NCBI GenBank assembly: GCA_965218435.1 | Contig: CBDCKW010000009.1 | Coordinates: 3,776,001-3,840,000 of the forward strand | Direction: 5' to 3' | Source of the DNA: Truepera sp. | GTDB lineage: Bacteria; Deinococcota; Deinococci; Deinococcales; Trueperaceae | DNA length: 64,000 nt | In this document: one piece after another, positions 1 to 64,000 of the stretch | Layout: each line of letters opens with the position of its first letter | Position numbering within the stretch: position 1 is the first letter of the stretch | Made by a program: the position numbers and the translations under genes | Notes under the pieces: generated by a model | What the model saw: the letters and a program-made list of their open reading frames with translations, nothing else | Database searches by the model: none | Told to the model about the DNA's origin: nothing

Positions 1-1
1 C

Positions 2-418
2 GCGTCTATTACCGACTTAGACGCGCAGTACCGCCTTAATGTACGCGCCCCTTACCTCTTAACGCAGCTTTTCTTGGAGCGATTGGGGCGTACCCGCGGT
101 CAAATCGTCTTTATCAACTCGGGTGCGGGTCTCAGCGCCAGGGCCGAATGGGGGCAATACGCCGCCACCAAACACGCGCTCAAAGCTGTCGCTGACAGCC
201 TCCGCGCTGAGCTGACGGGGACGGGTATCCGCGTCATGAGCGTCTATCCGGGCCGCACTGCGAGCCCGATGCAGGCGCGGGTGCATGAGTATGAGGGCAA
301 AGATTACGACCCTAAAAAGTTTGTCCAACCCGAAGACGTTGCCACGACGATTTTAGGGGCGCTCGAGCTGTCCCGAACGGCTGAAGTCACCGACGTGTCG
401 GTACGGTCTCCGGGATAG
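2..418 (+). CDS. Short-chain dehydrogenase/reductase, 5'-truncated by window edge
   Basis: NSGAG, YAATKHA (YxxxK) and VYPGRTASPM motifs; frame open from window start. Confidence 0.85.
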   Translation, partial: ASITDLDAQYRLNVRAPYLLTQLFLERLGRTRGQIVFINSGAGLSARAEWGQYAATKHALKAVADSLRAELTGTGIRVMSVYPGRTASPMQARVHEYEGKDYDPKKFVQPEDVATTILGALELSRTAEVTDVSVRSPG

Positions 419-817
419 CCTTGCAAAGTGTCATGCTGTGGCGATTAGCTCGAGAACCGAGGCTCGAGTGCCCGTAACAAGAACGGTTTTGCGAAGCGTT
501 TTGGTCTCGGCATTTTTAAGCGAGCTTGACACCACTGTTATCAACACCACTGTTATCTAAGTGTCGGTACAAGCTGTGTTGAAAGTATTTTCGGCAAGAT
601 AGCAGCTACTCTTAGCATTTCCATAAGGGGTTACCACAAGTATCATCGCAGAATGTGCGTGCTGGTCAGCTAAACTTAGATTGAGAGCGTTGCCGACCAG
701 CTGATACCTGCTATCTCTTGCAAACTCAGCCAGTTGGTATGCACCAAGAAAAATATAGGTAAAAACCGGGCGAACCCGGTTTCTCAAACTTACCTTCTAA
801 CTCTAAAAACTACAGCT

Positions 818-1258
818 TTACATGCCCCCGCCGGACATCATGCCGCCTGACACCGGGCCACCGCTCATACCGCTCGTAATGTTTCCCAAGAGACCGTTAC
901 CGGCTTGAGTTAACACACTACCGAGTTCGGTCAGGCCGCTGTCACCACCCGCTGCAGCGGTCGTTCCCTTACCCAAACGGACCAAAAGGCCGCCAACTTC
1001 AGTACCGTCAATCGTATCGGCTTGTAACGCAGTTTTGAGCTCGCCGAGTTGTGACGATATGTCCTGCACCGCAGCGTCACTCGAGCCGCCCAGTTGAGCC
1101 TGCCAATCCTCAATATTAGCGATAGCAGCGTCAAGTGGAATTGCCGTCAGCCCACCTTTAAGCGCCGAGATGGTTTCGTCAACCGTCGGGGCGCTTGACT
1201 GCGCGAGGGCGAAGACAGCAGAAAGAGCCAAAACGGATAGTAGTGCGAGTCTTTTCAT
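818..1258 (-). CDS. Secreted hypothetical protein with SGG/Met-rich C-terminal tail
   Basis: Sec signal MKRLALLSVLALSAVFALA; AGGAGG upstream; tail SGMSGGPVSGGMMSGGGM. Confidence 0.75.
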   Translation of the reverse strand: MKRLALLSVLALSAVFALAQSSAPTVDETISALKGGLTAIPLDAAIANIEDWQAQLGGSSDAAVQDISSQLGELKTALQADTIDGTEVGGLLVRLGKGTTAAAGGDSGLTELGSVLTQAGNGLLGNITSGMSGGPVSGGMMSGGGM

Positions 1259-1735
1259 AGCTGTGTTGATGCCTCCTGAAAGTAGGTTTCTTACGCGCCG
1301 CTGGCGGTGGTCAGTGACGTTACTAACCTTTTTGGAATCCTCTTAAAGACTACGGGACCGCGGACGGTGCAACGTAGGAGGGGCCTACAGAGTTTGTGAG
1401 AAAGTGCCCTGCAGGACGTAAAAACCATCTTATAAGTGTGAACCAAAGTTACAATACAAATTGCCATTTTAGGCTGACAACTCCTAAGCTATTTATAATC
1501 TGATCGGCTGACACTACCGCGCCGCAAAACGTAGAGATGGTAGCAGCTCGAGCGGAAGAGAGTAGGTTTTATGGCTCGAGTAATCCTAAATAGTGGAGAC
1601 TAGCCTCAATAGCTTTTCTAACAGCCTATAGGGGAAAAGCTCAAACCTACCCGTCTTCACCCAACTGCCACGCTGCTCGAGCCAAGCGTAGAGAGACGAC
1701 CGGCGGCAACCTATGGCGGCGCTATAGTAGTAAAA

Positions 1736-3013
1736 ATGAATCCTATCCACACCCATACGTTTGACAACGGCCTCAAAGTGGTCGTGCAAGAGATGGCCTG
1801 GTTACCGTCGGCGTCGTTTAACCTGCTGTTGCCCTTGGGCGCAGTGACCGACCCGGAAGGTGCGGTCGGCAGTGCCGCAGTCTTGGCCGAATGGCTCGAC
1901 CGGGGCGCTGGTGAACGCGATTCGCGTACCCTATCTGATGAGCTCGACGCGCTCGGGGTGCGGCGGGGCGGCGGGGCTGGCGGTGAGAGCACCGTGCTTT
2001 CGGGCTCGCTGCTCGCCGACGCGCTCCCTGAAGCCTTGGCCCTTTACGCCGACATCGTGCGTCGTCCACATCTGTCCGACGCCGAATTTGAATCTGCGCG
2101 GACTGTCGTACTTCAAGAACTCGCCTCTTTAGACGACAGCCCGACACAGCGGCTTTTTATCGCGCTCTCCAAAGCTTATTTCGCGTCCGCTCACGGGCGC
2201 AGTTCTTACGGCGAAGCTGACGACCTCAAGGCGCTGACTGCTGCGCGTGTACGGCAAGACGCGGCGCGGCGGCTCGGGCCGCAAAGTGCTATTTTGAGCG
2301 TCGCTGGCGGCGTCCATTTTGCTGAGATTAAAGCTCTGGCTGAAAACCTTTTCGGTGATTGGACCGGCGAGGGCGTGGCGCTGCCCGAAGTGCAGGTGGC
2401 CAAAACGCACACGGAGCATATCGCCGCACAGACCTCCCAAACGCAGATTGGGGTCGCGTACGAGGCGCTCCCGCCCGGTCACCCGGACTGGTACAAAAAT
2501 GCGTTGTCGGTCGCGGTTTTAAGCAAAGGGATGGGCTCACGTTTATTTGCCGAAGTCCGCGAAAAGCGTGGACTCGTCTACAGCGTTGCAGCTTTGGGCC
2601 GTGCGGTACGCGGGTACGGCTACACGCTCGCCTATGCTGGCACAACGCCCGAACGCGCCGACGAAACCTTGCGCGTCTTGCTCGGTGAACTTTCACGGTT
2701 ACGCGACGGGGTGAGCGCCGACGAGTTGGAGCGTGCCCGTACCGGTCTCTTGTCGGGGCTCGTCATGGAAGGCGAACCCAGCGGCGGCGTCGCCTCGAGC
2801 CTCGCCCGCAACACCTTTTTGTTCGGTGCGCCGCGCCCGCTAGAGACCGTCAAAGCCGAACTCCTAGCCGTTACTTTAGACGACCTCAACACCTATTTAG
2901 CCGAACGCGCCGAACCGCACTTTACCGTCTTGACCCTCGGCCCGGACGCGCTGGCTGCTACACCACTTACAAAAAACGCTGCAGAGAACGCTACTGAAAG
3001 GGCAAATGTATGA
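1736..3013 (+). CDS. M16 family peptidase, non-catalytic subunit
   Basis: M16 fold motifs (SRLFAEVREKRGLVYSV) but no HXXEH; leaderless TATAGT-N7-ATG. Confidence 0.9.
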   Translation: MNPIHTHTFDNGLKVVVQEMAWLPSASFNLLLPLGAVTDPEGAVGSAAVLAEWLDRGAGERDSRTLSDELDALGVRRGGGAGGESTVLSGSLLADALPEALALYADIVRRPHLSDAEFESARTVVLQELASLDDSPTQRLFIALSKAYFASAHGRSSYGEADDLKALTAARVRQDAARRLGPQSAILSVAGGVHFAEIKALAENLFGDWTGEGVALPEVQVAKTHTEHIAAQTSQTQIGVAYEALPPGHPDWYKNALSVAVLSKGMGSRLFAEVREKRGLVYSVAALGRAVRGYGYTLAYAGTTPERADETLRVLLGELSRLRDGVSADELERARTGLLSGLVMEGEPSGGVASSLARNTFLFGAPRPLETVKAELLAVTLDDLNTYLAERAEPHFTVLTLGPDALAATPLTKNAAENATERANV

Positions 3014-4230
3014 CGTTTAACGAAACCGTGTTGCCGAACGGCCTCAAGATTATCGGCGAGCACAATAGTCAAGCGCAATCGTTTGCCGCCGGGTATTTTG
3101 TCCGTACCGGAGCCAGGGACGAAACCTCCGACGTCTCGGGTGTGTCGCACTTTTTAGAACACATGATGTTTAAGGGCACCGACAAACGGAGCGCCGAAGA
3201 CATCAACTTGGAGTTTGACACGATTGGCGCAAACTACAACGCCTACACCTCGGACGAGCGCACGGTTTACTACGGCGCGGTCTTGCCCGAACGCGGCGCA
3301 GCTCTCGTTGATCTACTCTCAGACATGATGCGCCCCGCGCTCCGCGAGAGCGACTTCGACCTTGAAAAGAATGTCATCTTAGAAGAGATTGCGATGTACG
3401 AAGACCGGCCCGGTTTCAAGGTCTTTGAGGAAGGGAACGCCCGTTTTTATCAGGGGCATCCGCTCGGGCAGTCTATCTTGGGCTCGCCGGAATCCATCCG
3501 GGCGCTGTCGCAGGGGCAGATGCTCGAGTATTTTCGCGCCCGCTACGCCTCAGACAATTTGTTTTTAGCGGTGGCCGGGTCTTACGACTGGGATGAACTC
3601 GTCGCGCAAGTTGAAAGCTTGACGCAAACCTGGAATCCCAGCCAAGCCGAGCGGCGTTACCCCGAGCTGTCCGGTGCGACCGGCGACGAACAGCAAACGC
3701 TGCCGACGCTGGCGCGAACTCACACCGCACTCTATGCCCCCGGCGTCAGCGCCCAAGACCCACTCCGTTACGCCGCCGGGGTTTTGGCAAGCTGTATCGG
3801 GGATGGTAGCGGTCGCCTCTACTGGGCGCTCTTGGATAATGGTTTAGCCGACAGCGCGTCCTTGTCGCACGACGCGGCGGACGGGGTAGGCGTCTTTACG
3901 GGCTACCTCTCAGCCGCTCCCGAAGCGCAAGCGGAGGCGCTTCGGGTCTACCGCGAGGTGCTCCTCAAAGTTCAAGACGAGGGCTTAAGCGAAGACGAGT
4001 GGCAGCGGGCGCAGCGTAAACTGGCGACGAGCGCGACGCTCCGCGGCGAAACCCCTTTTGGTCGGTTGATGTCGCTCGGGGTGCGTTATGAACTTAACGG
4101 CTCTTACGCGTCGGTGCAAGATACTGTGTCGCAGATTATGGCGGCGACACTACAAGACGCGCGGACGCTGCTGGGGCGTAGACCCTTTGACCGGCTCTTT
4201 AGCCTGACCTTGGAACCAGCTCGAGACTGA
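3010..4230 (+). CDS. M16 family zinc peptidase, catalytic subunit
   Basis: HFLEHMMFKGT inverted zinc motif; ATGA/TGA overlap with upstream paralog. Confidence 0.92.
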   Translation: MTFNETVLPNGLKIIGEHNSQAQSFAAGYFVRTGARDETSDVSGVSHFLEHMMFKGTDKRSAEDINLEFDTIGANYNAYTSDERTVYYGAVLPERGAALVDLLSDMMRPALRESDFDLEKNVILEEIAMYEDRPGFKVFEEGNARFYQGHPLGQSILGSPESIRALSQGQMLEYFRARYASDNLFLAVAGSYDWDELVAQVESLTQTWNPSQAERRYPELSGATGDEQQTLPTLARTHTALYAPGVSAQDPLRYAAGVLASCIGDGSGRLYWALLDNGLADSASLSHDAADGVGVFTGYLSAAPEAQAEALRVYREVLLKVQDEGLSEDEWQRAQRKLATSATLRGETPFGRLMSLGVRYELNGSYASVQDTVSQIMAATLQDARTLLGRRPFDRLFSLTLEPARD

Positions 4231-4306
4231 TCGGGTCCGGTTAGCTTGATGTAAAGCTCGAGGCTAGCCCGCTCGGGTTCAGCCTCGGCCGTCACCGCAC
4301 TTTGCC

Positions 4307-4336
4307 TTGACTTAAAGTGCTTTAAGTTTCTACGCT
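4307..4336 (+). promoter_or_regulatory. MerR-type promoter with dyad operator
   Basis: TTGACT (-35), 18-nt spacer containing ACTTAAAG-TG-CTTTAAGT, TACGCT (-10), ATG 6 nt downstream. Confidence 0.8.
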
Positions 4337-4342
4337 AGAAGT

Positions 4343-4828
4343 ATGAGCGTCTATACAAACCAGCAAGGCTATTCGATCAAAGAGGCGGCTCAGCTAATCG
4401 GCTTACCCGAGAGCACGCTGCGCTACTACGAGACGATTGGCCTCATGAATCCCGTAGGCCGTGATCCCAGCAGCAAGCACCGCAGATATACCGACCACGA
4501 CATTGACTACGCGGTCGTTGTGGCATGCCTGAACGCTACGGGTATGTCTATTGAAACTATGCGTGCGTATCTTGCTAACCGAGGCCAGGGGGCTCACTCG
4601 GCGAAAGAACAGCTCGACCTGCTCGAAAATCATCAACAGCACCTAGCCGAAGAAGCCTCGAGGCTTGGGCTCCGGCAACGTTACCTTGACGCCAAGATCG
4701 CGTACTGGCAGGCCGTGTTAGCGGGCGATACGGCCCAAGCGCAAGAGATTGGCAAAAGTGCCAAGCTTATCAGCCAAGAGCTGAGGGCGAGAGACAAGCT
4801 TCCTGACACGTCAATGGTCACGCTTTAG
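4343..4828 (+). CDS. MerR family regulator, AdhR/NmlR-like
   Basis: YSIKEAA..TLRYYETIGL HTH; Cys in ACLNATGMSI typical of the NmlR/AdhR clade. Confidence 0.88.
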   Translation: MSVYTNQQGYSIKEAAQLIGLPESTLRYYETIGLMNPVGRDPSSKHRRYTDHDIDYAVVVACLNATGMSIETMRAYLANRGQGAHSAKEQLDLLENHQQHLAEEASRLGLRQRYLDAKIAYWQAVLAGDTAQAQEIGKSAKLISQELRARDKLPDTSMVTL

Positions 4829-4933
4829 TAGCTGAGAAAACCCCAAAACTCAACTCATTGTCGGCGGTGGACGCCTGCTAGAACACAGTCATATACCGGT
4901 CAAACTTGCGCGGGATTAAAGGGGGAATCAACT

Positions 4934-5344
4934 ATGAACATCCGAAGAAACGGCCTACAGCCTTCAGAAAAGCCACCGGCGGAGTATTTTACCGGCACGG
5001 TGCGCCTCGACGCACCCTTCGGGGGAACCGATCCGGCAAGGGTCAGCGGCGCGACCGTCACCTTCGAGCCGGGTGCTCGTACCAACTGGCACACGCATCC
5101 GCTGGGACAGACACTTATTGTTACGGCGGGTTGTGGCTGGGTGCAGCTCGAGGGCAACCCGGTCGCAGAAATCAATCCCGGTGACACCGTTTGGTTTGCG
5201 CCAAACGAAAAGCACTGGCACGGAGCTACGGCAACCACCGCCGTGACACACATTGCCATTCAGGAAAAGCTCGCGGGGAGAACGGTTGATTGGCTGGAAG
5301 CGGTGACTGATGAGCAGTACCAGGCTCCGACGAAGGCCGATTAA
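4934..5344 (+). CDS. Cupin domain protein
   Basis: [20 protein letters not shown] and EKHWHGA cupin motifs. Confidence 0.9.
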
Positions 5345-5360
5345 AGATGAAGTTCGTCGC

Positions 5361-6296
5361 ATGAAACCAATCAGTGACAACGCTCGAGGCGTCGGGTTTC
5401 TCGTTCTGGGTCTACTGATCTTTTCCCTCCAGGACGTCGCCGTCAAATGGATCGGCGGGGACTACCCCATCTTGGAAATCGTTGTTTTTCGCAGCCTTAC
5501 GGCCTTGCCCCTCACCCTGCTCTTTTTTCGCCTTGAAGGGGGACAGGGGCTACCGACCACGACGCGGCCCGGACTCGAGTATGTTCGCGGTCTGTGCTAT
5601 TTCCTCTCCTACACCACATATTTCATGGGCTTAGCAGCGTTGCCTCTCGCCGAAATTGCCGCAATCAAGTTTTCGGGGCCTTTGATGATCACCGCTCTAT
5701 CGGTGGTGATGCTCGGCGAAACGGTGGGGCCACGTCGCTGGGTGGCGCTGCTTGTCGGGTTTATGGGTGTGCTGCTGATCGTCCGGCCCAGTTTTGCAAC
5801 GTTCAACTTGGGCTCTGTATTTATCTTGATTTCCGTCCTCTTCTACGCACTCGCCGCCATCCTCACGCGCAGACTGCAAACCACCGACAGCAGCGCGACA
5901 ATGGCCTACTACAGCTCGCTCGTCTATCTGCTGGCGACGGTCGTCTTGGTTCCACCCATACTCCTCGTCGGCGATTTTCCGGACGCTCATCCGAGCGTTG
6001 CCTTTCTTTTTCGTACTTGGGCTATCCCGTCCCTGTTGGATGGGGTCGTCATGGTGGGGCTAGGGCTGGTTTGGGCAGGTGGGATGTATTTTATCGCTCG
6101 AGCCTACAGCGTGACGCTGGCCTCGGTCGTGGCCCCGTTTGAATATGTCGCGCTGCCCATTAACGTGCTGTGGGGTTTTGTCCTCTGGCACCAACTCCCG
6201 GCGCTGACGACCTGGGCGGGGGCTTTTTTGGCCCTGGCGAGCGGGTTGTACGTGCTGTACCGAGAACGGCAGGAACGCGTGGCGAAGGCCGTGTGA
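5361..6296 (+). CDS. DMT/EamA family transporter
   Basis: About 10 TM helices; LGETVGPRRW and VVAPFEY motifs; start moved to ATG 5361. Confidence 0.88.
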   Translation: MKPISDNARGVGFLVLGLLIFSLQDVAVKWIGGDYPILEIVVFRSLTALPLTLLFFRLEGGQGLPTTTRPGLEYVRGLCYFLSYTTYFMGLAALPLAEIAAIKFSGPLMITALSVVMLGETVGPRRWVALLVGFMGVLLIVRPSFATFNLGSVFILISVLFYALAAILTRRLQTTDSSATMAYYSSLVYLLATVVLVPPILLVGDFPDAHPSVAFLFRTWAIPSLLDGVVMVGLGLVWAGGMYFIARAYSVTLASVVAPFEYVALPINVLWGFVLWHQLPALTTWAGAFLALASGLYVLYRERQERVAKAV

Positions 6297-6357
6297 CGCT
6301 TACGTCCGGGTGTAACAATACTAGAAACGGCTTAAACACGGGTAAAGAGAGGATTTT

Positions 6358-7344
6358 ATGGATTACATAAAGCTCGGCAACACCGGCATGGACGTGTCGC
6401 GCATTTGCCTCGGGTGCATGAGTTTCGGCACCGCCGAGGGCTGGATTCATAACGAATGGGCGCTGGACAAGGAGGCGAGCCGCACCATCATCGAAAAGGC
6501 GCTGGACTTAGGGGTCAATTTTTTCGATACGGCGAACGTGTACGCTTACGGCACCAGCGAGGAGATTCTCGGGCGGGCACTCGAGGACTATGCAAACCGC
6601 GATGAAGTCGTGATTGCCACCAAACTGCACGGCAGAATGCGCGACGGCCCCAATGGTGGTGGGCTCTCGCGTAAAGCCATCCTGAGCGAGATCGACCACA
6701 GTCTGAAGCGGTTGAAGACAGATTACGTTGATCTGTACATCATCCACCGCTGGGACTACGACACCCCTATCGAAGAGACGATGGAGGCGCTGCACGACTT
6801 GGTAAAAGCTGGGAAAGCCCGCTATATCGGCGCGTCGGCGATGTTCGCGTGGCAGTTTCAGAAGGCGCTCTACGTGGCCGAAAAGCACGGCTGGACGCGC
6901 TTCGTTTCGATGCAAGATCACCTGAACCTTCTCTACCGTGAAGAAGAGCGAGAGATGCTGCCGCTCTGCCGCGCTGAAGGGATCGGCGTGACGCCGTACA
7001 GCCCGCTCGCCTCGGGACGGTTGACCCGTGACCCGTCGTCGGACAGCTCGCTTCGCGCCGAAACCGACAAAATCGCCAAGAGCAAATACGACGCAACCGC
7101 CGACACCGACCGGCAGGTCGTCGAGCGGGTTGCAGAAATCGCAGACAAGCACGGGGTTCCGCGCGTTCATATTGCGCTCGCGTGGCTGTTACAAAAGGAA
7201 CCGGTGACGGCACCGATCATCGGGGCGACCAAAATTTCGCATCTCGAGGGTGCCGTCGGCGCACTGTCCGTCGAGCTGTCCCCGGAAGAGGTCGTCTATC
7301 TGGAAGAACCGTATGTACCGCATCCCATCGTCGGTCATCAGTAA
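6358..7344 (+). CDS. Aldo/keto reductase (YajO-like)
   Basis: LGNTGMDVSRICLGCM, FFDTANVY, DYVDLYIIHRWD. Confidence 0.93.
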   Translation: MDYIKLGNTGMDVSRICLGCMSFGTAEGWIHNEWALDKEASRTIIEKALDLGVNFFDTANVYAYGTSEEILGRALEDYANRDEVVIATKLHGRMRDGPNGGGLSRKAILSEIDHSLKRLKTDYVDLYIIHRWDYDTPIEETMEALHDLVKAGKARYIGASAMFAWQFQKALYVAEKHGWTRFVSMQDHLNLLYREEEREMLPLCRAEGIGVTPYSPLASGRLTRDPSSDSSLRAETDKIAKSKYDATADTDRQVVERVAEIADKHGVPRVHIALAWLLQKEPVTAPIIGATKISHLEGAVGALSVELSPEEVVYLEEPYVPHPIVGHQ

Positions 7345-7371
7345 GCAAAGCACTCAAAATAGGGGGAGTAA

Positions 7372-8235
<864 letters not shown>

Positions 8236-8273
8236 GTTGACCCCAGCAACATTACGAGAGAACATGATGCTTA

Positions 8274-9106
8274 GGTTCAGGACTCATCAATCAGCTTCAG
8301 AGAAATTGCCCGTATATTCTATGGTAAGAGGGATTGCTATGAGCACACCTTTTTTACTGACAGAGCCGCAGCTTGAGCGCATCAAGCCGTATTTTCCACG
8401 TTCACACGGGATTGCACGGGTGGATGACTGGTGGGTGGTAAGTGGCATCATTTATGTTCTTCGTAACGGTCTGCAGTGGAAAGACGCACCACGTGCATAT
8501 GGCCCGTACAAGACGCTATATAACCGTTTTGTTCGCTGGAGCCGTCTAGGTGTGTTCAACCGGATATTCGAGGAACTGGCCAAAAGTAGCGAGTCCGAGC
8601 GGCTGATGATCGACGCCACGCATCTGAAAGCCCACCGCACGGCCGCAAGCCTGTTAAAAAAAGGGCTGTTCCTCGCGGTATCGGACGTACAAAAGGCGGC
8701 CTGAACTCCAAGCTTCATGCGGTATGTGATGGTGAGGGCAAGCTGGTGGCGTTGCTGCTGACCGAAGGGCAGACAAGCGATTATAAAGGCGCAGCCCGTT
8801 TGCTTGACGTCTTGCCCAAAGCCAAAGAGATGATTGCCGATCGAGGCTACGACGCCGACTGGTTTAGAAGCGCCCTGAAAGCCAAAGGCATAACGCCTTG
8901 CATACCGCCGAAGAACAATCGTAACGCCTTCACCGCTTATGACGCCAACCTCTACAAAAAACGTCACAAAATCGAGAACATGTTCGCTAAACTTAAGGAC
9001 TGGAGGCGCATCGCCATGCGCTACGATAGCTGCGCCCACACCTTCTTCTCCGCCATCTGCATCGCCGCAACCGTTATCTTCTATCTCAGTTAATGAGTCC
9101 TGAGCC
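8274..9106 (+). mobile_element. IS5-family insertion sequence (IS427-like group)
   Basis: Terminal inverted repeats GGTTCAGGACTCAT / ATGAGTCCTGAGCC; TA flanks at 8272-8273 and 9107-9108; split transposase. Confidence 0.9.
8339..9093 (+). CDS. IS5 transposase, orfA (8339-8704) plus orfB joined by a -1 frameshift
   Basis: orfA GLQWKDAP..YGPYKTLYNRF..W; orfB ADRGYDAD and YKKRHKIENMFAKLKDWRRIAMRYD; slippery A7G at 8656-8663. Confidence 0.88.
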
Positions 9107-9193
9107 TAGCTTTAAGTTTGACCTCGTTCATGACTTTTTCTAACAGTCATGCCTTAGAAATGTCAACAGAACCTAGCACGGTAAAAGCCTTGG

Positions 9194-9736
9194 TTACGAA
9201 AGGTCAGCTAGATAATTTGCATTAAAAAAAGCTTTGGGGTTGAGCTCGAGCGCCTCATAAGGCAAAATACGAGCGTTAGCCTTTTGAATGAACGTCTGAA
9301 TCTTAAATTGCCCATTTTTAAGCTGCGTTTCAGCTAAAGGCAAAAGGCTCTTGTGATATACCGCCGCGAGGGGCTCACGTTTCCCTTCCGGTCCGCTCAG
9401 CACGACAGCGTGTGTGCCCTCAGTTTGAGCTAACAGCTTTTGCCAGTATTCCGGCGTCAAAAAGGGCATATCGCAGGCTGCCAGCGCGACCCAATCTTGT
9501 TTTGCGTAGGTCAAGGCAGCGTGCAGCCCACCCAAACTGCTGCCGGGGTAGAGGTCGGGATAGACCGGGACATTAAAATTGTAGGGGCGGCTCGAGACCA
9601 AAAACCGTTCGTCAGCCTTTTTGAGACTCTCTAACGCCCACACCGCGAGCGGTTTGCCCTGATAGAGATAGCTTGCTTTGTCTTGACCGAAGCGGCTCGA
9701 GCTCCCCCCGGCTAAAACTGCCCCGCTAAACTTCAT
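9194..9736 (-). CDS. mobA: Molybdenum cofactor guanylyltransferase
   Basis: AVLAGGSSSRFGQDKA, ACDMPFL, EPLAAVY, FFNAN. Confidence 0.92.
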   Translation of the reverse strand: MKFSGAVLAGGSSSRFGQDKASYLYQGKPLAVWALESLKKADERFLVSSRPYNFNVPVYPDLYPGSSLGGLHAALTYAKQDWVALAACDMPFLTPEYWQKLLAQTEGTHAVVLSGPEGKREPLAAVYHKSLLPLAETQLKNGQFKIQTFIQKANARILPYEALELNPKAFFNANYLADLS

Positions 9737-9739
9737 CGG

Positions 9740-10561
9740 TCATAACACTGTAGCGCCCCCCGGCTGAAACTGCAGCAAGTCTATCTGAGGTTTATGGGAA
9801 GCGTCATACAAAGCCAATTGAAACCCGGCGTCAACTGCTAACCCTAACGCGTCGTAGCCTGCGGCCCGCGCAGCTTTATCGCCGTAAAGCGCAGCGAAAC
9901 ACATCGGAAAATCAGATTCTTGTAAATAGGGAGCGATAACCTCGCGGCTATAGGCCAGTTCATCTGCGTCCAGCTCAGGTGTATAACCCGCGTAGGCCAG
10001 CACGCGGCCCTCTTGCTGCAGCATTTCTGCCAGCGTGTGCGGCGGGCCGACATAACGGCGGTGCAGCGCCCGGTAAAGTGCGCCCCTGACCTCTCTTTTA
10101 ATGTACGTTTCGGTAGCTTCTGTATCGGTCCAGAGCAAAACGCTGACCCACCTGTCGAATCCGTCCGCTGGGGCAGTTCGGGGACGTGTATCACCTTTGA
10201 CGGTAAAGCGCCACTCTGCGTCGGTAAGCTGCCGCTGCGTCCAGCCGTTCTTTGGTACATCGGCGACGACCAGCATGAGCCTGAAATGGTCAGGAAGCGT
10301 TAAAAAATCAGCAGCAACCTCGTTTGCTACAGTTTGGGCGAGCGTTTCGGCTCCAAGTGCGATAAGGCTGTCCAGATAAGCGGCCTGCCGTTCACCCATG
10401 GGGCTGAATGTTCCCAGAGGTAACGGTTCGCCTCGAGTCTTTTTGCCTCCACGAGAGGTTCCAGAGCTGAGCGAGACATAAGCGTCGAAACGCTCAAAGC
10501 GGTCAGCGATGGTGTAGAGCCCTCTTAAATCCTCGAGGATAGGAGTTAGAACGATGTCCAT
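9740..10561 (-). CDS. Hypothetical protein (weak resemblance to a DUF2268-type fold, no HExxH)
   Basis: 273-aa ORF with AAGGAG SD, 3 nt from mobA; LAEMLQQEG and ALYGD..GY segments. Confidence 0.6.
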   Translation of the reverse strand: MDIVLTPILEDLRGLYTIADRFERFDAYVSLSSGTSRGGKKTRGEPLPLGTFSPMGERQAAYLDSLIALGAETLAQTVANEVAADFLTLPDHFRLMLVVADVPKNGWTQRQLTDAEWRFTVKGDTRPRTAPADGFDRWVSVLLWTDTEATETYIKREVRGALYRALHRRYVGPPHTLAEMLQQEGRVLAYAGYTPELDADELAYSREVIAPYLQESDFPMCFAALYGDKAARAAGYDALGLAVDAGFQLALYDASHKPQIDLLQFQPGGATVL

Positions 10562-10616
10562 GCTGTCTCCTTCCTTTCAGCTTTCAGCATAAACGAGTTG
10601 CGGGCTTTCTAGCTGC

Positions 10617-11969
10617 TCAGTTCTGTAAGGTCTCGAGCACCGCTTCAGCCGTCTGACGTGCGTCTCTGACAGTATCGTTGACTCCTACCCCGTGATAGGC
10701 GTTGCCGGTTAAAAAGATAGGATACCCAGTGAGGGCACCCTTCGCCCTTTTAACCCTCCCCAAATGCCCCAGTTCATACTGCGGAATCCCTTTAGGCCAC
10801 GGGACGTGTTCGACAAACTCCGGTTCTGCGACAATCCCCATCGTGACGCGCAAATCGCGGCGCACCGCCGCCAGCGCCTCACCCGGCGACAAGGCGGCAA
10901 ACTCGGGGTCAACGCTGCCCCCGGCGATAATCCGTAAAAGTACCCGCCCGTTCGGGGCTTGACCGGGGAAAATTGACGAGCTGTAAAGGACACCCAAAAC
11001 CCGGACGCCTTCACCCCTCGGAACGAGGAACCCGAAGCCGTCTAGGGCGTTGGGTACATCAATCCGGTGGTAACCGAGGCCGAAAACCTGTACGTCGGCG
11101 TGAGGGATGCTGCGCAAAGCTACTGCCGCGTCTGGAGCAAAGGGATTGACGAACTCGGCTGAAATAAATGACGGGGTAGCTAGCACGACAGCATCAGCTT
11201 CTAAGCGTTCGCCCGAAACCGTAATCTCGAGAGCTTGTTCGGTAGGTCTAAGCTGCTGCACCGTAACGCCTGTCTCGAGCCTCCCGGTAAACTTTTCCTG
11301 TAACGTTTCAACCAGCACCCCACTCCCACCTGGAAAGCTCGTCAGGCGTGTGGGTTGATCAGGCTCAGAACTTTCTTTAGCTGCCCGTTGCTGACTAATT
11401 AAACCTCGGACTAGACTGCCGTACTGACGCTCGAGCGCCCGAAATCTCGGAAAAAGGGCGTCTAAACTGAGCTTTTTTGCGTCGCCTGAGGTGATGCCTA
11501 AAACGAACGGTCCCGCAAACACGTCGGCAACACCGCGCCCGAAGTGCCGCGCCATAAAGTCATACACCGTTTCCTCGCCGCTGTGCGCGCGGCCCAGTAT
11601 AGGTTCGGCGGCGGCGCGAAGTTTCTCGGACGGGAGAAGCAAGTTAGACGTTAAAAAAGCAGGCGGTGAGGCGGGCAGTTTTTGTAGTGCGCCGTTTTTG
11701 TACAAAAAGCGGTATTTGGCAACCTCGGCAACCTCACGCAGCCCCAACCCTAACTTACGCGCTAGTTCAAGCGTGTCAGGCACACTCGGCAAAAAGCCGT
11801 TGGCTGCCCAGTCCACCGTGTAGCCGTCCCTAAAACTCGAGCGGACTTTACCGCCCGCCTCGGGGTCTTTCTCGAGCACCGTAAGCTTCAGCTCGGGCCG
11901 CGCCTGCTGCAAAAAAAAAGCGGTGCTAAGACCCGCGAGTCCGCCCCCGATAATGACAATCTGCTTCAC
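10617..11969 (-). CDS. hemG: Protoporphyrinogen/coproporphyrinogen oxidase (HemY type)
   Basis: IIGGGLAGL FAD motif, GFGFLVP, IPQYELGH, GNAYHGVGVND; start reassigned to GTG 11969 after TATCCT -10. Confidence 0.92.
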   Translation of the reverse strand: MKQIVIIGGGLAGLSTAFFLQQARPELKLTVLEKDPEAGGKVRSSFRDGYTVDWAANGFLPSVPDTLELARKLGLGLREVAEVAKYRFLYKNGALQKLPASPPAFLTSNLLLPSEKLRAAAEPILGRAHSGEETVYDFMARHFGRGVADVFAGPFVLGITSGDAKKLSLDALFPRFRALERQYGSLVRGLISQQRAAKESSEPDQPTRLTSFPGGSGVLVETLQEKFTGRLETGVTVQQLRPTEQALEITVSGERLEADAVVLATPSFISAEFVNPFAPDAAVALRSIPHADVQVFGLGYHRIDVPNALDGFGFLVPRGEGVRVLGVLYSSSIFPGQAPNGRVLLRIIAGGSVDPEFAALSPGEALAAVRRDLRVTMGIVAEPEFVEHVPWPKGIPQYELGHLGRVKRAKGALTGYPIFLTGNAYHGVGVNDTVRDARQTAEAVLETLQN

Positions 11970-12101
11970 CCATCCAGGATACTCCGCAGCAAGTAGCATC
12001 TGGGAAGTGACGCCTTCAGTTTGAGATTTACTGATCAATAGGCGCGTTCCTAAAATGACAGTTGTAGCCGGTACTCGCGGATATGCTGGCGGGAAAAAGC
12101 C

Positions 12102-12133
12102 AAAAAACAACCCGGAGCCTTATGCTCCGGGCT
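12102..12133 (-). terminator. Rho-independent terminator
   Basis: AGCCCGGAGC-ATAAG-GCTCCGGGTT followed by GTTTTTT on the minus strand. Confidence 0.85.
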
Positions 12134-12261
12134 GGGTACCCATCCGGTTCTGAGGATAACTGATGCCACGCCTCAAAACGGAACTATGGTCAGTTACCCT
12201 AGACGGGTACCTCCACTGGTCTGTTTCTTTTGTAAAATTAGGACCACCTCCTTTCTGTGGT
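12102..12261 (-). ncRNA. Candidate structured sRNA with extended Shine-Dalgarno-like 5' end
   Basis: -10 TACAAT at 12273-12268; AGAAAGGAGGTGGTCC near the 5' end; several internal stems; intrinsic terminator at the 3' end; no AUG ORF. Confidence 0.6.
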
Positions 12262-12544
12262 AAAAAGATTGTACAGCAAAAAAGTCCGGGGGATGTGTTA
12301 TTCATTACGTTTTGGTGGTGAGGTCGGTTTAGGTTTACAAAAGGCTCGAGCTATCCCGTCTCGGACGGAAGTTCTCCGGTAGAGGTCGCTCTGATTGTAC
12401 CTAGGTATATTCCGTAAATCTATGTATAAAAGCCGTAGATAAAGGCTGTGCTGAAGCTCAGCCCTAATCAGCCTGCAACCGGCGCGGCTGTCGGGTAAGG
12501 CTCGAGGACATCTGCCCCGGTTCGTGCGCTCTATACTTTTGTCA

Positions 12545-13177
12545 GTGAAGCTTTCTGTCCGTCAACTCTGGACGCTCGTCGTCGTTGGACTAGCCGCGGC
12601 CGCTCTAGCAGGGTTTGCTTATGTCCAGTTACGAAACGTGCAGTTGCAACGCGTGGGTACGCCGCAAGACCAGCTCGAGTATTACGGCACGCCGCTCGAC
12701 ACGCCCGTTCAGGTTGCGCCGTTTACCCTGACCGACGCCAAAGGCAAACGGGTGACGCTTGCCAAGTGGCGTGGTGACCTCGTGCTGGTCTTTTTCGGTT
12801 TTACTCGCTGCCCCGACGTGTGCCCCCTGACGCTCGGGCGGTTGGCTAAAGTTTACGAAGATTTAGGCCAGCCCAGGGACTTGCAGGTTGTGATGGTCAC
12901 CGTTGACCCACAGCACGACACGCCGAAGCTGACCCAAAAGTATGCCGCTGGTTTTAACCCCTATTTCGTGGGTTTGGCTGGCAGCAGCAGCGACATCGCC
13001 AAGGCTGCAAAGACCTTTTTTGTCGGCTACCGTGGGTTAAAGAGCAAGGACTTCATCCATACCGATTCAGTGGCGCTCTTAGACCGTGAGGGCAAGATGC
13101 GGTTTGTTTACGGTCAAGATAAGGTCGCGCGGCTCGGTGAAGATTTGCCTAAGCTGCTCGCCTCGAGCGAGTTTTAG
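12545..13177 (+). CDS. SCO1/SenC copper chaperone
   Basis: FFGFTRCPDVCP (CxxxC), VTVDPQHDTP, conserved His; N-terminal TM; TATACT-N7-GTG. Confidence 0.92.
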   Translation: MKLSVRQLWTLVVVGLAAAALAGFAYVQLRNVQLQRVGTPQDQLEYYGTPLDTPVQVAPFTLTDAKGKRVTLAKWRGDLVLVFFGFTRCPDVCPLTLGRLAKVYEDLGQPRDLQVVMVTVDPQHDTPKLTQKYAAGFNPYFVGLAGSSSDIAKAAKTFFVGYRGLKSKDFIHTDSVALLDREGKMRFVYGQDKVARLGEDLPKLLASSEF

Positions 13178-13346
13178 ACTGTGTTGAAGTTCTAAGCCTA
13201 ACCAGCAGCGTTATTCTTGCTTCTTTCATACGACGCGCCGTAAAAGAATGCAGAAATCGGTATCCTACAATCTACAAAAAACGGCGTCTCTTGCGCACGC
13301 AAAACATTATCGCAAACGCAAAAGCTGGAACGGCCTGGTAACACCG

Positions 13347-14276
13347 TTACAAAAGCTTGTTTAGTTCTTCGGCGACCGTCGGGCGTTTGAACGTAAAGTC
13401 TGCGCTCACCAGTTTTGTCGGAAGTACCTTTGCGCTCGCCAGAATGAGCGCGTCGGCGAGGCCGCCGAGCGCAATATGGAGGGCAAGAGCCGGAACCGGA
13501 ACGAAGGCGGGGCGTGAAAGTTTGGCCGCTGCTCGCCGGGTCAGTGTAAGCTGCCGCACCGGTTCGGGCGCAGTAAAGTTGTAGACCCCTTCGGCAGTGC
13601 TGATTTCAACCAAGAAGAGGATCGCCCGCGCGAGGTCGTCTGCGTCAATCCACGGAAACCACTGCTGACCGCTGCCAAGTGGCCCGCCGACAAAGAGCTT
13701 GATGGGCAAAAGTAGTTTTTGCCACGCTTCGGCCTCTTTAGCGAGGACGACGCCGAAACGCCCGGTCACCAGCCGCGCCCCGCCTGCATCTTCGGGGGAA
13801 GCTTCCCAAACTCTACAGATGTCACTGAGCGGCCCGTCGCCGCTAGGGGAACGTTCGGTCAAGGTCTCGTCGCCCCGGTCTCCGTAGTAGCCGGTTGCCG
13901 AAGCTTGAAACCAAACTTCAGCGGGTTGCTCTGCGCGTCTTTGAGCGAGTAAGAGTGCCCTGGCACTTTGAACACGGCTCTCGAGGATCAGCTGTCGCTG
14001 CGCCTTGCCGAGCCTACCTTCAGAGATCGAAGACCCGGCCAAATTGACGATGGCGTGTGCGCCGGAGACCGCCTTGGTAAGCGGCTCGAGCGCAGCTTCA
14101 TCACTCTGACTCGCGGCTTCAGGGTCCCAGGTTATCCAGTGACCGCTAGGGGACGTTCGGCCACTGCTCCGGGTAAGTAGTCGCAGGTCGTAGTTCGCTT
14201 TAGCAGCGTCTACAAGGTGTGAACCCACAAGGCCGGAAGCGCCGGAAATCACGAGGATGGGTTTGGGCGTCGTCAT
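13347..14276 (-). CDS. TIGR01777 family NAD-dependent epimerase/oxidoreductase
   Basis: ISGASGLVG, VNLAG, GGPLGSGQQWFPWI. Confidence 0.9.
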   Translation of the reverse strand: MTTPKPILVISGASGLVGSHLVDAAKANYDLRLLTRSSGRTSPSGHWITWDPEAASQSDEAALEPLTKAVSGAHAIVNLAGSSISEGRLGKAQRQLILESRVQSARALLLAQRRAEQPAEVWFQASATGYYGDRGDETLTERSPSGDGPLSDICRVWEASPEDAGGARLVTGRFGVVLAKEAEAWQKLLLPIKLFVGGPLGSGQQWFPWIDADDLARAILFLVEISTAEGVYNFTAPEPVRQLTLTRRAAAKLSRPAFVPVPALALHIALGGLADALILASAKVLPTKLVSADFTFKRPTVAEELNKLL

Positions 14277-14347
14277 GGGTCAGGGTAGCGCCGCCGGTAC
14301 TGACAGACTGCGCTGTACCTGACTAATACCTACTGCTTACGTGCTCG

Positions 14348-14848
14348 TTACCGTCCGGCGAGCTGTTTGATGAGGGTCGGCGTCAGGGCACTATGAAGTT
14401 CCAAGCGGCCCGCTTTAAGTGGCCCGTCTAACCGAACGAGCATCCCTTTGCGAAAACGTATCCCCATCTGCGACTCTGCGCCGCAGAGCAGATAGCTTGT
14501 CAGGCCGCTCAAGTACGGTTCATGGCCGACGAGCGCGGCTGCCTTATCGGATTTTTTTAAGCTGACGCGAAGCGCGTCTAACACGCCGGGATAATCGTCG
14601 CCGGTAAGTTCAGCGAGAAGCTCACAGCGTCCGCCCCGAACATGCGGCGTCAGCGGCGCGGCAGTTTCAGCGGCGCGGGTATAAGGTGAGGAAAAAAGCC
14701 GGTCAAAGCGGATACCTAGTGTAGCGAGGGCTTGGGCAAGGGTTTCAGCTTGTTTTTGCCCTTTACGTGACAGGGGCCGCAGGTGGTCATCAGGGTCGTC
14801 GTGATGCGCTTCGCCCGCATGAGCGTGACGGATCAGATAGAGCGTCAT
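14348..14848 (-). CDS. sixA: SixA-like phosphohistidine phosphatase
   Basis: LYLIRHAHA, SSPYTRAAETA, LVGHEP. Confidence 0.85.
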   Translation of the reverse strand: MTLYLIRHAHAGEAHHDDPDDHLRPLSRKGQKQAETLAQALATLGIRFDRLFSSPYTRAAETAAPLTPHVRGGRCELLAELTGDDYPGVLDALRVSLKKSDKAAALVGHEPYLSGLTSYLLCGAESQMGIRFRKGMLVRLDGPLKAGRLELHSALTPTLIKQLAGR

Positions 14849-15495
14849 GACAGTGATGGTTCCGAAGGCAGCTGTTCTAAAAGCGTGAGCGCGAGGGTGA
14901 GTTTGTCCTCCGCGTGCGGCACCAGACCGGGTTGGTTGAGGGCTTGGGCGAACGTCTCCAGGTCACGCTCAGGAGTTTCGGGTAAGGCTTCAAGCTCGAG
15001 TTCACGAAATCTCACGCTCTGCTCGCCGCGCGTGCTCGTCACTTCGTCAAAGGTCAGTTCGGCCTGCGGTTGTCCGCCCTTAAGGAGCAGATACCGCTGG
15101 CGTTGGGTCGCCAATTCTAAAAGCGGAGCCAGCGTGTTGACGACGCCCAAGGGCTCGAGCTTGGCTGAAATCTCAGGAGGCCAAAAGCCGCCATCAGAAA
15201 AGTTGCGGCAAGGTAGCTCGAGTTCTTCGCGGGTATGCAGGCTTCCGTCTATTACGCCCGCACCCTTATACGTCGCTAGGGTCTGCTCACCGTTTTGGTC
15301 TTTAAGGTGCCTGACCCGCAGCGCGACGCCCGTATGCAAAAGCGTCAGGCTGGGGGTGTCGTAGTAAACATCTCGCTGAGTTCGGCTGCCTTTGGGTTGT
15401 AACGCAACGCCTAGCGCCGCGTACTGCTTGGTCAACTGCCGCACGTCGGGAAAATCTCCGTCAACCTTGAATTTATGTTCGCGTTCAAACGCCAT
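14845..15495 (-). CDS. CYTH domain protein
   Basis: EREHKF N-terminal ExExK, YYDTP..L...ALRVR, ELELE. Confidence 0.88.
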   Translation of the reverse strand: MAFEREHKFKVDGDFPDVRQLTKQYAALGVALQPKGSRTQRDVYYDTPSLTLLHTGVALRVRHLKDQNGEQTLATYKGAGVIDGSLHTREELELPCRNFSDGGFWPPEISAKLEPLGVVNTLAPLLELATQRQRYLLLKGGQPQAELTFDEVTSTRGEQSVRFRELELEALPETPERDLETFAQALNQPGLVPHAEDKLTLALTLLEQLPSEPSLS

Positions 15496-15544
15496 GCTCT
15501 ACTTTAGCCCTATCGGAAGGTGTCGCCGCTTGCATCGGGAACGC

Positions 15545-15598
15545 TTGACACGCGCACGGCGGCTACCTATACTGAACTATACCTTAATTGCTTAGGTA
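15545..15598 (+). promoter_or_regulatory. Near-consensus sigma-70 promoter with downstream inverted repeat
   Basis: TTGACA-17-TATACT (15545-15573); TACCT-N9-AGGTA at 15580-15598. Confidence 0.75.
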
Positions 15599-15643
15599 AA
15601 TAACGGCGAGTGAAACGACGGGGGATGAACGAAGGTGAAGGTC

Positions 15644-16258
15644 ATGAGCGAGCTACCCAAAATGCAGCGAAAAGTTTACGAGCGCCTCTGCGAGGTTAAA
15701 GAGCGCACCGGTAGAGTGCCAGATTTAGCCGTTTTTGCCCGTGAGCTCAACATCCACTACGTCTCGCTGCGGCAACACCTCGAGGCCCTCCACCGCAAAG
15801 GCTTTTTGGTGTTTGAGAGCCGTGGCCGTGGCCAGTCGCCACGTTTGGAACTGCCCCTCAGAGCGACCGGTGTCCCGGTGTTAGGGAGCATCCCCGCCGG
15901 GCCTTTAAGCGAAGCGCTACAAGAGCCCGAGGGCTTTTTGCCGCTCAGCAACGCCCGCGAGCAGTTTGCGCTGCGCGTCAGCGGTAACTCGATGGCCGAC
16001 CTGATTCAAGACGGCGACATCGTGTTGTTCCGTCAAGGGACGCCCGAGCGGAGCGGCGAAATCTGCGCGGTCCGCGTCGAGAGTAGCGAAGTTACGCTCA
16101 AGTATGTGGATAGGCTCGAGCCCAAAACCATCGCCCTGCGGCCACATAACCCGCAGTATCCAACGCTGGCTGTCCCCGCCCGCGACGTTCATATCGAAGG
16201 CGTTTACGTCGGTTTAGTCCGCGGTGAACTTATTGGAGCCCTTTATGAAGACTGTTAG
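15644..16258 (+). CDS. LexA-like repressor with S24 peptidase domain
   Basis: N-terminal wHTH; IPAG cleavage site; VSGNSM (Ser) and VTLKY (Lys) dyad; alternative start GTG 15635. Confidence 0.88.
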   Translation: MSELPKMQRKVYERLCEVKERTGRVPDLAVFARELNIHYVSLRQHLEALHRKGFLVFESRGRGQSPRLELPLRATGVPVLGSIPAGPLSEALQEPEGFLPLSNAREQFALRVSGNSMADLIQDGDIVLFRQGTPERSGEICAVRVESSEVTLKYVDRLEPKTIALRPHNPQYPTLAVPARDVHIEGVYVGLVRGELIGALYEDC

Positions 16259-16370
16259 AAACGGCTAGAACGAGTGCCCGCGCCATCCGCCAAGATTTGC
16301 GGGCCTCACCCTGATCACGTCCTCGTACAGCTAAATCCGCTGGTATCCGACTCGAATCTAAGGAGAACGT

Positions 16371-16727
16371 ATGAACCATCCTGTCTCAACCTTTAGGGCG
16401 CTGTCAAGTGCGTTTCAGCACGACGCAGCCGGTCAGACCGTAGATATCTTAGCCGCTGAACTCGCCGCGCAAGTCGGGCGAGAGCGTCACCCACTTCTTA
16501 TCGGTCTCGTTCACCGCGACGCCGTGCGCAAGTTTTACGGCCTCGTCTACCTGCTTGACGGCTACGGCCTGACGCTCCGGCAGCGGCACCGCGAGCAAGG
16601 GGACGGTGTGTTCGTTTACGCTGAGCGCAAAGGCGACGCGTACGCTGAGTTTGATGGCGCAGTTGTTTTGGAGCGTGTCACCGAGCCCGCCACCGAAGCG
16701 CCTTACGTGTTCCCGCAGGCAGCCTGA
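16371..16727 (+). CDS. Hypothetical protein
   Basis: AAGGAG SD plus ATG; 118 aa; no family recognised. Confidence 0.65.
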   Translation: MNHPVSTFRALSSAFQHDAAGQTVDILAAELAAQVGRERHPLLIGLVHRDAVRKFYGLVYLLDGYGLTLRQRHREQGDGVFVYAERKGDAYAEFDGAVVLERVTEPATEAPYVFPQAA

Positions 16728-17233
16728 GATAATTACAGGCTGATTCTATCGGCCTCCGTCTGCAGCTCAGACTGAGTTTTTTTGACTGACTTTTGCTGCT
16801 CTCTCGCTCTGTCGGCTCCAAATACGTCGCGTGAGATTCTTCGATAAACGCTGAAAGCTGCTCGTAACGTGCGCAAATTTCGGGGTACTTGATGAGAAGA
16901 CTTTTTGTACGCACGAGCTTTTGGGTAAGTTCCTCGAGCTCACGGCTCTTTTCAGGGCGAGGTTCGTATGATTCAAGCGAAACAGGTAAAACCATAACGC
17001 CAAGTCGCTGGAGAACTCACGAAGTGCCTGCGCTTTTTCTTCCCACACCTATTTTGTCAGTGAACGTCTGAACTTGCGCTTCTCGAGCCCGTTTTGCGTA
17101 ATGAATGACGCAACGAAACCGATGACTGTACCCATCAACGATGAAATAACCGGGTTACCAAAAGCTGAGAGTAGCCACTGAACCACGGTTTAGTTTAGAC
17201 CGCACCGCTTACCTAGAAAGAGAGATTTTAGAA

Positions 17234-17986
17234 ATGGAAACTAACATAAACTGGGCTTCGCTTATCGAAAAACTTTCTGAACCTTTTCCCGTAAACGTCG
17301 TTTCGTGGCGGGCAGGGCGAACCTCAAAAGACGGGAAGCGGGCACAAGCACTCCCTTACGCTGAACCAAGAGCTTATGAAGACCGCCTCAATCAGCTTTG
17401 CCCCGGCGACTGGTCGGTTTTATTCAAGCCTTGGGGCGAGCACAAAGTCATCTGTGAACTGACGCTTTTTGGCGTCGTTCGTTCCTCTACCGGAGAGTAC
17501 GAAGAGAACACCAAAAATACCATTGCTCAAGGAACTGTCGCGGAAGCGCAGGCGTTCAAACGGGCGTGTTCCAAGTTCGGCCTGGGCCGTTATCTCTATG
17601 ACCTACCGGTTTCTTGGGTCGGTTACGACGAGAGTACCCGTCGCCTGACCGAAACCCCGAATTTGCCCGTGCCCGTCCGCGCAGCACCAAAACCCCCGGT
17701 AGCTGCGGTGATAGACGAACGCGCGACGGACGAACGTGCCGCCGAACGCGTAACCGAATCCACCGGCCCGCTACTCTCGGTAAGGCGTGCTGACGCGATG
17801 GGGCGTGAGCTCGAGAAACTCGGGTTTTCAAGCCGCGAGCAGCGCCGACTCGCCGAGCGAGTTTTAGGTCATGAAGTTGCCGCCTTTTCCGGTTTGACCG
17901 AAGCCGAGGCGCTCGAGGTCTGGAACGTCGCGCGGCGTTCGCCGCCCAAAGCCGCTCCGCGTTCGGCGCACGCGGCAGGGCTCTAG
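17234..17986 (+). CDS. ddrA: Rad52/Rad22-family ssDNA annealing protein, DdrA-like, with C-terminal helical extension
   Basis: KLSEPFP..VSWR, DRLNQLCPGDWS, AFKRACSKFGLGRYLYDLP match DdrA/Sak-type Rad52 signatures. Confidence 0.8.
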   Translation: METNINWASLIEKLSEPFPVNVVSWRAGRTSKDGKRAQALPYAEPRAYEDRLNQLCPGDWSVLFKPWGEHKVICELTLFGVVRSSTGEYEENTKNTIAQGTVAEAQAFKRACSKFGLGRYLYDLPVSWVGYDESTRRLTETPNLPVPVRAAPKPPVAAVIDERATDERAAERVTESTGPLLSVRRADAMGRELEKLGFSSREQRRLAERVLGHEVAAFSGLTEAEALEVWNVARRSPPKAAPRSAHAAGL

Positions 17987-18135
17987 TGCCTGCAGTGAAG
18001 TTGCCGCCGCCCGAAACTGAGGCGGCGGAGGTTCGTTACCGCTGCCCGAAGTGTCGGCTCGAGGTCGGTTTGATGTTAAAAGCGTCGGTCAGCTGTAGCC
18101 GCTGCGGACGGGCGATGAAACGCGTTGAGAAGTAA
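17986..18135 (+). CDS. 49-aa zinc-ribbon microprotein (not in ORF track)
   Basis: GTG overlapping the ddrA stop; MPAVKLPPPETEAAEVRYRCPKCRLEVGLMLKASVSCSRCGRAMKRVEK, two CxxC. Confidence 0.65.
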   Translation: MPAVKLPPPETEAAEVRYRCPKCRLEVGLMLKASVSCSRCGRAMKRVEK

Positions 18136-18140
18136 CGTAC

Positions 18141-18170
18141 TGGGAAGTGGGAAGTGGGAAGTGGGAAGTG
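18141..18170 (+). repeat. Tandem heptamer (TGGGAAG)x4
   Basis: tgggaag tgggaag tgggaag tgggaag tg. Confidence 0.95.
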
Positions 18171-18177
18171 AGGACCC

Positions 18178-18411
18178 GTGCTGCCCGAACTGATTTTGGT
18201 GACCTGCGGAGCGTGTAACGGTGAAGGTTACACGCTCGCCGTAACGAGCGCGGCAGGAGACGGGTTGCCTGCTGAGCAGAGCGAACCGTGCCCGGTCTGT
18301 GGCGGTTCGGGTGAGGTAGAAGTTTGTGCGGGGTGCCTCGAGATACCCGCTATTTCAGGGGGGCTCGAGGTTTGCGGCTGTGTCAGCGTGATGCTCAAAA
18401 GGGCCGCTTAA
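18178..18411 (+). CDS. DnaJ-type zinc-finger small protein
   Basis: CGACNGEG and CPVCGGSG (CxxCxGxG) plus CAGC and CGC; GAGG SD. Confidence 0.7.
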   Translation: MLPELILVTCGACNGEGYTLAVTSAAGDGLPAEQSEPCPVCGGSGEVEVCAGCLEIPAISGGLEVCGCVSVMLKRAA

Positions 18412-18977
18412 TGCGATTGAACGTAAGCCGCTAAGTTTGTTAAAGCACTCGAAAGCGCATCCCGTAGTGCCGGGTCACGAATCTGTCTGTCAGCCCCGAT
18501 AGTCTCTCGCGGCACAGGGATACGAACACACGCCGACTCAGCGATGTCTGCGTTTAGATAACCTAGAACCTTCCGCAAAGAGGCGTGCGCGTCCGCCCCG
18601 CCTGTAGGCGCAGCGAGCGTTGCGGTATTGATCCACGCCACAGGTTTCCGGTACATCTCACTGCTCCCGACCGTCCAGTCGAGCAGGTTCTTGAATGAAC
18701 CCGGCAAAGCTCCTGCATATTCAGGCGTCGAAAAGAGTACAGCGTCAGCTTCGCCGATACGTCGGCGCAAGTCAAGGACAGCGGGGTGAAGTGGTTTGCT
18801 ACTGTCATGAGGGTCGTCGTCAGGATTGAAGTGAGGCAGCGCGGCAAGCCCACCGTACAGTTCGGCGCTTACCCCGGACGGTAAAAGCTCGAGCACTGTT
18901 CTTAAAACTGCGGTGTTGCTCGAGGCTGCCCGCAGGCTACCGCTTATCAGTAAAAACCGAACAGTAGCTGCCCGCAT
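18408..18977 (-). CDS. NADPH-dependent FMN reductase
   Basis: ISGSLRAASSN, STPEYAGALPGSFKNLLDW. Confidence 0.92.
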   Translation of the reverse strand: MRAATVRFLLISGSLRAASSNTAVLRTVLELLPSGVSAELYGGLAALPHFNPDDDPHDSSKPLHPAVLDLRRRIGEADAVLFSTPEYAGALPGSFKNLLDWTVGSSEMYRKPVAWINTATLAAPTGGADAHASLRKVLGYLNADIAESACVRIPVPRETIGADRQIRDPALRDALSSALTNLAAYVQSH

Positions 18978-18980
18978 CAA

Positions 18981-20156
18981 TTAAGCTCTAGCGAGCGCCC
19001 GCTCCCGTAATTCGGCAACTTTATCGGTCTTCTCCCACGGGAACCCCGCCCGGCCAAAATGCCCGTAGGCGCTCGTCTCCCGGTAGATGGGGCGTTTGAG
19101 GTCAAGCTGCGCGATAATCGCGCCCGGACGGGCGTCGAACACATCTTGTAAAAGTTCGGCTAGCGTCTCATCGGGTAGGTCCGAAGTGCCGAAGGTGTCT
19201 ACATAGATACCCACGGGTTGCGCGACGCCGATAGCGTAGGCGAGCTGCACCTGGGCGCGTTTGGCGAGGCCCGCCGCCACGAGGTTTTTGGCCATATAAC
19301 GCGCGTAGTATGAGGCGCTCCGGTCAACTTTAGTTGGGTCTTTGCCGCTAAACGCGCCCCCGCCGTGCGGCGCGGCCCCGCCGTAGGTATCGACGATAAT
19401 TTTGCGGCCCGTCAGCCCTGCGTCTCCTTCCGGGCCACCGATCACAAAACGCCCGGTCGGGTTGATATAAAAGCGGGTGTCGGCGGTGAGCAGGTGCTCG
19501 GGGATAACGGCGCGGATGATGTGCGTCTCGAGGTCACCTTGAAGCTGTTCTAAACTCACATCCGGGTGGTGCTGCGCCGAGAGAACGACCGCTGTCACCT
19601 CGACCGGCGTGTCGCCGTCGTAAGCAATCGTGACCTGCGCTTTCCCGTCAGGGCGGAGGTAGGGGAGAAGTCCGGTTTTTCTCACCTCGGCCAGACGGTA
19701 CGTCAGTGCGTGGGCGAGGGTGATCGGCAGCGGCATCAGCTCGGGGGTTTCGTCCGTGGCGTAGCCGAACATCAACCCTTGATCGCCAGCTCCGATAAGA
19801 TCGTATGGGTCGCCGGTACCCGCGTTTTGTGAGTGCGCTACGCCCTGGGCAATATCGGGCGACTGTTCGGTAATAGCAATCAGCACCGCCGAGTGGTCGG
19901 CGTCAATGCCGTAAGCCGCGTCGGTATAGCCGACTTCACGAACCGTGTCGCGCACGAGCCGCTGCACGTCCACGTAGCCGTTACAGGTGACCTCACCGGC
20001 AATCAGCGCGAGACCCTTCGTAAGGATGGTTTCAGCCGCGACGCGGGCGTCGGGGTCAACGGCTAACATCGCGTCGAGCACGCTGTCGCTAATGCGGTCG
20101 GCGAGTTTGTCGGGGTGGCCTTCAGTCACCGATTCCGAGGTAATGAGTTTGTACAT
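18981..20156 (-). CDS. metK: S-adenosylmethionine synthetase
   Basis: [34 protein letters not shown]. Confidence 0.98.
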
Positions 20157-20419
20157 AGTAATGACTCCTAATAAAAGGGTTGGGGTTTTCTCAAGTATCG
20201 CAGCGTCTGCCGCGCAGGTTGGGCGAGTATAGCAAGGGGTAAGACGGGTTTAAGCACGCTACCTTACGGCTTTTAGGGGTGCTGACCCGCTTTTTGATGA
20301 CGTGTTTGCTACCTCGAGCAGCACTTCGAAATACGGCCAAGCGGCGGCTGGGCGTGTGCCTGTTTATTGGGTTCTGGTGCCGATATCCTACCTAAAAAGT
20401 GGGGGTATACTGGCGCTCT

Positions 20420-20959
20420 GTGTCTGTCTCTGCTTCGCACAACGTCGTTATCCGCCCTGCAACCGTCTCAGACGCTGCCGGACTAGGGACTTTGCACCGC
20501 GGCATCTACGGAGAGGGTCGCTGGTTTGTCGGCGACGGCTCCCCGACAACCGAAACGCTGCGCGGGCGAATTCGGGCGCTCGCTCCTACTCGTTCGCTCT
20601 ACCTGGTTGCGGCGGAAACCGGTGACTTAGGAACTAAAACAGCCCTTAAAAGTGAATTGCGGGGCTGGCTCGAGCTCCACCGTTTAACGCCGCAAAAGCT
20701 CGAGCACGTCGCGGTTTTGACGCTGGCGGTCGGGGAACCGTTTCGGCGGCGGGGGCTGGCCGGAGCACTGTTAGCGCACGCCTATCCGTGGGCGCGTGAG
20801 GTCGGCGTGCTTAAAATTCAGCTGAGCGTCCGAGCTAGAAACGCAGCGGCAGTGTCGCTCTACGAGCGCGAAGGCTTTGAACTCGAGGGCCGTGAACGGA
20901 GTCAGGTGTTTGACGACGAGGGTTTTGAAGATAACCTCCTGATGGCCAAGTTTTTGTAG
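20420..20959 (+). CDS. GNAT family N-acetyltransferase
   Basis: FRRRGLAGALL and NAAAVSLYEREGF; TATACT -10 before GTG 20420. Confidence 0.88.
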   Translation: MSVSASHNVVIRPATVSDAAGLGTLHRGIYGEGRWFVGDGSPTTETLRGRIRALAPTRSLYLVAAETGDLGTKTALKSELRGWLELHRLTPQKLEHVAVLTLAVGEPFRRRGLAGALLAHAYPWAREVGVLKIQLSVRARNAAAVSLYEREGFELEGRERSQVFDDEGFEDNLLMAKFL

Positions 20960-21014
20960 CCTTTGCGTCTTAGCTCCGTCAGGGCTGCCTTAGCCTAGTC
21001 TTATACTTATGGTG

Positions 21015-21557
21015 ATGGATACGCCTAGTCTAGCCTCGAGTATACGAATTGGTGAATGGCCCGAGCAGCGTGTCGCGCTCTTTGTGGATACGCAAAACCT
21101 CTACTACGCCGCCCGCGACGTTTATAGCCGCCACGTAGACTATGAAACGTTGTTGTCGCTGAGTATCCGGGGCCGCCACTTGGCGCAGGCGAGCGCCTAT
21201 GTGGTCGAGCGTGAAGGGGAGGCGACCGCCTACGGCTTTGTCACCAAACTCTCGTCGCTCGGTTACCGGGTTCGCCGCCGTAAAGTGCGCGTTCACCGCG
21301 CCGACAGCGGTGGACGGCCCGTGTTAGAAGGCGATTGGGATATGGGCGTCGCTGCCGACATCGTACGGGCGTGGGAGTTTGTCGAGGTGATTGTCTTGGC
21401 GAGTGGCGATGGGGATTTTGTGCCTCTGTTAGAACTGGCGCAGCAGCGGGGGAAACGCGTTGAGGTGTTGTCATTTCGGGAAGCCTCCTCTCAACTCCTC
21501 TTAGACATGGCCGACGCGTTTCAGAACCTCGCCGATGTTCCTGATATATTCGTCTAA
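21015..21557 (+). CDS. NYN domain (LabA/DUF88) protein
   Basis: FVDTQNL, DWDMG, LASGDGDFVPL. Confidence 0.9.
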   Translation: MDTPSLASSIRIGEWPEQRVALFVDTQNLYYAARDVYSRHVDYETLLSLSIRGRHLAQASAYVVEREGEATAYGFVTKLSSLGYRVRRRKVRVHRADSGGRPVLEGDWDMGVAADIVRAWEFVEVIVLASGDGDFVPLLELAQQRGKRVEVLSFREASSQLLLDMADAFQNLADVPDIFV

Positions 21558-21831
21558 ACCAGTCTAAAAATCCAGCTGGGCAGTGTCGGCATTTGCTTTT
21601 ATCGTTATGCTCTAAGTGTGTAAAGATGCTGTTTTCTTTTGTAAGCTGGTAGCTTCCGACTTCTTTATTCTGAATTCTTACTTCTTTTAGATAGCACGCT
21701 GGAAACGCTGCAAGCTGACTTTAGAAGGCTGCCAGACCCCAGCAATTGGGTTGACCACCGCTGAGGGTAGACTCAGCTTCACGTAGGGTAAAGTGTGAGT
21801 CTGTTACCAACCATCTCTTTGAGGCGTCGTT

Positions 21832-23325
21832 ATGGCTGCTGACCCGACCCCCAACTTAACTCCTGATTTGAACAAAGTCGCCGCCCGCTATGAAGCGGCG
21901 CTGCCCGCCGGTACGCTGCTGAGTTTTCCGGTGACTCAACTTGACGCAACGGGCGTACCGTCGTGGAGCGTGACGCTGATTCCGGGGAGTCCGAGCGGGG
22001 GTCACGGTTACGGCTGGGGCGACGCGCAAGCTAAAGTGAGTGCGCTGGGTGAGCTGCACGAACGGTTGCAAAGCCAACTCGTCATCCCGACGCTACCGAC
22101 CGAGCGGGCGTCATACGCTGAGCTCATACAAACTTACGGGGAACAGGTTGTCACCGACCCATTGACGCTTTCGCTCCCGGCAGGGAGCCCTTACACGCCG
22201 GAGACGCCCCGTTTGTGGGTCACGATGACGCGTTTTGGTACCGGTGAGGCGGTCTGGGTCCCGTTAGAAACGGCAGCCTCGAGCCCCGCTGAACTCCCTA
22301 CCGGCTACGAGCCCCTTTACTTAAGCGTTTCCAACGGTCTCGGCGCAGGGTTTAGTACCGAGCAGGCCCTCAGCCACGCCGTGTTTGAACTGTTACAGCG
22401 CGACGGCAATAGCGTCAACTACCGGGCACTCGATCAGGGCGTCGGGGTTGACCTCGCCGGGGCCGAGTTGCCGGAGCGGGTGACGGGCTTGCTGAGGCGT
22501 TTTGCCGATCTCGGGGTAGACGTGCAGGTCAAGCTCGCGGCGACCGACTTCGGCCTGACCAATGTCTACGTCGTCGGGGCAAATCCGGCGGGGGAGACGG
22601 TAGGAGCGTCAGTGGGCATTATGGCGGCGGGCGCAGGCGAGGCGTGTCATCCGGCTAAAGATGTGGCCCTCGAGAAAGCCCTGCTGGAATTCGCCGCCGC
22701 CCGGACTCGTTTGGCGTTTAATCACGGGTCTCTGGAGCGCGTGCAGGAGCTTGCGCCGCCGGGGTATCTCGAGACTTATCAGCGGGCATTCGGTAACCTG
22801 CCCGAAGAGGCGCGGGCGCTTTCAGCGATGCAGGCGTGGCTACAGCTCGAGCCCAAAACGCTCCGTGACCGTTTAGCAAAAGTTTATGAAGTCCGCCGTC
22901 AAGTGCCGTGGCGTGAGCTGCCACACGCGCAACCCGCCGACCCACTGACCGACGCCGTAACGCGGCTCGCAGGCTTTGACCTGCTCTACTTAGAACTCGC
23001 CAGCCCCAAAGCTCGAGAGCACGGCGTCACTGCAGTAAAGGCGGTGGTACCGGGGCTCGAGGTCGAAACGGTCAGCTATACCCGCCTGGGTGCGCGCAAC
23101 CTGACCCGGTTACTGGACAGAGAAAGTCCGTTTGCCGGACTGGGTATGCCCCCGGCCGGAGCCGCACCGATTCGGCTGACCGAAGAGGCTGAGGCTGCGT
23201 TCGGCACTCCCGCATGGCTCGGTATAGAAGCCCTGACCCGCTTTGCCGACCCTCTTTACCCGCTCTACCGTGAACCCAGCCGCCACGCGGCGCGTTGGGC
23301 TGAACTGGATACACTAGACCGGTGA
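21832..23325 (+). CDS. YcaO-family protein
   Basis: SALGELHER, SNGLGAG, ELLQRDG, KALLEFAAAR, VVPGLE motifs of the YcaO ATP-binding fold. Confidence 0.85.
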   Translation: MAADPTPNLTPDLNKVAARYEAALPAGTLLSFPVTQLDATGVPSWSVTLIPGSPSGGHGYGWGDAQAKVSALGELHERLQSQLVIPTLPTERASYAELIQTYGEQVVTDPLTLSLPAGSPYTPETPRLWVTMTRFGTGEAVWVPLETAASSPAELPTGYEPLYLSVSNGLGAGFSTEQALSHAVFELLQRDGNSVNYRALDQGVGVDLAGAELPERVTGLLRRFADLGVDVQVKLAATDFGLTNVYVVGANPAGETVGASVGIMAAGAGEACHPAKDVALEKALLEFAAARTRLAFNHGSLERVQELAPPGYLETYQRAFGNLPEEARALSAMQAWLQLEPKTLRDRLAKVYEVRRQVPWRELPHAQPADPLTDAVTRLAGFDLLYLELASPKAREHGVTAVKAVVPGLEVETVSYTRLGARNLTRLLDRESPFAGLGMPPAGAAPIRLTEEAEAAFGTPAWLGIEALTRFADPLYPLYREPSRHAARWAELDTLDR

Positions 23326-24353
23326 CCCAATTATCCACCCCGCTATCTTTTGAGCAGTTTGCGAAGTTGATGACGATCTGTGCCCGCCGTGACCTGCGGT
23401 TTGAAGGTGTCCCGATGTATTTGGGGTTGGCGGCTTTGGACAAAGCCGCCACCTTTACGCCCGCCGCCGCCGGAGCCGAGCTCGCCGCCGCTGCCGAGAC
23501 CTTGTTCGCCCAATTTTTAGCGCACAACCCCGACCCTTCGGTGCTCGAGCTGCGCCTGTTTGTCGAAACGCTCGCCCAAGGCTTGTTCAGCCCGACCCTG
23601 ACCCCGGCCCCTGAGCCGATTGATATTGTGCGGCCTGACGAAGAGGAGCCGTCCCTAATGCTTCCTAAACCGTTTGAGGCGTCGTTTAGGGAGCTATTGG
23701 CAAACTTTCGCGCGGGCAGCTACCTCCGCACCGTCAACTTTCACAGCACGCCGCGAAGTAGCGCCGCTTATTACGCCAAGCTCTTACGTTGGTACGCCGA
23801 GCACTTTTCCACACTAGATGAGGGTGATTTGGAGGAATTCTTTAACACCGGCCGCTGGCATAAAGAAAAGCCGCCGCTGCTGCTGTCTTTTTTTGAGGGA
23901 ACCCGTAACCACTATGAGGTCATCCTGCCGCTGTTAGAACGCTACGGACTCACCGCCTGGTTTTTTATCATTCCGCACTTTTTGGAGGTGCCGCCCGCCG
24001 AACAGGTAACCTACGCAAATACGCACTACATCGGCGTGACCCCCGGCGAGTACGGTGACGAGCGCCTCACGCTTTCTTGGAACGAGGTGCGGGAGCTGAG
24101 CCAAAACCACGTCATCGTCAGCCATACTTTGACGCACACCGCCCTGACGCCCGACTCGTCCGACGCGCTGATGATACGTGAAATTGAAGTGTCTAAACGC
24201 GTGTTAGAGGCGCAACTCGGCCGAGAGGTCGAGAGCTTCGCGTGGCTGCTCGGGGCTGAACACGGCCTCAACCCGAGGGCCGACGCCTATTTGCTGCGTG
24301 CCGGTTACCGCTATCTGTTCAGCACCTTTAAGCTGCAGCGGCTGCGCGGTTGA
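23322..24353 (+). CDS. Polysaccharide-deacetylase (NodB)-like protein with N-terminal extension
   Basis: VNFH, LPLLERYGLTAWFFI, LSWNEVREL, SHTLTH, EIEVSKRVLE; motif 1 is SFFEG rather than TFDDG; GTGA overlap with ycaO. Confidence 0.8.
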   Translation: MTQLSTPLSFEQFAKLMTICARRDLRFEGVPMYLGLAALDKAATFTPAAAGAELAAAAETLFAQFLAHNPDPSVLELRLFVETLAQGLFSPTLTPAPEPIDIVRPDEEEPSLMLPKPFEASFRELLANFRAGSYLRTVNFHSTPRSSAAYYAKLLRWYAEHFSTLDEGDLEEFFNTGRWHKEKPPLLLSFFEGTRNHYEVILPLLERYGLTAWFFIIPHFLEVPPAEQVTYANTHYIGVTPGEYGDERLTLSWNEVRELSQNHVIVSHTLTHTALTPDSSDALMIREIEVSKRVLEAQLGREVESFAWLLGAEHGLNPRADAYLLRAGYRYLFSTFKLQRLRG

Positions 24354-24433
24354 CGTGCGTTTCTCCAGGCCGTAGCAGTACGGGTGTGCATTTCTAAACG
24401 TTTTCCTAAAAAGGCGCAAGGTAGGATGCTACG

Positions 24434-24802
24434 GTGTCCGAGGTAACGCCTGAAACCACGCAGTCCGTGCTGCCCCTGACTGTGACCCTGTGTGGCCGTT
24501 TGGGAAAGCTCACCGCGATAACTGAACCGGCCGCTGAAGCCGTAACTTCAGGAGGCAACACGGTTGGCGCGGACGGTTGCTGGGTCTGGCGAACCGACGA
24601 AGGGTTTTTGCGTACGGCTACACCTACGCACAGCTCGCTCCTCAGCCTCGCTTGCGACGTAGCCGAGCTTTATCATCAGCACTGCACGCTGCAGCTAAGT
24701 GGCTTGCCCGGTGAAAGGCTCGAGGTGATCTGGCTCGAGCTGGCTGCGGATAATGCCTTACTGGTTTTTTTGAAGCCGGTCGTTCCTAATACCTACACTT
24801 AA
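24434..24802 (+). CDS. Hypothetical protein
   Basis: 122 aa; TAGGAT-N6-GTG leaderless start; followed by a terminator. Confidence 0.55.
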   Translation: MSEVTPETTQSVLPLTVTLCGRLGKLTAITEPAAEAVTSGGNTVGADGCWVWRTDEGFLRTATPTHSSLLSLACDVAELYHQHCTLQLSGLPGERLEVIWLELAADNALLVFLKPVVPNTYT

Positions 24803-24811
24803 CTAAAGACA

Positions 24812-24856
24812 AAAGCCGACTGAGAAGAGCGACCCACGCTTTTTTCAGTCGGCTTT
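24812..24856. terminator. Bidirectional intrinsic terminator
   Basis: AAAGCCGACTGAGAAGAGCG-ACCCA-CGCTTTTTTCAGTCGGCTTT between convergent genes. Confidence 0.85.
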
Positions 24857-24906
24857 GGCATCAGGCTTGGGACTCGCCCAAAACTAGCCCTACAACTTCT
24901 AACTTC

Positions 24907-25554
24907 TTAAAAGTATTCAGACCAAACAAATGAGTCTGGAATAGCTCCCGAGGTTAGGACGGTACCGCTCTCTGTAAAGCTTGTGATGACCTGATTCCAA
25001 CCGGGAGCCAAAGTGATGTCAACAGCACTAAGACCCGTTTGTGAACCTACTACACAGGTTGCTTTGCTCTTATAGGCGTCTGTGACATAAATCCACGCTC
25101 CACGTTTCCCAGAGCCTTGTGGGTCTCCAAGATTGTAAAAGCCTACGACTTCAGCACTTGTAGTCGGCGTCGTCACCGCAGATGCGACAATAGAAATGAG
25201 AAACGCTGCCTTCGGGTCTGCTGCGGTGCAACCAAGGGGTATAAAGGTGCTTTCATCAGGAGCCGAAAGCTCGATACGAAACGCGCCGCCCGTTGAGACG
25301 TTACTTTTGTATAGCGGTGGGGCGAGCTCGAGCGTATCAGAATCGGGATTGGAGCCGACCGAGGCCGAGTAACCGGCTACTAGGGTAATAAAAGCTTCAC
25401 CCGCAGACCAACCTGTGAGCATGCCGGAAATCTCAGTAACCGGAAAAGTTCCGGGTAGCTGTTCGGGCGGCTTGGTGACGACAGGCTCTCGACATCCCGC
25501 TAAGATAGTAGTACAGCAGGTTAACAGTAAGGCCAAACGGGTACCTCTTAGCAT
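24907..25554 (-). CDS. Hypothetical lipoprotein
   Basis: Lipobox ILAGC; AGGAG SD; LAPGWNQV beta-rich C-terminus. Confidence 0.75.
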   Translation of the reverse strand: MLRGTRLALLLTCCTTILAGCREPVVTKPPEQLPGTFPVTEISGMLTGWSAGEAFITLVAGYSASVGSNPDSDTLELAPPLYKSNVSTGGAFRIELSAPDESTFIPLGCTAADPKAAFLISIVASAVTTPTTSAEVVGFYNLGDPQGSGKRGAWIYVTDAYKSKATCVVGSQTGLSAVDITLAPGWNQVITSFTESGTVLTSGAIPDSFVWSEYF

Positions 25555-25740
25555 CTTATAGACTCCTAACCTATTAGCATCAGATATTCTTAAACAGCTT
25601 GACAGAGCTCATGTTGGTTCAGTGAATTTATCAAGCTTCGTGATTTCATAGTTTTTACATCTTTTGCTCACATTTTTGGTGCGACCGTTTTGAAACGTTT
25701 CTGACGAGACGCACATTAAACTACGCGCTATAGTCCTCTT

Positions 25741-26916
25741 ATGACCAACAACCCGGTATTTGTAACAGCCCTGCGCACGCCTGTCGGTAGAGCGCACAAA
25801 GGAATGCTCAAAGACACCCGCCCCGACGACCTCGGCGGCTTTATCTTAAAAGAGGCGTTGGCCCATACGACCGGTTTAGACCCGGAGCGTATTGACGATG
25901 TGCTTATGGGCAACGCGCACCCCGAAGGCGAAGCGGGGTACAACGTGGCGCGAATTGCGCTGCAGATTGCCGGATTGCCGGATTCGGTCGCGGGCGCAAC
26001 GGTCAACCGCTTTTGCGCCTCGGGCCTGCAGACGATGGTGCAGGGGTCGCAGGCAGTGGCGGCGGGGATGTGTGAGGTCGTCTTTGCCGGGGGTGTTGAC
26101 TGCACCTCGAGAGTACCGATGGGCGGTCACACGGTGTCGATTAATAAGGCGCTCTATAAACGTTTGCCGGGAGCCTACGCCACGATGGGGCAGACGGCTG
26201 AGGCAGTCGCAAGGAAGTTCGGGATCAGCCGTGAGCAGCAAGACGCGTTTGCCCTCCGGTCACACCAAAAAGCAGTGGCGGCGCAGGAAGCCGGACGTTT
26301 TGAGACTCAGGTCGTCCCGGTTAAGACGAGGGTCAAAGATGAAGCGGGTGACTGGCGCGAGGTCACCCTCACCAAAGACGAAGGCCCACGAGCCGGTACG
26401 ACGATGGAAAAGCTCGCAGGACTTAAAACGGTCTTTGCCGATGACGCCGCCGCGACGGTGACGGCGGGGAACTCGAGCCCCCTCAACGACGGCGCGGCGA
26501 TGACCGTGATGATGACCGACACTATGGCCCAAAGCCTCGGCCTTAAACCGCTCGCGTCCCTCGTGCAGGCGGCAGTGGTCGGCGTTGACCCTGCGATTAT
26601 GGGCGTTGGGCCGGTTCCGGCAATTCATAAACTGCTCGGCAAGGTCGGGATGCAGGTCTCAGATATTGACCTTTTTGAGATCAACGAAGCGTTTGCCAGC
26701 CAGTGTTTTTACGCTCAACAAGAGCTCGGGATTCCGGACGAAAAGCTTAATGTAAACGGCGGCGCAATCGCCATCGGTCACCCCCTCGGCGCGACGGGCG
26801 CACGGATTGCCGCCGACCTCTTTGTAGAGATGACCCGCCGCGACGCCGAATACGGCGTCATCTCGATGTGTGTCGGCGGTGGACAAGGGATGGCGGCACT
26901 GTTTAAGCGTGCCTAA
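25741..26916 (+). CDS. Thiolase (acetyl-CoA C-acyltransferase)
   Basis: NRFCASGL, EINEAFA, GHPLGATG, CVGGGQG. Confidence 0.96.
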   Translation: MTNNPVFVTALRTPVGRAHKGMLKDTRPDDLGGFILKEALAHTTGLDPERIDDVLMGNAHPEGEAGYNVARIALQIAGLPDSVAGATVNRFCASGLQTMVQGSQAVAAGMCEVVFAGGVDCTSRVPMGGHTVSINKALYKRLPGAYATMGQTAEAVARKFGISREQQDAFALRSHQKAVAAQEAGRFETQVVPVKTRVKDEAGDWREVTLTKDEGPRAGTTMEKLAGLKTVFADDAAATVTAGNSSPLNDGAAMTVMMTDTMAQSLGLKPLASLVQAAVVGVDPAIMGVGPVPAIHKLLGKVGMQVSDIDLFEINEAFASQCFYAQQELGIPDEKLNVNGGAIAIGHPLGATGARIAADLFVEMTRRDAEYGVISMCVGGGQGMAALFKRA

Positions 26917-26977
26917 AGATAAAGGAATCTTCACGAGCGTAAGAAACTTGTAAGACTCTCTCGTTTACATTGTGAGC

Positions 26978-27343
26978 GTGGCAACTATCCTTATCGTCGA
27001 CGACCATCCCACCATGCGCTTTTTGCTCAAAAGTATCTTGAAGAGTGAGGGGCATCACGTCTTAGAGGCTGCCGACGGCCAAGCCGCGCTCGCCAGCCTC
27101 GCCGCGTCCCCTGACGTTGCGCTGTTAGTCACCGACGTAGATATGCCGGTGATGAACGGGCTCGAGCTGCTCCGTGCCCTCAGCTTCCGCGCCGACTTAC
27201 CCAAGCTCGTTATCAGCGGCGGCGCGGCCGCGCCGCCGCTGGCCGACCTTGGCGTCAGCGGCTTTTTTAGCAAACCCTTAAACCTAGCGCAGTTCAAACA
27301 CACCGTCGCGCGGCTTATCGGTCCTGAGGTCGCCGCAACTTAA
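26978..27343 (+). CDS. Single-domain response regulator
   Basis: ILIVDD, TDVDMPVMNGLE, SKP. Confidence 0.9.
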   Translation: MATILIVDDHPTMRFLLKSILKSEGHHVLEAADGQAALASLAASPDVALLVTDVDMPVMNGLELLRALSFRADLPKLVISGGAAAPPLADLGVSGFFSKPLNLAQFKHTVARLIGPEVAAT

Positions 27344-27420
27344 CCGCCAAGTAACGACGGTGCGGCGCTGTATGTGCCTATCTACGAGTTTATACGAGAT
27401 ACGGGCGGTATTCTGGAGGC

Positions 27421-28254
27421 GTGCCGAACGTCTCCCGCCGCGACTTTTTAGGTTACCTGCTGACCGGCGGGGCCGCGCTCTTGGCGGGCCGTGTTGCGGG
27501 CAACGTCTATCACGCCGAAGTTACGCACCACCGGCTGACGCTGCCCAACCTTAAAGCCCCGCTGCGCGTGGTGCAACTGAGCGACTTGCACTACGGCCCC
27601 TATATTCATGCCGGGTCGGTCAGAACGTGGGTGGCGCAGGCCCAAGCGGAGCAAGCTGACCTCACCGTGATTACCGGCGACCTGGTTGACCGCTGGTTGA
27701 GACGGCCTTTAGAACCGCTGACCGAGGCGCTTGCGGGTCTCAGTGCGCCGCTCGGCGTCTGGGCGTGTTTGGGTAACCACGACCGTGTTCGCTTCAAAGA
27801 CCGTATCGGCGTCCTCGAGGCCGCTCTAGCCGAAGCCGGGGTTACGCTCTTAGTCAATCAGGGTAAGCCACTCCGAGATGACCTTTATCTGGCCGCCGTA
27901 GACGACTACAGCACGGGTTACCCAAACTTGGGGGCAGCCCTTAAAGATGCGCCGGGGCGTATGGCGACGCTGCTACTCTGCCACCAACCCGACTACTTCC
28001 CGCAGATGACCATGCACACCGACCTGACGCTGACTGGACACACGCACGGTGGTCAGGTGCAGCTGCCTTTTATCGGCGCACCGGTCACCTCGTCGGCTTA
28101 CGGCGAGCGTTACCTCGAGGGCTGGGCACCGCCACCCGACCGGCGCTTCGGCAAAGCCTACGTCGTCCGGGGACTGGGTGTGAGCTTTTTGCCGGTGCGT
28201 CTAAATTGTCCGGCAGAGCTGGCGGTATTTGACATTTCTCCCGCAAACCTTTAA
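27421..28254 (+). CDS. Metallophosphoesterase (YkuE-like) with twin-arginine-like N-terminus
   Basis: SRRDFL; SDLH, TGDLVD, LGNHD, GHTHGGQ. Confidence 0.9.
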   Translation: MPNVSRRDFLGYLLTGGAALLAGRVAGNVYHAEVTHHRLTLPNLKAPLRVVQLSDLHYGPYIHAGSVRTWVAQAQAEQADLTVITGDLVDRWLRRPLEPLTEALAGLSAPLGVWACLGNHDRVRFKDRIGVLEAALAEAGVTLLVNQGKPLRDDLYLAAVDDYSTGYPNLGAALKDAPGRMATLLLCHQPDYFPQMTMHTDLTLTGHTHGGQVQLPFIGAPVTSSAYGERYLEGWAPPPDRRFGKAYVVRGLGVSFLPVRLNCPAELAVFDISPANL

Positions 28255-28450
28255 GAAGTAAAATGTAAGAAATCTCACATCGTTCTATGAGTAACATGAT
28301 AATAATAGGACAAAATTAACTTCACAAAGGAATAGAACCGCTCAGCGTTCACCTCAACCAAAGTCTGGATAGACACTTGTAAAAGGTAGTTTTCCGGCTT
28401 CTAAACCCTTCTGGCTTGCAGAAAACTGGAGTTGGGTATGAAAAACAGTA

Positions 28451-29425
28451 TTGGTGGTTCGTCGGTGGTTCGTCGGTTTAGGAGTGCCCCTTTTACTTGC
28501 AGCGTGTTCGTCAACCCCTAATTTTAATTCTGAAGTTGCAACAACAGCAGAAAGCGTTGATTATCTAGCTGTCGAGCAGTATAAACCCTCGTTACCCGTT
28601 GTAGACGCGGCTACCTTGTCCGACGAAGCGTTGGCAGAAACAAAGTCCAAAGGTGACAAAAAGGTTCTTAAAGAGTTTAAGTTCAAAGACGGTAGTGTTA
28701 CCAGCTATATAACCGTTGGAGATTACGTTGTCGAGGGCGATCTGTTTTTAGGTACAATCGAGGAATTTGAAAATCAACTCAAGATTAAGAACGACAAGCT
28801 CAGTTCCAATGAACCATTGCTGTCACCTCAAGGTGCGTTTTTAGCTGACGTTAGAAGATGGCCTGGTGGCATTATTTATGTGGATTCGGCACCCTTAACG
28901 CCAACGTTCACGGCCTCCCAGAATCAAGACATTCAAGACGCGATGAATATCTACAACAACCGGACTGATATCAAGTTCAGGTTAGCTTCCAGCGGGAACC
29001 GAATCAAATTCACTAACACTAACAACGGGTGTTATAGCAACTCTTTAGGTATGGCTGGGAACGGCGTCCAGGTTGTGAATCTAGCGGACAACTGTTTTAC
29101 CAGCGCAAATGTGGGTACGATTATCCATGAACTTGGTCACGCCATCGGCATGATTCATGAGCACAATCGTCCAGAGAGGGACAATTATATAACGCCCTCG
29201 AGTAATCTGACTTCCTATGGACTCAGCCAATTTCAAAAGTCTGGGGCAACTGTGTGGAGTACATACGATTATCCATCTGTTATGCACTATCCGAAATATA
29301 CCTATGACACAAAGTTTGTAAAAGATCCTTCAAAGCCTATGTTCACGACTAAAGGGTATACCGGTGTTGTTCGAGGTCCAGGACTCTCGAACAAAGACGT
29401 TAGCACAGTCAACTCAGCTTATTAA
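28451..29425 (+). CDS. Astacin-family (M12A) metalloprotease lipoprotein; 5' end possibly frameshifted from ATG 28438
   Basis: Lipobox LLAAC; HELGHAIGMIHEHNRPERD; Met-turn SVMHY; low GC. Confidence 0.88.
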   Translation: MVVRRWFVGLGVPLLLAACSSTPNFNSEVATTAESVDYLAVEQYKPSLPVVDAATLSDEALAETKSKGDKKVLKEFKFKDGSVTSYITVGDYVVEGDLFLGTIEEFENQLKIKNDKLSSNEPLLSPQGAFLADVRRWPGGIIYVDSAPLTPTFTASQNQDIQDAMNIYNNRTDIKFRLASSGNRIKFTNTNNGCYSNSLGMAGNGVQVVNLADNCFTSANVGTIIHELGHAIGMIHEHNRPERDNYITPSSNLTSYGLSQFQKSGATVWSTYDYPSVMHYPKYTYDTKFVKDPSKPMFTTKGYTGVVRGPGLSNKDVSTVNSAY

Positions 29426-29500
29426 TATCTAAGTTCACATCTTAGCTATGTTCATCACTCAAAGATTAAGTGGTGAACATAGTTGTGTCTGGGAGATTAC

Positions 29501-30439
29501 ATGTCCTACAAGTTTGCCTATGTTTTGCTTTCAATCTTCACATTGCTAAGTGCTTGTAACCAAACACCGCCCCCAGAAGTTGGGCCGATAGATTACCGAA
29601 CCGATCCCCGCATTTTGCGCGGCGTCTGGGCAGGTAAGAATGAAAATGGCGTATCCCTGAAACTCAATCTCAAAACGAACGGCCCGACTGAACAGGAGTA
29701 TTTTTTTACAGGGACGTTTAAGTTGGGGGACGCATCAGAGCTTCCTGTTACAGGCCAGGTGGTAACGTCCCTCACAAACGTTCCTCTATCACCTGCTCAG
29801 CAAGCCGATGCGCTACCTTGCGACAAAGATGTTACAGGTGCCATTACTAATTTGCTTGGAAACCCAGTCGAATTGCGATACGACATCTGCGGCACCATAC
29901 CGGCGGGTTCACCTCCAGAATTTCAGATGACGTTAGTGGATCGGAACGGCCCCGAGCCTATCATTAGTAAATTTGTACTCACAAAGCAACCTGATGAACC
30001 TGTGCCAAACTTTCTAGTCAAAGGCACGGTTACGAGGCTTAGAGGCGTGCCTTTTACCTACGATGGCGAGTTCATTTTCACCAAGTCTTCGCGTGCCGTT
30101 GTACAACTCTGGTATTCGGCCTCTTATTTTGGCGATGCGCCAAGGGAATTGGTAAAAGAGATGATAATCAAACCTATCACAAGTCTACCGATCTCGTTTA
30201 AGCTTGAAGGAGACGCTGAAAAGACGTTTGAGCGATTCGGGGACTATTTCCTGATTGTTGGGGTGCTGTCTGATGATAGTGGCGGAACAGGTAAAAATCT
30301 TCGTTTTGCCGCAGGCGATCTCATCAACGAAACCTATACGCCCGTTCTAGCCGCAGGGGTTGAAGTGGATGTTGAAGTTACAGGTCTCGAACCTTGTCCT
30401 CCACCTGGAACTAATGAAGGCGGCCTATGTGCTCCATAG
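29501..30439 (+). CDS. Lipoprotein with YbaY/YscW-like C-terminal domain
   Basis: GGGAG SD plus ATG 29501; lipobox LLSAC; AVVQL...DAP....LPISFKL pattern. Confidence 0.7.
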   Translation: MSYKFAYVLLSIFTLLSACNQTPPPEVGPIDYRTDPRILRGVWAGKNENGVSLKLNLKTNGPTEQEYFFTGTFKLGDASELPVTGQVVTSLTNVPLSPAQQADALPCDKDVTGAITNLLGNPVELRYDICGTIPAGSPPEFQMTLVDRNGPEPIISKFVLTKQPDEPVPNFLVKGTVTRLRGVPFTYDGEFIFTKSSRAVVQLWYSASYFGDAPRELVKEMIIKPITSLPISFKLEGDAEKTFERFGDYFLIVGVLSDDSGGTGKNLRFAAGDLINETYTPVLAAGVEVDVEVTGLEPCPPPGTNEGGLCAP

Positions 30440-30509
30440 AACCAAGGATTTCGTTATCAGTGTTTGATGAAGTCATTGGTGGAAATGGATGTAGACCTCT
30501 CGAAAATGC

Positions 30510-30540
30510 TTTTAGCCGTGACGATGGCTCACGGCTAAAA
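30510..30540. terminator. Bidirectional intrinsic terminator
   Basis: TTTTAGCCGTGA-CGATGGC-TCACGGCTAAAA. Confidence 0.8.
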
Positions 30541-30618
30541 ACCATCTAGGAGACGCTACCAAGTTGGGCTCGAGCGCCTTAAAAAGGGAATCAACTCACG
30601 CAAGATAGTTGCGAATGG

Positions 30619-31602
30619 TCAGCCGCCAATCGCGACCATCGTCCGTGTCCGCTGCGTCGGCGTGGTGATTCCTGAAGCGACTTTGCGGTGCGCCGCGACC
30701 AAAAACATCTCCTGAACTGCTCTTATAGGTTCGGTAGCCTGAAGCGCAGGCCGCAGGTCGAACTCGCGGTCATTCAAAAGGCAGGGGCGCAGTTTCGCGT
30801 CCGAGGTTAGCCGCATCCGGCTACAGGCGCCGCAAAAGGGTTCGGAGACCGGGTTGATAAACCCAACTGCACCCTGCCAGCCCGGAACTTTGAACAACCG
30901 TGCCGGGGCGCTCGGGTCGGTGGGCACAGCTTCAAGCGTGCCGAACGCCTCTTCAACCTTTGAACGAATCTCTTTACCTGCGACAAAACTTTCTCTATAC
31001 CGCTCAGCGTCGGCGTTATTGAGGTGCATGTATTCGATAAAGCGCACGTGGAGCGGTAACGTTTCAGTCAGCGCCGCAAGCCGGGTGATTTCCGAATCGT
31101 TGACGCCGCGCATCACGACCGCGTTGATTTTTACGGGGTGCAAACCCAGCGACAGCAGTTTATAGATGCTCTCCCACACGGGTTTGCTGCTGCCCCCGCC
31201 GGTCGCCTGCTTAAACACCCCTTCGTCTACGGCGTCGAGCGAGATGTTGACGCGGTGGAGTCCGGCGGCTAAGAGTTCAGGCAAGCGGCGTTTAAGGAGT
31301 GTGGCGTTGGTGGTAATGGCAATATCTTCGACCCCGGCGTCGCGCGCGTAGGCGATCATTTCGGGGAGTTCTTTACGGAGTAGGGGTTCGCCGCCGGTAA
31401 AGCGAACCGAGCTGACGCCTAAACCGACAGCCGCGTCAATGACGTGTGCGACGTCCGCTACGCTCACCGTGCCGAGTGGGTCTCTGTGGCCCATACCGAG
31501 TGGGTCGCAGTAGCTGCAGCGAAAGTTGCAGCGCGGCGTCACGCTGATTCTCAGGTCGCGGATCACGCGGCCGTAGCTGTCGGTCAGGGGTAACGTGTTC
31601 AC
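30619..31602 (-). CDS. moaA: GTP 3',8-cyclase
   Basis: LRISVTPRCNFRCSYC radical SAM motif, FCGACSRMRL...PCL, terminal IGG. Confidence 0.97.
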   Translation of the reverse strand: MNTLPLTDSYGRVIRDLRISVTPRCNFRCSYCDPLGMGHRDPLGTVSVADVAHVIDAAVGLGVSSVRFTGGEPLLRKELPEMIAYARDAGVEDIAITTNATLLKRRLPELLAAGLHRVNISLDAVDEGVFKQATGGGSSKPVWESIYKLLSLGLHPVKINAVVMRGVNDSEITRLAALTETLPLHVRFIEYMHLNNADAERYRESFVAGKEIRSKVEEAFGTLEAVPTDPSAPARLFKVPGWQGAVGFINPVSEPFCGACSRMRLTSDAKLRPCLLNDREFDLRPALQATEPIRAVQEMFLVAAHRKVASGITTPTQRTRTMVAIGG

Positions 31603-31841
31603 GTAAGGTTAAGGCTACCCAATCTGTGGGGGTGAGTCGAGAACCCAGCCGACACTCGGTGACAGTGTGCCTAACCGAGTCGCGTATCGGCGAGCTTAAG
31701 CTGTCCTTGGTTTGTGACTCGTACCACTCAACTTACTTTCATTATGCAAAACGCTCGAGTCCAGAAGGAGTTACTTTTCCGTCCGTCTTCTGGCGTGGTG
31801 TCCGGTAACCTTTTTGCCGGGTAGTCGGTTGGACTCGAGCC

Positions 31842-33002
31842 TCAGACGATGCGAACACGCCGGGTTATTTGCCCATTACTCTCCCAATAGGTGTGTTTGT
31901 TGGCAATCAAGGAGTCGGTTGGAGCTGGTTGAACGTTGCCGTCGGTGTCTACTGCTCGTGAACTGATGTCGTGTTCACCTATAGCAGGATCGTTCCAGTC
32001 CAGCTGCCAGAACCTCCAGGTGAACTCGGTGCCGCCTTGCTCGAGCACCGCAGGCTGCCACGCACCGCCGTCGATTTGTACTTTGACCTTCTGAATAGGC
32101 GCGCCCCAAGCTGCGCCCATGATGCGGTACGAGCCGTTTTCGGTACGGGTGACCCTGGCAGGGGCAGATTTGAGCCGTGTGCGCCCGACCGAGGTTTCTT
32201 TCCACACCTTTTCGCCGCCCTGCGACTCTTCACGAATCGTGACGTATTCGCGCGCCATAAAGTGTCCCATATAGCGTGTTGGCAGCACTTCGATACGCTC
32301 CAACCACTTGACGTTGGCGATGCCGTACCAGCCCGGCGCGATCAGCCTTACCGGAAAACCGTTGGCTTGCGGCAGCGGTTCGCCGTTCATCTCGTAGACG
32401 AGCAGGTTGTCTGGACTCAGCGCATCTTGAAGCGACATGCTGCGCGCAAAGTGCTGCGTCATGGGAATGTCGCGCACTTCGATATCACCCTTGTCACGTC
32501 CGTAGAAAACGACTTCAATGCCGTCTTCTTGTACTCCGGCTTCCTCGAGCACCGTAGCGAGGGGCGTCCCGGTCCAGGTGGCGTTACCAATGCCGCCCTT
32601 AAACCAGTCGAACCCGTTGTTGCCCGAACACTCGAGCGTAAAAACCGTTTCTTTACGTGGACGCGCCTTGAGTTCGTCTAAAGTCAAGGTGAGCGGATGC
32701 TCAACTAGGCCGGACAGCTCGAGCGTCCAGTCTTCCGCCCGGATAACCGGCCTCTCAAAGTGCGCCACGTTAAAAAATTGGCTGTTAGGCGTAATCCAGG
32801 AATCGAGTTTTTCCCAGTCGAGCAAGTTCTGCACCACGTCGGGCAGCGGAACTTCTCCAGGTCGATCAAGCCACGGGACGACCTTCTCACCGGGTCGGTT
32901 TTGGAAAGCCTGGGCCACGCCGGGAAAGGAAAACATGCTCAGTCCTGCTAAGACCGCACTCCGCTGAAGTAGTTCTCTACGCGACATGTTCGGTTCAGCC
33001 AT
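31842..33002 (-). CDS. Tat-exported sulfite-oxidase-family molybdoenzyme
   Basis: SRRELL Tat signal; LECSGN Mo ligand; MNGEPLP..NGFPVRL..PGWYG..NVKWL; dimerisation domain. Confidence 0.9.
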   Translation of the reverse strand: MAEPNMSRRELLQRSAVLAGLSMFSFPGVAQAFQNRPGEKVVPWLDRPGEVPLPDVVQNLLDWEKLDSWITPNSQFFNVAHFERPVIRAEDWTLELSGLVEHPLTLTLDELKARPRKETVFTLECSGNNGFDWFKGGIGNATWTGTPLATVLEEAGVQEDGIEVVFYGRDKGDIEVRDIPMTQHFARSMSLQDALSPDNLLVYEMNGEPLPQANGFPVRLIAPGWYGIANVKWLERIEVLPTRYMGHFMAREYVTIREESQGGEKVWKETSVGRTRLKSAPARVTRTENGSYRIMGAAWGAPIQKVKVQIDGGAWQPAVLEQGGTEFTWRFWQLDWNDPAIGEHDISSRAVDTDGNVQPAPTDSLIANKHTYWESNGQITRRVRIV

Positions 33003-33100
33003 CGTCCTGCCTCCTTAAATCGGTATTACTTATGCACTGTGCCAACCTGCTATGACTCGAGCCTTAAATCTTGCCGAGTTTTTGCGGCATTACCCATAAC

Positions 33101-33562
33101 TCAGTTGCTCCCACCAGAAACCGCCCCGCCACTCGCCGAATTCTCCGGCACGCCTTCACTGGTATACATCAGGCGGTGAATCCGCCACTTTCCCTCCGTT
33201 TTTTTGAGAACCTGTAAAAAATTTCCTGCTGGATAGTCGCCTACCACGAAGGCGACGTCTCCGAGCAGCCACGCTTCTGAGACCGAACTCGAGGATTCGC
33301 TAAAGCCACCCTCGAAGCTCTCGCGCTGAAACTCCTGTATGGCCGCGCGACCCTCCAAATGCCCACCCTCGGCAAAGAGCTCGGCGTCTTCGGTAAAGAG
33401 TTGACCCATGGCAACTGCATCTTGCTGGCTCACGATGTCATTGAACTGTCCAACTACGCTTTTAGCAACCCTGAACGCCTCGGTATCCCCCTGAGCTAAA
33501 CCAAAACCGAAACACAGAGCGACTGAAGCGAAGATCAGCCGCGTGGAGCGTGGATATTTCAT
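33101..33562 (-). CDS. Secreted SnoaL/DUF4440 (NTF2-like) protein with SGG tail
   Basis: Signal peptide ending GLA-Q; LFTEDA..EGRAAI..GKWRI; tail SASGGAVSGGSN. Confidence 0.78.
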   Translation of the reverse strand: MKYPRSTRLIFASVALCFGFGLAQGDTEAFRVAKSVVGQFNDIVSQQDAVAMGQLFTEDAELFAEGGHLEGRAAIQEFQRESFEGGFSESSSSVSEAWLLGDVAFVVGDYPAGNFLQVLKKTEGKWRIHRLMYTSEGVPENSASGGAVSGGSN

Positions 33563-33723
33563 GGTTTACCTTTCTGCACCTTGGTCAAATCGTGTCGTGT
33601 AATCTGCGGCGGATACCTGCCTTACCTGCCTTACCGTGAGGGTTTATTTCCAGTTGAGTCGTTCCTTTTTCACACCCGAAACTGCTGCTAACGGGCTGCG
33701 AAAAGTCTCTGCCGGATTCAGCT

Positions 33724-33775
33724 TGCACGAAAGAGCATGTCCGCTGCATGTCCGGGCCGTGCTATAACGCGGACA
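33724..33775. promoter_or_regulatory. Putative SARP/BTAD-type operator, copy 2
   Basis: TGCAC-N9-TGTCCG-N5-TGTCCG (11-bp phase)...GGACA, same layout as 34683-34743. Confidence 0.55.
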
Positions 33776-33827
33776 AACGTCTTGGCACCTCGAGCGGAAA
33801 GAGGCCACCGCAACCTGTTGCAGACGA

Positions 33828-33860
33828 GGGTGCAGGGACGGGGTATCCGACCCTGCACCC
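33828..33860 (-). terminator. Hairpin/terminator after the small secreted-protein operon
   Basis: GGGTGCAGGG...CCCTGCACCC 10-bp stem; no U-tract. Confidence 0.6.
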
Positions 33861-33893
33861 CTGCTACCGAGTATTCTCAGCGGTAATTGCGTG

Positions 33894-34169
33894 TTACCTG
33901 TTCTGTTCGGTCAAGAAAGCGCGGTAATCGCGCTTGAGCTGTCTTACCTCGTTTGCTTCCGTAGCTGCCTTGGCGTGCCGCTGCGCGGTCATAAAGGCTC
34001 GGCGCTCTCGCCTAAGTCTTTGCTCCTCGCCCAAGCTCGTCCAGGAGCGTTGAACCGCTTCGTACTGTCGAAACATGATTTTCTCTTGTCGCATCTCCTC
34101 CCCAAAGGTCTGGGCGAAAGCCAGTAAACTCCACGAGAGCACCAGAATCGTAACGACCTGCTTTTTCAT
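33894..34169 (-). CDS. Small secreted helical protein
   Basis: AAAGGAG SD; signal MKKQVVTILVLSWSLLAFA-Q; charged helical mature part. Confidence 0.75.
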   Translation of the reverse strand: MKKQVVTILVLSWSLLAFAQTFGEEMRQEKIMFRQYEAVQRSWTSLGEEQRLRRERRAFMTAQRHAKAATEANEVRQLKRDYRAFLTEQNR

Positions 34170-34220
34170 TGTCTTCTCCTTTGCTACCGTTAAAGATTTG
34201 CTTGAACAGCTACCACCGCG

Positions 34221-34373
34221 CTACCTCGGTCCTCGAGGAGGACACGGTGCAGGTTTTGCATAGAAACAAATGATGGGTTTAGGTTGTGGGAGTTTTGGGA
34301 TGTCTAAAGCCACGTCCCAAGCAAATCCGGTACCGAGTAGCGCTGTACAGAAGATGACGCTAAACTTTCTCAT
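34221..34373 (-). CDS. 50-aa secreted Pro-rich, two-Cys peptide
   Basis: AAGGAG SD; MRKFSVIFCTALLGTGFA / WDVALDIPKLPQPKPIICFYAKPAPCPPRGPR. Confidence 0.7.
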   Translation of the reverse strand: MRKFSVIFCTALLGTGFAWDVALDIPKLPQPKPIICFYAKPAPCPPRGPR

Positions 34374-34404
34374 ACTGCTCTCCTTCCCCTGCCGTGAGTC
34401 AGCT

Positions 34405-34659
34405 TCAGTCAACTGTCACGCCGAGAGCTTCCAGGGCCGCTTTGAGCTGCTTCTCTCTCAACCTTGCGGCGTCCTCTTCGCTGACCGGTGTGGCGGCGGG
34501 TGTAGGGGAGACGAGCCGGACTTTTTGAGGTTGCCGCTCCGCCCCTCTCCACGCGCCGTAGTCAGGAAAGACGCTTGGGCTGGCGTCGCTGTAGGCAAAG
34601 ACCAGTGGGCCAGCGACCATCACCGACGCCCTAATTAAGGTTCTCAGTTTCTTGTTCAC
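34405..34659 (-). CDS. 84-aa small secreted protein
   Basis: AAGGAGG SD plus GTG 34659; signal-like MNKKLRTLIRASVMVAGPLVFA. Confidence 0.7.
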   Translation of the reverse strand: MNKKLRTLIRASVMVAGPLVFAYSDASPSVFPDYGAWRGAERQPQKVRLVSPTPAATPVSEEDAARLREKQLKAALEALGVTVD

Positions 34660-34682
34660 CGTTTCCTCCTTCAAAAAGAGGA

Positions 34683-34742
34683 TGCACCGGGGCCTTTGTC
34701 CACGGCGTGCCCGAAGAGTGTCCGCTGTACTACAATGTGGAC
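34683..34742. promoter_or_regulatory. Divergent promoter with three 11-bp-phased direct repeats
   Basis: TGTCCA 34697, TGCCCG 34708, TGTCCG 34719; TACAAT -10 at 34731 feeding leaderless ATG 34743. Confidence 0.65.
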
Positions 34743-37727
34743 ATGCTGCTCCGCACGCTGGGAGGCCTCGAGCTGGTCTCGTCGTCGTTCGCGCGCTCCA
34801 AGCCCCTCTTGCTGCTCTCCTACCTGGCGCTCGAAGGTGCTAAGGAACGCCGCTACCTCGCCGAGCTGTTCTGGTGTGACGCGACCGACCCGCTCAACCG
34901 CCTCGCCGTGACGTTGGCGCGGTTGCGCAAAGCAGGCCCCGGCATCGTAGGTGTAAACCACACAAGGGTCTGGGCAAAGCTCTCTACAGACGCCCAAGTG
35001 CTTCTGGCGGCAGTTGAAGAGGGCCGGTATGAGGAGGCTGTCAAGCTTTACCGTGGCCCTTTTTTGGAAGGGGTCTACTTCAGGGATTGGGGGAGCGAAC
35101 TCGAGGAGTGGGTCTACGGTACCCGGGATTTTGTAGCGAGTCAGGTTAAGACGGCGCAGCTCGCGCTGGCGGAAACAGAAGCTGCGGAGGGAAGGTTCCG
35201 AGACGCCGCCAAGCGTGCCGAAGCTGCCTACTCGGTCGTAAAAACGGTGGGGCTCGAGCCGGGCGATATCCTCCGGCTCCACACCTTGCTGCTCGCCGGT
35301 GACAATCCGCGCACAGTGACGCTGCGAGAGGAGGCCGAAACGTTCGGCGTGGCGCTCCTAACCACGTCCGGCGAGGCTAAGGACGCCCTAAAACACGCCC
35401 ATGCTCCTGAGCTGCCAAACAACTTGCCCAGCCGCCGTAACAGTTTCGTCGGGCGTACCCATGAGGCAGCCCAACTTGCGGCTATGCTCGCCGACCCCGA
35501 GCAGCGGTTAATTACGGTCGTCGGCTCGGCGGGGGTTGGCAAAACGATTTTGGCGCTCGAGGCGGCGCGGCAGCAGTTGCGGTTGGGGAACTTCGCAGAC
35601 GGCGTTTACTTCGTTCCCTTAGACGCGCTGAGTAGCGCCTCGGCGATTCCGGGTAGGCTTGCGGTAGTACTCGGTGCGCCCGCGCAAGACAAAGCTTCAC
35701 CTCTCGTGCAAGTTGGGCGTTACCTCGGTGCCAAACACCTGCTGCTCGTCCTCGACAACTACGAGCATCTTTTAGACGGGGTGGGCGTCGTCACTGAGTT
35801 GTTAGAGGCTTGCCCGCAGCTCAGGCTGCTCGTGACCTCGAGGGAGACGCTAAACCTTCAAGAAGAGTGGCGTTTGACCCTTGAGGGTTTACCGTTTGTA
35901 GGCGAAGCCGACTCCCAACTCCCGCTTGACTGTGACGCTATCAATCTCTTTTGCCAGCGTGCGCGGCAAGTTCAGCCAGCTTTTACCCTGACGGCAGAAA
36001 ATGCGCCGGGTATCCGCGCCATCTGCCGCTTAGTCGAAGGTTTACCGCTCGGGCTCGAGTTAGCTGCCTCATGGGTCAGAGTTATGCCCTGCGCGGAGAT
36101 TGCCGCAGAGATCGCCAAAGACCTGGATTTTCTTTCGTCCAGCACACAAAACGTCGCCGAGCGGCACAAAAGCCTGCGCGCTGCTTTTGAACATTCGTGG
36201 CGGCTTCTGAACCCTAAAGAGCAGGAGGTGTTAAGAAAGCTCGCGGTCTTTCGTGGCGGCTTTACCAGAGATACGAGCGCGGCGGTGGCGGGAGCTACAA
36301 TTTCGGTGCTGGCGTCGCTCGTTGACAAGTCGCTGTTACGCGTAGGTGAAGGGAGCCGTTTCGACAGGCACCCGCTGCTCTACAGCTTCACTTTAGAGAA
36401 GCTGGCCGAGTACCCCAAGGAGAAGGCGGCGGTGGAAGCGAGACACGCTGCGGCCTTTAGCGACCTGGCGGAGCGTCTGGCGTTTGAAACTGAAGGTTCC
36501 CAACCAGGTCGGGCGTATACACGCCTCGAGGCAGAGCTTGAAAACTTCCGTGCTGCCTGGAACTGGGCTGTGGCGAACAAGAACGCTCCAACCTTTGACG
36601 CGTGCGGCAAGGCGCTCGGTCAATATCTTTTTAACCGGGGGCAGAGCGAGGAAGCCGTCACGCTGTGGACGTCAGCGCTAGCTGTTTTAGATGAGGCCGA
36701 CGTATCGCACCGCGAAACACGCGCCAACTTGATGGCATCTCTCAGCTATGAGTACGAGGGGCTGGGACGCTTGGACGAGGCTGAGGAACTTGCCGAGCGC
36801 GGTTTGGCCCTTCTGCGTCCACACCCTGGAGGACGTGAAACTATTTTCGGTATGTTTAACTGCCTGCTCACTCTGGCGGTTGTCGCCCAGCGGCGGGGAC
36901 AGTTTCGCCGAGCTATCGCCTTTCTACACGAACAGGAAGCGCTCGGCCTGTTCTACCTGGGGACGAACCTCTCTCAAGGACGGCACCTCAACAACTTGGG
37001 CCTCTTAGAGACAAGCGCGGGTGACTACCCGGCGGCTCGGATTTATCTGCAAAGAGCGCTCGAGCACAACCGTAAAGACAACAACGTGCGCGGCGTTGTT
37101 ACCTCACTCTTCTTGCTGGGCGACGCGCACTTTCACGCAGGCGAAGCTGAAACGGCGAGGCGCTACTACCGAGAGGCTGCCGTACTGGTGCGCCGGGAGG
37201 GGTTAGGTTGGGGAAACGATGACTTCGCGCTCGAGCACTTGGGCAAGGCCGCACTCGCGCTGGGCGACTTTGGAGAGGCGAAGAACGTCGCTTGTGAGTT
37301 GTTGGAGAAACACCCGTCACCTGACGCATTTCGTGGGGGAGCCTTGGAACTCTTGGGGCGCGTCGCTACCGCCCAGGGTCATTTTGACCAAGCTGCGCTT
37401 TATCTGAGGCAGGTCGCTCAACTATACTCGGAACACCGTGACGACCTCAACCTCGGTCAGCTGGATAGCCTCCAGGATGTCCTGCTTTCTTTTACCGAGC
37501 TGTGGGTCAAAGAGCGGCGTTATGGGCAGGCTGCTGCCGTACTGGGGTTCTTGCTCCGTCATCTGCATGAGGCTTATGCGCGGGCTCGGGCCGAGCAACT
37601 CCTAACTGCTGCTCGCCACGCCCTTTCGCCTGAAGAACTCGGTTCAGCCGCACATCAAGGTCAGGCGCTAAGTTTAGACATGGTGTGGGAATTTTTAACC
37701 GGAGCAGCGCCGATAGACCGTTGTTAG
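34743..37727 (+). CDS. AfsR/SARP-like STAND regulator: wHTH-BTAD, NB-ARC ATPase, TPR array
   Basis: LRTLGGL..KPLLLLSYLAL, LYRGPFL (BTAD); GSAGVGKT, LLVLDNYEHL, GLPLGLELAA; C-terminal TPRs. Confidence 0.9.
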   Translation: MLLRTLGGLELVSSSFARSKPLLLLSYLALEGAKERRYLAELFWCDATDPLNRLAVTLARLRKAGPGIVGVNHTRVWAKLSTDAQVLLAAVEEGRYEEAVKLYRGPFLEGVYFRDWGSELEEWVYGTRDFVASQVKTAQLALAETEAAEGRFRDAAKRAEAAYSVVKTVGLEPGDILRLHTLLLAGDNPRTVTLREEAETFGVALLTTSGEAKDALKHAHAPELPNNLPSRRNSFVGRTHEAAQLAAMLADPEQRLITVVGSAGVGKTILALEAARQQLRLGNFADGVYFVPLDALSSASAIPGRLAVVLGAPAQDKASPLVQVGRYLGAKHLLLVLDNYEHLLDGVGVVTELLEACPQLRLLVTSRETLNLQEEWRLTLEGLPFVGEADSQLPLDCDAINLFCQRARQVQPAFTLTAENAPGIRAICRLVEGLPLGLELAASWVRVMPCAEIAAEIAKDLDFLSSSTQNVAERHKSLRAAFEHSWRLLNPKEQEVLRKLAVFRGGFTRDTSAAVAGATISVLASLVDKSLLRVGEGSRFDRHPLLYSFTLEKLAEYPKEKAAVEARHAAAFSDLAERLAFETEGSQPGRAYTRLEAELENFRAAWNWAVANKNAPTFDACGKALGQYLFNRGQSEEAVTLWTSALAVLDEADVSHRETRANLMASLSYEYEGLGRLDEAEELAERGLALLRPHPGGRETIFGMFNCLLTLAVVAQRRGQFRRAIAFLHEQEALGLFYLGTNLSQGRHLNNLGLLETSAGDYPAARIYLQRALEHNRKDNNVRGVVTSLFLLGDAHFHAGEAETARRYYREAAVLVRREGLGWGNDDFALEHLGKAALALGDFGEAKNVACELLEKHPSPDAFRGGALELLGRVATAQGHFDQAALYLRQVAQLYSEHRDDLNLGQLDSLQDVLLSFTELWVKERRYGQAAAVLGFLLRHLHEAYARARAEQLLTAARHALSPEELGSAAHQGQALSLDMVWEFLTGAAPIDRC

Positions 37728-38009
37728 ATAAGCTGGTACCCGGTTCAGATCGGTTCGTCGAGATGCCCGCCGACACTTACGCCCGGATGTTTGGAACCTA
37801 ATGTTTAGAACCCAAGCTTTAGAGCCTGTTATTTAAGTAGAAAAACTGAGCTTGCTAGCGAGAGCTAAGCCCTATGCCGACATGTAAACCCGTAAAGTTT
37901 GACGACACAGTGTAGTTTTAGACCCGGCCTGTACAATAGAGAGAACGTGAAACACTGCTATCTTCTTGCGGCAAGTGGTAAGAACGAGCAAGTATGGAGA
38001 GGAGCCGAG

Positions 38010-38894
38010 GTGCTAGACGTACCGGTTCGGGCCAAGCGCCCGACGAATAAACGCAAGACCAAGGTCGTGACGGTTGACGGAGCAAGTGTCAAACGCCGTA
38101 ACGACACGTTAGCGACTGAAGAACCGCTCGAGCTGCGCCTCTTAGCCGGGGGTGAGCGGCAAAACGTCACACAAAACGTTGCGGTGACGATGCGGACACC
38201 GGGGGCAGACTTTGAGTTAGCTGCCGGGTTTTTGTACGGTGAAGGCATCATCAAGAGTCGAGACGAGATTTTGCGGATTTCGTACTGCACCGACGCCGAG
38301 CAGCAGTACAACACCGTCAACGTCGCGCTGCGCGGGGCGATGCCGGAGGTGGGGCGGCTCGAGCGTCACTTCACCACCACCTCGGCGTGCGGCGTGTGCG
38401 GGAAGGCGAGTTTGGAGAGCTTAGAGCTGCAGGCTTGTCCACTGCCCGCGCCGACGTTTTCCGTCTCTCCAGAAGTCATCACCTCACTCCCGGACAAACT
38501 CCGAGCCGCGCAAGGTCTTTTTGACGCGACCGGCGGCCTCCACGCGGCGGCGCTGTTTACCAAAACGGGTGAACTCATTGCCTTACGTGAAGATGTCGGG
38601 CGGCACAATGCGCTCGATAAACTCATCGGTTGGGCGCTGTTAGAAGGTTTGTTACCGTTACGTGAGCATATCGTGCTGCTCAGCGGCCGTGCGAGTTTTG
38701 AACTGCTACAAAAGTCTTTGATGGCCGGAGTTCCGCTCGTCTGCGCCGTGTCTGCGCCGAGCAGTCTGGCGGTGTCGGTCGCCCGGAGTTTTAACCTGAC
38801 GCTGCTTGGGTTTTTGCGCGGTGAGCGGTTTAATATCTATAGTGGAGAAGCTAGAATTAAGCTTAGCGAAGTCGGCGCGCAACTCGCGCTCTAA
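38010..38894 (+). CDS. fdhD: Formate dehydrogenase accessory sulfurtransferase
   Basis: EEPLEL, TMRTPG, SACGVCG, TGGLHAA, EDVGRHNALDK; AGGAG SD before GTG 38010. Confidence 0.95.
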   Translation: MLDVPVRAKRPTNKRKTKVVTVDGASVKRRNDTLATEEPLELRLLAGGERQNVTQNVAVTMRTPGADFELAAGFLYGEGIIKSRDEILRISYCTDAEQQYNTVNVALRGAMPEVGRLERHFTTTSACGVCGKASLESLELQACPLPAPTFSVSPEVITSLPDKLRAAQGLFDATGGLHAAALFTKTGELIALREDVGRHNALDKLIGWALLEGLLPLREHIVLLSGRASFELLQKSLMAGVPLVCAVSAPSSLAVSVARSFNLTLLGFLRGERFNIYSGEARIKLSEVGAQLAL

Positions 38895-38903
38895 AGGGGA
38901 ACT

Positions 38904-41432
38904 ATGGACGTAAAAGATGGTGACGTCAAAACCGAAGAAAACCAAAGCCACGCCGAAGCTCACGGTGAGCCCGACCACTACGAGGTCAAAAAAGACGTAG
39001 AACACGTGGCGAATGAGCAGCCTGACGGTAAAACGACCCGTGAAGAAGACGGCATTTTTGCTCAGCCCCCGCCCGAGTTTACCGGTCTTAAATTAGGAAA
39101 GCGCAAGACGACCGCTGCCGGATTGCCTGCCGTGATGTCAAGCATGGAGTACGCGCTGCGCGAAACCGGCCCGATTCGCGGCGCAAAACTGCTCCTAGAC
39201 ATGAACCAAAAAGACGGTTTCGACTGCACCTCGTGCGCGTGGCCCGACCCGGACGAAGAACGTTCGGTGGCTGAGTTTTGCGAAAACGGTGCAAAGGCTG
39301 TGTTAGACGAAGGCACCCGCCACCGCGTCACCCCCGAGTTTTTCAAGAAGCACTCGGTTGCTGAGCTTTCAGAACGTTCGGACTACTGGCTCAACCATCA
39401 GGGCCGCATCACCGAACCGCTGATTTTACGTGAAGGGGCGACCCATTACGAACCGATTGGTTGGACGGAAGCGTTTGCCAAACTGGGCGCAGCGTTGAAC
39501 GCCCTCTCATCACCTGATGAGGCAATCTTTTACACCTCCGGTCGAGCGAGCAACGAAGCGGCCTTTTTGTATCAACTTTTTGTCCGGCAGTACGGGACCA
39601 ACAATATGCCCGACTGCTCGAACATGTGTCACGAATCGTCCGGGACGGCGCTCTCCGAAACGCTCGGCCTCGGTAAAGGTTCGGTGACGTTGGAGGATTT
39701 CTACTACACCGACCTGTTTATCATCACCGGTCAAAACCCCGGTACCAACCACCCCCGGATGATGAGCGCCTTGGAGCGCGGCAAACGCAACGGCGCGAAA
39801 CTCATCGCCATCAATCCGCTGCCTGAAGCCGGGTTACTCAACTTCAAAAATCCGCAAGACTATCTGCACCCGACCCAAGCGTTGCGTCAAGAGACGCACT
39901 TAGCCGATCTCTTTGTCCCGGTACGCATCGGCGGTGATGTGCCGCTCCTCAAAGGCGTGATGAAAGAGCTTTTGGAAGAAGAAGACCGTCGCCCCGGCGA
40001 AGTCTTCGATCACACCTTTATCGAGCGAAACACCGAAGGTTTTGACGAATTTGTCAAAGATTTGCGTGCTGAAGACTGGGACACCATCGTCTTCGAGTCG
40101 GGGATTGGCCGGACGCAGCTCCGCGAAGTTGCCGAAATGGTCATGGCCTCGGAGCGCATCATCATCTGCTGGGCGATGGGCCTGACGCAGCACACGAACG
40201 CCGTCGGCAGCATTCAAGAGATCGTCAACTTGCTCCTCTTAAAAGGCAGCATTGGCAAACCCGGCGCGGGCACCTGCCCGGTACGCGGCCACTCGAACGT
40301 GCAGGGTGACCGGACGATGGGCGTTTGGGAACGGCCGCAAGAACCCTTTTTAGACGCGCTCCAAAAAGAGTTTAACTTCGACCCACCCCGCGAGCACGGT
40401 TACGACACGGTTGAAGCCATCAAAGCGATGCACGAGGGGAAAGCCAAGGTCTTTTTAGCACTCGGCGGCAACTTTTTGTCCGCCACGCCCGACACCGAAT
40501 ACACCGCTGAGGCGCTGCAAAACTGCACGCTGACCGCGCACATCTCAACGAAACTCAACCGGGCACACCTCGTTCACGGCAAAGAGGCGCTGATTTTACC
40601 GTGTTTAGGCCGCACTGAAGCCGACGAACAGGCGACCGGGCCGCAGTTCGTCACGGTCGAGAACTCGATGGGCGTCGTTCACGACTCGCAGGGGATACTG
40701 AAACCGGCTTCGGAGCACCTTAAAAGCGAAGTCGCGATCCTCGCCGGGGTTGCTAAAGCGACGTTAGGCGGACGTTCAAACGTCGCCTGGGACGCCATGA
40801 AAGACGATTACAACCGGATTCGGGAGCATATCTCTCACGTTATTCCAGGGTGCGAAAACTACTCGGAAAAAGTGCGCGGGGCCGGGTTTTACCTCCCCAA
40901 CGGCCCCCGCGAAGGTGTCTTTACCACCGACACCGAAAAAGCTAAGTTTACCGTCCATCCAATTCCCGAGCGGCCCTTGGAAGAGGACCAGTTCGTGATG
41001 ATGACGATTCGTACCCACGACCAGTTCAACACGGTCGTGTACGGCCTCGACGACCGCTACCGGGGCATCAAAAACGAACGCCGCGTCATCTTGATGAATC
41101 CTGAGGACATGGCTGAAGCGGGCATTGACGAAGGTGACGTGCTCGACTTGACCAGCCATTTTAACGGCGAGACACGCCTTGCCGAAAGGTTTATCGCGGT
41201 GCCGTACCCGATTCCAAACGGCTGCACCGCCACGTATTTTCCTGAAGGTAACGTCTTGGTGCCGATTGGCAGCGTGGCGGAAAAATCGAATACGCCGGTT
41301 TCTAAATACGTGGTGATTACGGTTGCACCGACGCAGTATCAGGGTAAGTTTGACCCGGCGTACCAGAAGGGTAAAAAAGCTGAAGAGACTAAAGAGCTCG
41401 AGCAGGGTCGCCCCGCGCCCGCTTACTCCTAA
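38904..41432 (+). CDS. FdhF/YdeP-family molybdopterin oxidoreductase
   Basis: GFDCTSCAWPD, EFCENGAKA, PDCSNMCHESSG, RGHSNVQG, RTHDQFNT. Confidence 0.95.
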   Translation: MDVKDGDVKTEENQSHAEAHGEPDHYEVKKDVEHVANEQPDGKTTREEDGIFAQPPPEFTGLKLGKRKTTAAGLPAVMSSMEYALRETGPIRGAKLLLDMNQKDGFDCTSCAWPDPDEERSVAEFCENGAKAVLDEGTRHRVTPEFFKKHSVAELSERSDYWLNHQGRITEPLILREGATHYEPIGWTEAFAKLGAALNALSSPDEAIFYTSGRASNEAAFLYQLFVRQYGTNNMPDCSNMCHESSGTALSETLGLGKGSVTLEDFYYTDLFIITGQNPGTNHPRMMSALERGKRNGAKLIAINPLPEAGLLNFKNPQDYLHPTQALRQETHLADLFVPVRIGGDVPLLKGVMKELLEEEDRRPGEVFDHTFIERNTEGFDEFVKDLRAEDWDTIVFESGIGRTQLREVAEMVMASERIIICWAMGLTQHTNAVGSIQEIVNLLLLKGSIGKPGAGTCPVRGHSNVQGDRTMGVWERPQEPFLDALQKEFNFDPPREHGYDTVEAIKAMHEGKAKVFLALGGNFLSATPDTEYTAEALQNCTLTAHISTKLNRAHLVHGKEALILPCLGRTEADEQATGPQFVTVENSMGVVHDSQGILKPASEHLKSEVAILAGVAKATLGGRSNVAWDAMKDDYNRIREHISHVIPGCENYSEKVRGAGFYLPNGPREGVFTTDTEKAKFTVHPIPERPLEEDQFVMMTIRTHDQFNTVVYGLDDRYRGIKNERRVILMNPEDMAEAGIDEGDVLDLTSHFNGETRLAERFIAVPYPIPNGCTATYFPEGNVLVPIGSVAEKSNTPVSKYVVITVAPTQYQGKFDPAYQKGKKAEETKELEQGRPAPAYS

Positions 41433-41457
41433 ACCGCGAATCTGAAACGGGTAAGCT

Positions 41458-41510
41458 AAACAGCAAAAGCCTGAACACAGTGCTTACACCATGTCAGGCT
41501 TTTGCTGTTT
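41458..41510. terminator. Intrinsic terminator
   Basis: AAACAGCAAAAGCCTGA...TCAGGCTTTTGCTGTTT. Confidence 0.85.
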
Positions 41511-41596
41511 TGGTATCTGGCTAGGTTGTCGCCGTCTGAACCGGGTATACTAGACGGGCTTAAACCAATTTTTAGAGGGTCTGCAAAGGAGTTTAG

Positions 41597-43009
41597 ATGT
41601 CTTTTTTGAGCCGTGACCGTTCGGTCGCCCGTCCGGGGTTTAGCCGCTGGCTGGTACCGCCTGCGGCGCTCGCCATTCACCTGTCTATCGGTCAAATCTA
41701 CGCGTACAGCGTCTTTAGTGGGCCGCTGCACCAGCTTGTGGGCGTCACTGAACCCGCGCCGGGGGACTGGAGCATTGCCACCATCGGTTGGATTTTTACG
41801 ATTGCGATTGCAGTACTTGGCGCGGCAGCAGCACTTTTTGGGAAGTGGCTCGAGCGTGTCGGCCCCCGGATGGCGATGTTCGTCTCGGCGTGTTGTTTCG
41901 GCGGCGGCTTTTTAGTTGCAGCCTACGGCGTGTCTATCCACAACATTTGGGTCGTTTATTTAGGGAACGGCGTCTTGGGCGGCATTGGGTTGGGGCTCGG
42001 CTACATCTCGCCGGTGTCAACGCTGATCAAATGGTTTCCCGACCGGCCGGGTCTCGCCACCGGCATGGCGATTATGGGCTTCGGCGGCGGCGCGATGATC
42101 GCTTCACCGCTTTCGGTGGCGCTGATGAACCGCTTTGCGACACCGACTTCTGTAGGCGTTGCGCCGACGCTCTTTACGCTCGGAATTATCTATTTCGTCT
42201 TTATGATGTTCGGTGTGTTTACCGTGCGAGTGCCGCCGGAAAACTGGAAACCTGCCGGTTACGTTGTTCCGACAACGAGCAAAAAACTCGTCACTAACGC
42301 CAACGTAGACGCCGACACTGCCGTTCGCACGCCGCAGTTCTGGCTCCTCTTTGCTGTTTTGTGCCTCAACGTCACAGCGGGTATCGGAGTGCTCGGACAA
42401 GCTTCGGTGATGATTCAGGAGATGTTTTCTGAAGCTTCAGTCGGTCAGGCGGTTGCGGTGACGGCAGCCGCGGCAGCAGGGTTTGTCGGACTCTTGAGCC
42501 TGTTTAACATGGCCGGACGCTTTTTCTGGGCGTCGGTGTCGGACTATATCGGCCGTAAAAACACCTACAGCATCTTCTTTATTCTCGGCGCAGTGCTCTA
42601 CTTTCTCGTTCCGACATTTGGCAATCAAGGGAACGTCTTTCTCTTTGTTGCCAGCTTTTGCATTATCCTGACGATGTACGGCGGCGGCTTTGCCACCATT
42701 CCGGCCTATCTTCGTGACCTCTTCGGAACGCTGCAAGTCGGCGCGATTCACGGGCGCTTGCTCCTCGCGTGGTCGGTCGCGGCGGTCGTCGGGCCGGTTT
42801 TGATCAACTATATCCGGCAAGGACAGATTAACAGCGGCGTTCCGGCGGCGCAGGCGTATTCGGTGACGATGTACATCATGGCGGCGCTGCTCGTCGTTGG
42901 GTTTGTCTGTAACCTGCTGGTTCGTCCGGTTGATTCACGTTTTCACGTTGAAGAGGCGAAAACGAGCCCTCGAGCCCCCGCTACAACCGGCAGCGTCCGC
43001 AAAGCTTAG
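41597..43009 (+). CDS. OFA-family MFS transporter (oxalate/formate antiporter-like)
   Basis: GYISPVSTLIKWFPDRPGLATG, YGGGFATIPAYL, 12 TM. Confidence 0.93.
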   Translation: MSFLSRDRSVARPGFSRWLVPPAALAIHLSIGQIYAYSVFSGPLHQLVGVTEPAPGDWSIATIGWIFTIAIAVLGAAAALFGKWLERVGPRMAMFVSACCFGGGFLVAAYGVSIHNIWVVYLGNGVLGGIGLGLGYISPVSTLIKWFPDRPGLATGMAIMGFGGGAMIASPLSVALMNRFATPTSVGVAPTLFTLGIIYFVFMMFGVFTVRVPPENWKPAGYVVPTTSKKLVTNANVDADTAVRTPQFWLLFAVLCLNVTAGIGVLGQASVMIQEMFSEASVGQAVAVTAAAAAGFVGLLSLFNMAGRFFWASVSDYIGRKNTYSIFFILGAVLYFLVPTFGNQGNVFLFVASFCIILTMYGGGFATIPAYLRDLFGTLQVGAIHGRLLLAWSVAAVVGPVLINYIRQGQINSGVPAAQAYSVTMYIMAALLVVGFVCNLLVRPVDSRFHVEEAKTSPRAPATTGSVRKA

Positions 43010-43017
43010 GAGCAGTC

Positions 43018-43185
43018 ATGGCAAAAGTAACTGTAACTAAAACGAATCAAACTGAAGCCGGTCACGAACAGGATTTTGACAGCACGCCCACCCTGCAGCT
43101 CATTATCGCCTGGGCCGTGGTAGGCGTTCCACTGCTTTACGGCGTTACTCGAGTTTTTGTCAATTCACTCGCGCTCTTTCGCTAA
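43018..43185 (+). CDS. 55-aa MFS transporter small subunit (not in ORF track)
   Basis: AGGAG SD; ...LIIAWAVVGVPLLYGVTRVFVNSLALFR, the motif typical of small partners of OFA transporters. Confidence 0.8.
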   Translation: MAKVTVTKTNQTEAGHEQDFDSTPTLQLIIAWAVVGVPLLYGVTRVFVNSLALFR

Positions 43186-43192
43186 TCTATGT

Positions 43193-43486
43193 TTAACCGT
43201 CTGCAGAGTCAACGTTGACTCTGCGGATTTTTTGTTTCCACTGTCCATTTTGTCCACCGCTCCATACATACTTCGTACCGACCTCATGCGGCGCAGCCAA
43301 TAGCGGTTGGATAAGCGTTTCCAGCGGAATGCGGTAGGCAAAACGGGTCTTTAAGTACCACAGCTCGAGCCCTATTCTCAATTTCTCCAAATCGTCCAGC
43401 GGTAAGCCCAACCGTAGCGCGTAGGTGTGCGCTTTGTTGACGGCGGCGTCAAAGAGGTCTGGCCGGGACGAGGTTAGACGAGACAA
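43193..43486 (-). CDS. Hypothetical protein
   Basis: Continues the tyrA operon; GLELWYLKTRFAYRIPL; start uncertain. Confidence 0.6.
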   Translation of the reverse strand: MSRLTSSRPDLFDAAVNKAHTYALRLGLPLDDLEKLRIGLELWYLKTRFAYRIPLETLIQPLLAAPHEVGTKYVWSGGQNGQWKQKIRRVNVDSADG

Positions 43487-43488
43487 AG

Positions 43489-44172
43489 TTACTCGAGGTC
43501 TCCTTCTGCCGGAGTCGCCGCGACAAACGCTGCCGCTTCACCGTAGAGGTGCTCAGCTGAGGCCCAGCGCACGAGTCGTAACTGCAATTTGTCGTGCTCG
43601 AGTGACGCCTCGAGCTCACTTACCGCGCAGTTGTGATGGACTGTGCGCTGAAGTAAGTCCCGGTCTAGTTCGGGGATAAGGCTTAGCAGCGGGAGCGACA
43701 AGCTGCCGCCGTGCGCGACGAGTACCAGCATTTCATCGTCTCGGCCCCGGCACATCGCTTCGTAGCCTCGGCGTACTCGGTTGACGAGTTCGTGATAGTT
43801 CTCGCCTTCTGGAAACCGCGCTTCGTAATCCCCCTCAGCCCACGCCCAGATGATGGCGTCGTGTTGTTGCCAAGTCGCTGCCGTAGGCGGTTGCGCTTCT
43901 AAAATACCGACGTTAAGTTCGCGGAAGGGCTCGAGCACCCTCACCTCGCCACCCATCTCAGCGGCGATGATCGCGGCTGTTTCTTGTGCCCGCTTTAAGG
44001 GTGAGGCAAAGACCTGCGTCACCGGATAACGTTTCAGATACGCGGCGGTCTGCTCGGCCTGAAGTCTACCTTTAGCAGTCAGCGGATAATCTACCAAACG
44101 GTGCGAAAATTCTTTCGTTAGATTGGCCTGATTTTCACCGTGCCGGACAAGTACAAACCGATTCGTGCCCAT
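43489..44172 (-). CDS. Histidine phosphatase family protein
   Basis: LVRHGE, SPLKRAQETA, VAHGG. Confidence 0.92.
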   Translation of the reverse strand: MGTNRFVLVRHGENQANLTKEFSHRLVDYPLTAKGRLQAEQTAAYLKRYPVTQVFASPLKRAQETAAIIAAEMGGEVRVLEPFRELNVGILEAQPPTAATWQQHDAIIWAWAEGDYEARFPEGENYHELVNRVRRGYEAMCRGRDDEMLVLVAHGGSLSLPLLSLIPELDRDLLQRTVHHNCAVSELEASLEHDKLQLRLVRWASAEHLYGEAAAFVAATPAEGDLE

Positions 44173-44174
44173 GT

Positions 44175-45263
44175 CTAGCCGCGCCCCCGCGCTTCATACC
44201 CCGCCGTGGTCAGCGCCTGCGTGCCGCGCCTTAAGCCCTCTTCGCTGTCAAAAGCGAGTCTAAGCGCGCCCCCCGCTTCACGGATAGATAAGACCTCGAT
44301 GTCTTTGACGTTGACCTCCGCGTCACCTAACGCCTGGGTAATCCGGGCCAGTTCGCCGGGGCGGTCGGGAACGGCGATGACGACTTCAAAGCGGGCCGGG
44401 AGGAGACTGCGTTTCACGATAGGAAAGGCGTCCCTGGCGCGTTTGGCAGCTTCGGCGCGTTCTAGCATGGCGTCGGGATGCTCGAGACACTCCTCGAGCT
44501 CCGCCAAGTATTTTCGGAAACAAGCCAGCGCACCTTTTAGCGCCGCTTTATTACCGACCACCATATCGCGGCTCATTCGGGGACTGCCCGAAGCGACGCG
44601 GGTGAGGTCACGAAAGCCGCCTGCAGCGAGGAGCATCATCAGGTCGCGGTTTTCGTCTTGGGCGGCGAGTTCGGTCAGTGCTACGGCGCTCAGGTAGGGC
44701 AGGTGACTCACGGCTGCGACGAGCCGGTCGTGTTGTTCGGGCGTGGTCGTCAGCGGTACCGCGCCGAGCTGTTCGACAAATGTTTCGACGCGCCCCAAAG
44801 CTTCAGCGTCGGTCGCGGCGTCCGGCGTCAGGACCCAGACAGCGTTTTCTAACAGGGCAGCGTCGGCGTAAAGCACGCCGCCGCGCTCACTCCCGGCCAT
44901 CGGGTGCCCACCGACGAACCGTAAATCGGCGAGGTCGGCGCACACCTCACGTTTGATGCTGCCGACGTCGGTAAAAATCGTGTCGGGGCGGGTAAACCGT
45001 GAGAGGCTGCGCGCCGACGCGGTGAGGGTGCGGGCAGGGGAGGCCAGCACCACGAGGTCGGCGTCTGCCAGCCACGGACCAAGCCGAAACTGCGCCTCGT
45101 CAATGACGCCCAGCCCACGGGCCGCCTCGAGCGTCTCCGGGTCGAAGTCAAAGCCGATGACTTTATCGGCTAAAAACCGTTGCCGGGTACCGAGCCCGAC
45201 CGAGCCGCCGATCAGCCCTACCCCAGCAATCACGACCGTGCTAAAAAGGGGTTCGGGGCGCAC
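44175..45263 (-). CDS. tyrA: Prephenate dehydrogenase with C-terminal ACT domain
   Basis: GVGLIGGS, TDVGSIK, GGHPMAGSE, SHLP, GGFRDLTRVA, PDRPGELA. Confidence 0.93.
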   Translation of the reverse strand: MRPEPLFSTVVIAGVGLIGGSVGLGTRQRFLADKVIGFDFDPETLEAARGLGVIDEAQFRLGPWLADADLVVLASPARTLTASARSLSRFTRPDTIFTDVGSIKREVCADLADLRFVGGHPMAGSERGGVLYADAALLENAVWVLTPDAATDAEALGRVETFVEQLGAVPLTTTPEQHDRLVAAVSHLPYLSAVALTELAAQDENRDLMMLLAAGGFRDLTRVASGSPRMSRDMVVGNKAALKGALACFRKYLAELEECLEHPDAMLERAEAAKRARDAFPIVKRSLLPARFEVVIAVPDRPGELARITQALGDAEVNVKDIEVLSIREAGGALRLAFDSEEGLRRGTQALTTAGYEARGRG

Positions 45264-45293
45264 GTCAGCTTAAAGGTTGTGCTTGCAGCAAGG

Positions 45294-45449
45294 TCATTCG
45301 GGTTCGTCGTCTAGGTGGTCGAGCTGCTCGAGTTCGTCGTCGAAGTCGGGAGTTTCCTCGAGGGCGTCTTCTTCCTCATGCTCAGCGTCTTCTGCAAGGT
45401 CATCTGCGTCCGTACCGTAATCTTTTGGGTTGGTGTTGGCGTCGTCCAT
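45294..45449 (-). CDS. 51-aa hyperacidic microprotein (not in ORF track)
   Basis: TAAACT-N7-ATG; MDDANTNPKDYGTDADDLAEDAEHEEEDALEETPDFDDELEQLDHLDDEPE. Confidence 0.7.
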   Translation of the reverse strand: MDDANTNPKDYGTDADDLAEDAEHEEEDALEETPDFDDELEQLDHLDDEPE

Positions 45450-45491
45450 ACCGGACAGTTTACGCCCTTTGGCTTGGGCTTCCGTAGCAGG

Positions 45492-46226
45492 CTAGACGCG
45501 GACGAGCGAGGTCTCTTCGACTGCCTGCATAAATGCGGTAAAAGGTGCGATCTGCTCACTGTACGCCTGGAAACTCATCTCCGGGTGCCACTGGACGCCG
45601 AGCACAAACGAGCCGTCGGTGTTTTGGAGGGCTTCGGTCACGCCGTCGGCGCTCCGGCCGACCACCCGTAAGCCCTGCCCGAGTTTGTCAACTGCCTGGT
45701 GATGAAATGAGTTGGTGCGGATATGCTCCTCGCCGAACGCTGCGGCTAAGACGGAACCGGGCTCGAGCGCCACCCCGTGCGAAGGACCGCCGCTGATATC
45801 AAACTGTTCGTGCTGAATCATGCCCGAAAGCGCCGGCAAATGCTGGTGCAGCGTGCCGCCTGCAGCGATGTTAATCAGCTGATGCCCACGGCAAACCCCC
45901 AAAATCGGGACGCCTTTGGCGCGAGCCGCGTGGTAGAGCGCCTGTTCAAAGCGGTCACGGGTCAGGTCAACCAGACCCAACATAGGGTGCGGTTCCGCGC
46001 CAAAAAAAGCCGGGTCAACGTCCGCCCCACCGGTCAGTATGAGTCCGTCTGCGTCTTCCAGATACGCCTCGGCGTGTTCGGGCGCTAGATTGCCGACCAT
46101 CAGCGGTAAACCGCCGAGCTGCGTGACCGCCTCGTTATAGTTGAGGCCGGTTACGGCGTCGGTGCGGCGCAGCCCAAGGGTGCGGAAGACAGATGACGTG
46201 CTGAGTAAGATACGGGCGCGTTTCAT
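45492..46226 (-). CDS. Gamma-glutamyl-GABA hydrolase family (PuuD/C26) glutamine amidotransferase
   Basis: LTGGADVDP, LGVCRGHQ, NSFHHQAV, GVQWHPE; TAGGCT-N7-ATG. Confidence 0.92.
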   Translation of the reverse strand: MKRARILLSTSSVFRTLGLRRTDAVTGLNYNEAVTQLGGLPLMVGNLAPEHAEAYLEDADGLILTGGADVDPAFFGAEPHPMLGLVDLTRDRFEQALYHAARAKGVPILGVCRGHQLINIAAGGTLHQHLPALSGMIQHEQFDISGGPSHGVALEPGSVLAAAFGEEHIRTNSFHHQAVDKLGQGLRVVGRSADGVTEALQNTDGSFVLGVQWHPEMSFQAYSEQIAPFTAFMQAVEETSLVRV

Positions 46227-46409
46227 AAGCCGTAGCCTATCACCCGGATGAAAAACCCTCATGTCTTTTTGCGTACAGCAGGGAGCGTGTGGGTCAGTTG
46301 CAGTAATAAAAAGTCGGTATTCAGCCCGTCAGTATTCAGCTCTCAGTAGCTTGCAGTCGCGTTTTTTATGCGCTCAAAACGTGATAAAAACAGGAAGTTT
46401 ATGACGGTC

Positions 46410-47609
46410 TCAGATTGTGGCAGCTTGCTCGTAACGGGGCAGGGTGACGTGAAAGGCTGCGCCCCCTTGCGGGCGGTTGTGCGCCTCGACGCGGCCGCCG
46501 TGCAGCTCGACGAGTGTGTGAACAATCGCGAGACCCAAGCCGCTACCGCCGCCCAGCCTGCTGCGGCTCGTCTCAGCGCGGTAAAACCTCTCAAAAACGT
46601 GAGCTTGCGCCTCTTTTGGTAAACCTGGCCCGGAATCTTCGACGCTCAGCTCAGCGCCGCCGGACGGCGCGGCAACTGAAACCCGAATCCAACCCCCGGC
46701 GGGGGTGTAGCGCACCGCGTTCTCGAGCAAGTTCGTCAGCACCTGCGCGAGCCGGTCGGGGTCAGCGCGGAGGGGCGCGTGCGTTGCCCCGGTGCGAAAC
46801 TCTAAGCTCAGCCCTTGCCGTCCGGCTTTTTCCCGGAAGCTGTCACACACGCGCCGCGCAATTCTAACAAGGTCGGTGTCTACCCGCTCTAACGTCAAGC
46901 GTTTGGCGTCGGCTAAAGACAGTGTGCGGAGGTCGTCAATTAACCGGGCTAAAAGTTCGGTCTGGACGCCCAGTTTACCGAGTTCGCTGCGGTCTAAGGG
47001 CACAATCCCGTCACCCATCGCGTCGAGCTGACCTTGCAAGATGGTCAGCGGGGTGCGGAGTTCGTGGGCGATGTCGGCAATCAGTGCCTGACGTTCGCGC
47101 TCGAGCTGCTCTAACGCGCCCGCCATCTTATCGAAGTGCCGGGCGAGCATCCCCGTTTCGTCGCGGCTTCCTTGGGCGTACGCTGGGAGCACCGCCCGCG
47201 CCGAGAGATCGCCTTCAGCGATACGGGCGGCGGCCTCGGCCACCGCGGTGATGGGCCGAGAGATACGCCGCGCTAAAAACAGCGCCGCAGCGACGCTCAA
47301 ACTGATAAGCACTCCGATACTGACAAAGAGAAGCCGGTCGCGCAACCGATCAAACCGCGTGCCGAGCGCCTGCACCTCTTCAAAGTTTTGCGTAAGGCCG
47401 CGAATTAACACCTCAAATTGGGGCCGGAGTGACTCGGCCGTTTCTTGCTGTTTGAGCCCGTCGCTGATGGCCACGAGTGGGTCACGCACCTCTGCCGGAA
47501 GCTGCTGAAACTGCCGCTGCGACACGTAAACTTGCAACAGGGCGAGGAGCGTCGTAAAGAGCGCAACGCCGACAATCGTCAGGGTCAGGCGGGTGGCGAG
47601 ACGGTTCAT
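46410..47609 (-). CDS. Sensor histidine kinase (BaeS-like, HAMP)
   Basis: IAHELRTPL, NLLENAVRY, DSGPG, GGSGLGLAI. Confidence 0.95.
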   Translation of the reverse strand: MNRLATRLTLTIVGVALFTTLLALLQVYVSQRQFQQLPAEVRDPLVAISDGLKQQETAESLRPQFEVLIRGLTQNFEEVQALGTRFDRLRDRLLFVSIGVLISLSVAAALFLARRISRPITAVAEAAARIAEGDLSARAVLPAYAQGSRDETGMLARHFDKMAGALEQLERERQALIADIAHELRTPLTILQGQLDAMGDGIVPLDRSELGKLGVQTELLARLIDDLRTLSLADAKRLTLERVDTDLVRIARRVCDSFREKAGRQGLSLEFRTGATHAPLRADPDRLAQVLTNLLENAVRYTPAGGWIRVSVAAPSGGAELSVEDSGPGLPKEAQAHVFERFYRAETSRSRLGGGSGLGLAIVHTLVELHGGRVEAHNRPQGGAAFHVTLPRYEQAATI

Positions 47610-47615
47610 CAACCC

Positions 47616-48293
47616 TTAATTCTCGGTACTGAGCCGGTAGCCCATCCCGCGCACCGTTTGGAGCATCTCGGCGGCGTGAGCGGCCTCGAGCTTTCTACGC
47701 AGGTTCCTTAAATGGACGTCAATCACGCGTTCTAACGCTTCGCTTTCGGGTAGAGCGGCCTCTAACAGTTCAGCGCGGGTAAAAATTCGCCCCGGCGCTC
47801 CGGCGAGGTGGTGCAAGAGTCTGAATTCGGTTGCCGTCAGCCGGAGGGCTTCGCCTTCGACCTTGACAGAGGCGCGTAAAGGGTCTAACTCGAGCGCCCC
47901 GAGCCGGAGCGGCGCAGTGCTGCTACCGGCAGGCTGCGTGCGCCGTAACACCGCCTTGATACGCGCCATCACCTCACGCGGACGAAACGGTTTGGTCACG
48001 TAATCGTCGGCACCGAGCTCGAGCGCGAGCAGCTTGTCGAGTTCTTCAGTGCGGGCAGTCAGCATAATGACAGGGGTCGTGCTTTCAGAACGAACTGTTT
48101 TAAGGACCTCGAGGCCACTCAAACCCGGTAACATCACATCGAGCAAAATCAGGTCGGGGTGGGCGCTGCGAAACAAACTGAGCGCACGCTCACCGTCACC
48201 GGCACGTTCGGTGCGGTAACCGCTGCTGCGCAAGTAACCTTCTAAAATCTCGGCAATCTGCGGTTCGTCTTCGACGACCAGGACAAGCGGCAT
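47616..48293 (-). CDS. OmpR-family response regulator (BaeR-like)
   Basis: LVVEDE, LDVMLP, GADDYVTKPF, TVRGMGY; TATACT-N7-ATG 48293. Confidence 0.95.
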   Translation of the reverse strand: MPLVLVVEDEPQIAEILEGYLRSSGYRTERAGDGERALSLFRSAHPDLILLDVMLPGLSGLEVLKTVRSESTTPVIMLTARTEELDKLLALELGADDYVTKPFRPREVMARIKAVLRRTQPAGSSTAPLRLGALELDPLRASVKVEGEALRLTATEFRLLHHLAGAPGRIFTRAELLEAALPESEALERVIDVHLRNLRRKLEAAHAAEMLQTVRGMGYRLSTEN

Positions 48294-48524
48294 AGGCTCT
48301 AGTATAAGGTCTCTATCTAGGATGTCAGCTGCAGTAGAGCTAGCTGCGACTCTGCTGGTATCGTCTGCTAAAAGCATCCCGCGACCTTACGCGGCGCATA
48401 TGAAGCCCGCGTGTAAAGTTTGCAAAGATTTTTTGCCTTTTGCGCTCAACTACTGAATTCTGTGCTCTGAATTCTCCTTTAGGTGACGCAGTAAACGTTA
48501 CCGGCTACTGTTAAAATCCAGCAC

Positions 48525-50696
48525 CTAATTCGCCTGACGAACCTCCTCGAGCAGTTTCTCAAAGGGTACGGGTTTTGCCGCGCCGGTCTCTACTGAAGTT
48601 TTAGCGAGGCTAGGGTTACCTTTGACAGCCGCCTCTAACGGCGCACGTGCGTCAGCCAAACGGCCTAAATCGTAATAGATGAGCCCCAAATTGAGCTGTG
48701 CTCCGCTGTTCTCCGGGTCGGCGGCCACCGCCCGCGTGAGATAATCTACCGCTTTGTCGAGTCGGCCCAACTGAAAGTAAGCAAACCCGGCGTTGTTTAA
48801 GACGGTCGCCTGACCGGGATTCGGGGTTGTAAAGTCCGCCAGCGCCTTGTCATACGCCTTGACTGCGCCGCGCAGGTCGCCGCTGAGTTGCCGAGTATAC
48901 CCCTGATAAAAGCTCGGCAGACCAGCCGGAGACAGCTCAGCTGCTCGGTCAAACGCGGCCTGCGCCGCCGCTGCGTCGCTGCGCTCGAGCGCCGTCAGCC
49001 CTTCTTGCACTAAGTTTGCGACTTCATCGCTGAGCGGGGTGTCTGAACCTTCGGCCAGCCGCTGCGTCTGCGCGACAAATTGCCGCGTCTGCGCTGCCTG
49101 CCGGTTGTTGGGGTCGAGTTTAAGCGCCTCGTCAAGTGCGGCGAGCGCCTCGTCGTACGCCCCGGTGCGGCCGAGCGCCGAACCGTAAAGCAGGTAGAGG
49201 CTGGCGTCTTGCGGGGCGGCCTCGAGCAGAGGCTTTAAGGTCTTGACCGCCGCTTCGTTCTGGTCGGCCTGAACGTAAATCTGGGCGAGGTTGCGTTCTA
49301 ACACGTTTTTCAAATCGGGGTTTTGCTGCGCGGCTGTCTCGAGCGTGGTGGCGGCCTCATCGGTTTGGCCCTGTTCGGCCTGCGCAAGTGCGAGCTGATT
49401 GGCCACTTCGGGGTTGTTCGGCGCAAAGCTCTGTGCGCCGCGCAAAACTTTCTCTGCGCCCGCGTAGTCGTTTGTTTTACCGAGCATCTCCGCTTCGGCG
49501 AGGGCCAACCCTGCGTCACGCGGATACGCCTCGCGGCCCCGGCGCAAGATCGCCAGCGCCCGTTTGCTCTCCCCGGCAGGGAGCGACCCGGCGAGGGCGT
49601 AAAGGCTCGGTTCGGGCTTTGAAGTTTGCAGGGCTTTTTCAAGAAAACTCACCGCTTCGGCGGTATTGCCGCTCCGCACCGCTTCGGTGACAAAGGCGCT
49701 CGCCAAACCCGGCGAATCAGGAACTTTTTGGACGCCGGTACGAAGGGTTTGCAGCGCGGTTTGCGGACTGCCCGACTGACGCTCGAGCGTCGCGAGTTCA
49801 AGGTAAGCCGCCGCGTAACGGGGATACGACCCCAACGCCGCCTTGAGGTCTCGTTGCGCCGCCTGCGGGTCGTCCGACAGCCGCGCTTGTCCGGCCAGGG
49901 CGACGGCGTGCGCGGGGTTGAGCTTTAAGGCCCCCGTAAACGCCTCTCTCGCCGCCGGAATGTCTCCGGCTGCGGCTAAGACGACGCCCCGGCCCACGAG
50001 CGCCTCGACATCTTCGGGCGCAGCTTGGACCGCCCTTTTTGAGAGCGTCAACGCCTCGGCGTCTTGACCGGCTGCGCCGAGGGCTCCGGCGCGTTCCGAA
50101 AGTGCCCAGCTCGAGCCGCCCGCCGCAGCTTGCTCGAGCGCCGCTGAATCGCTCACACCGAGACCCAAACCGGCCTCACCGACGGTGCCCAGGTCAGCTA
50201 AGTTCGGGGTTTGCGCGATTACGGCGGCCAGCTGTGCCCGGTCTTCGGTGCTGACAGAAAGGCCCAGTTCGCGGATGACCGTATCGGCAACTTTGCCGAG
50301 CAGGTCGGCGGGGTTTTGCAGCGTGCCGTCTACCGCGACTTGGCGCGTTTCCTGGCCCGGTTCGGCTAAAAAGACGTTGACTCGAGCTTGGTCGCCCGCC
50401 GTGCTGACCAACCCGCTCACCAGCGCCTGCGCCTCAAACGCGTCGGCAAAGACGGTCGTATCGAGCTTGGCCGCGTCGGTCCGCTGCGCGACGACCAGGG
50501 TGTCACCGACCGGCGGCACATAGAGATTGTCAATCACGTTGAGGCTGCGCTGCAGACCGGTGGCGAGACCGAAACGGTAGGGGGCCGCAGCGTCGTCGGT
50601 ATCAAACGCGAGGACAGCTACGCGCACCGGTTGCGCCGCCGCCGCGCCTAACAGCAAGAGACAAACTGAAAAGACTAGAGTAAGGGCTCGTTTCAT
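48525..50696 (-). CDS. Secreted TPR-repeat protein
   Basis: Signal peptide ending AAA-Q; VAVLAF N-domain; many TPRs. Confidence 0.85.
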   Translation of the reverse strand: MKRALTLVFSVCLLLLGAAAAQPVRVAVLAFDTDDAAAPYRFGLATGLQRSLNVIDNLYVPPVGDTLVVAQRTDAAKLDTTVFADAFEAQALVSGLVSTAGDQARVNVFLAEPGQETRQVAVDGTLQNPADLLGKVADTVIRELGLSVSTEDRAQLAAVIAQTPNLADLGTVGEAGLGLGVSDSAALEQAAAGGSSWALSERAGALGAAGQDAEALTLSKRAVQAAPEDVEALVGRGVVLAAAGDIPAAREAFTGALKLNPAHAVALAGQARLSDDPQAAQRDLKAALGSYPRYAAAYLELATLERQSGSPQTALQTLRTGVQKVPDSPGLASAFVTEAVRSGNTAEAVSFLEKALQTSKPEPSLYALAGSLPAGESKRALAILRRGREAYPRDAGLALAEAEMLGKTNDYAGAEKVLRGAQSFAPNNPEVANQLALAQAEQGQTDEAATTLETAAQQNPDLKNVLERNLAQIYVQADQNEAAVKTLKPLLEAAPQDASLYLLYGSALGRTGAYDEALAALDEALKLDPNNRQAAQTRQFVAQTQRLAEGSDTPLSDEVANLVQEGLTALERSDAAAAQAAFDRAAELSPAGLPSFYQGYTRQLSGDLRGAVKAYDKALADFTTPNPGQATVLNNAGFAYFQLGRLDKAVDYLTRAVAADPENSGAQLNLGLIYYDLGRLADARAPLEAAVKGNPSLAKTSVETGAAKPVPFEKLLEEVRQAN

Positions 50697-50920
50697 CTCC
50701 CGAAGTATACCTAAGCCGGGGTGAGAAGCGGCTTTACGTTGGCTCGAGGCTCAACACATGGCTTACAAAAGATAGCGCCAAAAGCGTAACCTCAGCTGCG
50801 ATGATTGCACTAACTCGAGTTCGGTGCGCTCAGTTATGCTTGGGTATATGAACGCGTTTGGCCCACTGGGTTTAACTAGCTCGGGTCAAAGATCATCGGT
50901 GATGACCAGCGGAGGTCTTA

Positions 50921-51682
50921 ATGTCAACCCAAAACTCACGAATTGCCATCGTGACAGGCGGCGGTAGCGGTATCGGCGCTGCGACTGCCCACACACTTGC
51001 TGAAGCTGGCTGGACCGTCGTCATCGCGGGGCGGCATCAGGAGACGCTCGAGGCTGTTGCAACTAGCGGTGCAAACCTGAGCGGTGTGCTCGACACGGTT
51101 ATTGCAGACGTAACCGACGAGGCGAGTGTTAAAACCCTGTTCGATACCACCGTGCAGCGTTACGGCCGCGTAGATTTGCTATTTAACAACGCCGGAACCG
51201 GCGCTCCAGCCGTTGAGCTTGACGACTTGGCGCTTAGCGATTGGAATAAGGTCGTCGCCGTCAACTTAACCGGCGTTTTTCTCTGTACCCGTGAGGCGTT
51301 CCGGGTGATGCGGCAGCAAAAGCCGCAGGGAGGCCGCATCATTAACAACGGCTCGATCTCAGCGCACGCGCCGAGGCCCCGCTCGGTCGCCTACACCGCG
51401 ACCAAACACGCCGTCACCGGCCTAACCAAGTCAACGGCCCTTGACGGACGCGCCTTCGATATTGCCTGCGGCCAGATTGATATCGGCAACGCCGCGACGG
51501 CTATGGGCAGCGGCGCGGCGTCCGGCGCGGCGCAGGCTGACGGCAGCGTGCGCCCCGAACCGCTGATGGACGTGACCGAGGTCGGCAGAGCGGTGCTCTA
51601 CATGGCCAACTTGCCCTTAGGAACGAACGTTGCGACGATGACCGTGATGGCGACCAACATGCCGTTTATCGGGCGGGGTTAG
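50921..51682 (+). CDS. SDR family oxidoreductase
   Basis: [19 protein letters not shown]. Confidence 0.93.
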
Positions 51683-51686
51683 CAGC

Positions 51687-52637
51687 GTGGACAGACCCGC
51701 CGCTCGAGCCTGGGAGGGTGACCGCAGCAAAGTCCGGTATCCGGACCCGGCGATTGAAATACTAGACGAACGGTTTCGCTCGCTGGTCGTCAACAACGAC
51801 GCGATTGAACAGCTGTGGACCGGTGGGCGCTGGTTAGAAGGCCCGGTCTGGTTTGGTGACGGCCGCTATCTGCTCTTTTCCGACATCCCCAACAACCGCC
51901 TGCTCTGCTGGAGCGAAGTCACCGGTGAAGTTACAGTATTTCGTCAGCCCTCGAACAACAGCAACGGCAATACCAGAGACCGGCAGGGCCGCCTCGTGAC
52001 CTGCGAGCACCTGACGCGCCGCGTCACCCGCACCGAATACGACGGTGCTGTAAGCGTTTTGCTGAGTAGCTATGGCGGCAAACCGCTCAACGCGCCCAAC
52101 GATGTGGTGGCGCACTCCGACGGGTCGGTGTGGTTTACCGATCCGGGTTGGGGGATTGAGGGCCACTACGAAGGGAATAAAGTCGTTAAAGAGTTACCCC
52201 GCTACGTCTACCGGGTTGACCCCGATACCGGTGAGGGAACGCCGGTTATCGCTGAGATGGACCGGCCGAACGGCCTCTGTTTTTCGCCTGACGAGACCAA
52301 ACTGTATGTTGTTGACATTGATCAAATACGGGTCTTCGAGATGGACGGGAGAGTTCCGGTGAACGGCCGCGTGTTTGTCCCGAACAGTTCAGGCTTTTTT
52401 GACGGAATTCGTACCGATCAGGATGGTCATCTCTGGGCTAGCGCGGGCGGGGGCGGTGCGGGCTTTGATGGCGTGCACTGCTACAGCCCCGAAGGGCAGC
52501 TGTTAGGGCAGCTTCACCTACCGGAGTCGTGTGCGAACCTCTGCTTCGGCGGGGTCAAGAAGAACCGGCTGTTTATAACGGCCAGCCGGTCGCTCTACAG
52601 CGTTTACGTCGAGGCGTTAGGGGCACAGTACCCCTGA
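51687..52637 (+). CDS. SMP-30/gluconolactonase family protein
   Basis: WLEGPVW, FSDIPNNR, NAPND, PNGLCFSPD, DGIRTD. Confidence 0.93.
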   Translation: MDRPAARAWEGDRSKVRYPDPAIEILDERFRSLVVNNDAIEQLWTGGRWLEGPVWFGDGRYLLFSDIPNNRLLCWSEVTGEVTVFRQPSNNSNGNTRDRQGRLVTCEHLTRRVTRTEYDGAVSVLLSSYGGKPLNAPNDVVAHSDGSVWFTDPGWGIEGHYEGNKVVKELPRYVYRVDPDTGEGTPVIAEMDRPNGLCFSPDETKLYVVDIDQIRVFEMDGRVPVNGRVFVPNSSGFFDGIRTDQDGHLWASAGGGGAGFDGVHCYSPEGQLLGQLHLPESCANLCFGGVKKNRLFITASRSLYSVYVEALGAQYP

Positions 52638-52676
52638 ATAGCCGACGTTTGTAAGCTGGTCAACTAGACTACGCTC

Positions 52677-53582
52677 ATGCTCCCTATCGTTTCGACGCTG
52701 CTCAGCGTTGTTTTACCCGCGTTTTTTGTGATGGGTGTCGGAGCCCTGATCAGCTACGCCATAAAGCCTGATATCACCTCGCTCAACCGGTTGGCACTCT
52801 ACGCGACGACGCCTGCGCTGGTTTTTAGTTCGCTTCAAGAAACGGCTTTGGGCGCGGGCAGCGCCTTGAGGCTGCTGAGCGCCTTTTTTCTGATGTTAGT
52901 AGCGATGCTGGCGATCTCGAGCCTAGCCAGCCGTCATCTGCCCATAAGCTCGAGGCGCGGCGTGATTGCTACCAGTTTATTTGTCAACAGCGCCAACCTG
53001 ATGCTCCCGGTCACGCTGTTTGCACTCGGTCAAGCCGGGGTCGCGCGGGCGCTCATCTTGTACGTCGTCACAACGGTGCTGCTCTACCTGGTCTGCCCGC
53101 TTGTCTTTGCCCAGCAGACCTTTGGGCGAATGCTGCGCTCGGTCGCGGCGCTGCCGGTCGTCTGGGCGGCGCTGCTGGCGTGCTTCTTTAACATCCTGGG
53201 TTGGTCATTGCCGCTAGGCGTGACGCGGGGCGTTGACCTCTTGGCTGGCGCTGCGATTCCGCTCGTGCTGCTGGTTTTAGGGATGCAGCTTCAGCGTGCC
53301 GGATTGCCCGTACCTAACGGCGTCAACTGGCTCTCGCTGGGGCTCAAACTTGTAGTTGGCCCGGTCGTCGCCTTCGCTGCAGGCTCCGTGGTCGGTTTGA
53401 CCGGGCTCGACCTCGCCGTGATTACCCTGTTCGGTTCGATGCCGCCCGCCGTGATGGTGTTTATGCTGGCGCTCGAGTTCTCCGACAATCCCGAAGAGGT
53501 CGCGCGTACGGTCGTCGTTTCCACGCTCGGCGCACTCGTGTCGGTGTCGGTGGTCGTGACGCTGATAAGACAGATGCTGTAG
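52677..53582 (+). CDS. AEC family transporter
   Basis: PALVF, NSANL, LVLGMQL, MPPAV; about 10 TM. Confidence 0.88.
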   Translation: MLPIVSTLLSVVLPAFFVMGVGALISYAIKPDITSLNRLALYATTPALVFSSLQETALGAGSALRLLSAFFLMLVAMLAISSLASRHLPISSRRGVIATSLFVNSANLMLPVTLFALGQAGVARALILYVVTTVLLYLVCPLVFAQQTFGRMLRSVAALPVVWAALLACFFNILGWSLPLGVTRGVDLLAGAAIPLVLLVLGMQLQRAGLPVPNGVNWLSLGLKLVVGPVVAFAAGSVVGLTGLDLAVITLFGSMPPAVMVFMLALEFSDNPEEVARTVVVSTLGALVSVSVVVTLIRQML

Positions 53583-53611
53583 CTGTCCGTGCTCAGGCCC
53601 CATAACGCGAC

Positions 53612-54007
53612 CTAGAGCCGAAACCCCCCTGGCAACAGGCCAGAGACCGTCCACGTCCTGACATCGCCCTGGTCGTTGACCAGATAGACTGCCGCGTCTT
53701 CGGCAAATTCAAACAAAACCTGACGGCACGCCCCGCAGGGGCTCGCGGGTTCGGCGGCGGTCGTGTAGACGACGATTTCGCTAAAATGTCGTTCGCCAGC
53801 CGAGGCCATTGCCTGCACCGCCGACTGCTCGGCGCAGCGCCCGAGGCCGTACGAGGCGTTTTCGATGTTGGCCCCCGCGTAAACTGTACCGCTTTCGGCC
53901 CGTAGCGCCGCCCCGACGTGAAACCCGGAATAGGGCGCGTAGGCGTTGTGGTGAGCGGTTTTAGCAGCTTGGAGGAGGTCTTCGGGAGGCGTTGGGGTGT
54001 TGGGCAT
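53612..54007 (-). CDS. cdd: Cytidine deaminase
   Basis: AYAPYSGFHVGAA, NIENASY, CAE, PCGACRQ. Confidence 0.96.
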   Translation of the reverse strand: MPNTPTPPEDLLQAAKTAHHNAYAPYSGFHVGAALRAESGTVYAGANIENASYGLGRCAEQSAVQAMASAGERHFSEIVVYTTAAEPASPCGACRQVLFEFAEDAAVYLVNDQGDVRTWTVSGLLPGGFRL

Positions 54008-54107
54008 AGCTTAGTTTATAGGCTACTTGGAGCGTGTTCCGGCGTTGTTCCACTGCGGGCTCGGTCTATTGTGCTCAGAGGCTCGAGTACGCTGTTACAC
54101 TCGTCAG

Positions 54108-55292
54108 ATGGTTAGTGACTCGAGCCTGTCCCCGGTGACATCAGCCAAATACGGTAATACCTCAGCGCCTTTACACTTCGCTACGCACTGGCTTACTCGG
54201 CGAAGGTTGCTGAGAGCACTCTTTTTGAGCTTATTACTCATTTCCCAGAGTCACGCCCAAACTCCAGGTACGACACCTGAGTATGGGTACCTCGAGGGCC
54301 GCATCACCCAGATTACAGCGCAGACGGCGACTGTCGTTTTAGGGGACGGAACAGAGGTCAAAGCGACGCTCGGGACGCCGCTACCCGGCGATAGCACCAT
54401 CCCCTTACCGAAGTTTAAGGTAGGGGAGCGGGTCGAGCTGTACTACTCCCCGGCTCCCGGTTCAAAAGAACGGCAGTACGCCGTCTCCGACTGGGTGCGG
54501 CGGCCCGCTCTGGGTTGGCTGACCGTACTTTTTTTGGTCGTCTCAGTCGGTGTCGCCCGCTTCAAGGGACTGCGGGCGTTTGTGGCCACCGGCAGCAGCT
54601 TAGTTATCGTGATGCTTTTTATCGTACCTAAAATCTTGGCGGGTTGGAACCCGGTGGTGGTCTCTCTTTTGGGGGTCGGTGGCATCTTGATTTTGGCTAT
54701 CTACTTTGTCCACGGTCTCAGCTGGAGTACGACGGCGGCGCTGCTCGGCACCTTTGCCGCAGTACTCGTTACGATGCTTTTAGGGATTGTCTTTACCCAT
54801 TGGGCGCACCTGACCGGCTTCGGGTCGGAAGAGGCGATGATGATCACCTTCGGCGCAGGGCAAGTTGACCTTAAAGGGCTACTCTTAGCCGGACTGCTGA
54901 TCGGGGCGCTCGGGGCGCTGACCGATATTACGATTGTGCAGGCGAGTGTGATTCGGGAACTCGCGCACGTCAACCCCGGGTTTAGGCTCCGTGAGCTTTA
55001 TGAGCGTGGGATGAACGTCGGGCTCGACCATATCGGCTCACTTGTGAATACCTTGGTACTGGCGTATACGGGCGCGGCGTTGCCGCTATTCCTGCTGCTG
55101 AGCATCAACAATTTTTCGGTCGCGCGGGCACTTAACTTGGAACTCGTCGCCTCGGAGGTCGTGCATACGCTGGTAGGGTCGATCGGGCTGGTGTTGGCGG
55201 TACCGTTTACCACCTTTGTCGCGGCGCTGCTGTTTCGTGGGGACAAACTGCCGCTCTTGGAGGGGGAGCTCGAGCACGCGCATCATCACTAG
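54108..55292 (+). CDS. YibE/F family membrane protein
   Basis: IGALGALTD, GSLVNTLVLAYTG, GSIGLVLAVP; His-rich end; start uncertain (TACACT-N6-ATG 54108). Confidence 0.88.
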   Translation: MVSDSSLSPVTSAKYGNTSAPLHFATHWLTRRRLLRALFLSLLLISQSHAQTPGTTPEYGYLEGRITQITAQTATVVLGDGTEVKATLGTPLPGDSTIPLPKFKVGERVELYYSPAPGSKERQYAVSDWVRRPALGWLTVLFLVVSVGVARFKGLRAFVATGSSLVIVMLFIVPKILAGWNPVVVSLLGVGGILILAIYFVHGLSWSTTAALLGTFAAVLVTMLLGIVFTHWAHLTGFGSEEAMMITFGAGQVDLKGLLLAGLLIGALGALTDITIVQASVIRELAHVNPGFRLRELYERGMNVGLDHIGSLVNTLVLAYTGAALPLFLLLSINNFSVARALNLELVASEVVHTLVGSIGLVLAVPFTTFVAALLFRGDKLPLLEGELEHAHHH

Positions 55293-55425
55293 CCTTTGTG
55301 CTCATAAAGCTGCGCTCATAAAGTTGCCCTGAGACAAGCGAAACTCATCTCGTCCAAGTGAGCACGGAGCTATGGACCAGATGAGTTGGAGCGTGGTTTA
55401 GCTGGCTGAACGTTACTTTTTACTG

Positions 55426-56307
55426 TTACTGCGCCGTATTGCCTAAAGCCGTCACCAGAGTGTGCGCGTTATAGCGCATCAAATCGGCGTAACTTTGAGT
55501 CTCTTCACCGCCGCCTAGCGGGTCCAAGATATAGAGCGGCAACCCGGCACTTTCCGCGACGACCTCGGCGGGGCGCTTGGGTAACTCGGGCTCGCTGAAG
55601 ATGGCTTTGGCACCGCTCCCTTTGATAAGAGATAAGGCGTCGGCGATATACGCGGGGCTCGGCTCACGCCCCGGCGCGGGCTCGATCTCGACGACGAGAT
55701 TGAGGCCGAAACGCCGTGCGAAGTAGGGCCACGCGTCGTGAAACGGCACGAAGGCTGCACCCTTGAGCGGCGCGAGCATCTTTTGCAGTTCGTTCGTGAG
55801 CGTCCCCAACTCTTCGACAACTTTTTTACCGTTCGCCTGGTAGTCAGTGGCGTGCTCCGGGTCTATGTTCACCAACTGGTCAACTATGAGCGGCACGGCT
55901 TGCTTCATCAGCACAGGGTCGAGCCAGATGTGCGGATTAACGCCCTTAAGCGCCTTTTCAGAAGTTTCGTCGTCTCCGGCAACCGGTTTGAAGTCGAGCT
56001 CGGTCATGACCTCGAGCATCGGCGCGTCGGTGCCGCTCGAGGCTACTAAGTCGGTGAGCCAACCATCCAACACGCCGTTAAAGACCACGAGGTCGGCGTC
56101 TGCCACCTTTACGACATCTTGCGGCGTCGGGTCAAACGTATGCGGTGACGCCCCGGAGGGGAGCAGCTGCACGACGGTAGCGTCTTGACCGGCGATTTCT
56201 TGAACCAGCGCGGCGTAAGGGTGAATAGAGGTCACTACGGTGACAGTCGGCTGTGCCCAGGCCGCAGCGCCCACCCAGGCCAATAACAAACATAACAACA
56301 TTCTCAT
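55426..56307 (-). CDS. Zn/Mn ABC transporter substrate-binding protein (ZnuA/TroA family)
   Basis: SPHTFDPTP, NPHIWLDP, FHDAWPYF, LDPLG. Confidence 0.92.
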   Translation of the reverse strand: MRMLLCLLLAWVGAAAWAQPTVTVVTSIHPYAALVQEIAGQDATVVQLLPSGASPHTFDPTPQDVVKVADADLVVFNGVLDGWLTDLVASSGTDAPMLEVMTELDFKPVAGDDETSEKALKGVNPHIWLDPVLMKQAVPLIVDQLVNIDPEHATDYQANGKKVVEELGTLTNELQKMLAPLKGAAFVPFHDAWPYFARRFGLNLVVEIEPAPGREPSPAYIADALSLIKGSGAKAIFSEPELPKRPAEVVAESAGLPLYILDPLGGGEETQSYADLMRYNAHTLVTALGNTAQ

Positions 56308-56340
56308 AAACTTAACTCCTCTGTCTTCTATTTCTGCAAA

Positions 56341-56356
56341 TGAGAATAGATTCTCA
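56341..56356. promoter_or_regulatory. Palindromic metalloregulator (Zur/Fur-like) operator candidate
   Basis: TGAGAAT-AG-ATTCTCA just downstream of the minus-strand -10 TACCAT of the metal SBP gene. Confidence 0.65.
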
Positions 56357-56459
56357 AGTGCGATGGTAGTTTAGCCGCTAAAAGCGTAAAAAGCAAGGGT
56401 CGGCGCGTTTCCGGTCCAGCCAGCCGTTTCGGGACGGCCTAGCTGTTGCCGTCTTGCGT

Positions 56460-56531
56460 CGTCTGACAAGATGATCTGACAGGGTGGTCAAACAAGGCGG
56501 TCAGCTAAGGGGGTCTGACAAAAGGCTGACG
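56460..56531 (+). promoter_or_regulatory. Direct-repeat array upstream of pstS (Pho-box-like)
   Basis: Five 13-nt-phased units resembling GGTCTGACAAGG from 56460; CTGAC at 56515 and 56526 (11-nt phase). Confidence 0.5.
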
Positions 56532-56580
56532 AAACCCCCTTATCTTGACCCTGTACGGCTTATTCTTTTTAGGAGGACAG

Positions 56581-57642
56581 ATGAAAAAGCTTTTTGCACT
56601 TCTCGCGCTCACCCTAAGCGTCGCCTTTGCCCAAGATATCAACGGGGCCGGCGCGACCTTCCCCGATCCGCTCTACCAAAAGATGTTTTCCGTTTACAAC
56701 CAAGACTTCGGGATTCAGGTGAACTACCAGGCGATTGGGTCGGGCGGGGGCCGCAGCGCCCTCCTCGACCAAACGGTGGATTTTGCCGGTACCGACGCCT
56801 ACTTTGGCGATGAAGAAATGGCAAGTGCTCCGGGCCAGATTTTGCACATCCCGATGGCTGAAGGTGCCGTGGTGTTGGCCTACACCTTTGCGCCACTTGC
56901 CGAAGCTCCGGCAGACGGCCTAGTTTTAGACGGCCCGACGGTCGCGGACATTTTCCTCGGGAACATCACCCGGTGGAACGACGACGCGATTGCCCAGTTG
57001 AACCCAAACGCCGCCTTGCCCGACCTGCCGATTACCGTCGCGCACCGCTCGGACGGTTCAGGGACGACCTCAATCTTTGTGGACTACCTCGCTAAAGTTT
57101 CTGAGCAGTGGGCGAGCGACATCAACACCGGCCCCGAGACCAGCGTCAATTGGCCGGTCGGCATCGGAGGAGACGGTAACCCCGGCGTTGCCAGCATCGT
57201 CGCTGATACCCCCGGCGCAATTGGTTACGTGGGACTCGAGTACGCCGAAGCTAACAATCTCGCCTACACGAATATGATCAACGCCTCCGGGAACACCGTC
57301 GAGCCCACGCTCGACGCGGTGGCTGCCGCAGCCGACATCGAGTTGCCAGACGACCTGCGCGCCACCTTTACCAACTCGGATACGCCGGGCGCGTGGCCGA
57401 TCGCAGGCTTTACCTGGATTACGCTCTATCAAGACCAGAACTACAACGGGCGTAGCGAAGCGCAAGCCCAGCAGACGGTCAACCTCGTCAACTGGATGCT
57501 GACCAAAGGCCAGCAGTATAACAACCCGCTGAACTACGGCCAGATTACCGGAAGCGTACAGAAACGGGCGGAAGAAATCCTCGGTACGGTGACCTATGGC
57601 GGTCAGGCCCTGACGCCCGCAGCGCCGAGCCCCAGCAACTAG
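56581..57642 (+). CDS. pstS: Phosphate ABC transporter substrate-binding protein
   Basis: GAGATFP, NYQAIGSGGG, HRSDGSGTT; AGGAGG SD. Confidence 0.96.
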   Translation: MKKLFALLALTLSVAFAQDINGAGATFPDPLYQKMFSVYNQDFGIQVNYQAIGSGGGRSALLDQTVDFAGTDAYFGDEEMASAPGQILHIPMAEGAVVLAYTFAPLAEAPADGLVLDGPTVADIFLGNITRWNDDAIAQLNPNAALPDLPITVAHRSDGSGTTSIFVDYLAKVSEQWASDINTGPETSVNWPVGIGGDGNPGVASIVADTPGAIGYVGLEYAEANNLAYTNMINASGNTVEPTLDAVAAAADIELPDDLRATFTNSDTPGAWPIAGFTWITLYQDQNYNGRSEAQAQQTVNLVNWMLTKGQQYNNPLNYGQITGSVQKRAEEILGTVTYGGQALTPAAPSPSN

Positions 57643-57663
57643 CCTAACTACCTCTTCGTTTTA

Positions 57664-57689
57664 GGTTGGCCTCCGGGCCAACCGCTTTT
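57664..57689 (+). terminator. Intrinsic terminator/stabilising hairpin after pstS
   Basis: GGTTGGCC-TCCG-GGCCAACC-GCTTTT. Confidence 0.75.
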
Positions 57690-57837
57690 CATATTTTGAT
57701 TACGCCTTTTGACTATGCCCAACTTACGATGCTTTTTACAGTGCTTTGACAGAAGTGCTCTAAGCTAGACAATATGTTACGGATACAAAGTTGAATCCAC
57801 CGGGACGAAATGAGGTTCTGATGAGCGAGGTTATAGT

Positions 57838-58830
57838 GTGAGTGATACCCAGTCAGGCGTTGTCCGGAATGTTAACGTCGTGCCGGAGCGGGAGCGGTTG
57901 CGGCGCTCGAGGCTGCTGAGCGGTGATCGCGTGTTTAGCAGCTTGATCTTGTTTCTGGCCCTGCTCGTCTTGTCGGTGTCGGGACTGATCGTCTACGTCC
58001 TCGTGCGGCGCGGTCAGCTCGCCTTCAGCACCTTTGGACCCTTCGGTCTGCTGTTTAGCAGCGACTGGAATCCGCCGCGCGGTCAGTATGGGGCACTTCC
58101 TTTTTTAATCGGGACGCTGATTACGAGTTTAGGCGCACTGGTCTTATCGGTGCCGCTGGCAGTGGCCGCCGCGCTGTTTGTGACCGAGTACGCGCCGCGC
58201 TGGTTGGCTGAACCAATCAGTTACCTGATTGAGCTCTTGGCCGCGATTCCCAGCGTCGTTTACGGCTTTTGGGGCGTTGCGGTGATGGTGCCGTTTATCC
58301 GGCAGCTCGAGCTCGCCGTCATTCAAACGCCGGGCCTTAACCGCGTGCCCTTTTTACGCGGCGCACCGATCGGCTACGGTCTGCTCGCCGCCATTTTTAT
58401 TTTGGCCATCATGATCGTGCCGTATACGACCGCAGTTGCTAGAGACGTCATCCGGCTCGTTCCGCGCGACCAACGCGAAGCCGCCTACGCGCTCGGCGCA
58501 ACCAAGTGGGAGGTGCTCCGCTCCGCCGTACTACCTTACGCGCGCGCCGGGATTTTTGGCGGTGTGATCTTGAGTTTGGGCCGCGCCCTCGGTGAAACGA
58601 TTGCTGTCACGATGGTCATCGGTAACGCGACGCGTATCCCTGATACGCTCTTTTCAACCGCCGCGACCATGCCGAGTATTATCGCCTCGCAGTTTCCCGA
58701 GGCGAACGACCCGCTGATGCGCTCGAGCCTTATCGCCATCGGTCTCTACTTGTTTTTTGCCACCTTACTGATCAATATCGCCGCACGCTGGGTGATCTAC
58801 CGGCTGAGTCCTAAAGGGATCAGTGTATGA
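57838..58830 (+). CDS. pstC: Phosphate ABC transporter permease
   Basis: ELLAAIPSVVYGFWG, REAAYALGATKWE, RALGETIAV. Confidence 0.96.
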   Translation: MSDTQSGVVRNVNVVPERERLRRSRLLSGDRVFSSLILFLALLVLSVSGLIVYVLVRRGQLAFSTFGPFGLLFSSDWNPPRGQYGALPFLIGTLITSLGALVLSVPLAVAAALFVTEYAPRWLAEPISYLIELLAAIPSVVYGFWGVAVMVPFIRQLELAVIQTPGLNRVPFLRGAPIGYGLLAAIFILAIMIVPYTTAVARDVIRLVPRDQREAAYALGATKWEVLRSAVLPYARAGIFGGVILSLGRALGETIAVTMVIGNATRIPDTLFSTAATMPSIIASQFPEANDPLMRSSLIAIGLYLFFATLLINIAARWVIYRLSPKGISV

Positions 58831-59678
58831 GTCAGGCGCGTCTGCCAAACACGCACAAGGGCCGCCGCCGCGTCTCTAACGTCGTAGCAGCTTTGCTGGT
58901 CGCACTGTTGACCCTGGTCGTGTTGCTCCCGCTTTTTTTGGTCTTGTATTACCTGCTGATCGAAGGACTGCCTGCGTTTAACTTGGAGCTTTTCCGTATC
59001 CCTCAAGGGGGCGACCTCGTAGGCCGGATCGGCCACGCGATCGTCGGGACGGGTATCTTGGTCGCAATTGCTACGGTGATCGGCGCAACGCTGGGCATCG
59101 CTACGGGCATCTTTATCGTCGAATTTAATACGCACCCCCTGGTGAGACCTGTGCGGCTGATGGCCGACGTGTTGTTAGGCGTTCCCGCGATCGTGATGGG
59201 CCTGGTTGCTTACGGCTTGCTCGTTGTTGGCGGCGGCTACAGCGCCTGGTCGGGCGGGTTCGCGCTCGGGCTGATTATGATTCCCTACGTCACGCGTGCA
59301 ACCGAAGAAGTACTTAAGCTCGTTCCCCGGAGTTTGCGCGAGGCTGGGTACGCGCTCGGGCTCCCGAAGTGGCGCATCACGCTCTTTATCGTCCTACCCA
59401 GCGCCGTTAACGGCATCGTTACCGGGACGCTGCTCGCGGTTGCTCGTATTGCAGGAGAGGCCGCGCCGCTGCTCTTTACTGCTTTTGGCAACAACTTTTT
59501 TAACACCAACCCTAGTCAGCCGATTCAGGCACTGCCCCTGCTCATCTACCGCTACGCCCGCTATCCCGATCCCGGACTCGTTAAAACCGCCTGGGCCACC
59601 TCGTTATTTCTCGTTTTTCTCGTGCTGATCACTACGCTGATCACCCGCTACGTGTTTAGAGGACGTGTGACCCGATGA
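58827..59678 (+). CDS. pstA: Phosphate ABC transporter permease
   Basis: [30 protein letters not shown]. Confidence 0.96.
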
Positions 59679-60532
59679 CGCAAGTACAGCCACAAAAACA
59701 AACTCGAGCGCCGACACGAGCTGACGAAGCGGGCGCTACCACCAGAGACACGCTGGTCGCTGCTGAAAATGTCAGCGTGTTTTACGGCAACTTTCAGGCG
59801 GTGCGTTTTGTCACGCTCGAGATCGAACCCAACACCGTCACGGCGCTGATCGGCCCGTCGGGGTGCGGCAAGACGACCTTTTTACGGGCGCTCAACCGGA
59901 TGCACGACCTGACGCCCGGTGCCCGCATCGAAGGTAAACTGAGTTTTCACGGGCAGAATATTTACAGTAAAAATGTAGACGCCGTAGACGTGCGCCGCCG
60001 CATCGGGATGGTGTTTCAAAAACCCAACCCGTTTCCCACGATGAGCATCTACGAAAACGTCGTTTCGGGTCTTAAACTAGCCGGTGTCCGTAACAGAGCG
60101 CAGCTAGACGAGGTGGTCGAACGTTCGCTCAAACAAGCTGCGCTCTGGGACGAGGTCAAAGACCGGCTGAAAACGCCTGCGACCGGTCTTTCGGGTGGTC
60201 AACAGCAGCGCCTCTGCATCGCCCGGTCGCTCGCCGTAGAGCCGGAGGTATTGCTGATGGACGAGCCCACCTCGGCGCTCGACCCGCAATCTACGCAGCG
60301 GATTGAAGAGCTGATGGAAACGCTTAAAAAAGAGGTCACTATCATTATCGTGACGCACAACTTGCAGCAAGCGGGCCGCGTCTCAGACCGTACGGCGTTT
60401 TTTCTCTTGGACCAGTCGGTTTTGTCCCAAGAGGGCTCGAGTAGCCTCATCGAGTTCGACGCGACCGACAAGCTTTTTACCAATCCGAGTGACCCGCGTA
60501 CCGAAGCGTATATTACCGGGCGGTTCGGTTAG
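59675..60532 (+). CDS. pstB: Phosphate ABC transporter ATP-binding protein
   Basis: [41 protein letters not shown]. Confidence 0.97.
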
Positions 60533-60748
60533 GCGTTTAGTTGGGCTAGGCCAAGCCAGCCGACTGTGGTGGGTCACTTCAGCGCCTACGTCTGCATGTA
60601 CGGTTGCGGCCTCAAAGGGCGGAGATAACGACGGCTACTGTGACTGCTGTAAGCGTGACCCTTACAGTTGGGCGGAGACTGGCGTTGCGGTTGCTTTGAG
60701 CTGGGACCAGCCGCGTTTAAGAGCGGCGCATCCCTTTTGAGTTTTGCT

Positions 60749-61612
60749 TTACTGGCGAAAAAATGCCCAGATCGCTGCTGTCGCATCGAAATCGGACGTC
60801 TCCGGCCTTGGCCAGCGATGTTCGCCTCTACTAAGAGCATAAAGTGCTAAGCGGTCACCGGCGGGGCACCCTGTAAAGGTGATGAGGCGAACCTCTGTTT
60901 TGGGATTCGCTTGGACGGTGGGTAAGGCAGTCGTCTCGAGGTCGGCACTGCATCCCATATAGTTCGCCCAAAATTCGAGCGTCTGCGGGACTGAATAGAG
61001 AATCGGAATGTGCCTGCCCGCAACCTCACGTGTCAACCCGTCCCAGGGGACGTTGGTATCGGCTGTACCGTGAACGAAAAGAAACGTAAGTGGGTACGCG
61101 CCAGGACACGTTTCGGCCATACCGCCAAAGCCGGTTGCCGCAACCGCCGCAAAGCCTGCGTAACGCTCTGGGGTGCTACACGCCAGCCGCTCGGTCATAA
61201 AACCACCATTGGAAAACCCAACAACGTAAAGGCGTTGGGGGTCGATACGGACTTCCCCACTAATTTTCCGCACGAGGGCGTCTAAAAATGCTACGTCGTC
61301 AGGTGCATTTTCAGGATACCCCGGAATCCCTGCGGTATAGTTCCATTCGCCACCTTCCGCGTCGGGGTAGAGCACGACAAAATCTTCTTGTTCAGCTAAG
61401 CGGTTAAATCCGGTACGTTTCGCCATAGCTGCGCCTGTCTCGGCCCTACCGTGAAGTGCGATCACCAGGGGTAGCGGTGCGTCTTTCTGGGACTGCGGAA
61501 CGAAGACCTCATAGTGCCGCGTCAGTCCAGCCGCCTCGAGGTTGCCTGATTGCAGGCCAGCCGCACTGACCCAGCCGAGTACAAGAAAAGTAACAATACC
61601 TAGCGGTCGCAT
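60749..61612 (-). CDS. Secreted LpqC/PHB-depolymerase-like alpha/beta hydrolase
   Basis: PLVIALHG, DDVAF, GFSNGG nucleophile, HGTAD, EHRWP. Confidence 0.88.
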   Translation of the reverse strand: MRPLGIVTFLVLGWVSAAGLQSGNLEAAGLTRHYEVFVPQSQKDAPLPLVIALHGRAETGAAMAKRTGFNRLAEQEDFVVLYPDAEGGEWNYTAGIPGYPENAPDDVAFLDALVRKISGEVRIDPQRLYVVGFSNGGFMTERLACSTPERYAGFAAVAATGFGGMAETCPGAYPLTFLFVHGTADTNVPWDGLTREVAGRHIPILYSVPQTLEFWANYMGCSADLETTALPTVQANPKTEVRLITFTGCPAGDRLALYALSRGEHRWPRPETSDFDATAAIWAFFRQ

Positions 61613-61931
61613 AAACTGTTATAACGCGTTCGTAAAGGGTTGGCCGCAACTAACGATGACGGCACGACAAGCTAAAAGCTGCCACGCAAGTCTGTAGCGT
61701 AGCCCCAAAGCGAGCCGTGCTTTGGTCTTAGCTCGCACCGCTGCTGTCCGGGCATTACCTCTGCTTCTCTTAAACGGCTACTTGCCACCTTGCCCCACAC
61801 GGTATTTTTGCAGTCCGACGCGTTATCTTCTTAACTACGCTGCGGCCTTGCGGGTGCTCGCATAATGTGCTCTTGCAGCGCCGTTATCTTTGTAAGGATT
61901 TTGTCAGCCGCGTACTGTTACGCTGGCCTTT

Positions 61932-64000
61932 ATGAACGCACCGCTCGAGCTTCAAGCTGAAACCGATTTTAGCGGGGTCTATGAGAAGGTTGTCGGGGTG
62001 CTCGAGGAGGGCGTCGCGGTCTTTGACGCTGACGGCCGTCTGCTAACCTGTAACCCGGCTGCTGAGCGGCTGCTCGAGCTCGAGCTGACCCAACTTAAAG
62101 GGCAAAAACTCACCGGCCCCCAGCGGTATCTGGTTGATGAAAACGGCGTAGCCCTTGCTTTTCCCGGTCACCCGGTCTACACGTGTTTTCAAAGTGGCCA
62201 AGCTGAAGCCTTCGTTTTGGGGTTGCACAAGCCGTCCGGCGCTTTTAGCTGGCTGCGGGTCAACGCTCAGCCGCTCGAGCAGGGCGGCGTAGTAACTTAC
62301 GTCGCCGTTTCGTTTACTGACATTACCGAGCAGCGTGAAACTCAGCAGCGGCTGGAGCGCGAAGCCTTTTTTCGCGCGACGCTGATCGAGGTCGTCACCG
62401 AATCGCTCCATCAGGGACTCGACGAACGGTTCTACCAGCGGCTTTTAGAGTGCGCGGTGCGGGCCATTCCTGGCGCACAGGCGGGGAGCTTGCTGCTGCT
62501 CGAGGAGGGATGTTACAAGTTTACGGCGGCTGTGGGGTATGACTTGCCAGCTTTGCAGCAGACCTATTTGCTGCCCGAAGAGATGTATAGGGGAGACGAC
62601 GCTTACAAGCTTGTACTCGCTTACGGTTTTGACAATACCAACGTCGCTGAGGAGCGGCGAAGCGTGATTGACAAGGCCGGACGCGTCCACGACATCAAGG
62701 TCTGTATGTCGATCCCGGTGGTACTTAACGGCCAAGCGGTGGCGTACTTCAGCCTCGACAACTTTCAAACCAGAGACGCGTTTAGCCGTGAGGCAACGGA
62801 GATGGGTCGTATTTTTGCCCAGCAGACGGCCGCCCTGTGGCAGCGGTTTAGGCTCGAGGCCGCGACCGAACGACTCGCCTTTTATGACGTGGTGACGAAT
62901 CTGCCTAACCGCCGTCTTTTTTACGACCGCCTGGCTCAGGCGCTGGCGCAGCGGCGCAAAGGCGAAGCCCTCGCGGTGATGTTTCTAGACCTGGACGACT
63001 TCAAAAACGTCAACGACACCTTTGGTCACGACGCGGGCGACGCACTTTTGCAAGGTATCGCCCAGCGGCTCGCCAGTGTCGTCCGGCACGGCGACACCCT
63101 TGCGCGTTGGGGGGGTGACGAGTTCGTTTTGGTCGTTCAGCTAAGCTGCAAAGAAGATGCCGCCGCTATTGCCGATAAGCTCTTGGAGGTGCTTAAGGAA
63201 CCCTTTTCGGTCACCGGCCGGACGCTCCAAGTAGAAGGTTCTATCGGGATTGACCTGCTCTCTACGCCGCTCAAAAGTGCTGAAGAGCTCGTTAAACACG
63301 CCGACATCGCGCTCTACCACGCGAAGGCGCTGGGCAAAAATAGCTACCAGTTTTTTACGCCCGAGCTGCAGCGGCGTTTGCAAGCGCGGCTCGAGCTCGA
63401 GCACGACCTGCGCGGAGCCCTGCACCGCCACGAATTAACGCTCGACTATCAACCGCGTTTTGACCTTGCGACCGGGGCCGTCACCAGCGCCGAAGCGCTC
63501 GTCCGTTGGCTTCACCCCGAACATGGTCCGGTGTCGCCCACCGAGTTTATCCCGGTAGCCGAAGCGACCGGACTCATCTTGCCGCTAGGTGAACAGGTGC
63601 TCAGCATGGCGGTAGAGCAGGCTAAGGCTTGGCAAGACGCCGGGAGCCCTTGGCGCGTGGCGGTTAATGTCAGCGCCAAACAGCTGGCGTGTTCGGATTT
63701 CGCCGGAAACGTCCAAAAAGAGCTGACCGCTCACGCTTTAGACCCCGACCGTTTAGAGCTCGAGCTTACCGAAAGCGCCGCGGTCAAAGACCTTGACGAG
63801 ACCGCCGCGCAACTCTGCAACCTTAGAAAGCTCGGCGTCCGGGTGGCGCTCGACGATTTTGGCACGGCTTACTCATCGCTGACGCAGCTTAAACGCCTGC
63901 CGCTCGACGTCCTTAAAATTGACCAGGCTTTTGTCCGTGACCTGACAGCTGAGTTTGACGCAGAAAAGTTCAACGAAGATAACTCTGGCGAAGTGAAGCC
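61932..64000 (+). CDS. PAS-GAF-GGDEF-EAL diguanylate cyclase/phosphodiesterase, 3'-truncated (not in ORF track)
   Basis: TACGCT-N7-ATG; PAS NPAAERLL; DLDDFKNVNDTFGH; RWGGDEF; AEALVRW; DDFGTGYSSL; LKIDQAFV. Confidence 0.93.
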   Translation, partial: MNAPLELQAETDFSGVYEKVVGVLEEGVAVFDADGRLLTCNPAAERLLELELTQLKGQKLTGPQRYLVDENGVALAFPGHPVYTCFQSGQAEAFVLGLHKPSGAFSWLRVNAQPLEQGGVVTYVAVSFTDITEQRETQQRLEREAFFRATLIEVVTESLHQGLDERFYQRLLECAVRAIPGAQAGSLLLLEEGCYKFTAAVGYDLPALQQTYLLPEEMYRGDDAYKLVLAYGFDNTNVAEERRSVIDKAGRVHDIKVCMSIPVVLNGQAVAYFSLDNFQTRDAFSREATEMGRIFAQQTAALWQRFRLEAATERLAFYDVVTNLPNRRLFYDRLAQALAQRRKGEALAVMFLDLDDFKNVNDTFGHDAGDALLQGIAQRLASVVRHGDTLARWGGDEFVLVVQLSCKEDAAAIADKLLEVLKEPFSVTGRTLQVEGSIGIDLLSTPLKSAEELVKHADIALYHAKALGKNSYQFFTPELQRRLQARLELEHDLRGALHRHELTLDYQPRFDLATGAVTSAEALVRWLHPEHGPVSPTEFIPVAEATGLILPLGEQVLSMAVEQAKAWQDAGSPWRVAVNVSAKQLACSDFAGNVQKELTAHALDPDRLELELTESAAVKDLDETAAQLCNLRKLGVRVALDDFGTAYSSLTQLKRLPLDVLKIDQAFVRDLTAEFDAEKFNEDNSGEVK

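Follow-up and report, generated by a model that had tools for sequence, protein, structure and literature searches.

A candidate Deinococcales small RNA carrying a full complement of the 16S rRNA tail and a near-cognate mini-ORF, with relatives in several phyla

Ms_IGR-5 (RF02471) is listed among the RNA-seq-validated sRNAs of Streptomyces lividans (PMC8079986, table 2), and in S. avermitilis it is listed as an sRNA transcription unit of its own (PMC8780764). Significant ribosome footprints were reported on MS_IGR-5 homologs in M. abscessus and M. smegmatis (PMC4974804). Structured sRNAs can yield such footprints artefactually, a question that is also raised in that article. CC2171 (RF01867) is a small RNA expressed in Caulobacter and Methylorubrum, and has been validated by Northern blotting in Methylorubrum (bioRxiv 10.1101/2022.01.24.477521). 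In our literature searches, we found no function assigned to Ms_IGR-5 or CC2171. Another related system is STAB-SD of cry3A (Agaisse and Lereclus 1996; Mathy et al. 2007), an SD-like sequence at the 5' side of the transcript that pairs with the 3' end of 16S rRNA and, as described in PMC4113751, is thought to hold the 30S subunit and thereby block 5'-to-3' decay. A TRIC-seq preprint was set aside, its subject being the 3' extension of pre-16S rRNA rather than the sRNA described here.

The present study concerns a locus on the minus strand of a window of 64,000 nucleotides, which is the whole stretch of Truepera sp. DNA that was analyzed. The combined sequence comparisons give good support to the reading of this locus as an RNA of approximately 160 nt, present in one copy and transcribed on its own, that forms the Deinococcales branch of a multi-phylum family whose actinobacterial form is RF02471. 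A search of the whole window against Rfam returned no matches at the gathering score. RF02471 was aligned over its whole length with 19.8 bits (E 0.026), and since this score is below the cut-off of 45 bits, the locus appears to be an unannotated divergent branch. For an earlier sequence-only reading of this DNA, a match to a described Rfam family would have counted against its proposal. No such match was found at the gathering score; however, the locus shares the architecture of RF02471, and we therefore regard it as a divergent relative of a known sRNA and not as an orphan. With the same model, the positive controls from Mycobacterium, Micromonospora, and Streptomyces scored 175.8, 95.2, and 95.2 bits, respectively, and bridging members from Methylomirabilis (67.7 bits) and Polarisedimenticolia (51.6 bits) also exceeded the cut-off. 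Two other Acidobacteria scored 12.7 and 15.5 bits, and the gathering score was not reached by a Terriglobia-type (L144), a Pyrinomonadaceae (L147), a Gaiellaceae (L109), or a Deinococcaceae-like locus (L162). Weak Rfam matches to SorY, mir-890, and sR38 were located elsewhere or on the opposite strand, and were judged to be due to chance. A second weak CC2171 match in the genome (L148) lies in an apparent coding sequence with neither the 16S-tail complement nor AAGGAGGTGRTC, and was judged to be unrelated.

Because the Ms_IGR-5 and CC2171 models, both weakly matched, start with the same super-SD, we scanned 185,579 species genomes for a pattern comprising the clamp and SD1, a gap of 15–45 nt, and GU(N)GAGGU. 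At least 118 loci were found, with approximately two expected by chance according to our estimate. The matches listed included Actinomycetota (Mycobacterium, Streptomyces, Micromonospora, Nocardioides, Rhodococcus, and Gaiellales), Acidobacteriota (Terriglobia, Blastocatellia, Pyrinomonadaceae, and Polarisedimenticolia), a Methylomirabilis MAG (Methylomirabilota), and MAGs of Trueperaceae and Deinococcales (Deinococcota). The reach of this design over several phyla and the covarying clamp that presents its super-SD are new.

The predicted transcription unit is delimited at both ends. A -10 box, TACAAT, occupies 12268–12273 on the minus strand, and the transcript is predicted to start at approximately 12262–12261, immediately 5' of CCAC. 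This box was not listed by a generic sigma-70 scan because it has no -35 match. In 20 of 20 family homologs, TAnnnT ended 5 nt (6 nt in one) 5' of the base preceding ACCAC. The unit is closed by an intrinsic terminator at 12102–12134 (minus strand), comprising a stem-loop at 12134–12108, with an 11-bp stem (8 GC pairs) and a 5-nt loop, and a T-run at 12107–12102 (UUUUUU in the RNA). In the homologs, a hairpin and a U-rich tail are present at the matching position. The 168-nt transcript has a predicted folding energy of -67.8 kcal/mol (z = -5.09), and none of 200 shuffled sequences was equally stable. Two open reading frames overlap the locus (61 aa on the minus strand and 52 aa on the plus strand); neither had a Pfam match, and the frame VEVPV.. 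showed no fixed stop in homologs, so we did not regard them as genes. The -10 box, the terminator, the 16-nt 16S complement, and a second GGAGGU had all been picked out on the minus strand by the sequence-only reading, and each was found at its site. Its proposal of a stand-alone unit also appears to be sound, based on the fixed promoter distance, the terminators of the homologs, and their unrelated neighbors.

BLAST searches returned a single copy of the RNA from its own genome and a single copy from each of 19 of the 24 other genomes examined in the family; 16 genomes from four sister families gave no match. R1, a covariance model built on the 5' domain and run on genome samples, identified one copy in each of 12 genomes of the same family (f1). 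In family f2, 4 of 82 genomes were positive, these being 4 of 5 genomes from other genera and none of the 77 from genus g21. R1 found no copy in 48 genomes of family f4 or in 8 genomes of family f3, and found the RNA in 11 of 101 sampled Acidobacteriota genomes. No conserved neighbors were detected in the family or in three actinobacterial loci. The genes on either side vary from one relative to the next and frequently lie in convergent orientation, which argues against a cis-acting leader. Upstream, some members have a divergent SCO1/SenC gene, and others a gene that we take, from reading the sequence, to encode a membrane Fe-S protein. Downstream, the window has a protoporphyrinogen-oxidase-like gene (10617–12110, minus strand), and a HemY-like amine-oxidase gene occupies this position only in four loci of the genus.

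The 16S-tail complement in the sRNA is real and exceeds what chance would give. This element, SD1, is AGAAAGGAGGUGGUCC in the RNA (AGAAAGGAGGTGGTCC in the DNA) and is located at 12241–12256 on the minus strand. The single 16S gene detected in the host genome ends in ...GGATCACCTCCTTTCT, and the 16-mer therefore pairs over 16 bp, with one G-U pair, with the whole free tail GGAUCACCUCCUUUCU (-27.8 kcal/mol). The runner-up 16-mer on either strand of the 64-kb window reached -19.7 kcal/mol against the same tail, and 1000 shuffles of the SD1 16-mer gave a mean of -8.1 and a minimum of -20.8 kcal/mol. The 12-mer AAGGAGGTGRTC occurs at two sites in the 4.8-Mb genome, namely, the sRNA and the antisense of the 16S tail itself. 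The SD1 motif was invariant in the alignments, and the conservation of the extended SD and the stems in relatives, for which the sequence-only reading had proposed a collection of homologs and an analysis of covariation, was observed. The core of SD1, GAAAGGAGG, forms a bulge between two helices, P0a and P0b, and its last bases, UGGUC (12246–12242), are the 5' strand of P0b. For the window RNA, the core was predicted to be unpaired with a probability of 0.93, and UGGUC with one of 0.06. Across family members, the value for the core had a median of 0.39 and a minimum of 0.06, and thermodynamic folding of many members paired the core with an internal CCUCC-like stretch. An open SD is therefore not general, and in the relatives in which this pairing is predicted, SD1 may be gated.

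P0a and P1 are supported by covariation. The 5' strand of P0a, CCAC, is the extreme 5' end of the RNA (12257–12260, minus strand); it was identified using RNAalifold on alignment A1 and by covariation, and pairs with GUGG at 12216–12213. We assessed this helix in A2, which comprises 130 distinct 5' domains from four phyla and in which columns 3–6 and 78–81 represent P0a. The pairs were formed in 98.3% of cells, 145 of which were compensatory, and compensatory changes were detected in three of the four pairs; one pair was CG in 58 sequences, GC in 46, UA in 11, and AU in 8. The covariation score was 0.722 versus 0.149 for shuffles (0 of 500 reached 0.722), and slid registers gave 0.164 or less. 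P0b, identified in the window fold and by RNAalifold, joins UGGUC to GACCA (12217–12221, minus strand) and closes a hairpin with the start codon in its loop. In the 40 type-B rows of A2, its pairs were kept in 36–40 rows, with one position kept in 25.

P1 is a long-range helix found in the fold and by RNAalifold. Its 5' strand, GGUACCCGUC, is located at 12202–12211 (minus strand) and comprises codons 10–13 of the mini-ORF described below. Its 3' strand, GAUGGGUACC, at 12135–12144 (minus strand), closes the variable 3' domain, adjoins the terminator, and is also recognizable in other clades. The RNAalifold consensus is GGURCCCGYC/GRCGGGYACC, with one R:Y pair that covaries in A1 (AU in 8, GC in 7, and GU in 4 of 20 sequences). 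In other clades, the strands are altered yet complementary, as in GGUGGCUGUC/GACAGCCACC and GGUACCAGCG/CGCUGGUAAC. The ungapped cross-clade search for P1, in which G-U pairs were allowed, serves for examples only because its background is high (9.2 versus 8.6 pairs).

P2 joins GGGUAACUGA (12190–12199, minus strand), which contains the last sense codon and UAA, to UCAGUUAUCC (12154–12163, minus strand), and was present in the minimum-free-energy and centroid folds. Among the stems put forward by the sequence-only reading, UGGUC/GACCA, P1, and P2 are present; however, the 3' arm of the long stem is GGAUGGGUACC, and not GGAUGGUACC. Its potential pseudoknot or switch, CCGUUUUGAGG/CCUCAGAACCGG, was recovered as an alternative pairing that overlaps P2, in which the CC of UCAGUUAUCC and the following UCAGAACCGG can pair with CCGUUUUGAGG (12181–12171). 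In 17 of 23 members, the 3' segment can pair with either the stop-codon or the middle segment at -6 kcal/mol or lower, a count in which P1 was apparently misplaced in L020 and L126. The energies of this switch are modest: pairing between the stop-codon segment and the 3' segment averaged -9.0 kcal/mol versus -5.8 kcal/mol for a shuffled partner (23 sequences). In the family alignment, the 5' half of the RNA showed hardly any variation, and the 3' domain was variable in its middle part.

Downstream of SD1, the window contains no ATG, GTG, or TTG at a usable distance. As the sequence-only reading had noted, the only frame is one of 14 codons opened by AUU, and its position, frame, and stop are conserved in homologs. 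This mini-ORF (12194–12238, minus strand) comprises 14 sense codons and UAA: AUU UUA CAA AAG AAA CAG ACC AGU GGA GGU ACC CGU CUA GGG UAA, with AUU at 12238–12236 and the stop at 12196–12194. Its product is ILQKKQTSGGTRLG if AUU is read literally; the initiator tRNA would read AUU as fMet. ATT, ATA, or ATC is located 7 nt after GGAGGU (6 nt in one), in frame with UAA or UAG, in 20 of 20 family members and 23 of 23 Deinococcales-type sequences. In the family alignment, this codon lies in a variable loop, within which its A is nearly invariant and its U invariant, and the family mini-ORFs continue in frame through ..AGU GGA GGU RCC CGY CNN GGG to the stop. Two other potential starts were rejected. 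GUG within the SD (GGAG GUG) directly adjoins the SD and is out of frame in one homolog (L015), and an in-frame xTG 22 nt after the SD is present in only some members and is unconserved.

The second SD, SD2 (GGAGGU; 12209–12214, minus strand), lies within the mini-ORF 12 nt before the stop and was invariant in the alignments. In the predicted fold, it is buried at the junction of P0a and P1, with an unpaired probability of 0.20. The distance from SD1 to SD2 was 38 nt in 14 of 20 members, 41 nt in three, and 32, 35, and 37 nt in the others. The length changes in the variable part of the mini-ORF were -6, -3, and +3 nt, and the ATT frame is kept because the sole 1-nt deletion falls between the SD and ATT; this rule of multiples of three relies on approximately three to five independent indels. 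Structural spacing alone could, in principle, maintain the frame.

To compare clades, the frame was set by the xGU codon before (G)GAGGU. Among the matches listed, ATG, GTG, or TTG is present 4–15 nt after SD1 in all 108 distinct non-Deinococcales sequences, with a frame that remains open through SD2, and 107 of these 108 have the stop exactly 5 codons after xGU. In the two remaining frames, a start of this type was present in only 14 and 2 of the same 108 sequences. The stop follows xGU by 6 codons in all 23 Deinococcales-type sequences, which have ATH throughout (23/23) and a canonical start in one (1/23). Three Deinococcaceae-like relatives (L162–L164) have CUG at +7, and a fourth match in family f2 (L165) was outside this reading of start codons. 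With AUU, AUA, AUC, and CUG in the order, all four start-site codons seen are thus one base from AUG. This mini-ORF, universal in the family and with a fixed stop, and the order-wide change to near-cognate starts are new. The third positions of ACC AGU GGA GGU are invariant, and selection therefore acts on the RNA sequence. The encoded peptides vary by clade (..TREVAAR, ..RPGEVAET, ..SGGTSG, and ..SGGARRG), while the underlying RNA motifs persist.

We lean, with modest confidence, towards a model in which this is a ribosome-engaging RNA whose fold is unzipped and reset by translation of the mini-ORF and whose output is the state of the RNA. The arrangement on which this model is based is that the mini-ORF passes through the 3' strand of P0b, that of P0a, SD2, and the 5' strand of P1, with its stop inside P2. 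The bulged super-SD would capture a 30S subunit, and extension of the pairing into UGGUCC would melt P0b and set AUU in the P site. A near-cognate codon such as AUU should initiate slowly and in a manner sensitive to initiation fidelity (IF3). The 30S subunit may then dwell at the 5' end, where it could also shield the RNA. Each translation event would open P0, SD2, and P1. With the ribosome at the stop codon, the anti-SD could pair with SD2, 9 nt upstream of the P-site codon, and the 3' domain may then swap partners between the stop-codon and middle segments. The RNA would thus toggle between folded and ribosome-opened states, and the output would be one of these states, as RNA lifetime or exposure of the 3' domain, and not the peptide. 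We take the RNA state as the output because peptides vary by clade and the RNA motifs persist. The sequence-only reading had proposed a stand-alone RNA that could bind or sequester 30S subunits or encode a non-canonical micropeptide, and this overall interpretation is partly supported.

Several other explanations share some of this evidence. The super-SD may act as a stabilizer of the STAB-SD type, parking a 30S subunit against 5'-to-3' decay, with the 3' domain as an effector on other RNAs and the mini-ORF not productively translated in this clade. An SD located 5 nt from the predicted 5' end and matching the 16S tail, a 5' end clamped within a helix, and Deinococcales forms that are nearly all devoid of a canonical start are all consistent with this. 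However, parking alone would not account for an invariant AU of ATH in a variable loop, for a frame and stop kept in 23 of 23 sequences, or for the canonical start retained in 108 of 108 sequences of other clades among the matches listed, and the 3' domain is the least conserved part, which is unexpected for a seed region; we consider this explanation unlikely. The RNA could also be a ribosome sponge that mimics an mRNA and titrates the anti-SD of 30S or 70S particles; this would lower SD-led translation and favor leaderless mRNAs, with mini-ORF translation as the release step. The phyla holding the family are known for many leaderless mRNAs, the 16-bp match to the whole tail is far stronger than that of other sites in the window, and the second SD is placed to hold a terminating ribosome. 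A sponge would, however, have to approach ribosome numbers from a single gene copy per genome. Furthermore, the RNA was not found in the 77 g21 and 48 f4 genomes, which belong to the same leaderless-rich order, and is carried by just 11 of 101 sampled Acidobacteriota. A sponge is quite unlikely in our opinion. A related view would make the family the ribosome counterpart of 6S RNA: a structured start-site mimic would capture a 30S or 70S particle through pairing with the entire free 16S tail and hold it until the mini-ORF is read out. The terminating ribosome would be handed back by the second SD, and the AUU, AUA, AUC, and CUG codons of Deinococcales would tie release to the fidelity of initiation. 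If so, the supply of ribosomes with a free anti-SD would be gated, tilting the balance between SD-led and leaderless translation; we hold this view to be very doubtful.

The conserved frame, start position, and stop may also point to a micropeptide gene with a functional 14-residue product (..TSGGTRLG), the synthesis of which is tuned by the RNA structure, and the C-terminal SGG(A/T)R(R/L)G is kept within the family. However, the peptides differ between clades in which the RNA motifs persist, synonymous positions are invariant, and residue conservation is confined exactly to the parts of the frame that form helix strands and SD2, which makes a functional peptide highly improbable. A leader or attenuator acting in cis on the protoporphyrinogen-oxidase-like gene would fit the shared strand, a terminator located approximately 100–130 nt upstream of the likely start, and the same downstream gene at three other loci of the genus (L002–L004). 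Another locus of this genus (L005) lacks such a gene downstream, and other genera have what we take, from reading the sequences, to be genes for MscL, a thioesterase, or GGDEF proteins, or a convergent gene. The actinobacterial neighbors differ too, no antiterminator pairing was evident by eye in the sequence, and a leader is hardly credible.

If the favored model of ribosome capture is correct, this RNA would add a new layer of global translation control in leaderless-rich phyla. Even without ribosome capture, it still provides a clear example of a conserved mini-ORF with a non-AUG start. The start-codon variants that occur naturally can serve to test an RNA that appears to be built to engage the ribosome itself and not another mRNA. 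Ms_IGR-5 is listed in Rfam as an actinobacterial sRNA, and the same design reaches Deinococcota, Acidobacteriota, and Methylomirabilota. Three features stay constant in the family: the 16S tail is complemented over its full length by a sequence displayed in a bulge, the mini-ORF ends at a fixed stop, and a second SD is present.

Among known systems, leader-peptide attenuators differ from this RNA, which has no conserved downstream gene and has variable, often convergent, neighbors. The autoregulation of infC, which encodes IF3, uses an AUU start codon. The sRNA resembles infC in having a conserved near-cognate AUU start, the use of which should depend on discrimination by IF3; however, infC encodes the factor itself, whereas the present 14-codon ORF is carried by an sRNA. 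The likeness to STAB-SD is an SD-like sequence near the 5' end that is complementary to the 3' end of 16S rRNA. STAB-SD is located in the leader of a long mRNA and acts without initiation, whereas the element described here heads what appears to be a stand-alone RNA, lies between covarying helices, and is followed by a conserved start-like codon and a mini-ORF. The CC2171 model, through which that family was compared, also starts with GAAAGGAGGUGAUCC and ends with a terminator, but the window scored 16.4 bits against a cut-off of 75, and the match comprised the SD and a GC stem only.

The comparison with RF02471 extends over the whole RNA. The differences are that SD2 in the window reads GUGGAGGU and not GUGAGGUG, that the P1 sequence is distinct, and that one extra ORF codon follows SD2, such that the stop is 6 codons after xGU. 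Furthermore, Deinococcales members have AUU, AUA, or AUC (CUG in three) in place of AUG, GUG, or UUG, with AUU at +7 in the window. The mini-ORF is not part of the Rfam model, and neither is the P0a clamp in the form drawn here. On the other hand, both have a 5' clamp, ACAC or ACCAC, and in the window the clamp helix CCAC/GUGG pairs the 5' end with the bases before SD2. In RF02471, GRAAGGAGGUGRUCC is shown between two helices with the start codon in a hairpin loop, and the window likewise has the extended SD (GGAAGGAGGUGGUCC), the hairpin, and then a second GAGGU. In both, the GGU of the second (G)GAGGU opens a long-range helix, the stop is fixed 5–6 codons further on, and an A/U-rich ..AAUYCC-like stretch precedes the closing strand, directly after which the terminator follows.

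The listed 497-aa ORF of the downstream HemY-like flavin amine oxidase (10617-12110, minus strand) begins within the terminator region of the window RNA, and its Rossmann motif starts near residue 50. This gene probably starts instead at an ATG close to 11996 or a GTG close to 11972, approximately 100-130 nt past the RNA terminator. Upstream of the promoter of the RNA, a GC hairpin followed by UUUAUCU (12436-12490, minus strand) may be a terminator-like element of the divergent intergenic region; its match to SorY was weak and at chance level (20.2 bits against a cut-off of 111 bits).

Within the RNA, the closing strand of P1, the long-range helix around the variable 3' domain, is preceded by a short unpaired segment (12145-12153, minus strand) that is rich in A and U and ends in CC(A). 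Equivalent segments lie 5' of this strand in several clades; the window has CUCAGAACC, for example, whereas relatives carry CAAUNCCA and Actinobacteria GCGAAUYCC.

The variable 3' domain of four Pyrinomonadaceae/Blastocatellia loci (L037, L059, L115, and L137) contains a hairpin with a loop that resembles the 16S tail itself (ACCUUCUUUCC or CUCCUCCUUUCC, for example). Since this loop is complementary to the SD1 bulge, the 16S-tail complement of the same RNA, it may serve as an internal mimic of the anti-SD. Among Trueperaceae, the high-GC members of the RNA family carry GGACCGCCUCC, which is complementary to GGAGGUGGUCC.

In the relatives L162-L164, from non-g21 genera of the sister family f2 (genomes G145, G097, and G123), the SD-proximal start position is occupied by CUG rather than AUH, and SD1 is GGAAGGGAGGUGAUCC. 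A third subtype was identified in MAGs of Gaiellales/Thermoleophilia and Actinomycetes (L044, L046, L089-L093, L101, L104, L109, L127, L132-L136, and L139). Its SD2 is Deinococcales-like (AGUGGAGGU, peptide ..SGG..), but its start codons are canonical (GTG/TTG/ATG), and its stop lies five codons after xGU, the codon preceding (G)GAGGU. This subtype is intermediate between the actinobacterial and Deinococcales forms of the Ms_IGR-5-type family.

Follow-up and report, generated by a model that had tools for sequence, protein, structure and literature searches.

The window, by which we mean the whole 64,000-nt stretch of Truepera sp. DNA that was analyzed, contains a YcaO gene directly followed by a gene for a partner protein with a NodB/CE4 fold (Table 1). 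The original prediction had the two genes overlapping by GTGA, and this is what both the ORF calls and direct reading of the sequence give: at the junction, CGGTGACC, the TGA stop codon of the YcaO gene and the GTG start codon of the partner gene have these four nucleotides in common. This overlap is a translational coupling of the two genes. Just 5' of the YcaO start, a short stretch is conserved in the only two further genomes of the genus that have this YcaO, with near-continuous identity across the three genomes, while the remaining spacer cannot be aligned. This stretch is probably a promoter, an operator, or a 5' leader. An Rfam search of positions 20000-26000 returned no match, and a promoter/terminator scan gave nothing exceeding shuffled sequences and no match to the sigma-70 consensus. 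The upstream spacer has a single small forward-strand ORF (21616-21690, 24 aa), which was considered as a precursor peptide gene and dismissed, the sister genomes G004 and G005 showing no conservation of it.

Table 1. Features of the YcaO locus, in window coordinates
Feature	Position	Strand	Size	Details and basis
YcaO gene	21832..23325	+	497 aa	ORF call and PF02624
NodB/CE4-fold partner gene	23322..24353	+	343 aa	ORF call and PF01522
Partner N-terminal domain	23322..23648	+	~residues 1-110	Mostly helical; EGVPMYL motif at residue 28
Partner NodB/CE4-fold domain	23649..24353	+		NFHST (H141); SFFEG replacing TFDDG; HxxxH pair H268/H272
GTGA overlap, YcaO stop and partner start	23322..23325	+		Read directly from the sequence
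Conserved stretch just 5' of the YcaO start	21745..21812	+	~70 nt	Three-way DNA alignment A3

The YcaO protein, which is the only one encoded in the genome, belongs to the YcaO superfamily as judged by its match to PF02624 over profile positions 2-325 of 325 (E 4.5e-48; 164.7 bits, cut-off 25.7), and all its Pfam and NCBIfam matches are at the superfamily level. Of the ATP/Mg2+-site motifs, E74/E77, N168-G-x-G-A-G, E186, R190, D191, E270, E286, and R291 are conserved, their assignment to ATP binding deriving from the E. coli YcaO structure. Invariant positions in all 20 sequences of alignment A1 are E77, N168, G169, E186, Q189, R190, D191, E270, E286, R291, Y479-P482, and H485. As originally noted, ELLQRD is found at residue 186 where ERD is usual. 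It is part of one of two markers of this clade, ELLQRDGN, in which Gln189 (20/20) replaces the second Glu of ExxERD, the other marker being a conserved C-terminal LYPLYREPxRH. The equivalent position is a Glu in MJ1094 and in M. kandleri YcaO, and in other YcaOs this Glu ligates Mg2+. Here an invariant Gln stands in for it, and ATP use by the YcaO can only be assumed.

The expectation that the YcaO lies outside the characterized classes held up against the models for named classes, all of which score it below their cut-offs: TIGR03604 (azoline cyclodehydratase, SagD-type) gives 102.8 bits for a cut-off of 219.25, TIGR03266 (McrA-type, TfuA-associated) 79.2 for 365, and NF040716 (E. coli-type YcaO) 13.6 for 700. 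Apart from its score, the protein departs from the azoline-forming (TOMM, SagD-type) class in having no E1-like/Ocin-ThiF partner and no terminal PxPxP; the latter had been predicted, and no P.P.P pattern occurs anywhere in the sequence. From the TfuA-associated thioamide-forming class, it is set apart by its score and by the failure to find TfuA in the genome. Neither TfuA (PF07812) nor the E1-like partner cyclo_dehy_ocin (TIGR03603) turned up in whole-genome searches, marker-based completeness being 100%. Genes for E1/Ocin-ThiF, TfuA, and dehydrogenases, as well as conserved small ORFs, are all missing within ~10 kb of the pair, which agrees with the original reading that neither such enzymes nor a precursor are adjacent. 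A SagB-like nitroreductase match is located ~966 kb from the pair, but 9 of 14 control genomes also have a match to this model. The locus has no adjoining precursor peptide gene that would make it part of a RiPP cluster, a distal precursor being possible. In three related loci (L123-L125), the YcaO gene begins within a permease gene or immediately after it, and there is therefore no space for an upstream precursor gene.

As for the partner, domain match and fold both place it in CE4/NodB. Residues 182-331 match Polysacc_deac_1 (PF01522; E 2e-11, 44.4 bits, cut-off 23.1), the NodB/CE4-fold domain is modeled by AF2 with a mean pLDDT of 91, and the best Foldseek matches, with E values of 4e-11 to 2e-8, are all CE4 enzymes: PplD (6dq3), PgaB (4u10/3vus), BpsB (5bu6), and IcaB (4wcj). 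With these de-N-acetylases, the partner shares the His-His metal motif. As anticipated, it keeps H(S/T)xxH (CE4 motif 2) in the form of SHTLTH at residue 267, and H268 and H272 are invariant in 22/22 sequences of alignment A2. Unlike these enzymes, it has Phe-Glu for the Asp-Asp of motif 1, which provides the general base and a metal ligand, an extra conserved NFH(N/S)TP strand in which H141 is invariant (A2), and an added N-terminal domain. The predicted SFFEG in place of TFDDG is indeed present at residue 189 and supplies F191-E192; across the subfamily, the pair reads [F/Y][E/N/D], the two most distant A2 sequences being the only ones with a canonical FDDG. The PgaB model TIGR03938 gives 31.9 bits for a cut-off of 321.9. 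The extra N-terminal part, likewise foreseen, measures ~110 residues when compared with short paralogs, and its AF2 model consists of three helices (10-21, 49-68, and 74-89) and one strand (30-38), followed by a low-confidence linker where pLDDT dips (residues 91-110). It matches no Pfam family, and an ESM Atlas look-up was without usable match. Since no hydrophobic N-terminal signal can be discerned by eye, the partner is probably cytoplasmic. A prediction of the complex between YcaO and partner, run without controls, scored 0.00 and counts neither for nor against binding.

The pairing, on which the original prediction had staked its case, is conserved. Among 128 genomes of the family (apparently Trueperaceae), which are related and whose counts are not independent, nine have the YcaO, each with a NodB homologue as the next gene downstream; the pairing is therefore more than chance. 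It is kept at identities down to 53-56% for YcaO and 38-46% for NodB, and across four genera in which the flanking genes differ. The long NodBs, in which the N-terminal domain is fused, form one tree group (support 83) and were found only next to a YcaO in the genomes examined. In six of the nine genomes, from three genera (G008, G210, G022, G103, G183, and G222), the pair ends a sugar-type ABC importer operon with all genes on one strand in the order SBP_bac_1, two BPD_transp_1 permeases, YcaO, and NodB. In L124, the locus of the family relative G103, and in L125, 4-nt overlaps of the kind found in the window join the permease, YcaO, and NodB genes. Importer and pair are not linked in the window's own genus: in the window's genome, the importer ortholog (G000:C9:3540806-3543940, with the binding-protein gene at C9:3542675-3543940), the permeases of which are 69% identical to those of L124, is ~255 kb away. 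Orthologs of the importer's SBP (at least 52% identity) are present in 14 of the 128 genomes, including all nine with a YcaO. The description of the YcaO as an orphan has to be qualified, since the importer shares its operon in six of nine genomes and is encoded elsewhere in this one.

Operons without a YcaO shed further light on the partner. In G293 and G274, and in divergent form in G275, the orthologous importer is followed by a small gene for the N-terminal domain and two short NodB paralogs. The former is a stand-alone ORF of 130 aa homologous to the N-terminal domain of the partner (hhalign 95.6%, E 1.2e-8; also by tblastn), and the extension is thus not specific to coupling with a YcaO. 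Because these operons carry two short NodB paralogs, YcaO holds the operon place of a second hydrolase; the NodB tree gives no answer as to which short paralog the long form replaces. The short paralogs presumably act on their own. Since the change from DD to FE is common to the whole subfamily, these paralogs included, the proposal that the partner is a degenerate substrate presenter is left unsupported. The YcaO-less operon of G293 adjoins genes for GH4, IolB-like, dehydratase, and 2-hydroxyacid dehydrogenase proteins. In G219, which belongs to another family (f2), short NodB paralogs are found among similar sugar-catabolic genes, together with GlmD-like and NagK-like genes and a different, SBP_bac_5-type transporter.

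More distant relatives of the YcaO, with 41-48% identity, occur in at least six phyla. In the best 80 of at least 429 related loci, tblastn counts within 7 kb of YcaO give a PIG-L de-N-acetylase in 69/80, GT4 in 70/80, GFO/IDH/MocA in 68/80, inositol-1-phosphate synthase in 58/80, and NodB in 1/80. These counts show that YcaO recurrently has a de-N-acetylase as a neighbor, though not always one of the same fold. In ~70 of these best 80 loci, there is an inositol-phosphate synthase/GT4/PIG-L cluster, the other genes of which encode a GT2, a methyltransferase, an IolG-like dehydrogenase, a xylose-isomerase-like TIM barrel, and a 318-aa protein without family. Most of the genomes with this cluster belong to Methylobacterium, lichen-associated Acetobacteraceae, Armatimonadota, Myxococcota, and Trueperaceae; no part of it is present in the window's genome. 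The same trio of enzyme families forms the mycothiol/bacillithiol core (inositol-1-phosphate synthase, MshA/BshA GT4, and MshB/BshB PIG-L). The cluster GT4 and PIG-L match the MshA/BshA and BshB models weakly, far under the cut-offs (MshA, 88 vs 462 bits), and, unlike in mycothiol/bacillithiol, no MshC/BshC-type ligase was seen; the cluster has instead the YcaO, methyltransferase, dehydrogenase, TIM barrel, and 318-aa protein. A literature search found no link of a YcaO to these gene contexts.

In a second phylum, three alphaproteobacterial loci among the same best 80 of at least 429 (L021, L049, and L062) abut the same importer, with 46-60% identity to that of L124. Here, the importer is convergent with YcaO and is not co-transcribed with it, and an HMM search found no NodB homologue near YcaO. 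A 359-aa ORF after YcaO in L021 was considered as a divergent NodB and rejected, as it is the antisense of a permease gene. In the clade tree (FastTree), these importer-type YcaOs nest inside the cluster-type clade. Two cluster-type genomes have a marker gene of the cluster that was not found in three importer-type ones, and the importer SBP shows the reverse distribution (n=5).

Because relatives of the YcaO sit among sugar-uptake or sugar/inositol genes and not among peptide-antibiotic genes, this carbohydrate context suggests that the substrate is small and sugar-like rather than a peptide. On the basis of gene context, we propose, with a probability of roughly 40%, that YcaO and its partner make up a cytoplasmic module that processes amides at the expense of ATP, its substrate being an imported N-acyl amino-sugar or inositol glycoside. 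The likeliest solute is an N-acylated amino-sugar glycoside, possibly one of the glucosaminyl-inositol type, which would enter via the CUT1-type sugar ABC importer. YcaO would then spend ATP to activate its carboxamide carbonyl, ATP activation of amide carbonyls being the known chemistry of the superfamily. The NodB-fold partner, with its His-His pair and without the usual Asp base, would perform or complete C-N cleavage (i.e., de-N-acylation), and the products would feed into sugar catabolism or salvage. This model sets out from plain observations: the gene pair and its conservation, its place in an operon with the importer, and the carbohydrate/inositol genes that surround the YcaO in the wider clade. 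It is the substrate class, the division of labor between the two proteins, and the hydrolytic outcome that we infer. Of the amide-modifying two-gene system first envisaged, the conserved unit, the lack of RiPP machinery, and the N-acyl sugar or small-molecule context are supported, and the NodB protein as presenter is not. A possible parallel in mode of action is found in other enzyme families: 5-oxoprolinase (PxpABC) and caprolactamase hydrolyze lactams in an ATP-dependent manner, ATP being spent on opening a stable amide (PMC8453981). Their ATP-using subunits have no sequence relationship to YcaO. PxpA (LamB/YcsF) and NodB belong to one superfamily of seven-stranded barrels.

Several points weigh against hydrolysis of an imported glycoside. 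The nearest solved structures are peptide-modifying enzymes and, to our knowledge, all characterized YcaOs act on peptide or protein backbones, their known products being azolines, thioamides, and amidines. The importer is unlinked in the window's genus and, in L021, L049, and L062, it is convergent and YcaO has no NodB nearby. The short NodB paralogs apparently work without a YcaO, and an ATP-driven helper is not obviously needed. Moreover, the ~70 cluster-bearing loci (best 80 of at least 429) look biosynthetic, which fits tailoring better than hydrolysis. It is possible, though we would not bet on it, that the same substrates undergo non-hydrolytic tailoring, in which the de-N-acetylase (NodB here, PIG-L elsewhere) frees the amine of an amino sugar or otherwise prepares the substrate and YcaO then turns an amide into an amidine, an oxazoline-type ring, or a thioamide. 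The product would be an end metabolite, for example a protectant or a cofactor, whose precursor is either built (inositol/GT4/PIG-L) or imported (ABC operon). The nesting of importer-type YcaOs among cluster-type ones suggests one reaction in both settings, and the complementary distribution of cluster marker and importer (n=5) has this "make or take" character. Tailoring is also favored by the anabolic nature of the cluster genes (inositol-1-phosphate synthase, GT4, GT2, and methyltransferase), by the recurrence of a de-N-acetylase beside YcaO in two unrelated folds, and by the precedent of bottromycin and klebsazolicin, in which a YcaO forms an amidine when a free amine attacks. Against it, the family operon consists of importer, YcaO, and NodB only, with no exporter or further tailoring genes, the YcaO-less sister operon sits among catabolic genes, and a search of the genome for TfuA found no sulfur-delivery partner.

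It is unlikely that the YcaO instead modifies a protein or peptide encoded elsewhere, for instance through a backbone thioamide or the like on a housekeeping protein, or on the NodB partner itself, with the carbohydrate neighbors reflecting regulation or coincidence. McrA-type YcaOs thioamidate a protein backbone, usually with TfuA, and the top solved relatives in a profile search are of this McrA-thioglycine type, namely MJ1094 (6pe3, E 1.9e-24) and M. kandleri YcaO (6ci7, E 6.4e-09). Like these archaeal proteins, the window YcaO is single-domain without a fused E1-like domain, and it has in common with them GxGxx(E)...E, NGL(G/A)xG, HxxxE..(E/Q)RD, and a C-terminal (V/I)xPxxEV(E/Y)T; it is unlike them in its ExxERD Gln, LYPLYREPxRH tail, and carbohydrate context, and in that no TfuA was found in its genome. 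E. coli YcaO, which is also acidic and also without a surrounding RiPP cluster, was recently shown to thioamidate the uL16 backbone, and acidic YcaOs were tied to basic protein substrates (Biochemistry 2026, PMC13063428); the calculated pI of the window YcaO is 5.0. Superfamily-level database matches leave room for such a role, whereas the McrA-type and E. coli-type model scores given above argue against it. So do the sugar/inositol linkage across at least six phyla, the failure to find TfuA in the genome, and, in contrast to E. coli YcaO, the operon linkage and a patchy occurrence (9/128) that is unlike a housekeeping modification. Finally, that the adjacency is just inherited synteny of two functionally unrelated genes is scarcely credible given the 4-nt start/stop overlap, the 9/9 adjacency over four genera despite changing flanks, and the grouping of long NodBs beside YcaO, even though the complex prediction offers no usable answer either way and the alphaproteobacterial importer-type loci have a YcaO without a NodB gene.

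At slightly better than even odds, this would be the first YcaO clade with a substrate other than a peptide or protein, namely an N-acyl amino-sugar/inositol glycoside that is either built or imported, in company with a de-N-acylase drawn independently from two unrelated folds (PIG-L and NodB), in at least six phyla. The system is directly testable, for example by finding the ligand through the importer's binding protein, and cluster-bearing Methylobacterium and Methylorubrum species are genetically tractable. With the partner, a CE4 subfamily comes into view whose active site is altered, Asp-Asp being missing and a new invariant His present, together with a previously unnoticed accessory domain. 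If our reading of the clade is true, it would bring ATP-dependent activation of amides into the carbohydrate chemistry of small molecules, in a clade of at least 429 loci, and would point to an undescribed inositol-glycoside metabolite.

The window encodes a YcaO and, on the same strand, a protein with a NodB/CE4 fold, the YcaO stop and the GTG start of its partner having the four bases GTGA in common. The motifs read from the DNA in the original prediction are present: ELLQRD at 186 and no PxPxP in the YcaO, SFFEG at 189 and SHTLTH at 267 in the partner. The YcaO falls into no named NCBIfam class (102.8 bits versus 219 for SagD-type, 79 versus 365 for McrA-type, 13.6 versus 700 for E. coli-type) and is the only YcaO in its genome, in which we found neither TfuA nor an E1-like cyclodehydratase partner. 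A SagB-like nitroreductase match ~966 kb from the pair is uninformative because the same model also matches 9/14 control genomes. Up to ~10 kb from the pair, the genes have housekeeping or unrelated functions (SAM synthetase, FMN reductase, GNAT, NYN-domain protein, thiolase, response regulator). The GNAT gene keeps its syntenic position in G004 and G005, the other two genomes of the genus with a YcaO, and the NYN gene does so in G004.

Features of the window and related loci. Neighbour counts are by tblastn within 7 kb of YcaO at 80 loci, some on contigs that end early; genes were called by simple ORF rules and tblastn, and many functional names are sub-threshold family matches.
Feature	Position or count	Strand	Details
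YcaO	window 21832-23325	same as partner	497 aa; full-length PF02624 domain, E 4.5e-48
NodB partner	window 23322-24353	same as YcaO	343 aa; Polysacc_deac_1 over residues 182-331, E 2e-11
GNAT	window 20399-20959	+	directly upstream of YcaO, with NYN
NYN-domain protein	window 21009-21557	+	directly upstream of YcaO
LexA-like repressor	window 15635-16258	+	Peptidase_S24 and LexA DNA-binding domain
Rad52/Rad22-family protein	window 17234-17986	+	PF04098, E 2e-6
Low-GC stretch	window 28001-30000		GC 0.469 versus ~0.57 elsewhere
Astacin-family metallopeptidase	window 28451-29425		in low-GC stretch
MoaA-like enzyme and adjoining oxidoreductase	window 30619-33002	-	Radical_SAM and Mob_synth_C; sulfite-oxidase-type molybdopterin
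STAND-type NTPase	window 34707-37727	+	1006 aa; NACHT/NB-ARC/AAA_16, C-terminal TPR repeats
Split YcaO (L006/L008/L128)	G022:C24:41328-42744		two frames, residues 13-114 and 112-490
TacA-like antitoxin and GNAT in G008	L127:8200-9058		just 3' of NodB gene
GT4 glycosyltransferase	70/80 loci		
PIG-L de-N-acetylase	69/80 loci		
GFO/IDH/MocA dehydrogenase	68/80 loci		
318-aa protein	65/80 loci		no Pfam or NCBIfam family; example L048:3816-4772
Xylose-isomerase-like TIM barrel	61/80 loci		
Myo-inositol-1-phosphate synthase	58/80 loci		
Methyltransferase	56/80 loci		
Metallo-beta-lactamase-fold protein	22/80 loci		
ABC importer of the family-relative type	3/80 loci		query L124
NodB partner	1/80 loci		

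Elsewhere in the window, a Rad52/Rad22-family protein is encoded near a LexA-like repressor, which fits the Deinococcota placement given that the Rad52 family includes DdrA of Deinococcus. The low-GC stretch, which may be acquired DNA, also carries a 318-aa ORF without a family. Further downstream lie a MoaA-like radical SAM enzyme gene and a large STAND-type NTPase gene.

The proposed pairing holds up across the Trueperaceae. YcaO occurs in 9/128 genomes of the family, which are kin to one another so that counts are not independent, and in all nine a partner homologue lies immediately downstream, with identities across the pairs down to 53-56% (YcaO) and 38-46% (partner), while the flanking genes vary from genus to genus. 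A Trueperaceae MAG has a locus 79% identical to that of the window, and eight metagenomic YcaO/NodB match pairs with an equally sized longest contig hint at further linked pairs. The split YcaO match in one of the nine genomes, G022, indicates a frameshift there, which is either an error of sequencing or the mark of a broken gene. In G008, the NodB gene is followed by a TacT-type toxin-antitoxin pair, which appears unrelated to YcaO-NodB.

As for the view of the YcaO as an orphan, it calls for qualification, since in 6/9 YcaO genomes (G008, G210, G022, G103, G183 and G222) the pair closes a sugar importer operon, in which a family-1 solute-binding protein, binding-protein-dependent permeases, YcaO and NodB are encoded on one strand. 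Genes of this operon overlap by 4 nt at L124, the locus in G103, and at locus L125. In the window's genus (G004, G005 and the window's own genome, G000), the pair comes after the GNAT and NYN genes instead, and the window's genome keeps an orthologous importer ~255 kb away, with permeases 69% identical to those of L124. Orthologs of the binding protein (≥52% identity, E 3.5e-138 or better) are found in 14/128 family genomes, including all nine with YcaO; a further three, at 34-38% identity, match more weakly and probably represent paralogs. The similarity of the binding protein to sugar binders (maltose, trehalose, acarbose) is only general, the best E being ~1e-19.

In a phylum-wide search of 301 genomes, 13 had strong partner homologues. 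In four of these they are short, covering only residues ~110-342, and occur as pairs, in tandem in G293, G274 and G275 and ~10 kb apart in G219, with no YcaO in the 18-20 kb around them. In G293 and G274 the tandem genes come after an orthologous importer, which shares 61-71% identity with the L124 one; in G275 they adjoin the importer in divergent orientation. [quoted passage not shown] Two operon types thus emerge, importer/N-domain gene/NodB/NodB and importer/YcaO/fused N-domain-NodB, and the ~110-aa N-terminal extension is not peculiar to the YcaO partner, as it is also a separate gene in operons lacking YcaO. Nor does the partner look like a decayed enzyme, since in an alignment of 22 members the CE4 Asp-Asp is replaced by [F/Y][E/N/D] in long and short forms alike; the H268/H272 pair, H141 in an NFH(N/S)TP strand, W253, R257 and E287 are invariant. 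In its confident AlphaFold model (mean pLDDT 91), a low-confidence linker joins a mainly helical N-domain to a CE4 barrel; among solved structures, PplD, PgaB, BpsB and IcaB are the nearest. The short-form operon of G293 adjoins genes for a GH4 glycosidase, an IolB-like isomerase, an IlvD/Edd-type dehydratase and a 2-hydroxyacid dehydrogenase, and in G219 (another family, with an SBP_bac_5-type transporter) the short NodBs lie amid similar genes plus a GlmD-like deaminase and a NagK-like kinase. This setting, named mostly from matches under curated cut-offs (the dehydratase exceeds those of dihydroxy-acid dehydratase models), suggests that a glycoside containing an amino sugar is catabolised.

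The YcaO clade is large and well conserved, with 1386 matches in a word-based search and at least 429 loci in one genome scan, and ELLQRDGN and a C-terminal LYPLYREPxRH are among its invariant residues. Our census covered the best 80 of these 429 or more loci, most of them showing 41-48% identity; the Trueperaceae pair accounts for one, and the others are from Methylobacterium, Methylorubrum, Acetobacteraceae and other Alphaproteobacteria, Myxococcota, Armatimonadota, Verrucomicrobiota, Planctomycetota and Actinomycetota. In some phyla the cluster-type loci, where YcaO sits amid inositol-phosphate synthase, GT4 and PIG-L genes, hold two or three YcaO paralogs, in tandem in Myxococcota (L011, L012, L015) and with GT4 and PIG-L genes between them in Armatimonadota and Verrucomicrobiota (L025-L028, L032, L041, L056), often alongside a metallo-beta-lactamase-fold protein. 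The three importer loci (Microvirga, Aureimonas and an Aurantimonadaceae MAG) have importers 46-60% identical to that of L124 and no NodB homologue detectable by HMM. In trees built with FastTree only, the YcaOs of Trueperaceae group as a single clade (support 100), and these three alphaproteobacterial YcaOs fall within a set of cluster-type Hyphomicrobiales sequences. When five genomes were checked, the cluster marker was present in 2/2 cluster-type and 0/3 importer-type genomes, the importer binding protein showing the opposite pattern; the window's genome has none of the cluster-specific genes. In the literature searched, we found nothing relevant that connects a YcaO to inositol, a deacetylase, a glycosyltransferase, Methylobacterium, a polysaccharide deacetylase or a sugar ABC transporter, earlier mention in network analyses being possible, and the single Acetobacteraceae paper mentioning a YcaO casts it as an azoline RiPP enzyme.

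Our preferred mechanism, to which we give a probability of roughly 0.4, is that the YcaO, notwithstanding its invariant Gln189, would spend ATP on activating a carboxamide, and the NodB-fold protein, lacking the usual general base, would finish de-N-acylation, the YcaO filling the operon slot that the sister operon gives to a second NodB paralog. The main alternative, somewhat less likely, keeps the same substrate class and makes the YcaO step a tailoring one, in which an amine is unmasked and an amidine, ring or thioamide then forms; this is consistent with the cluster's anabolic appearance and with the make-or-take pattern of clusters and importers. A distal protein or peptide as substrate is less probable still; in its favour, the solved structures nearest to the window's YcaO are protein-modifying YcaOs, and thioamidation of ribosomal protein uL16 by the E. 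coli enzyme was recently demonstrated (PMC13063428). Our data establish gene content, gene order, conservation and fold, from which the substrate, the use of ATP and the chemical outcome are inferred. Across phyla, genomic context ties this clade to carbohydrate/inositol metabolism and, time and again, to a de-N-acetylase with either a PIG-L or a NodB fold, not to peptide-modifying partners. We therefore read the YcaO-NodB pair as a putative cytoplasmic module for an imported, amide-bearing, sugar-like solute.
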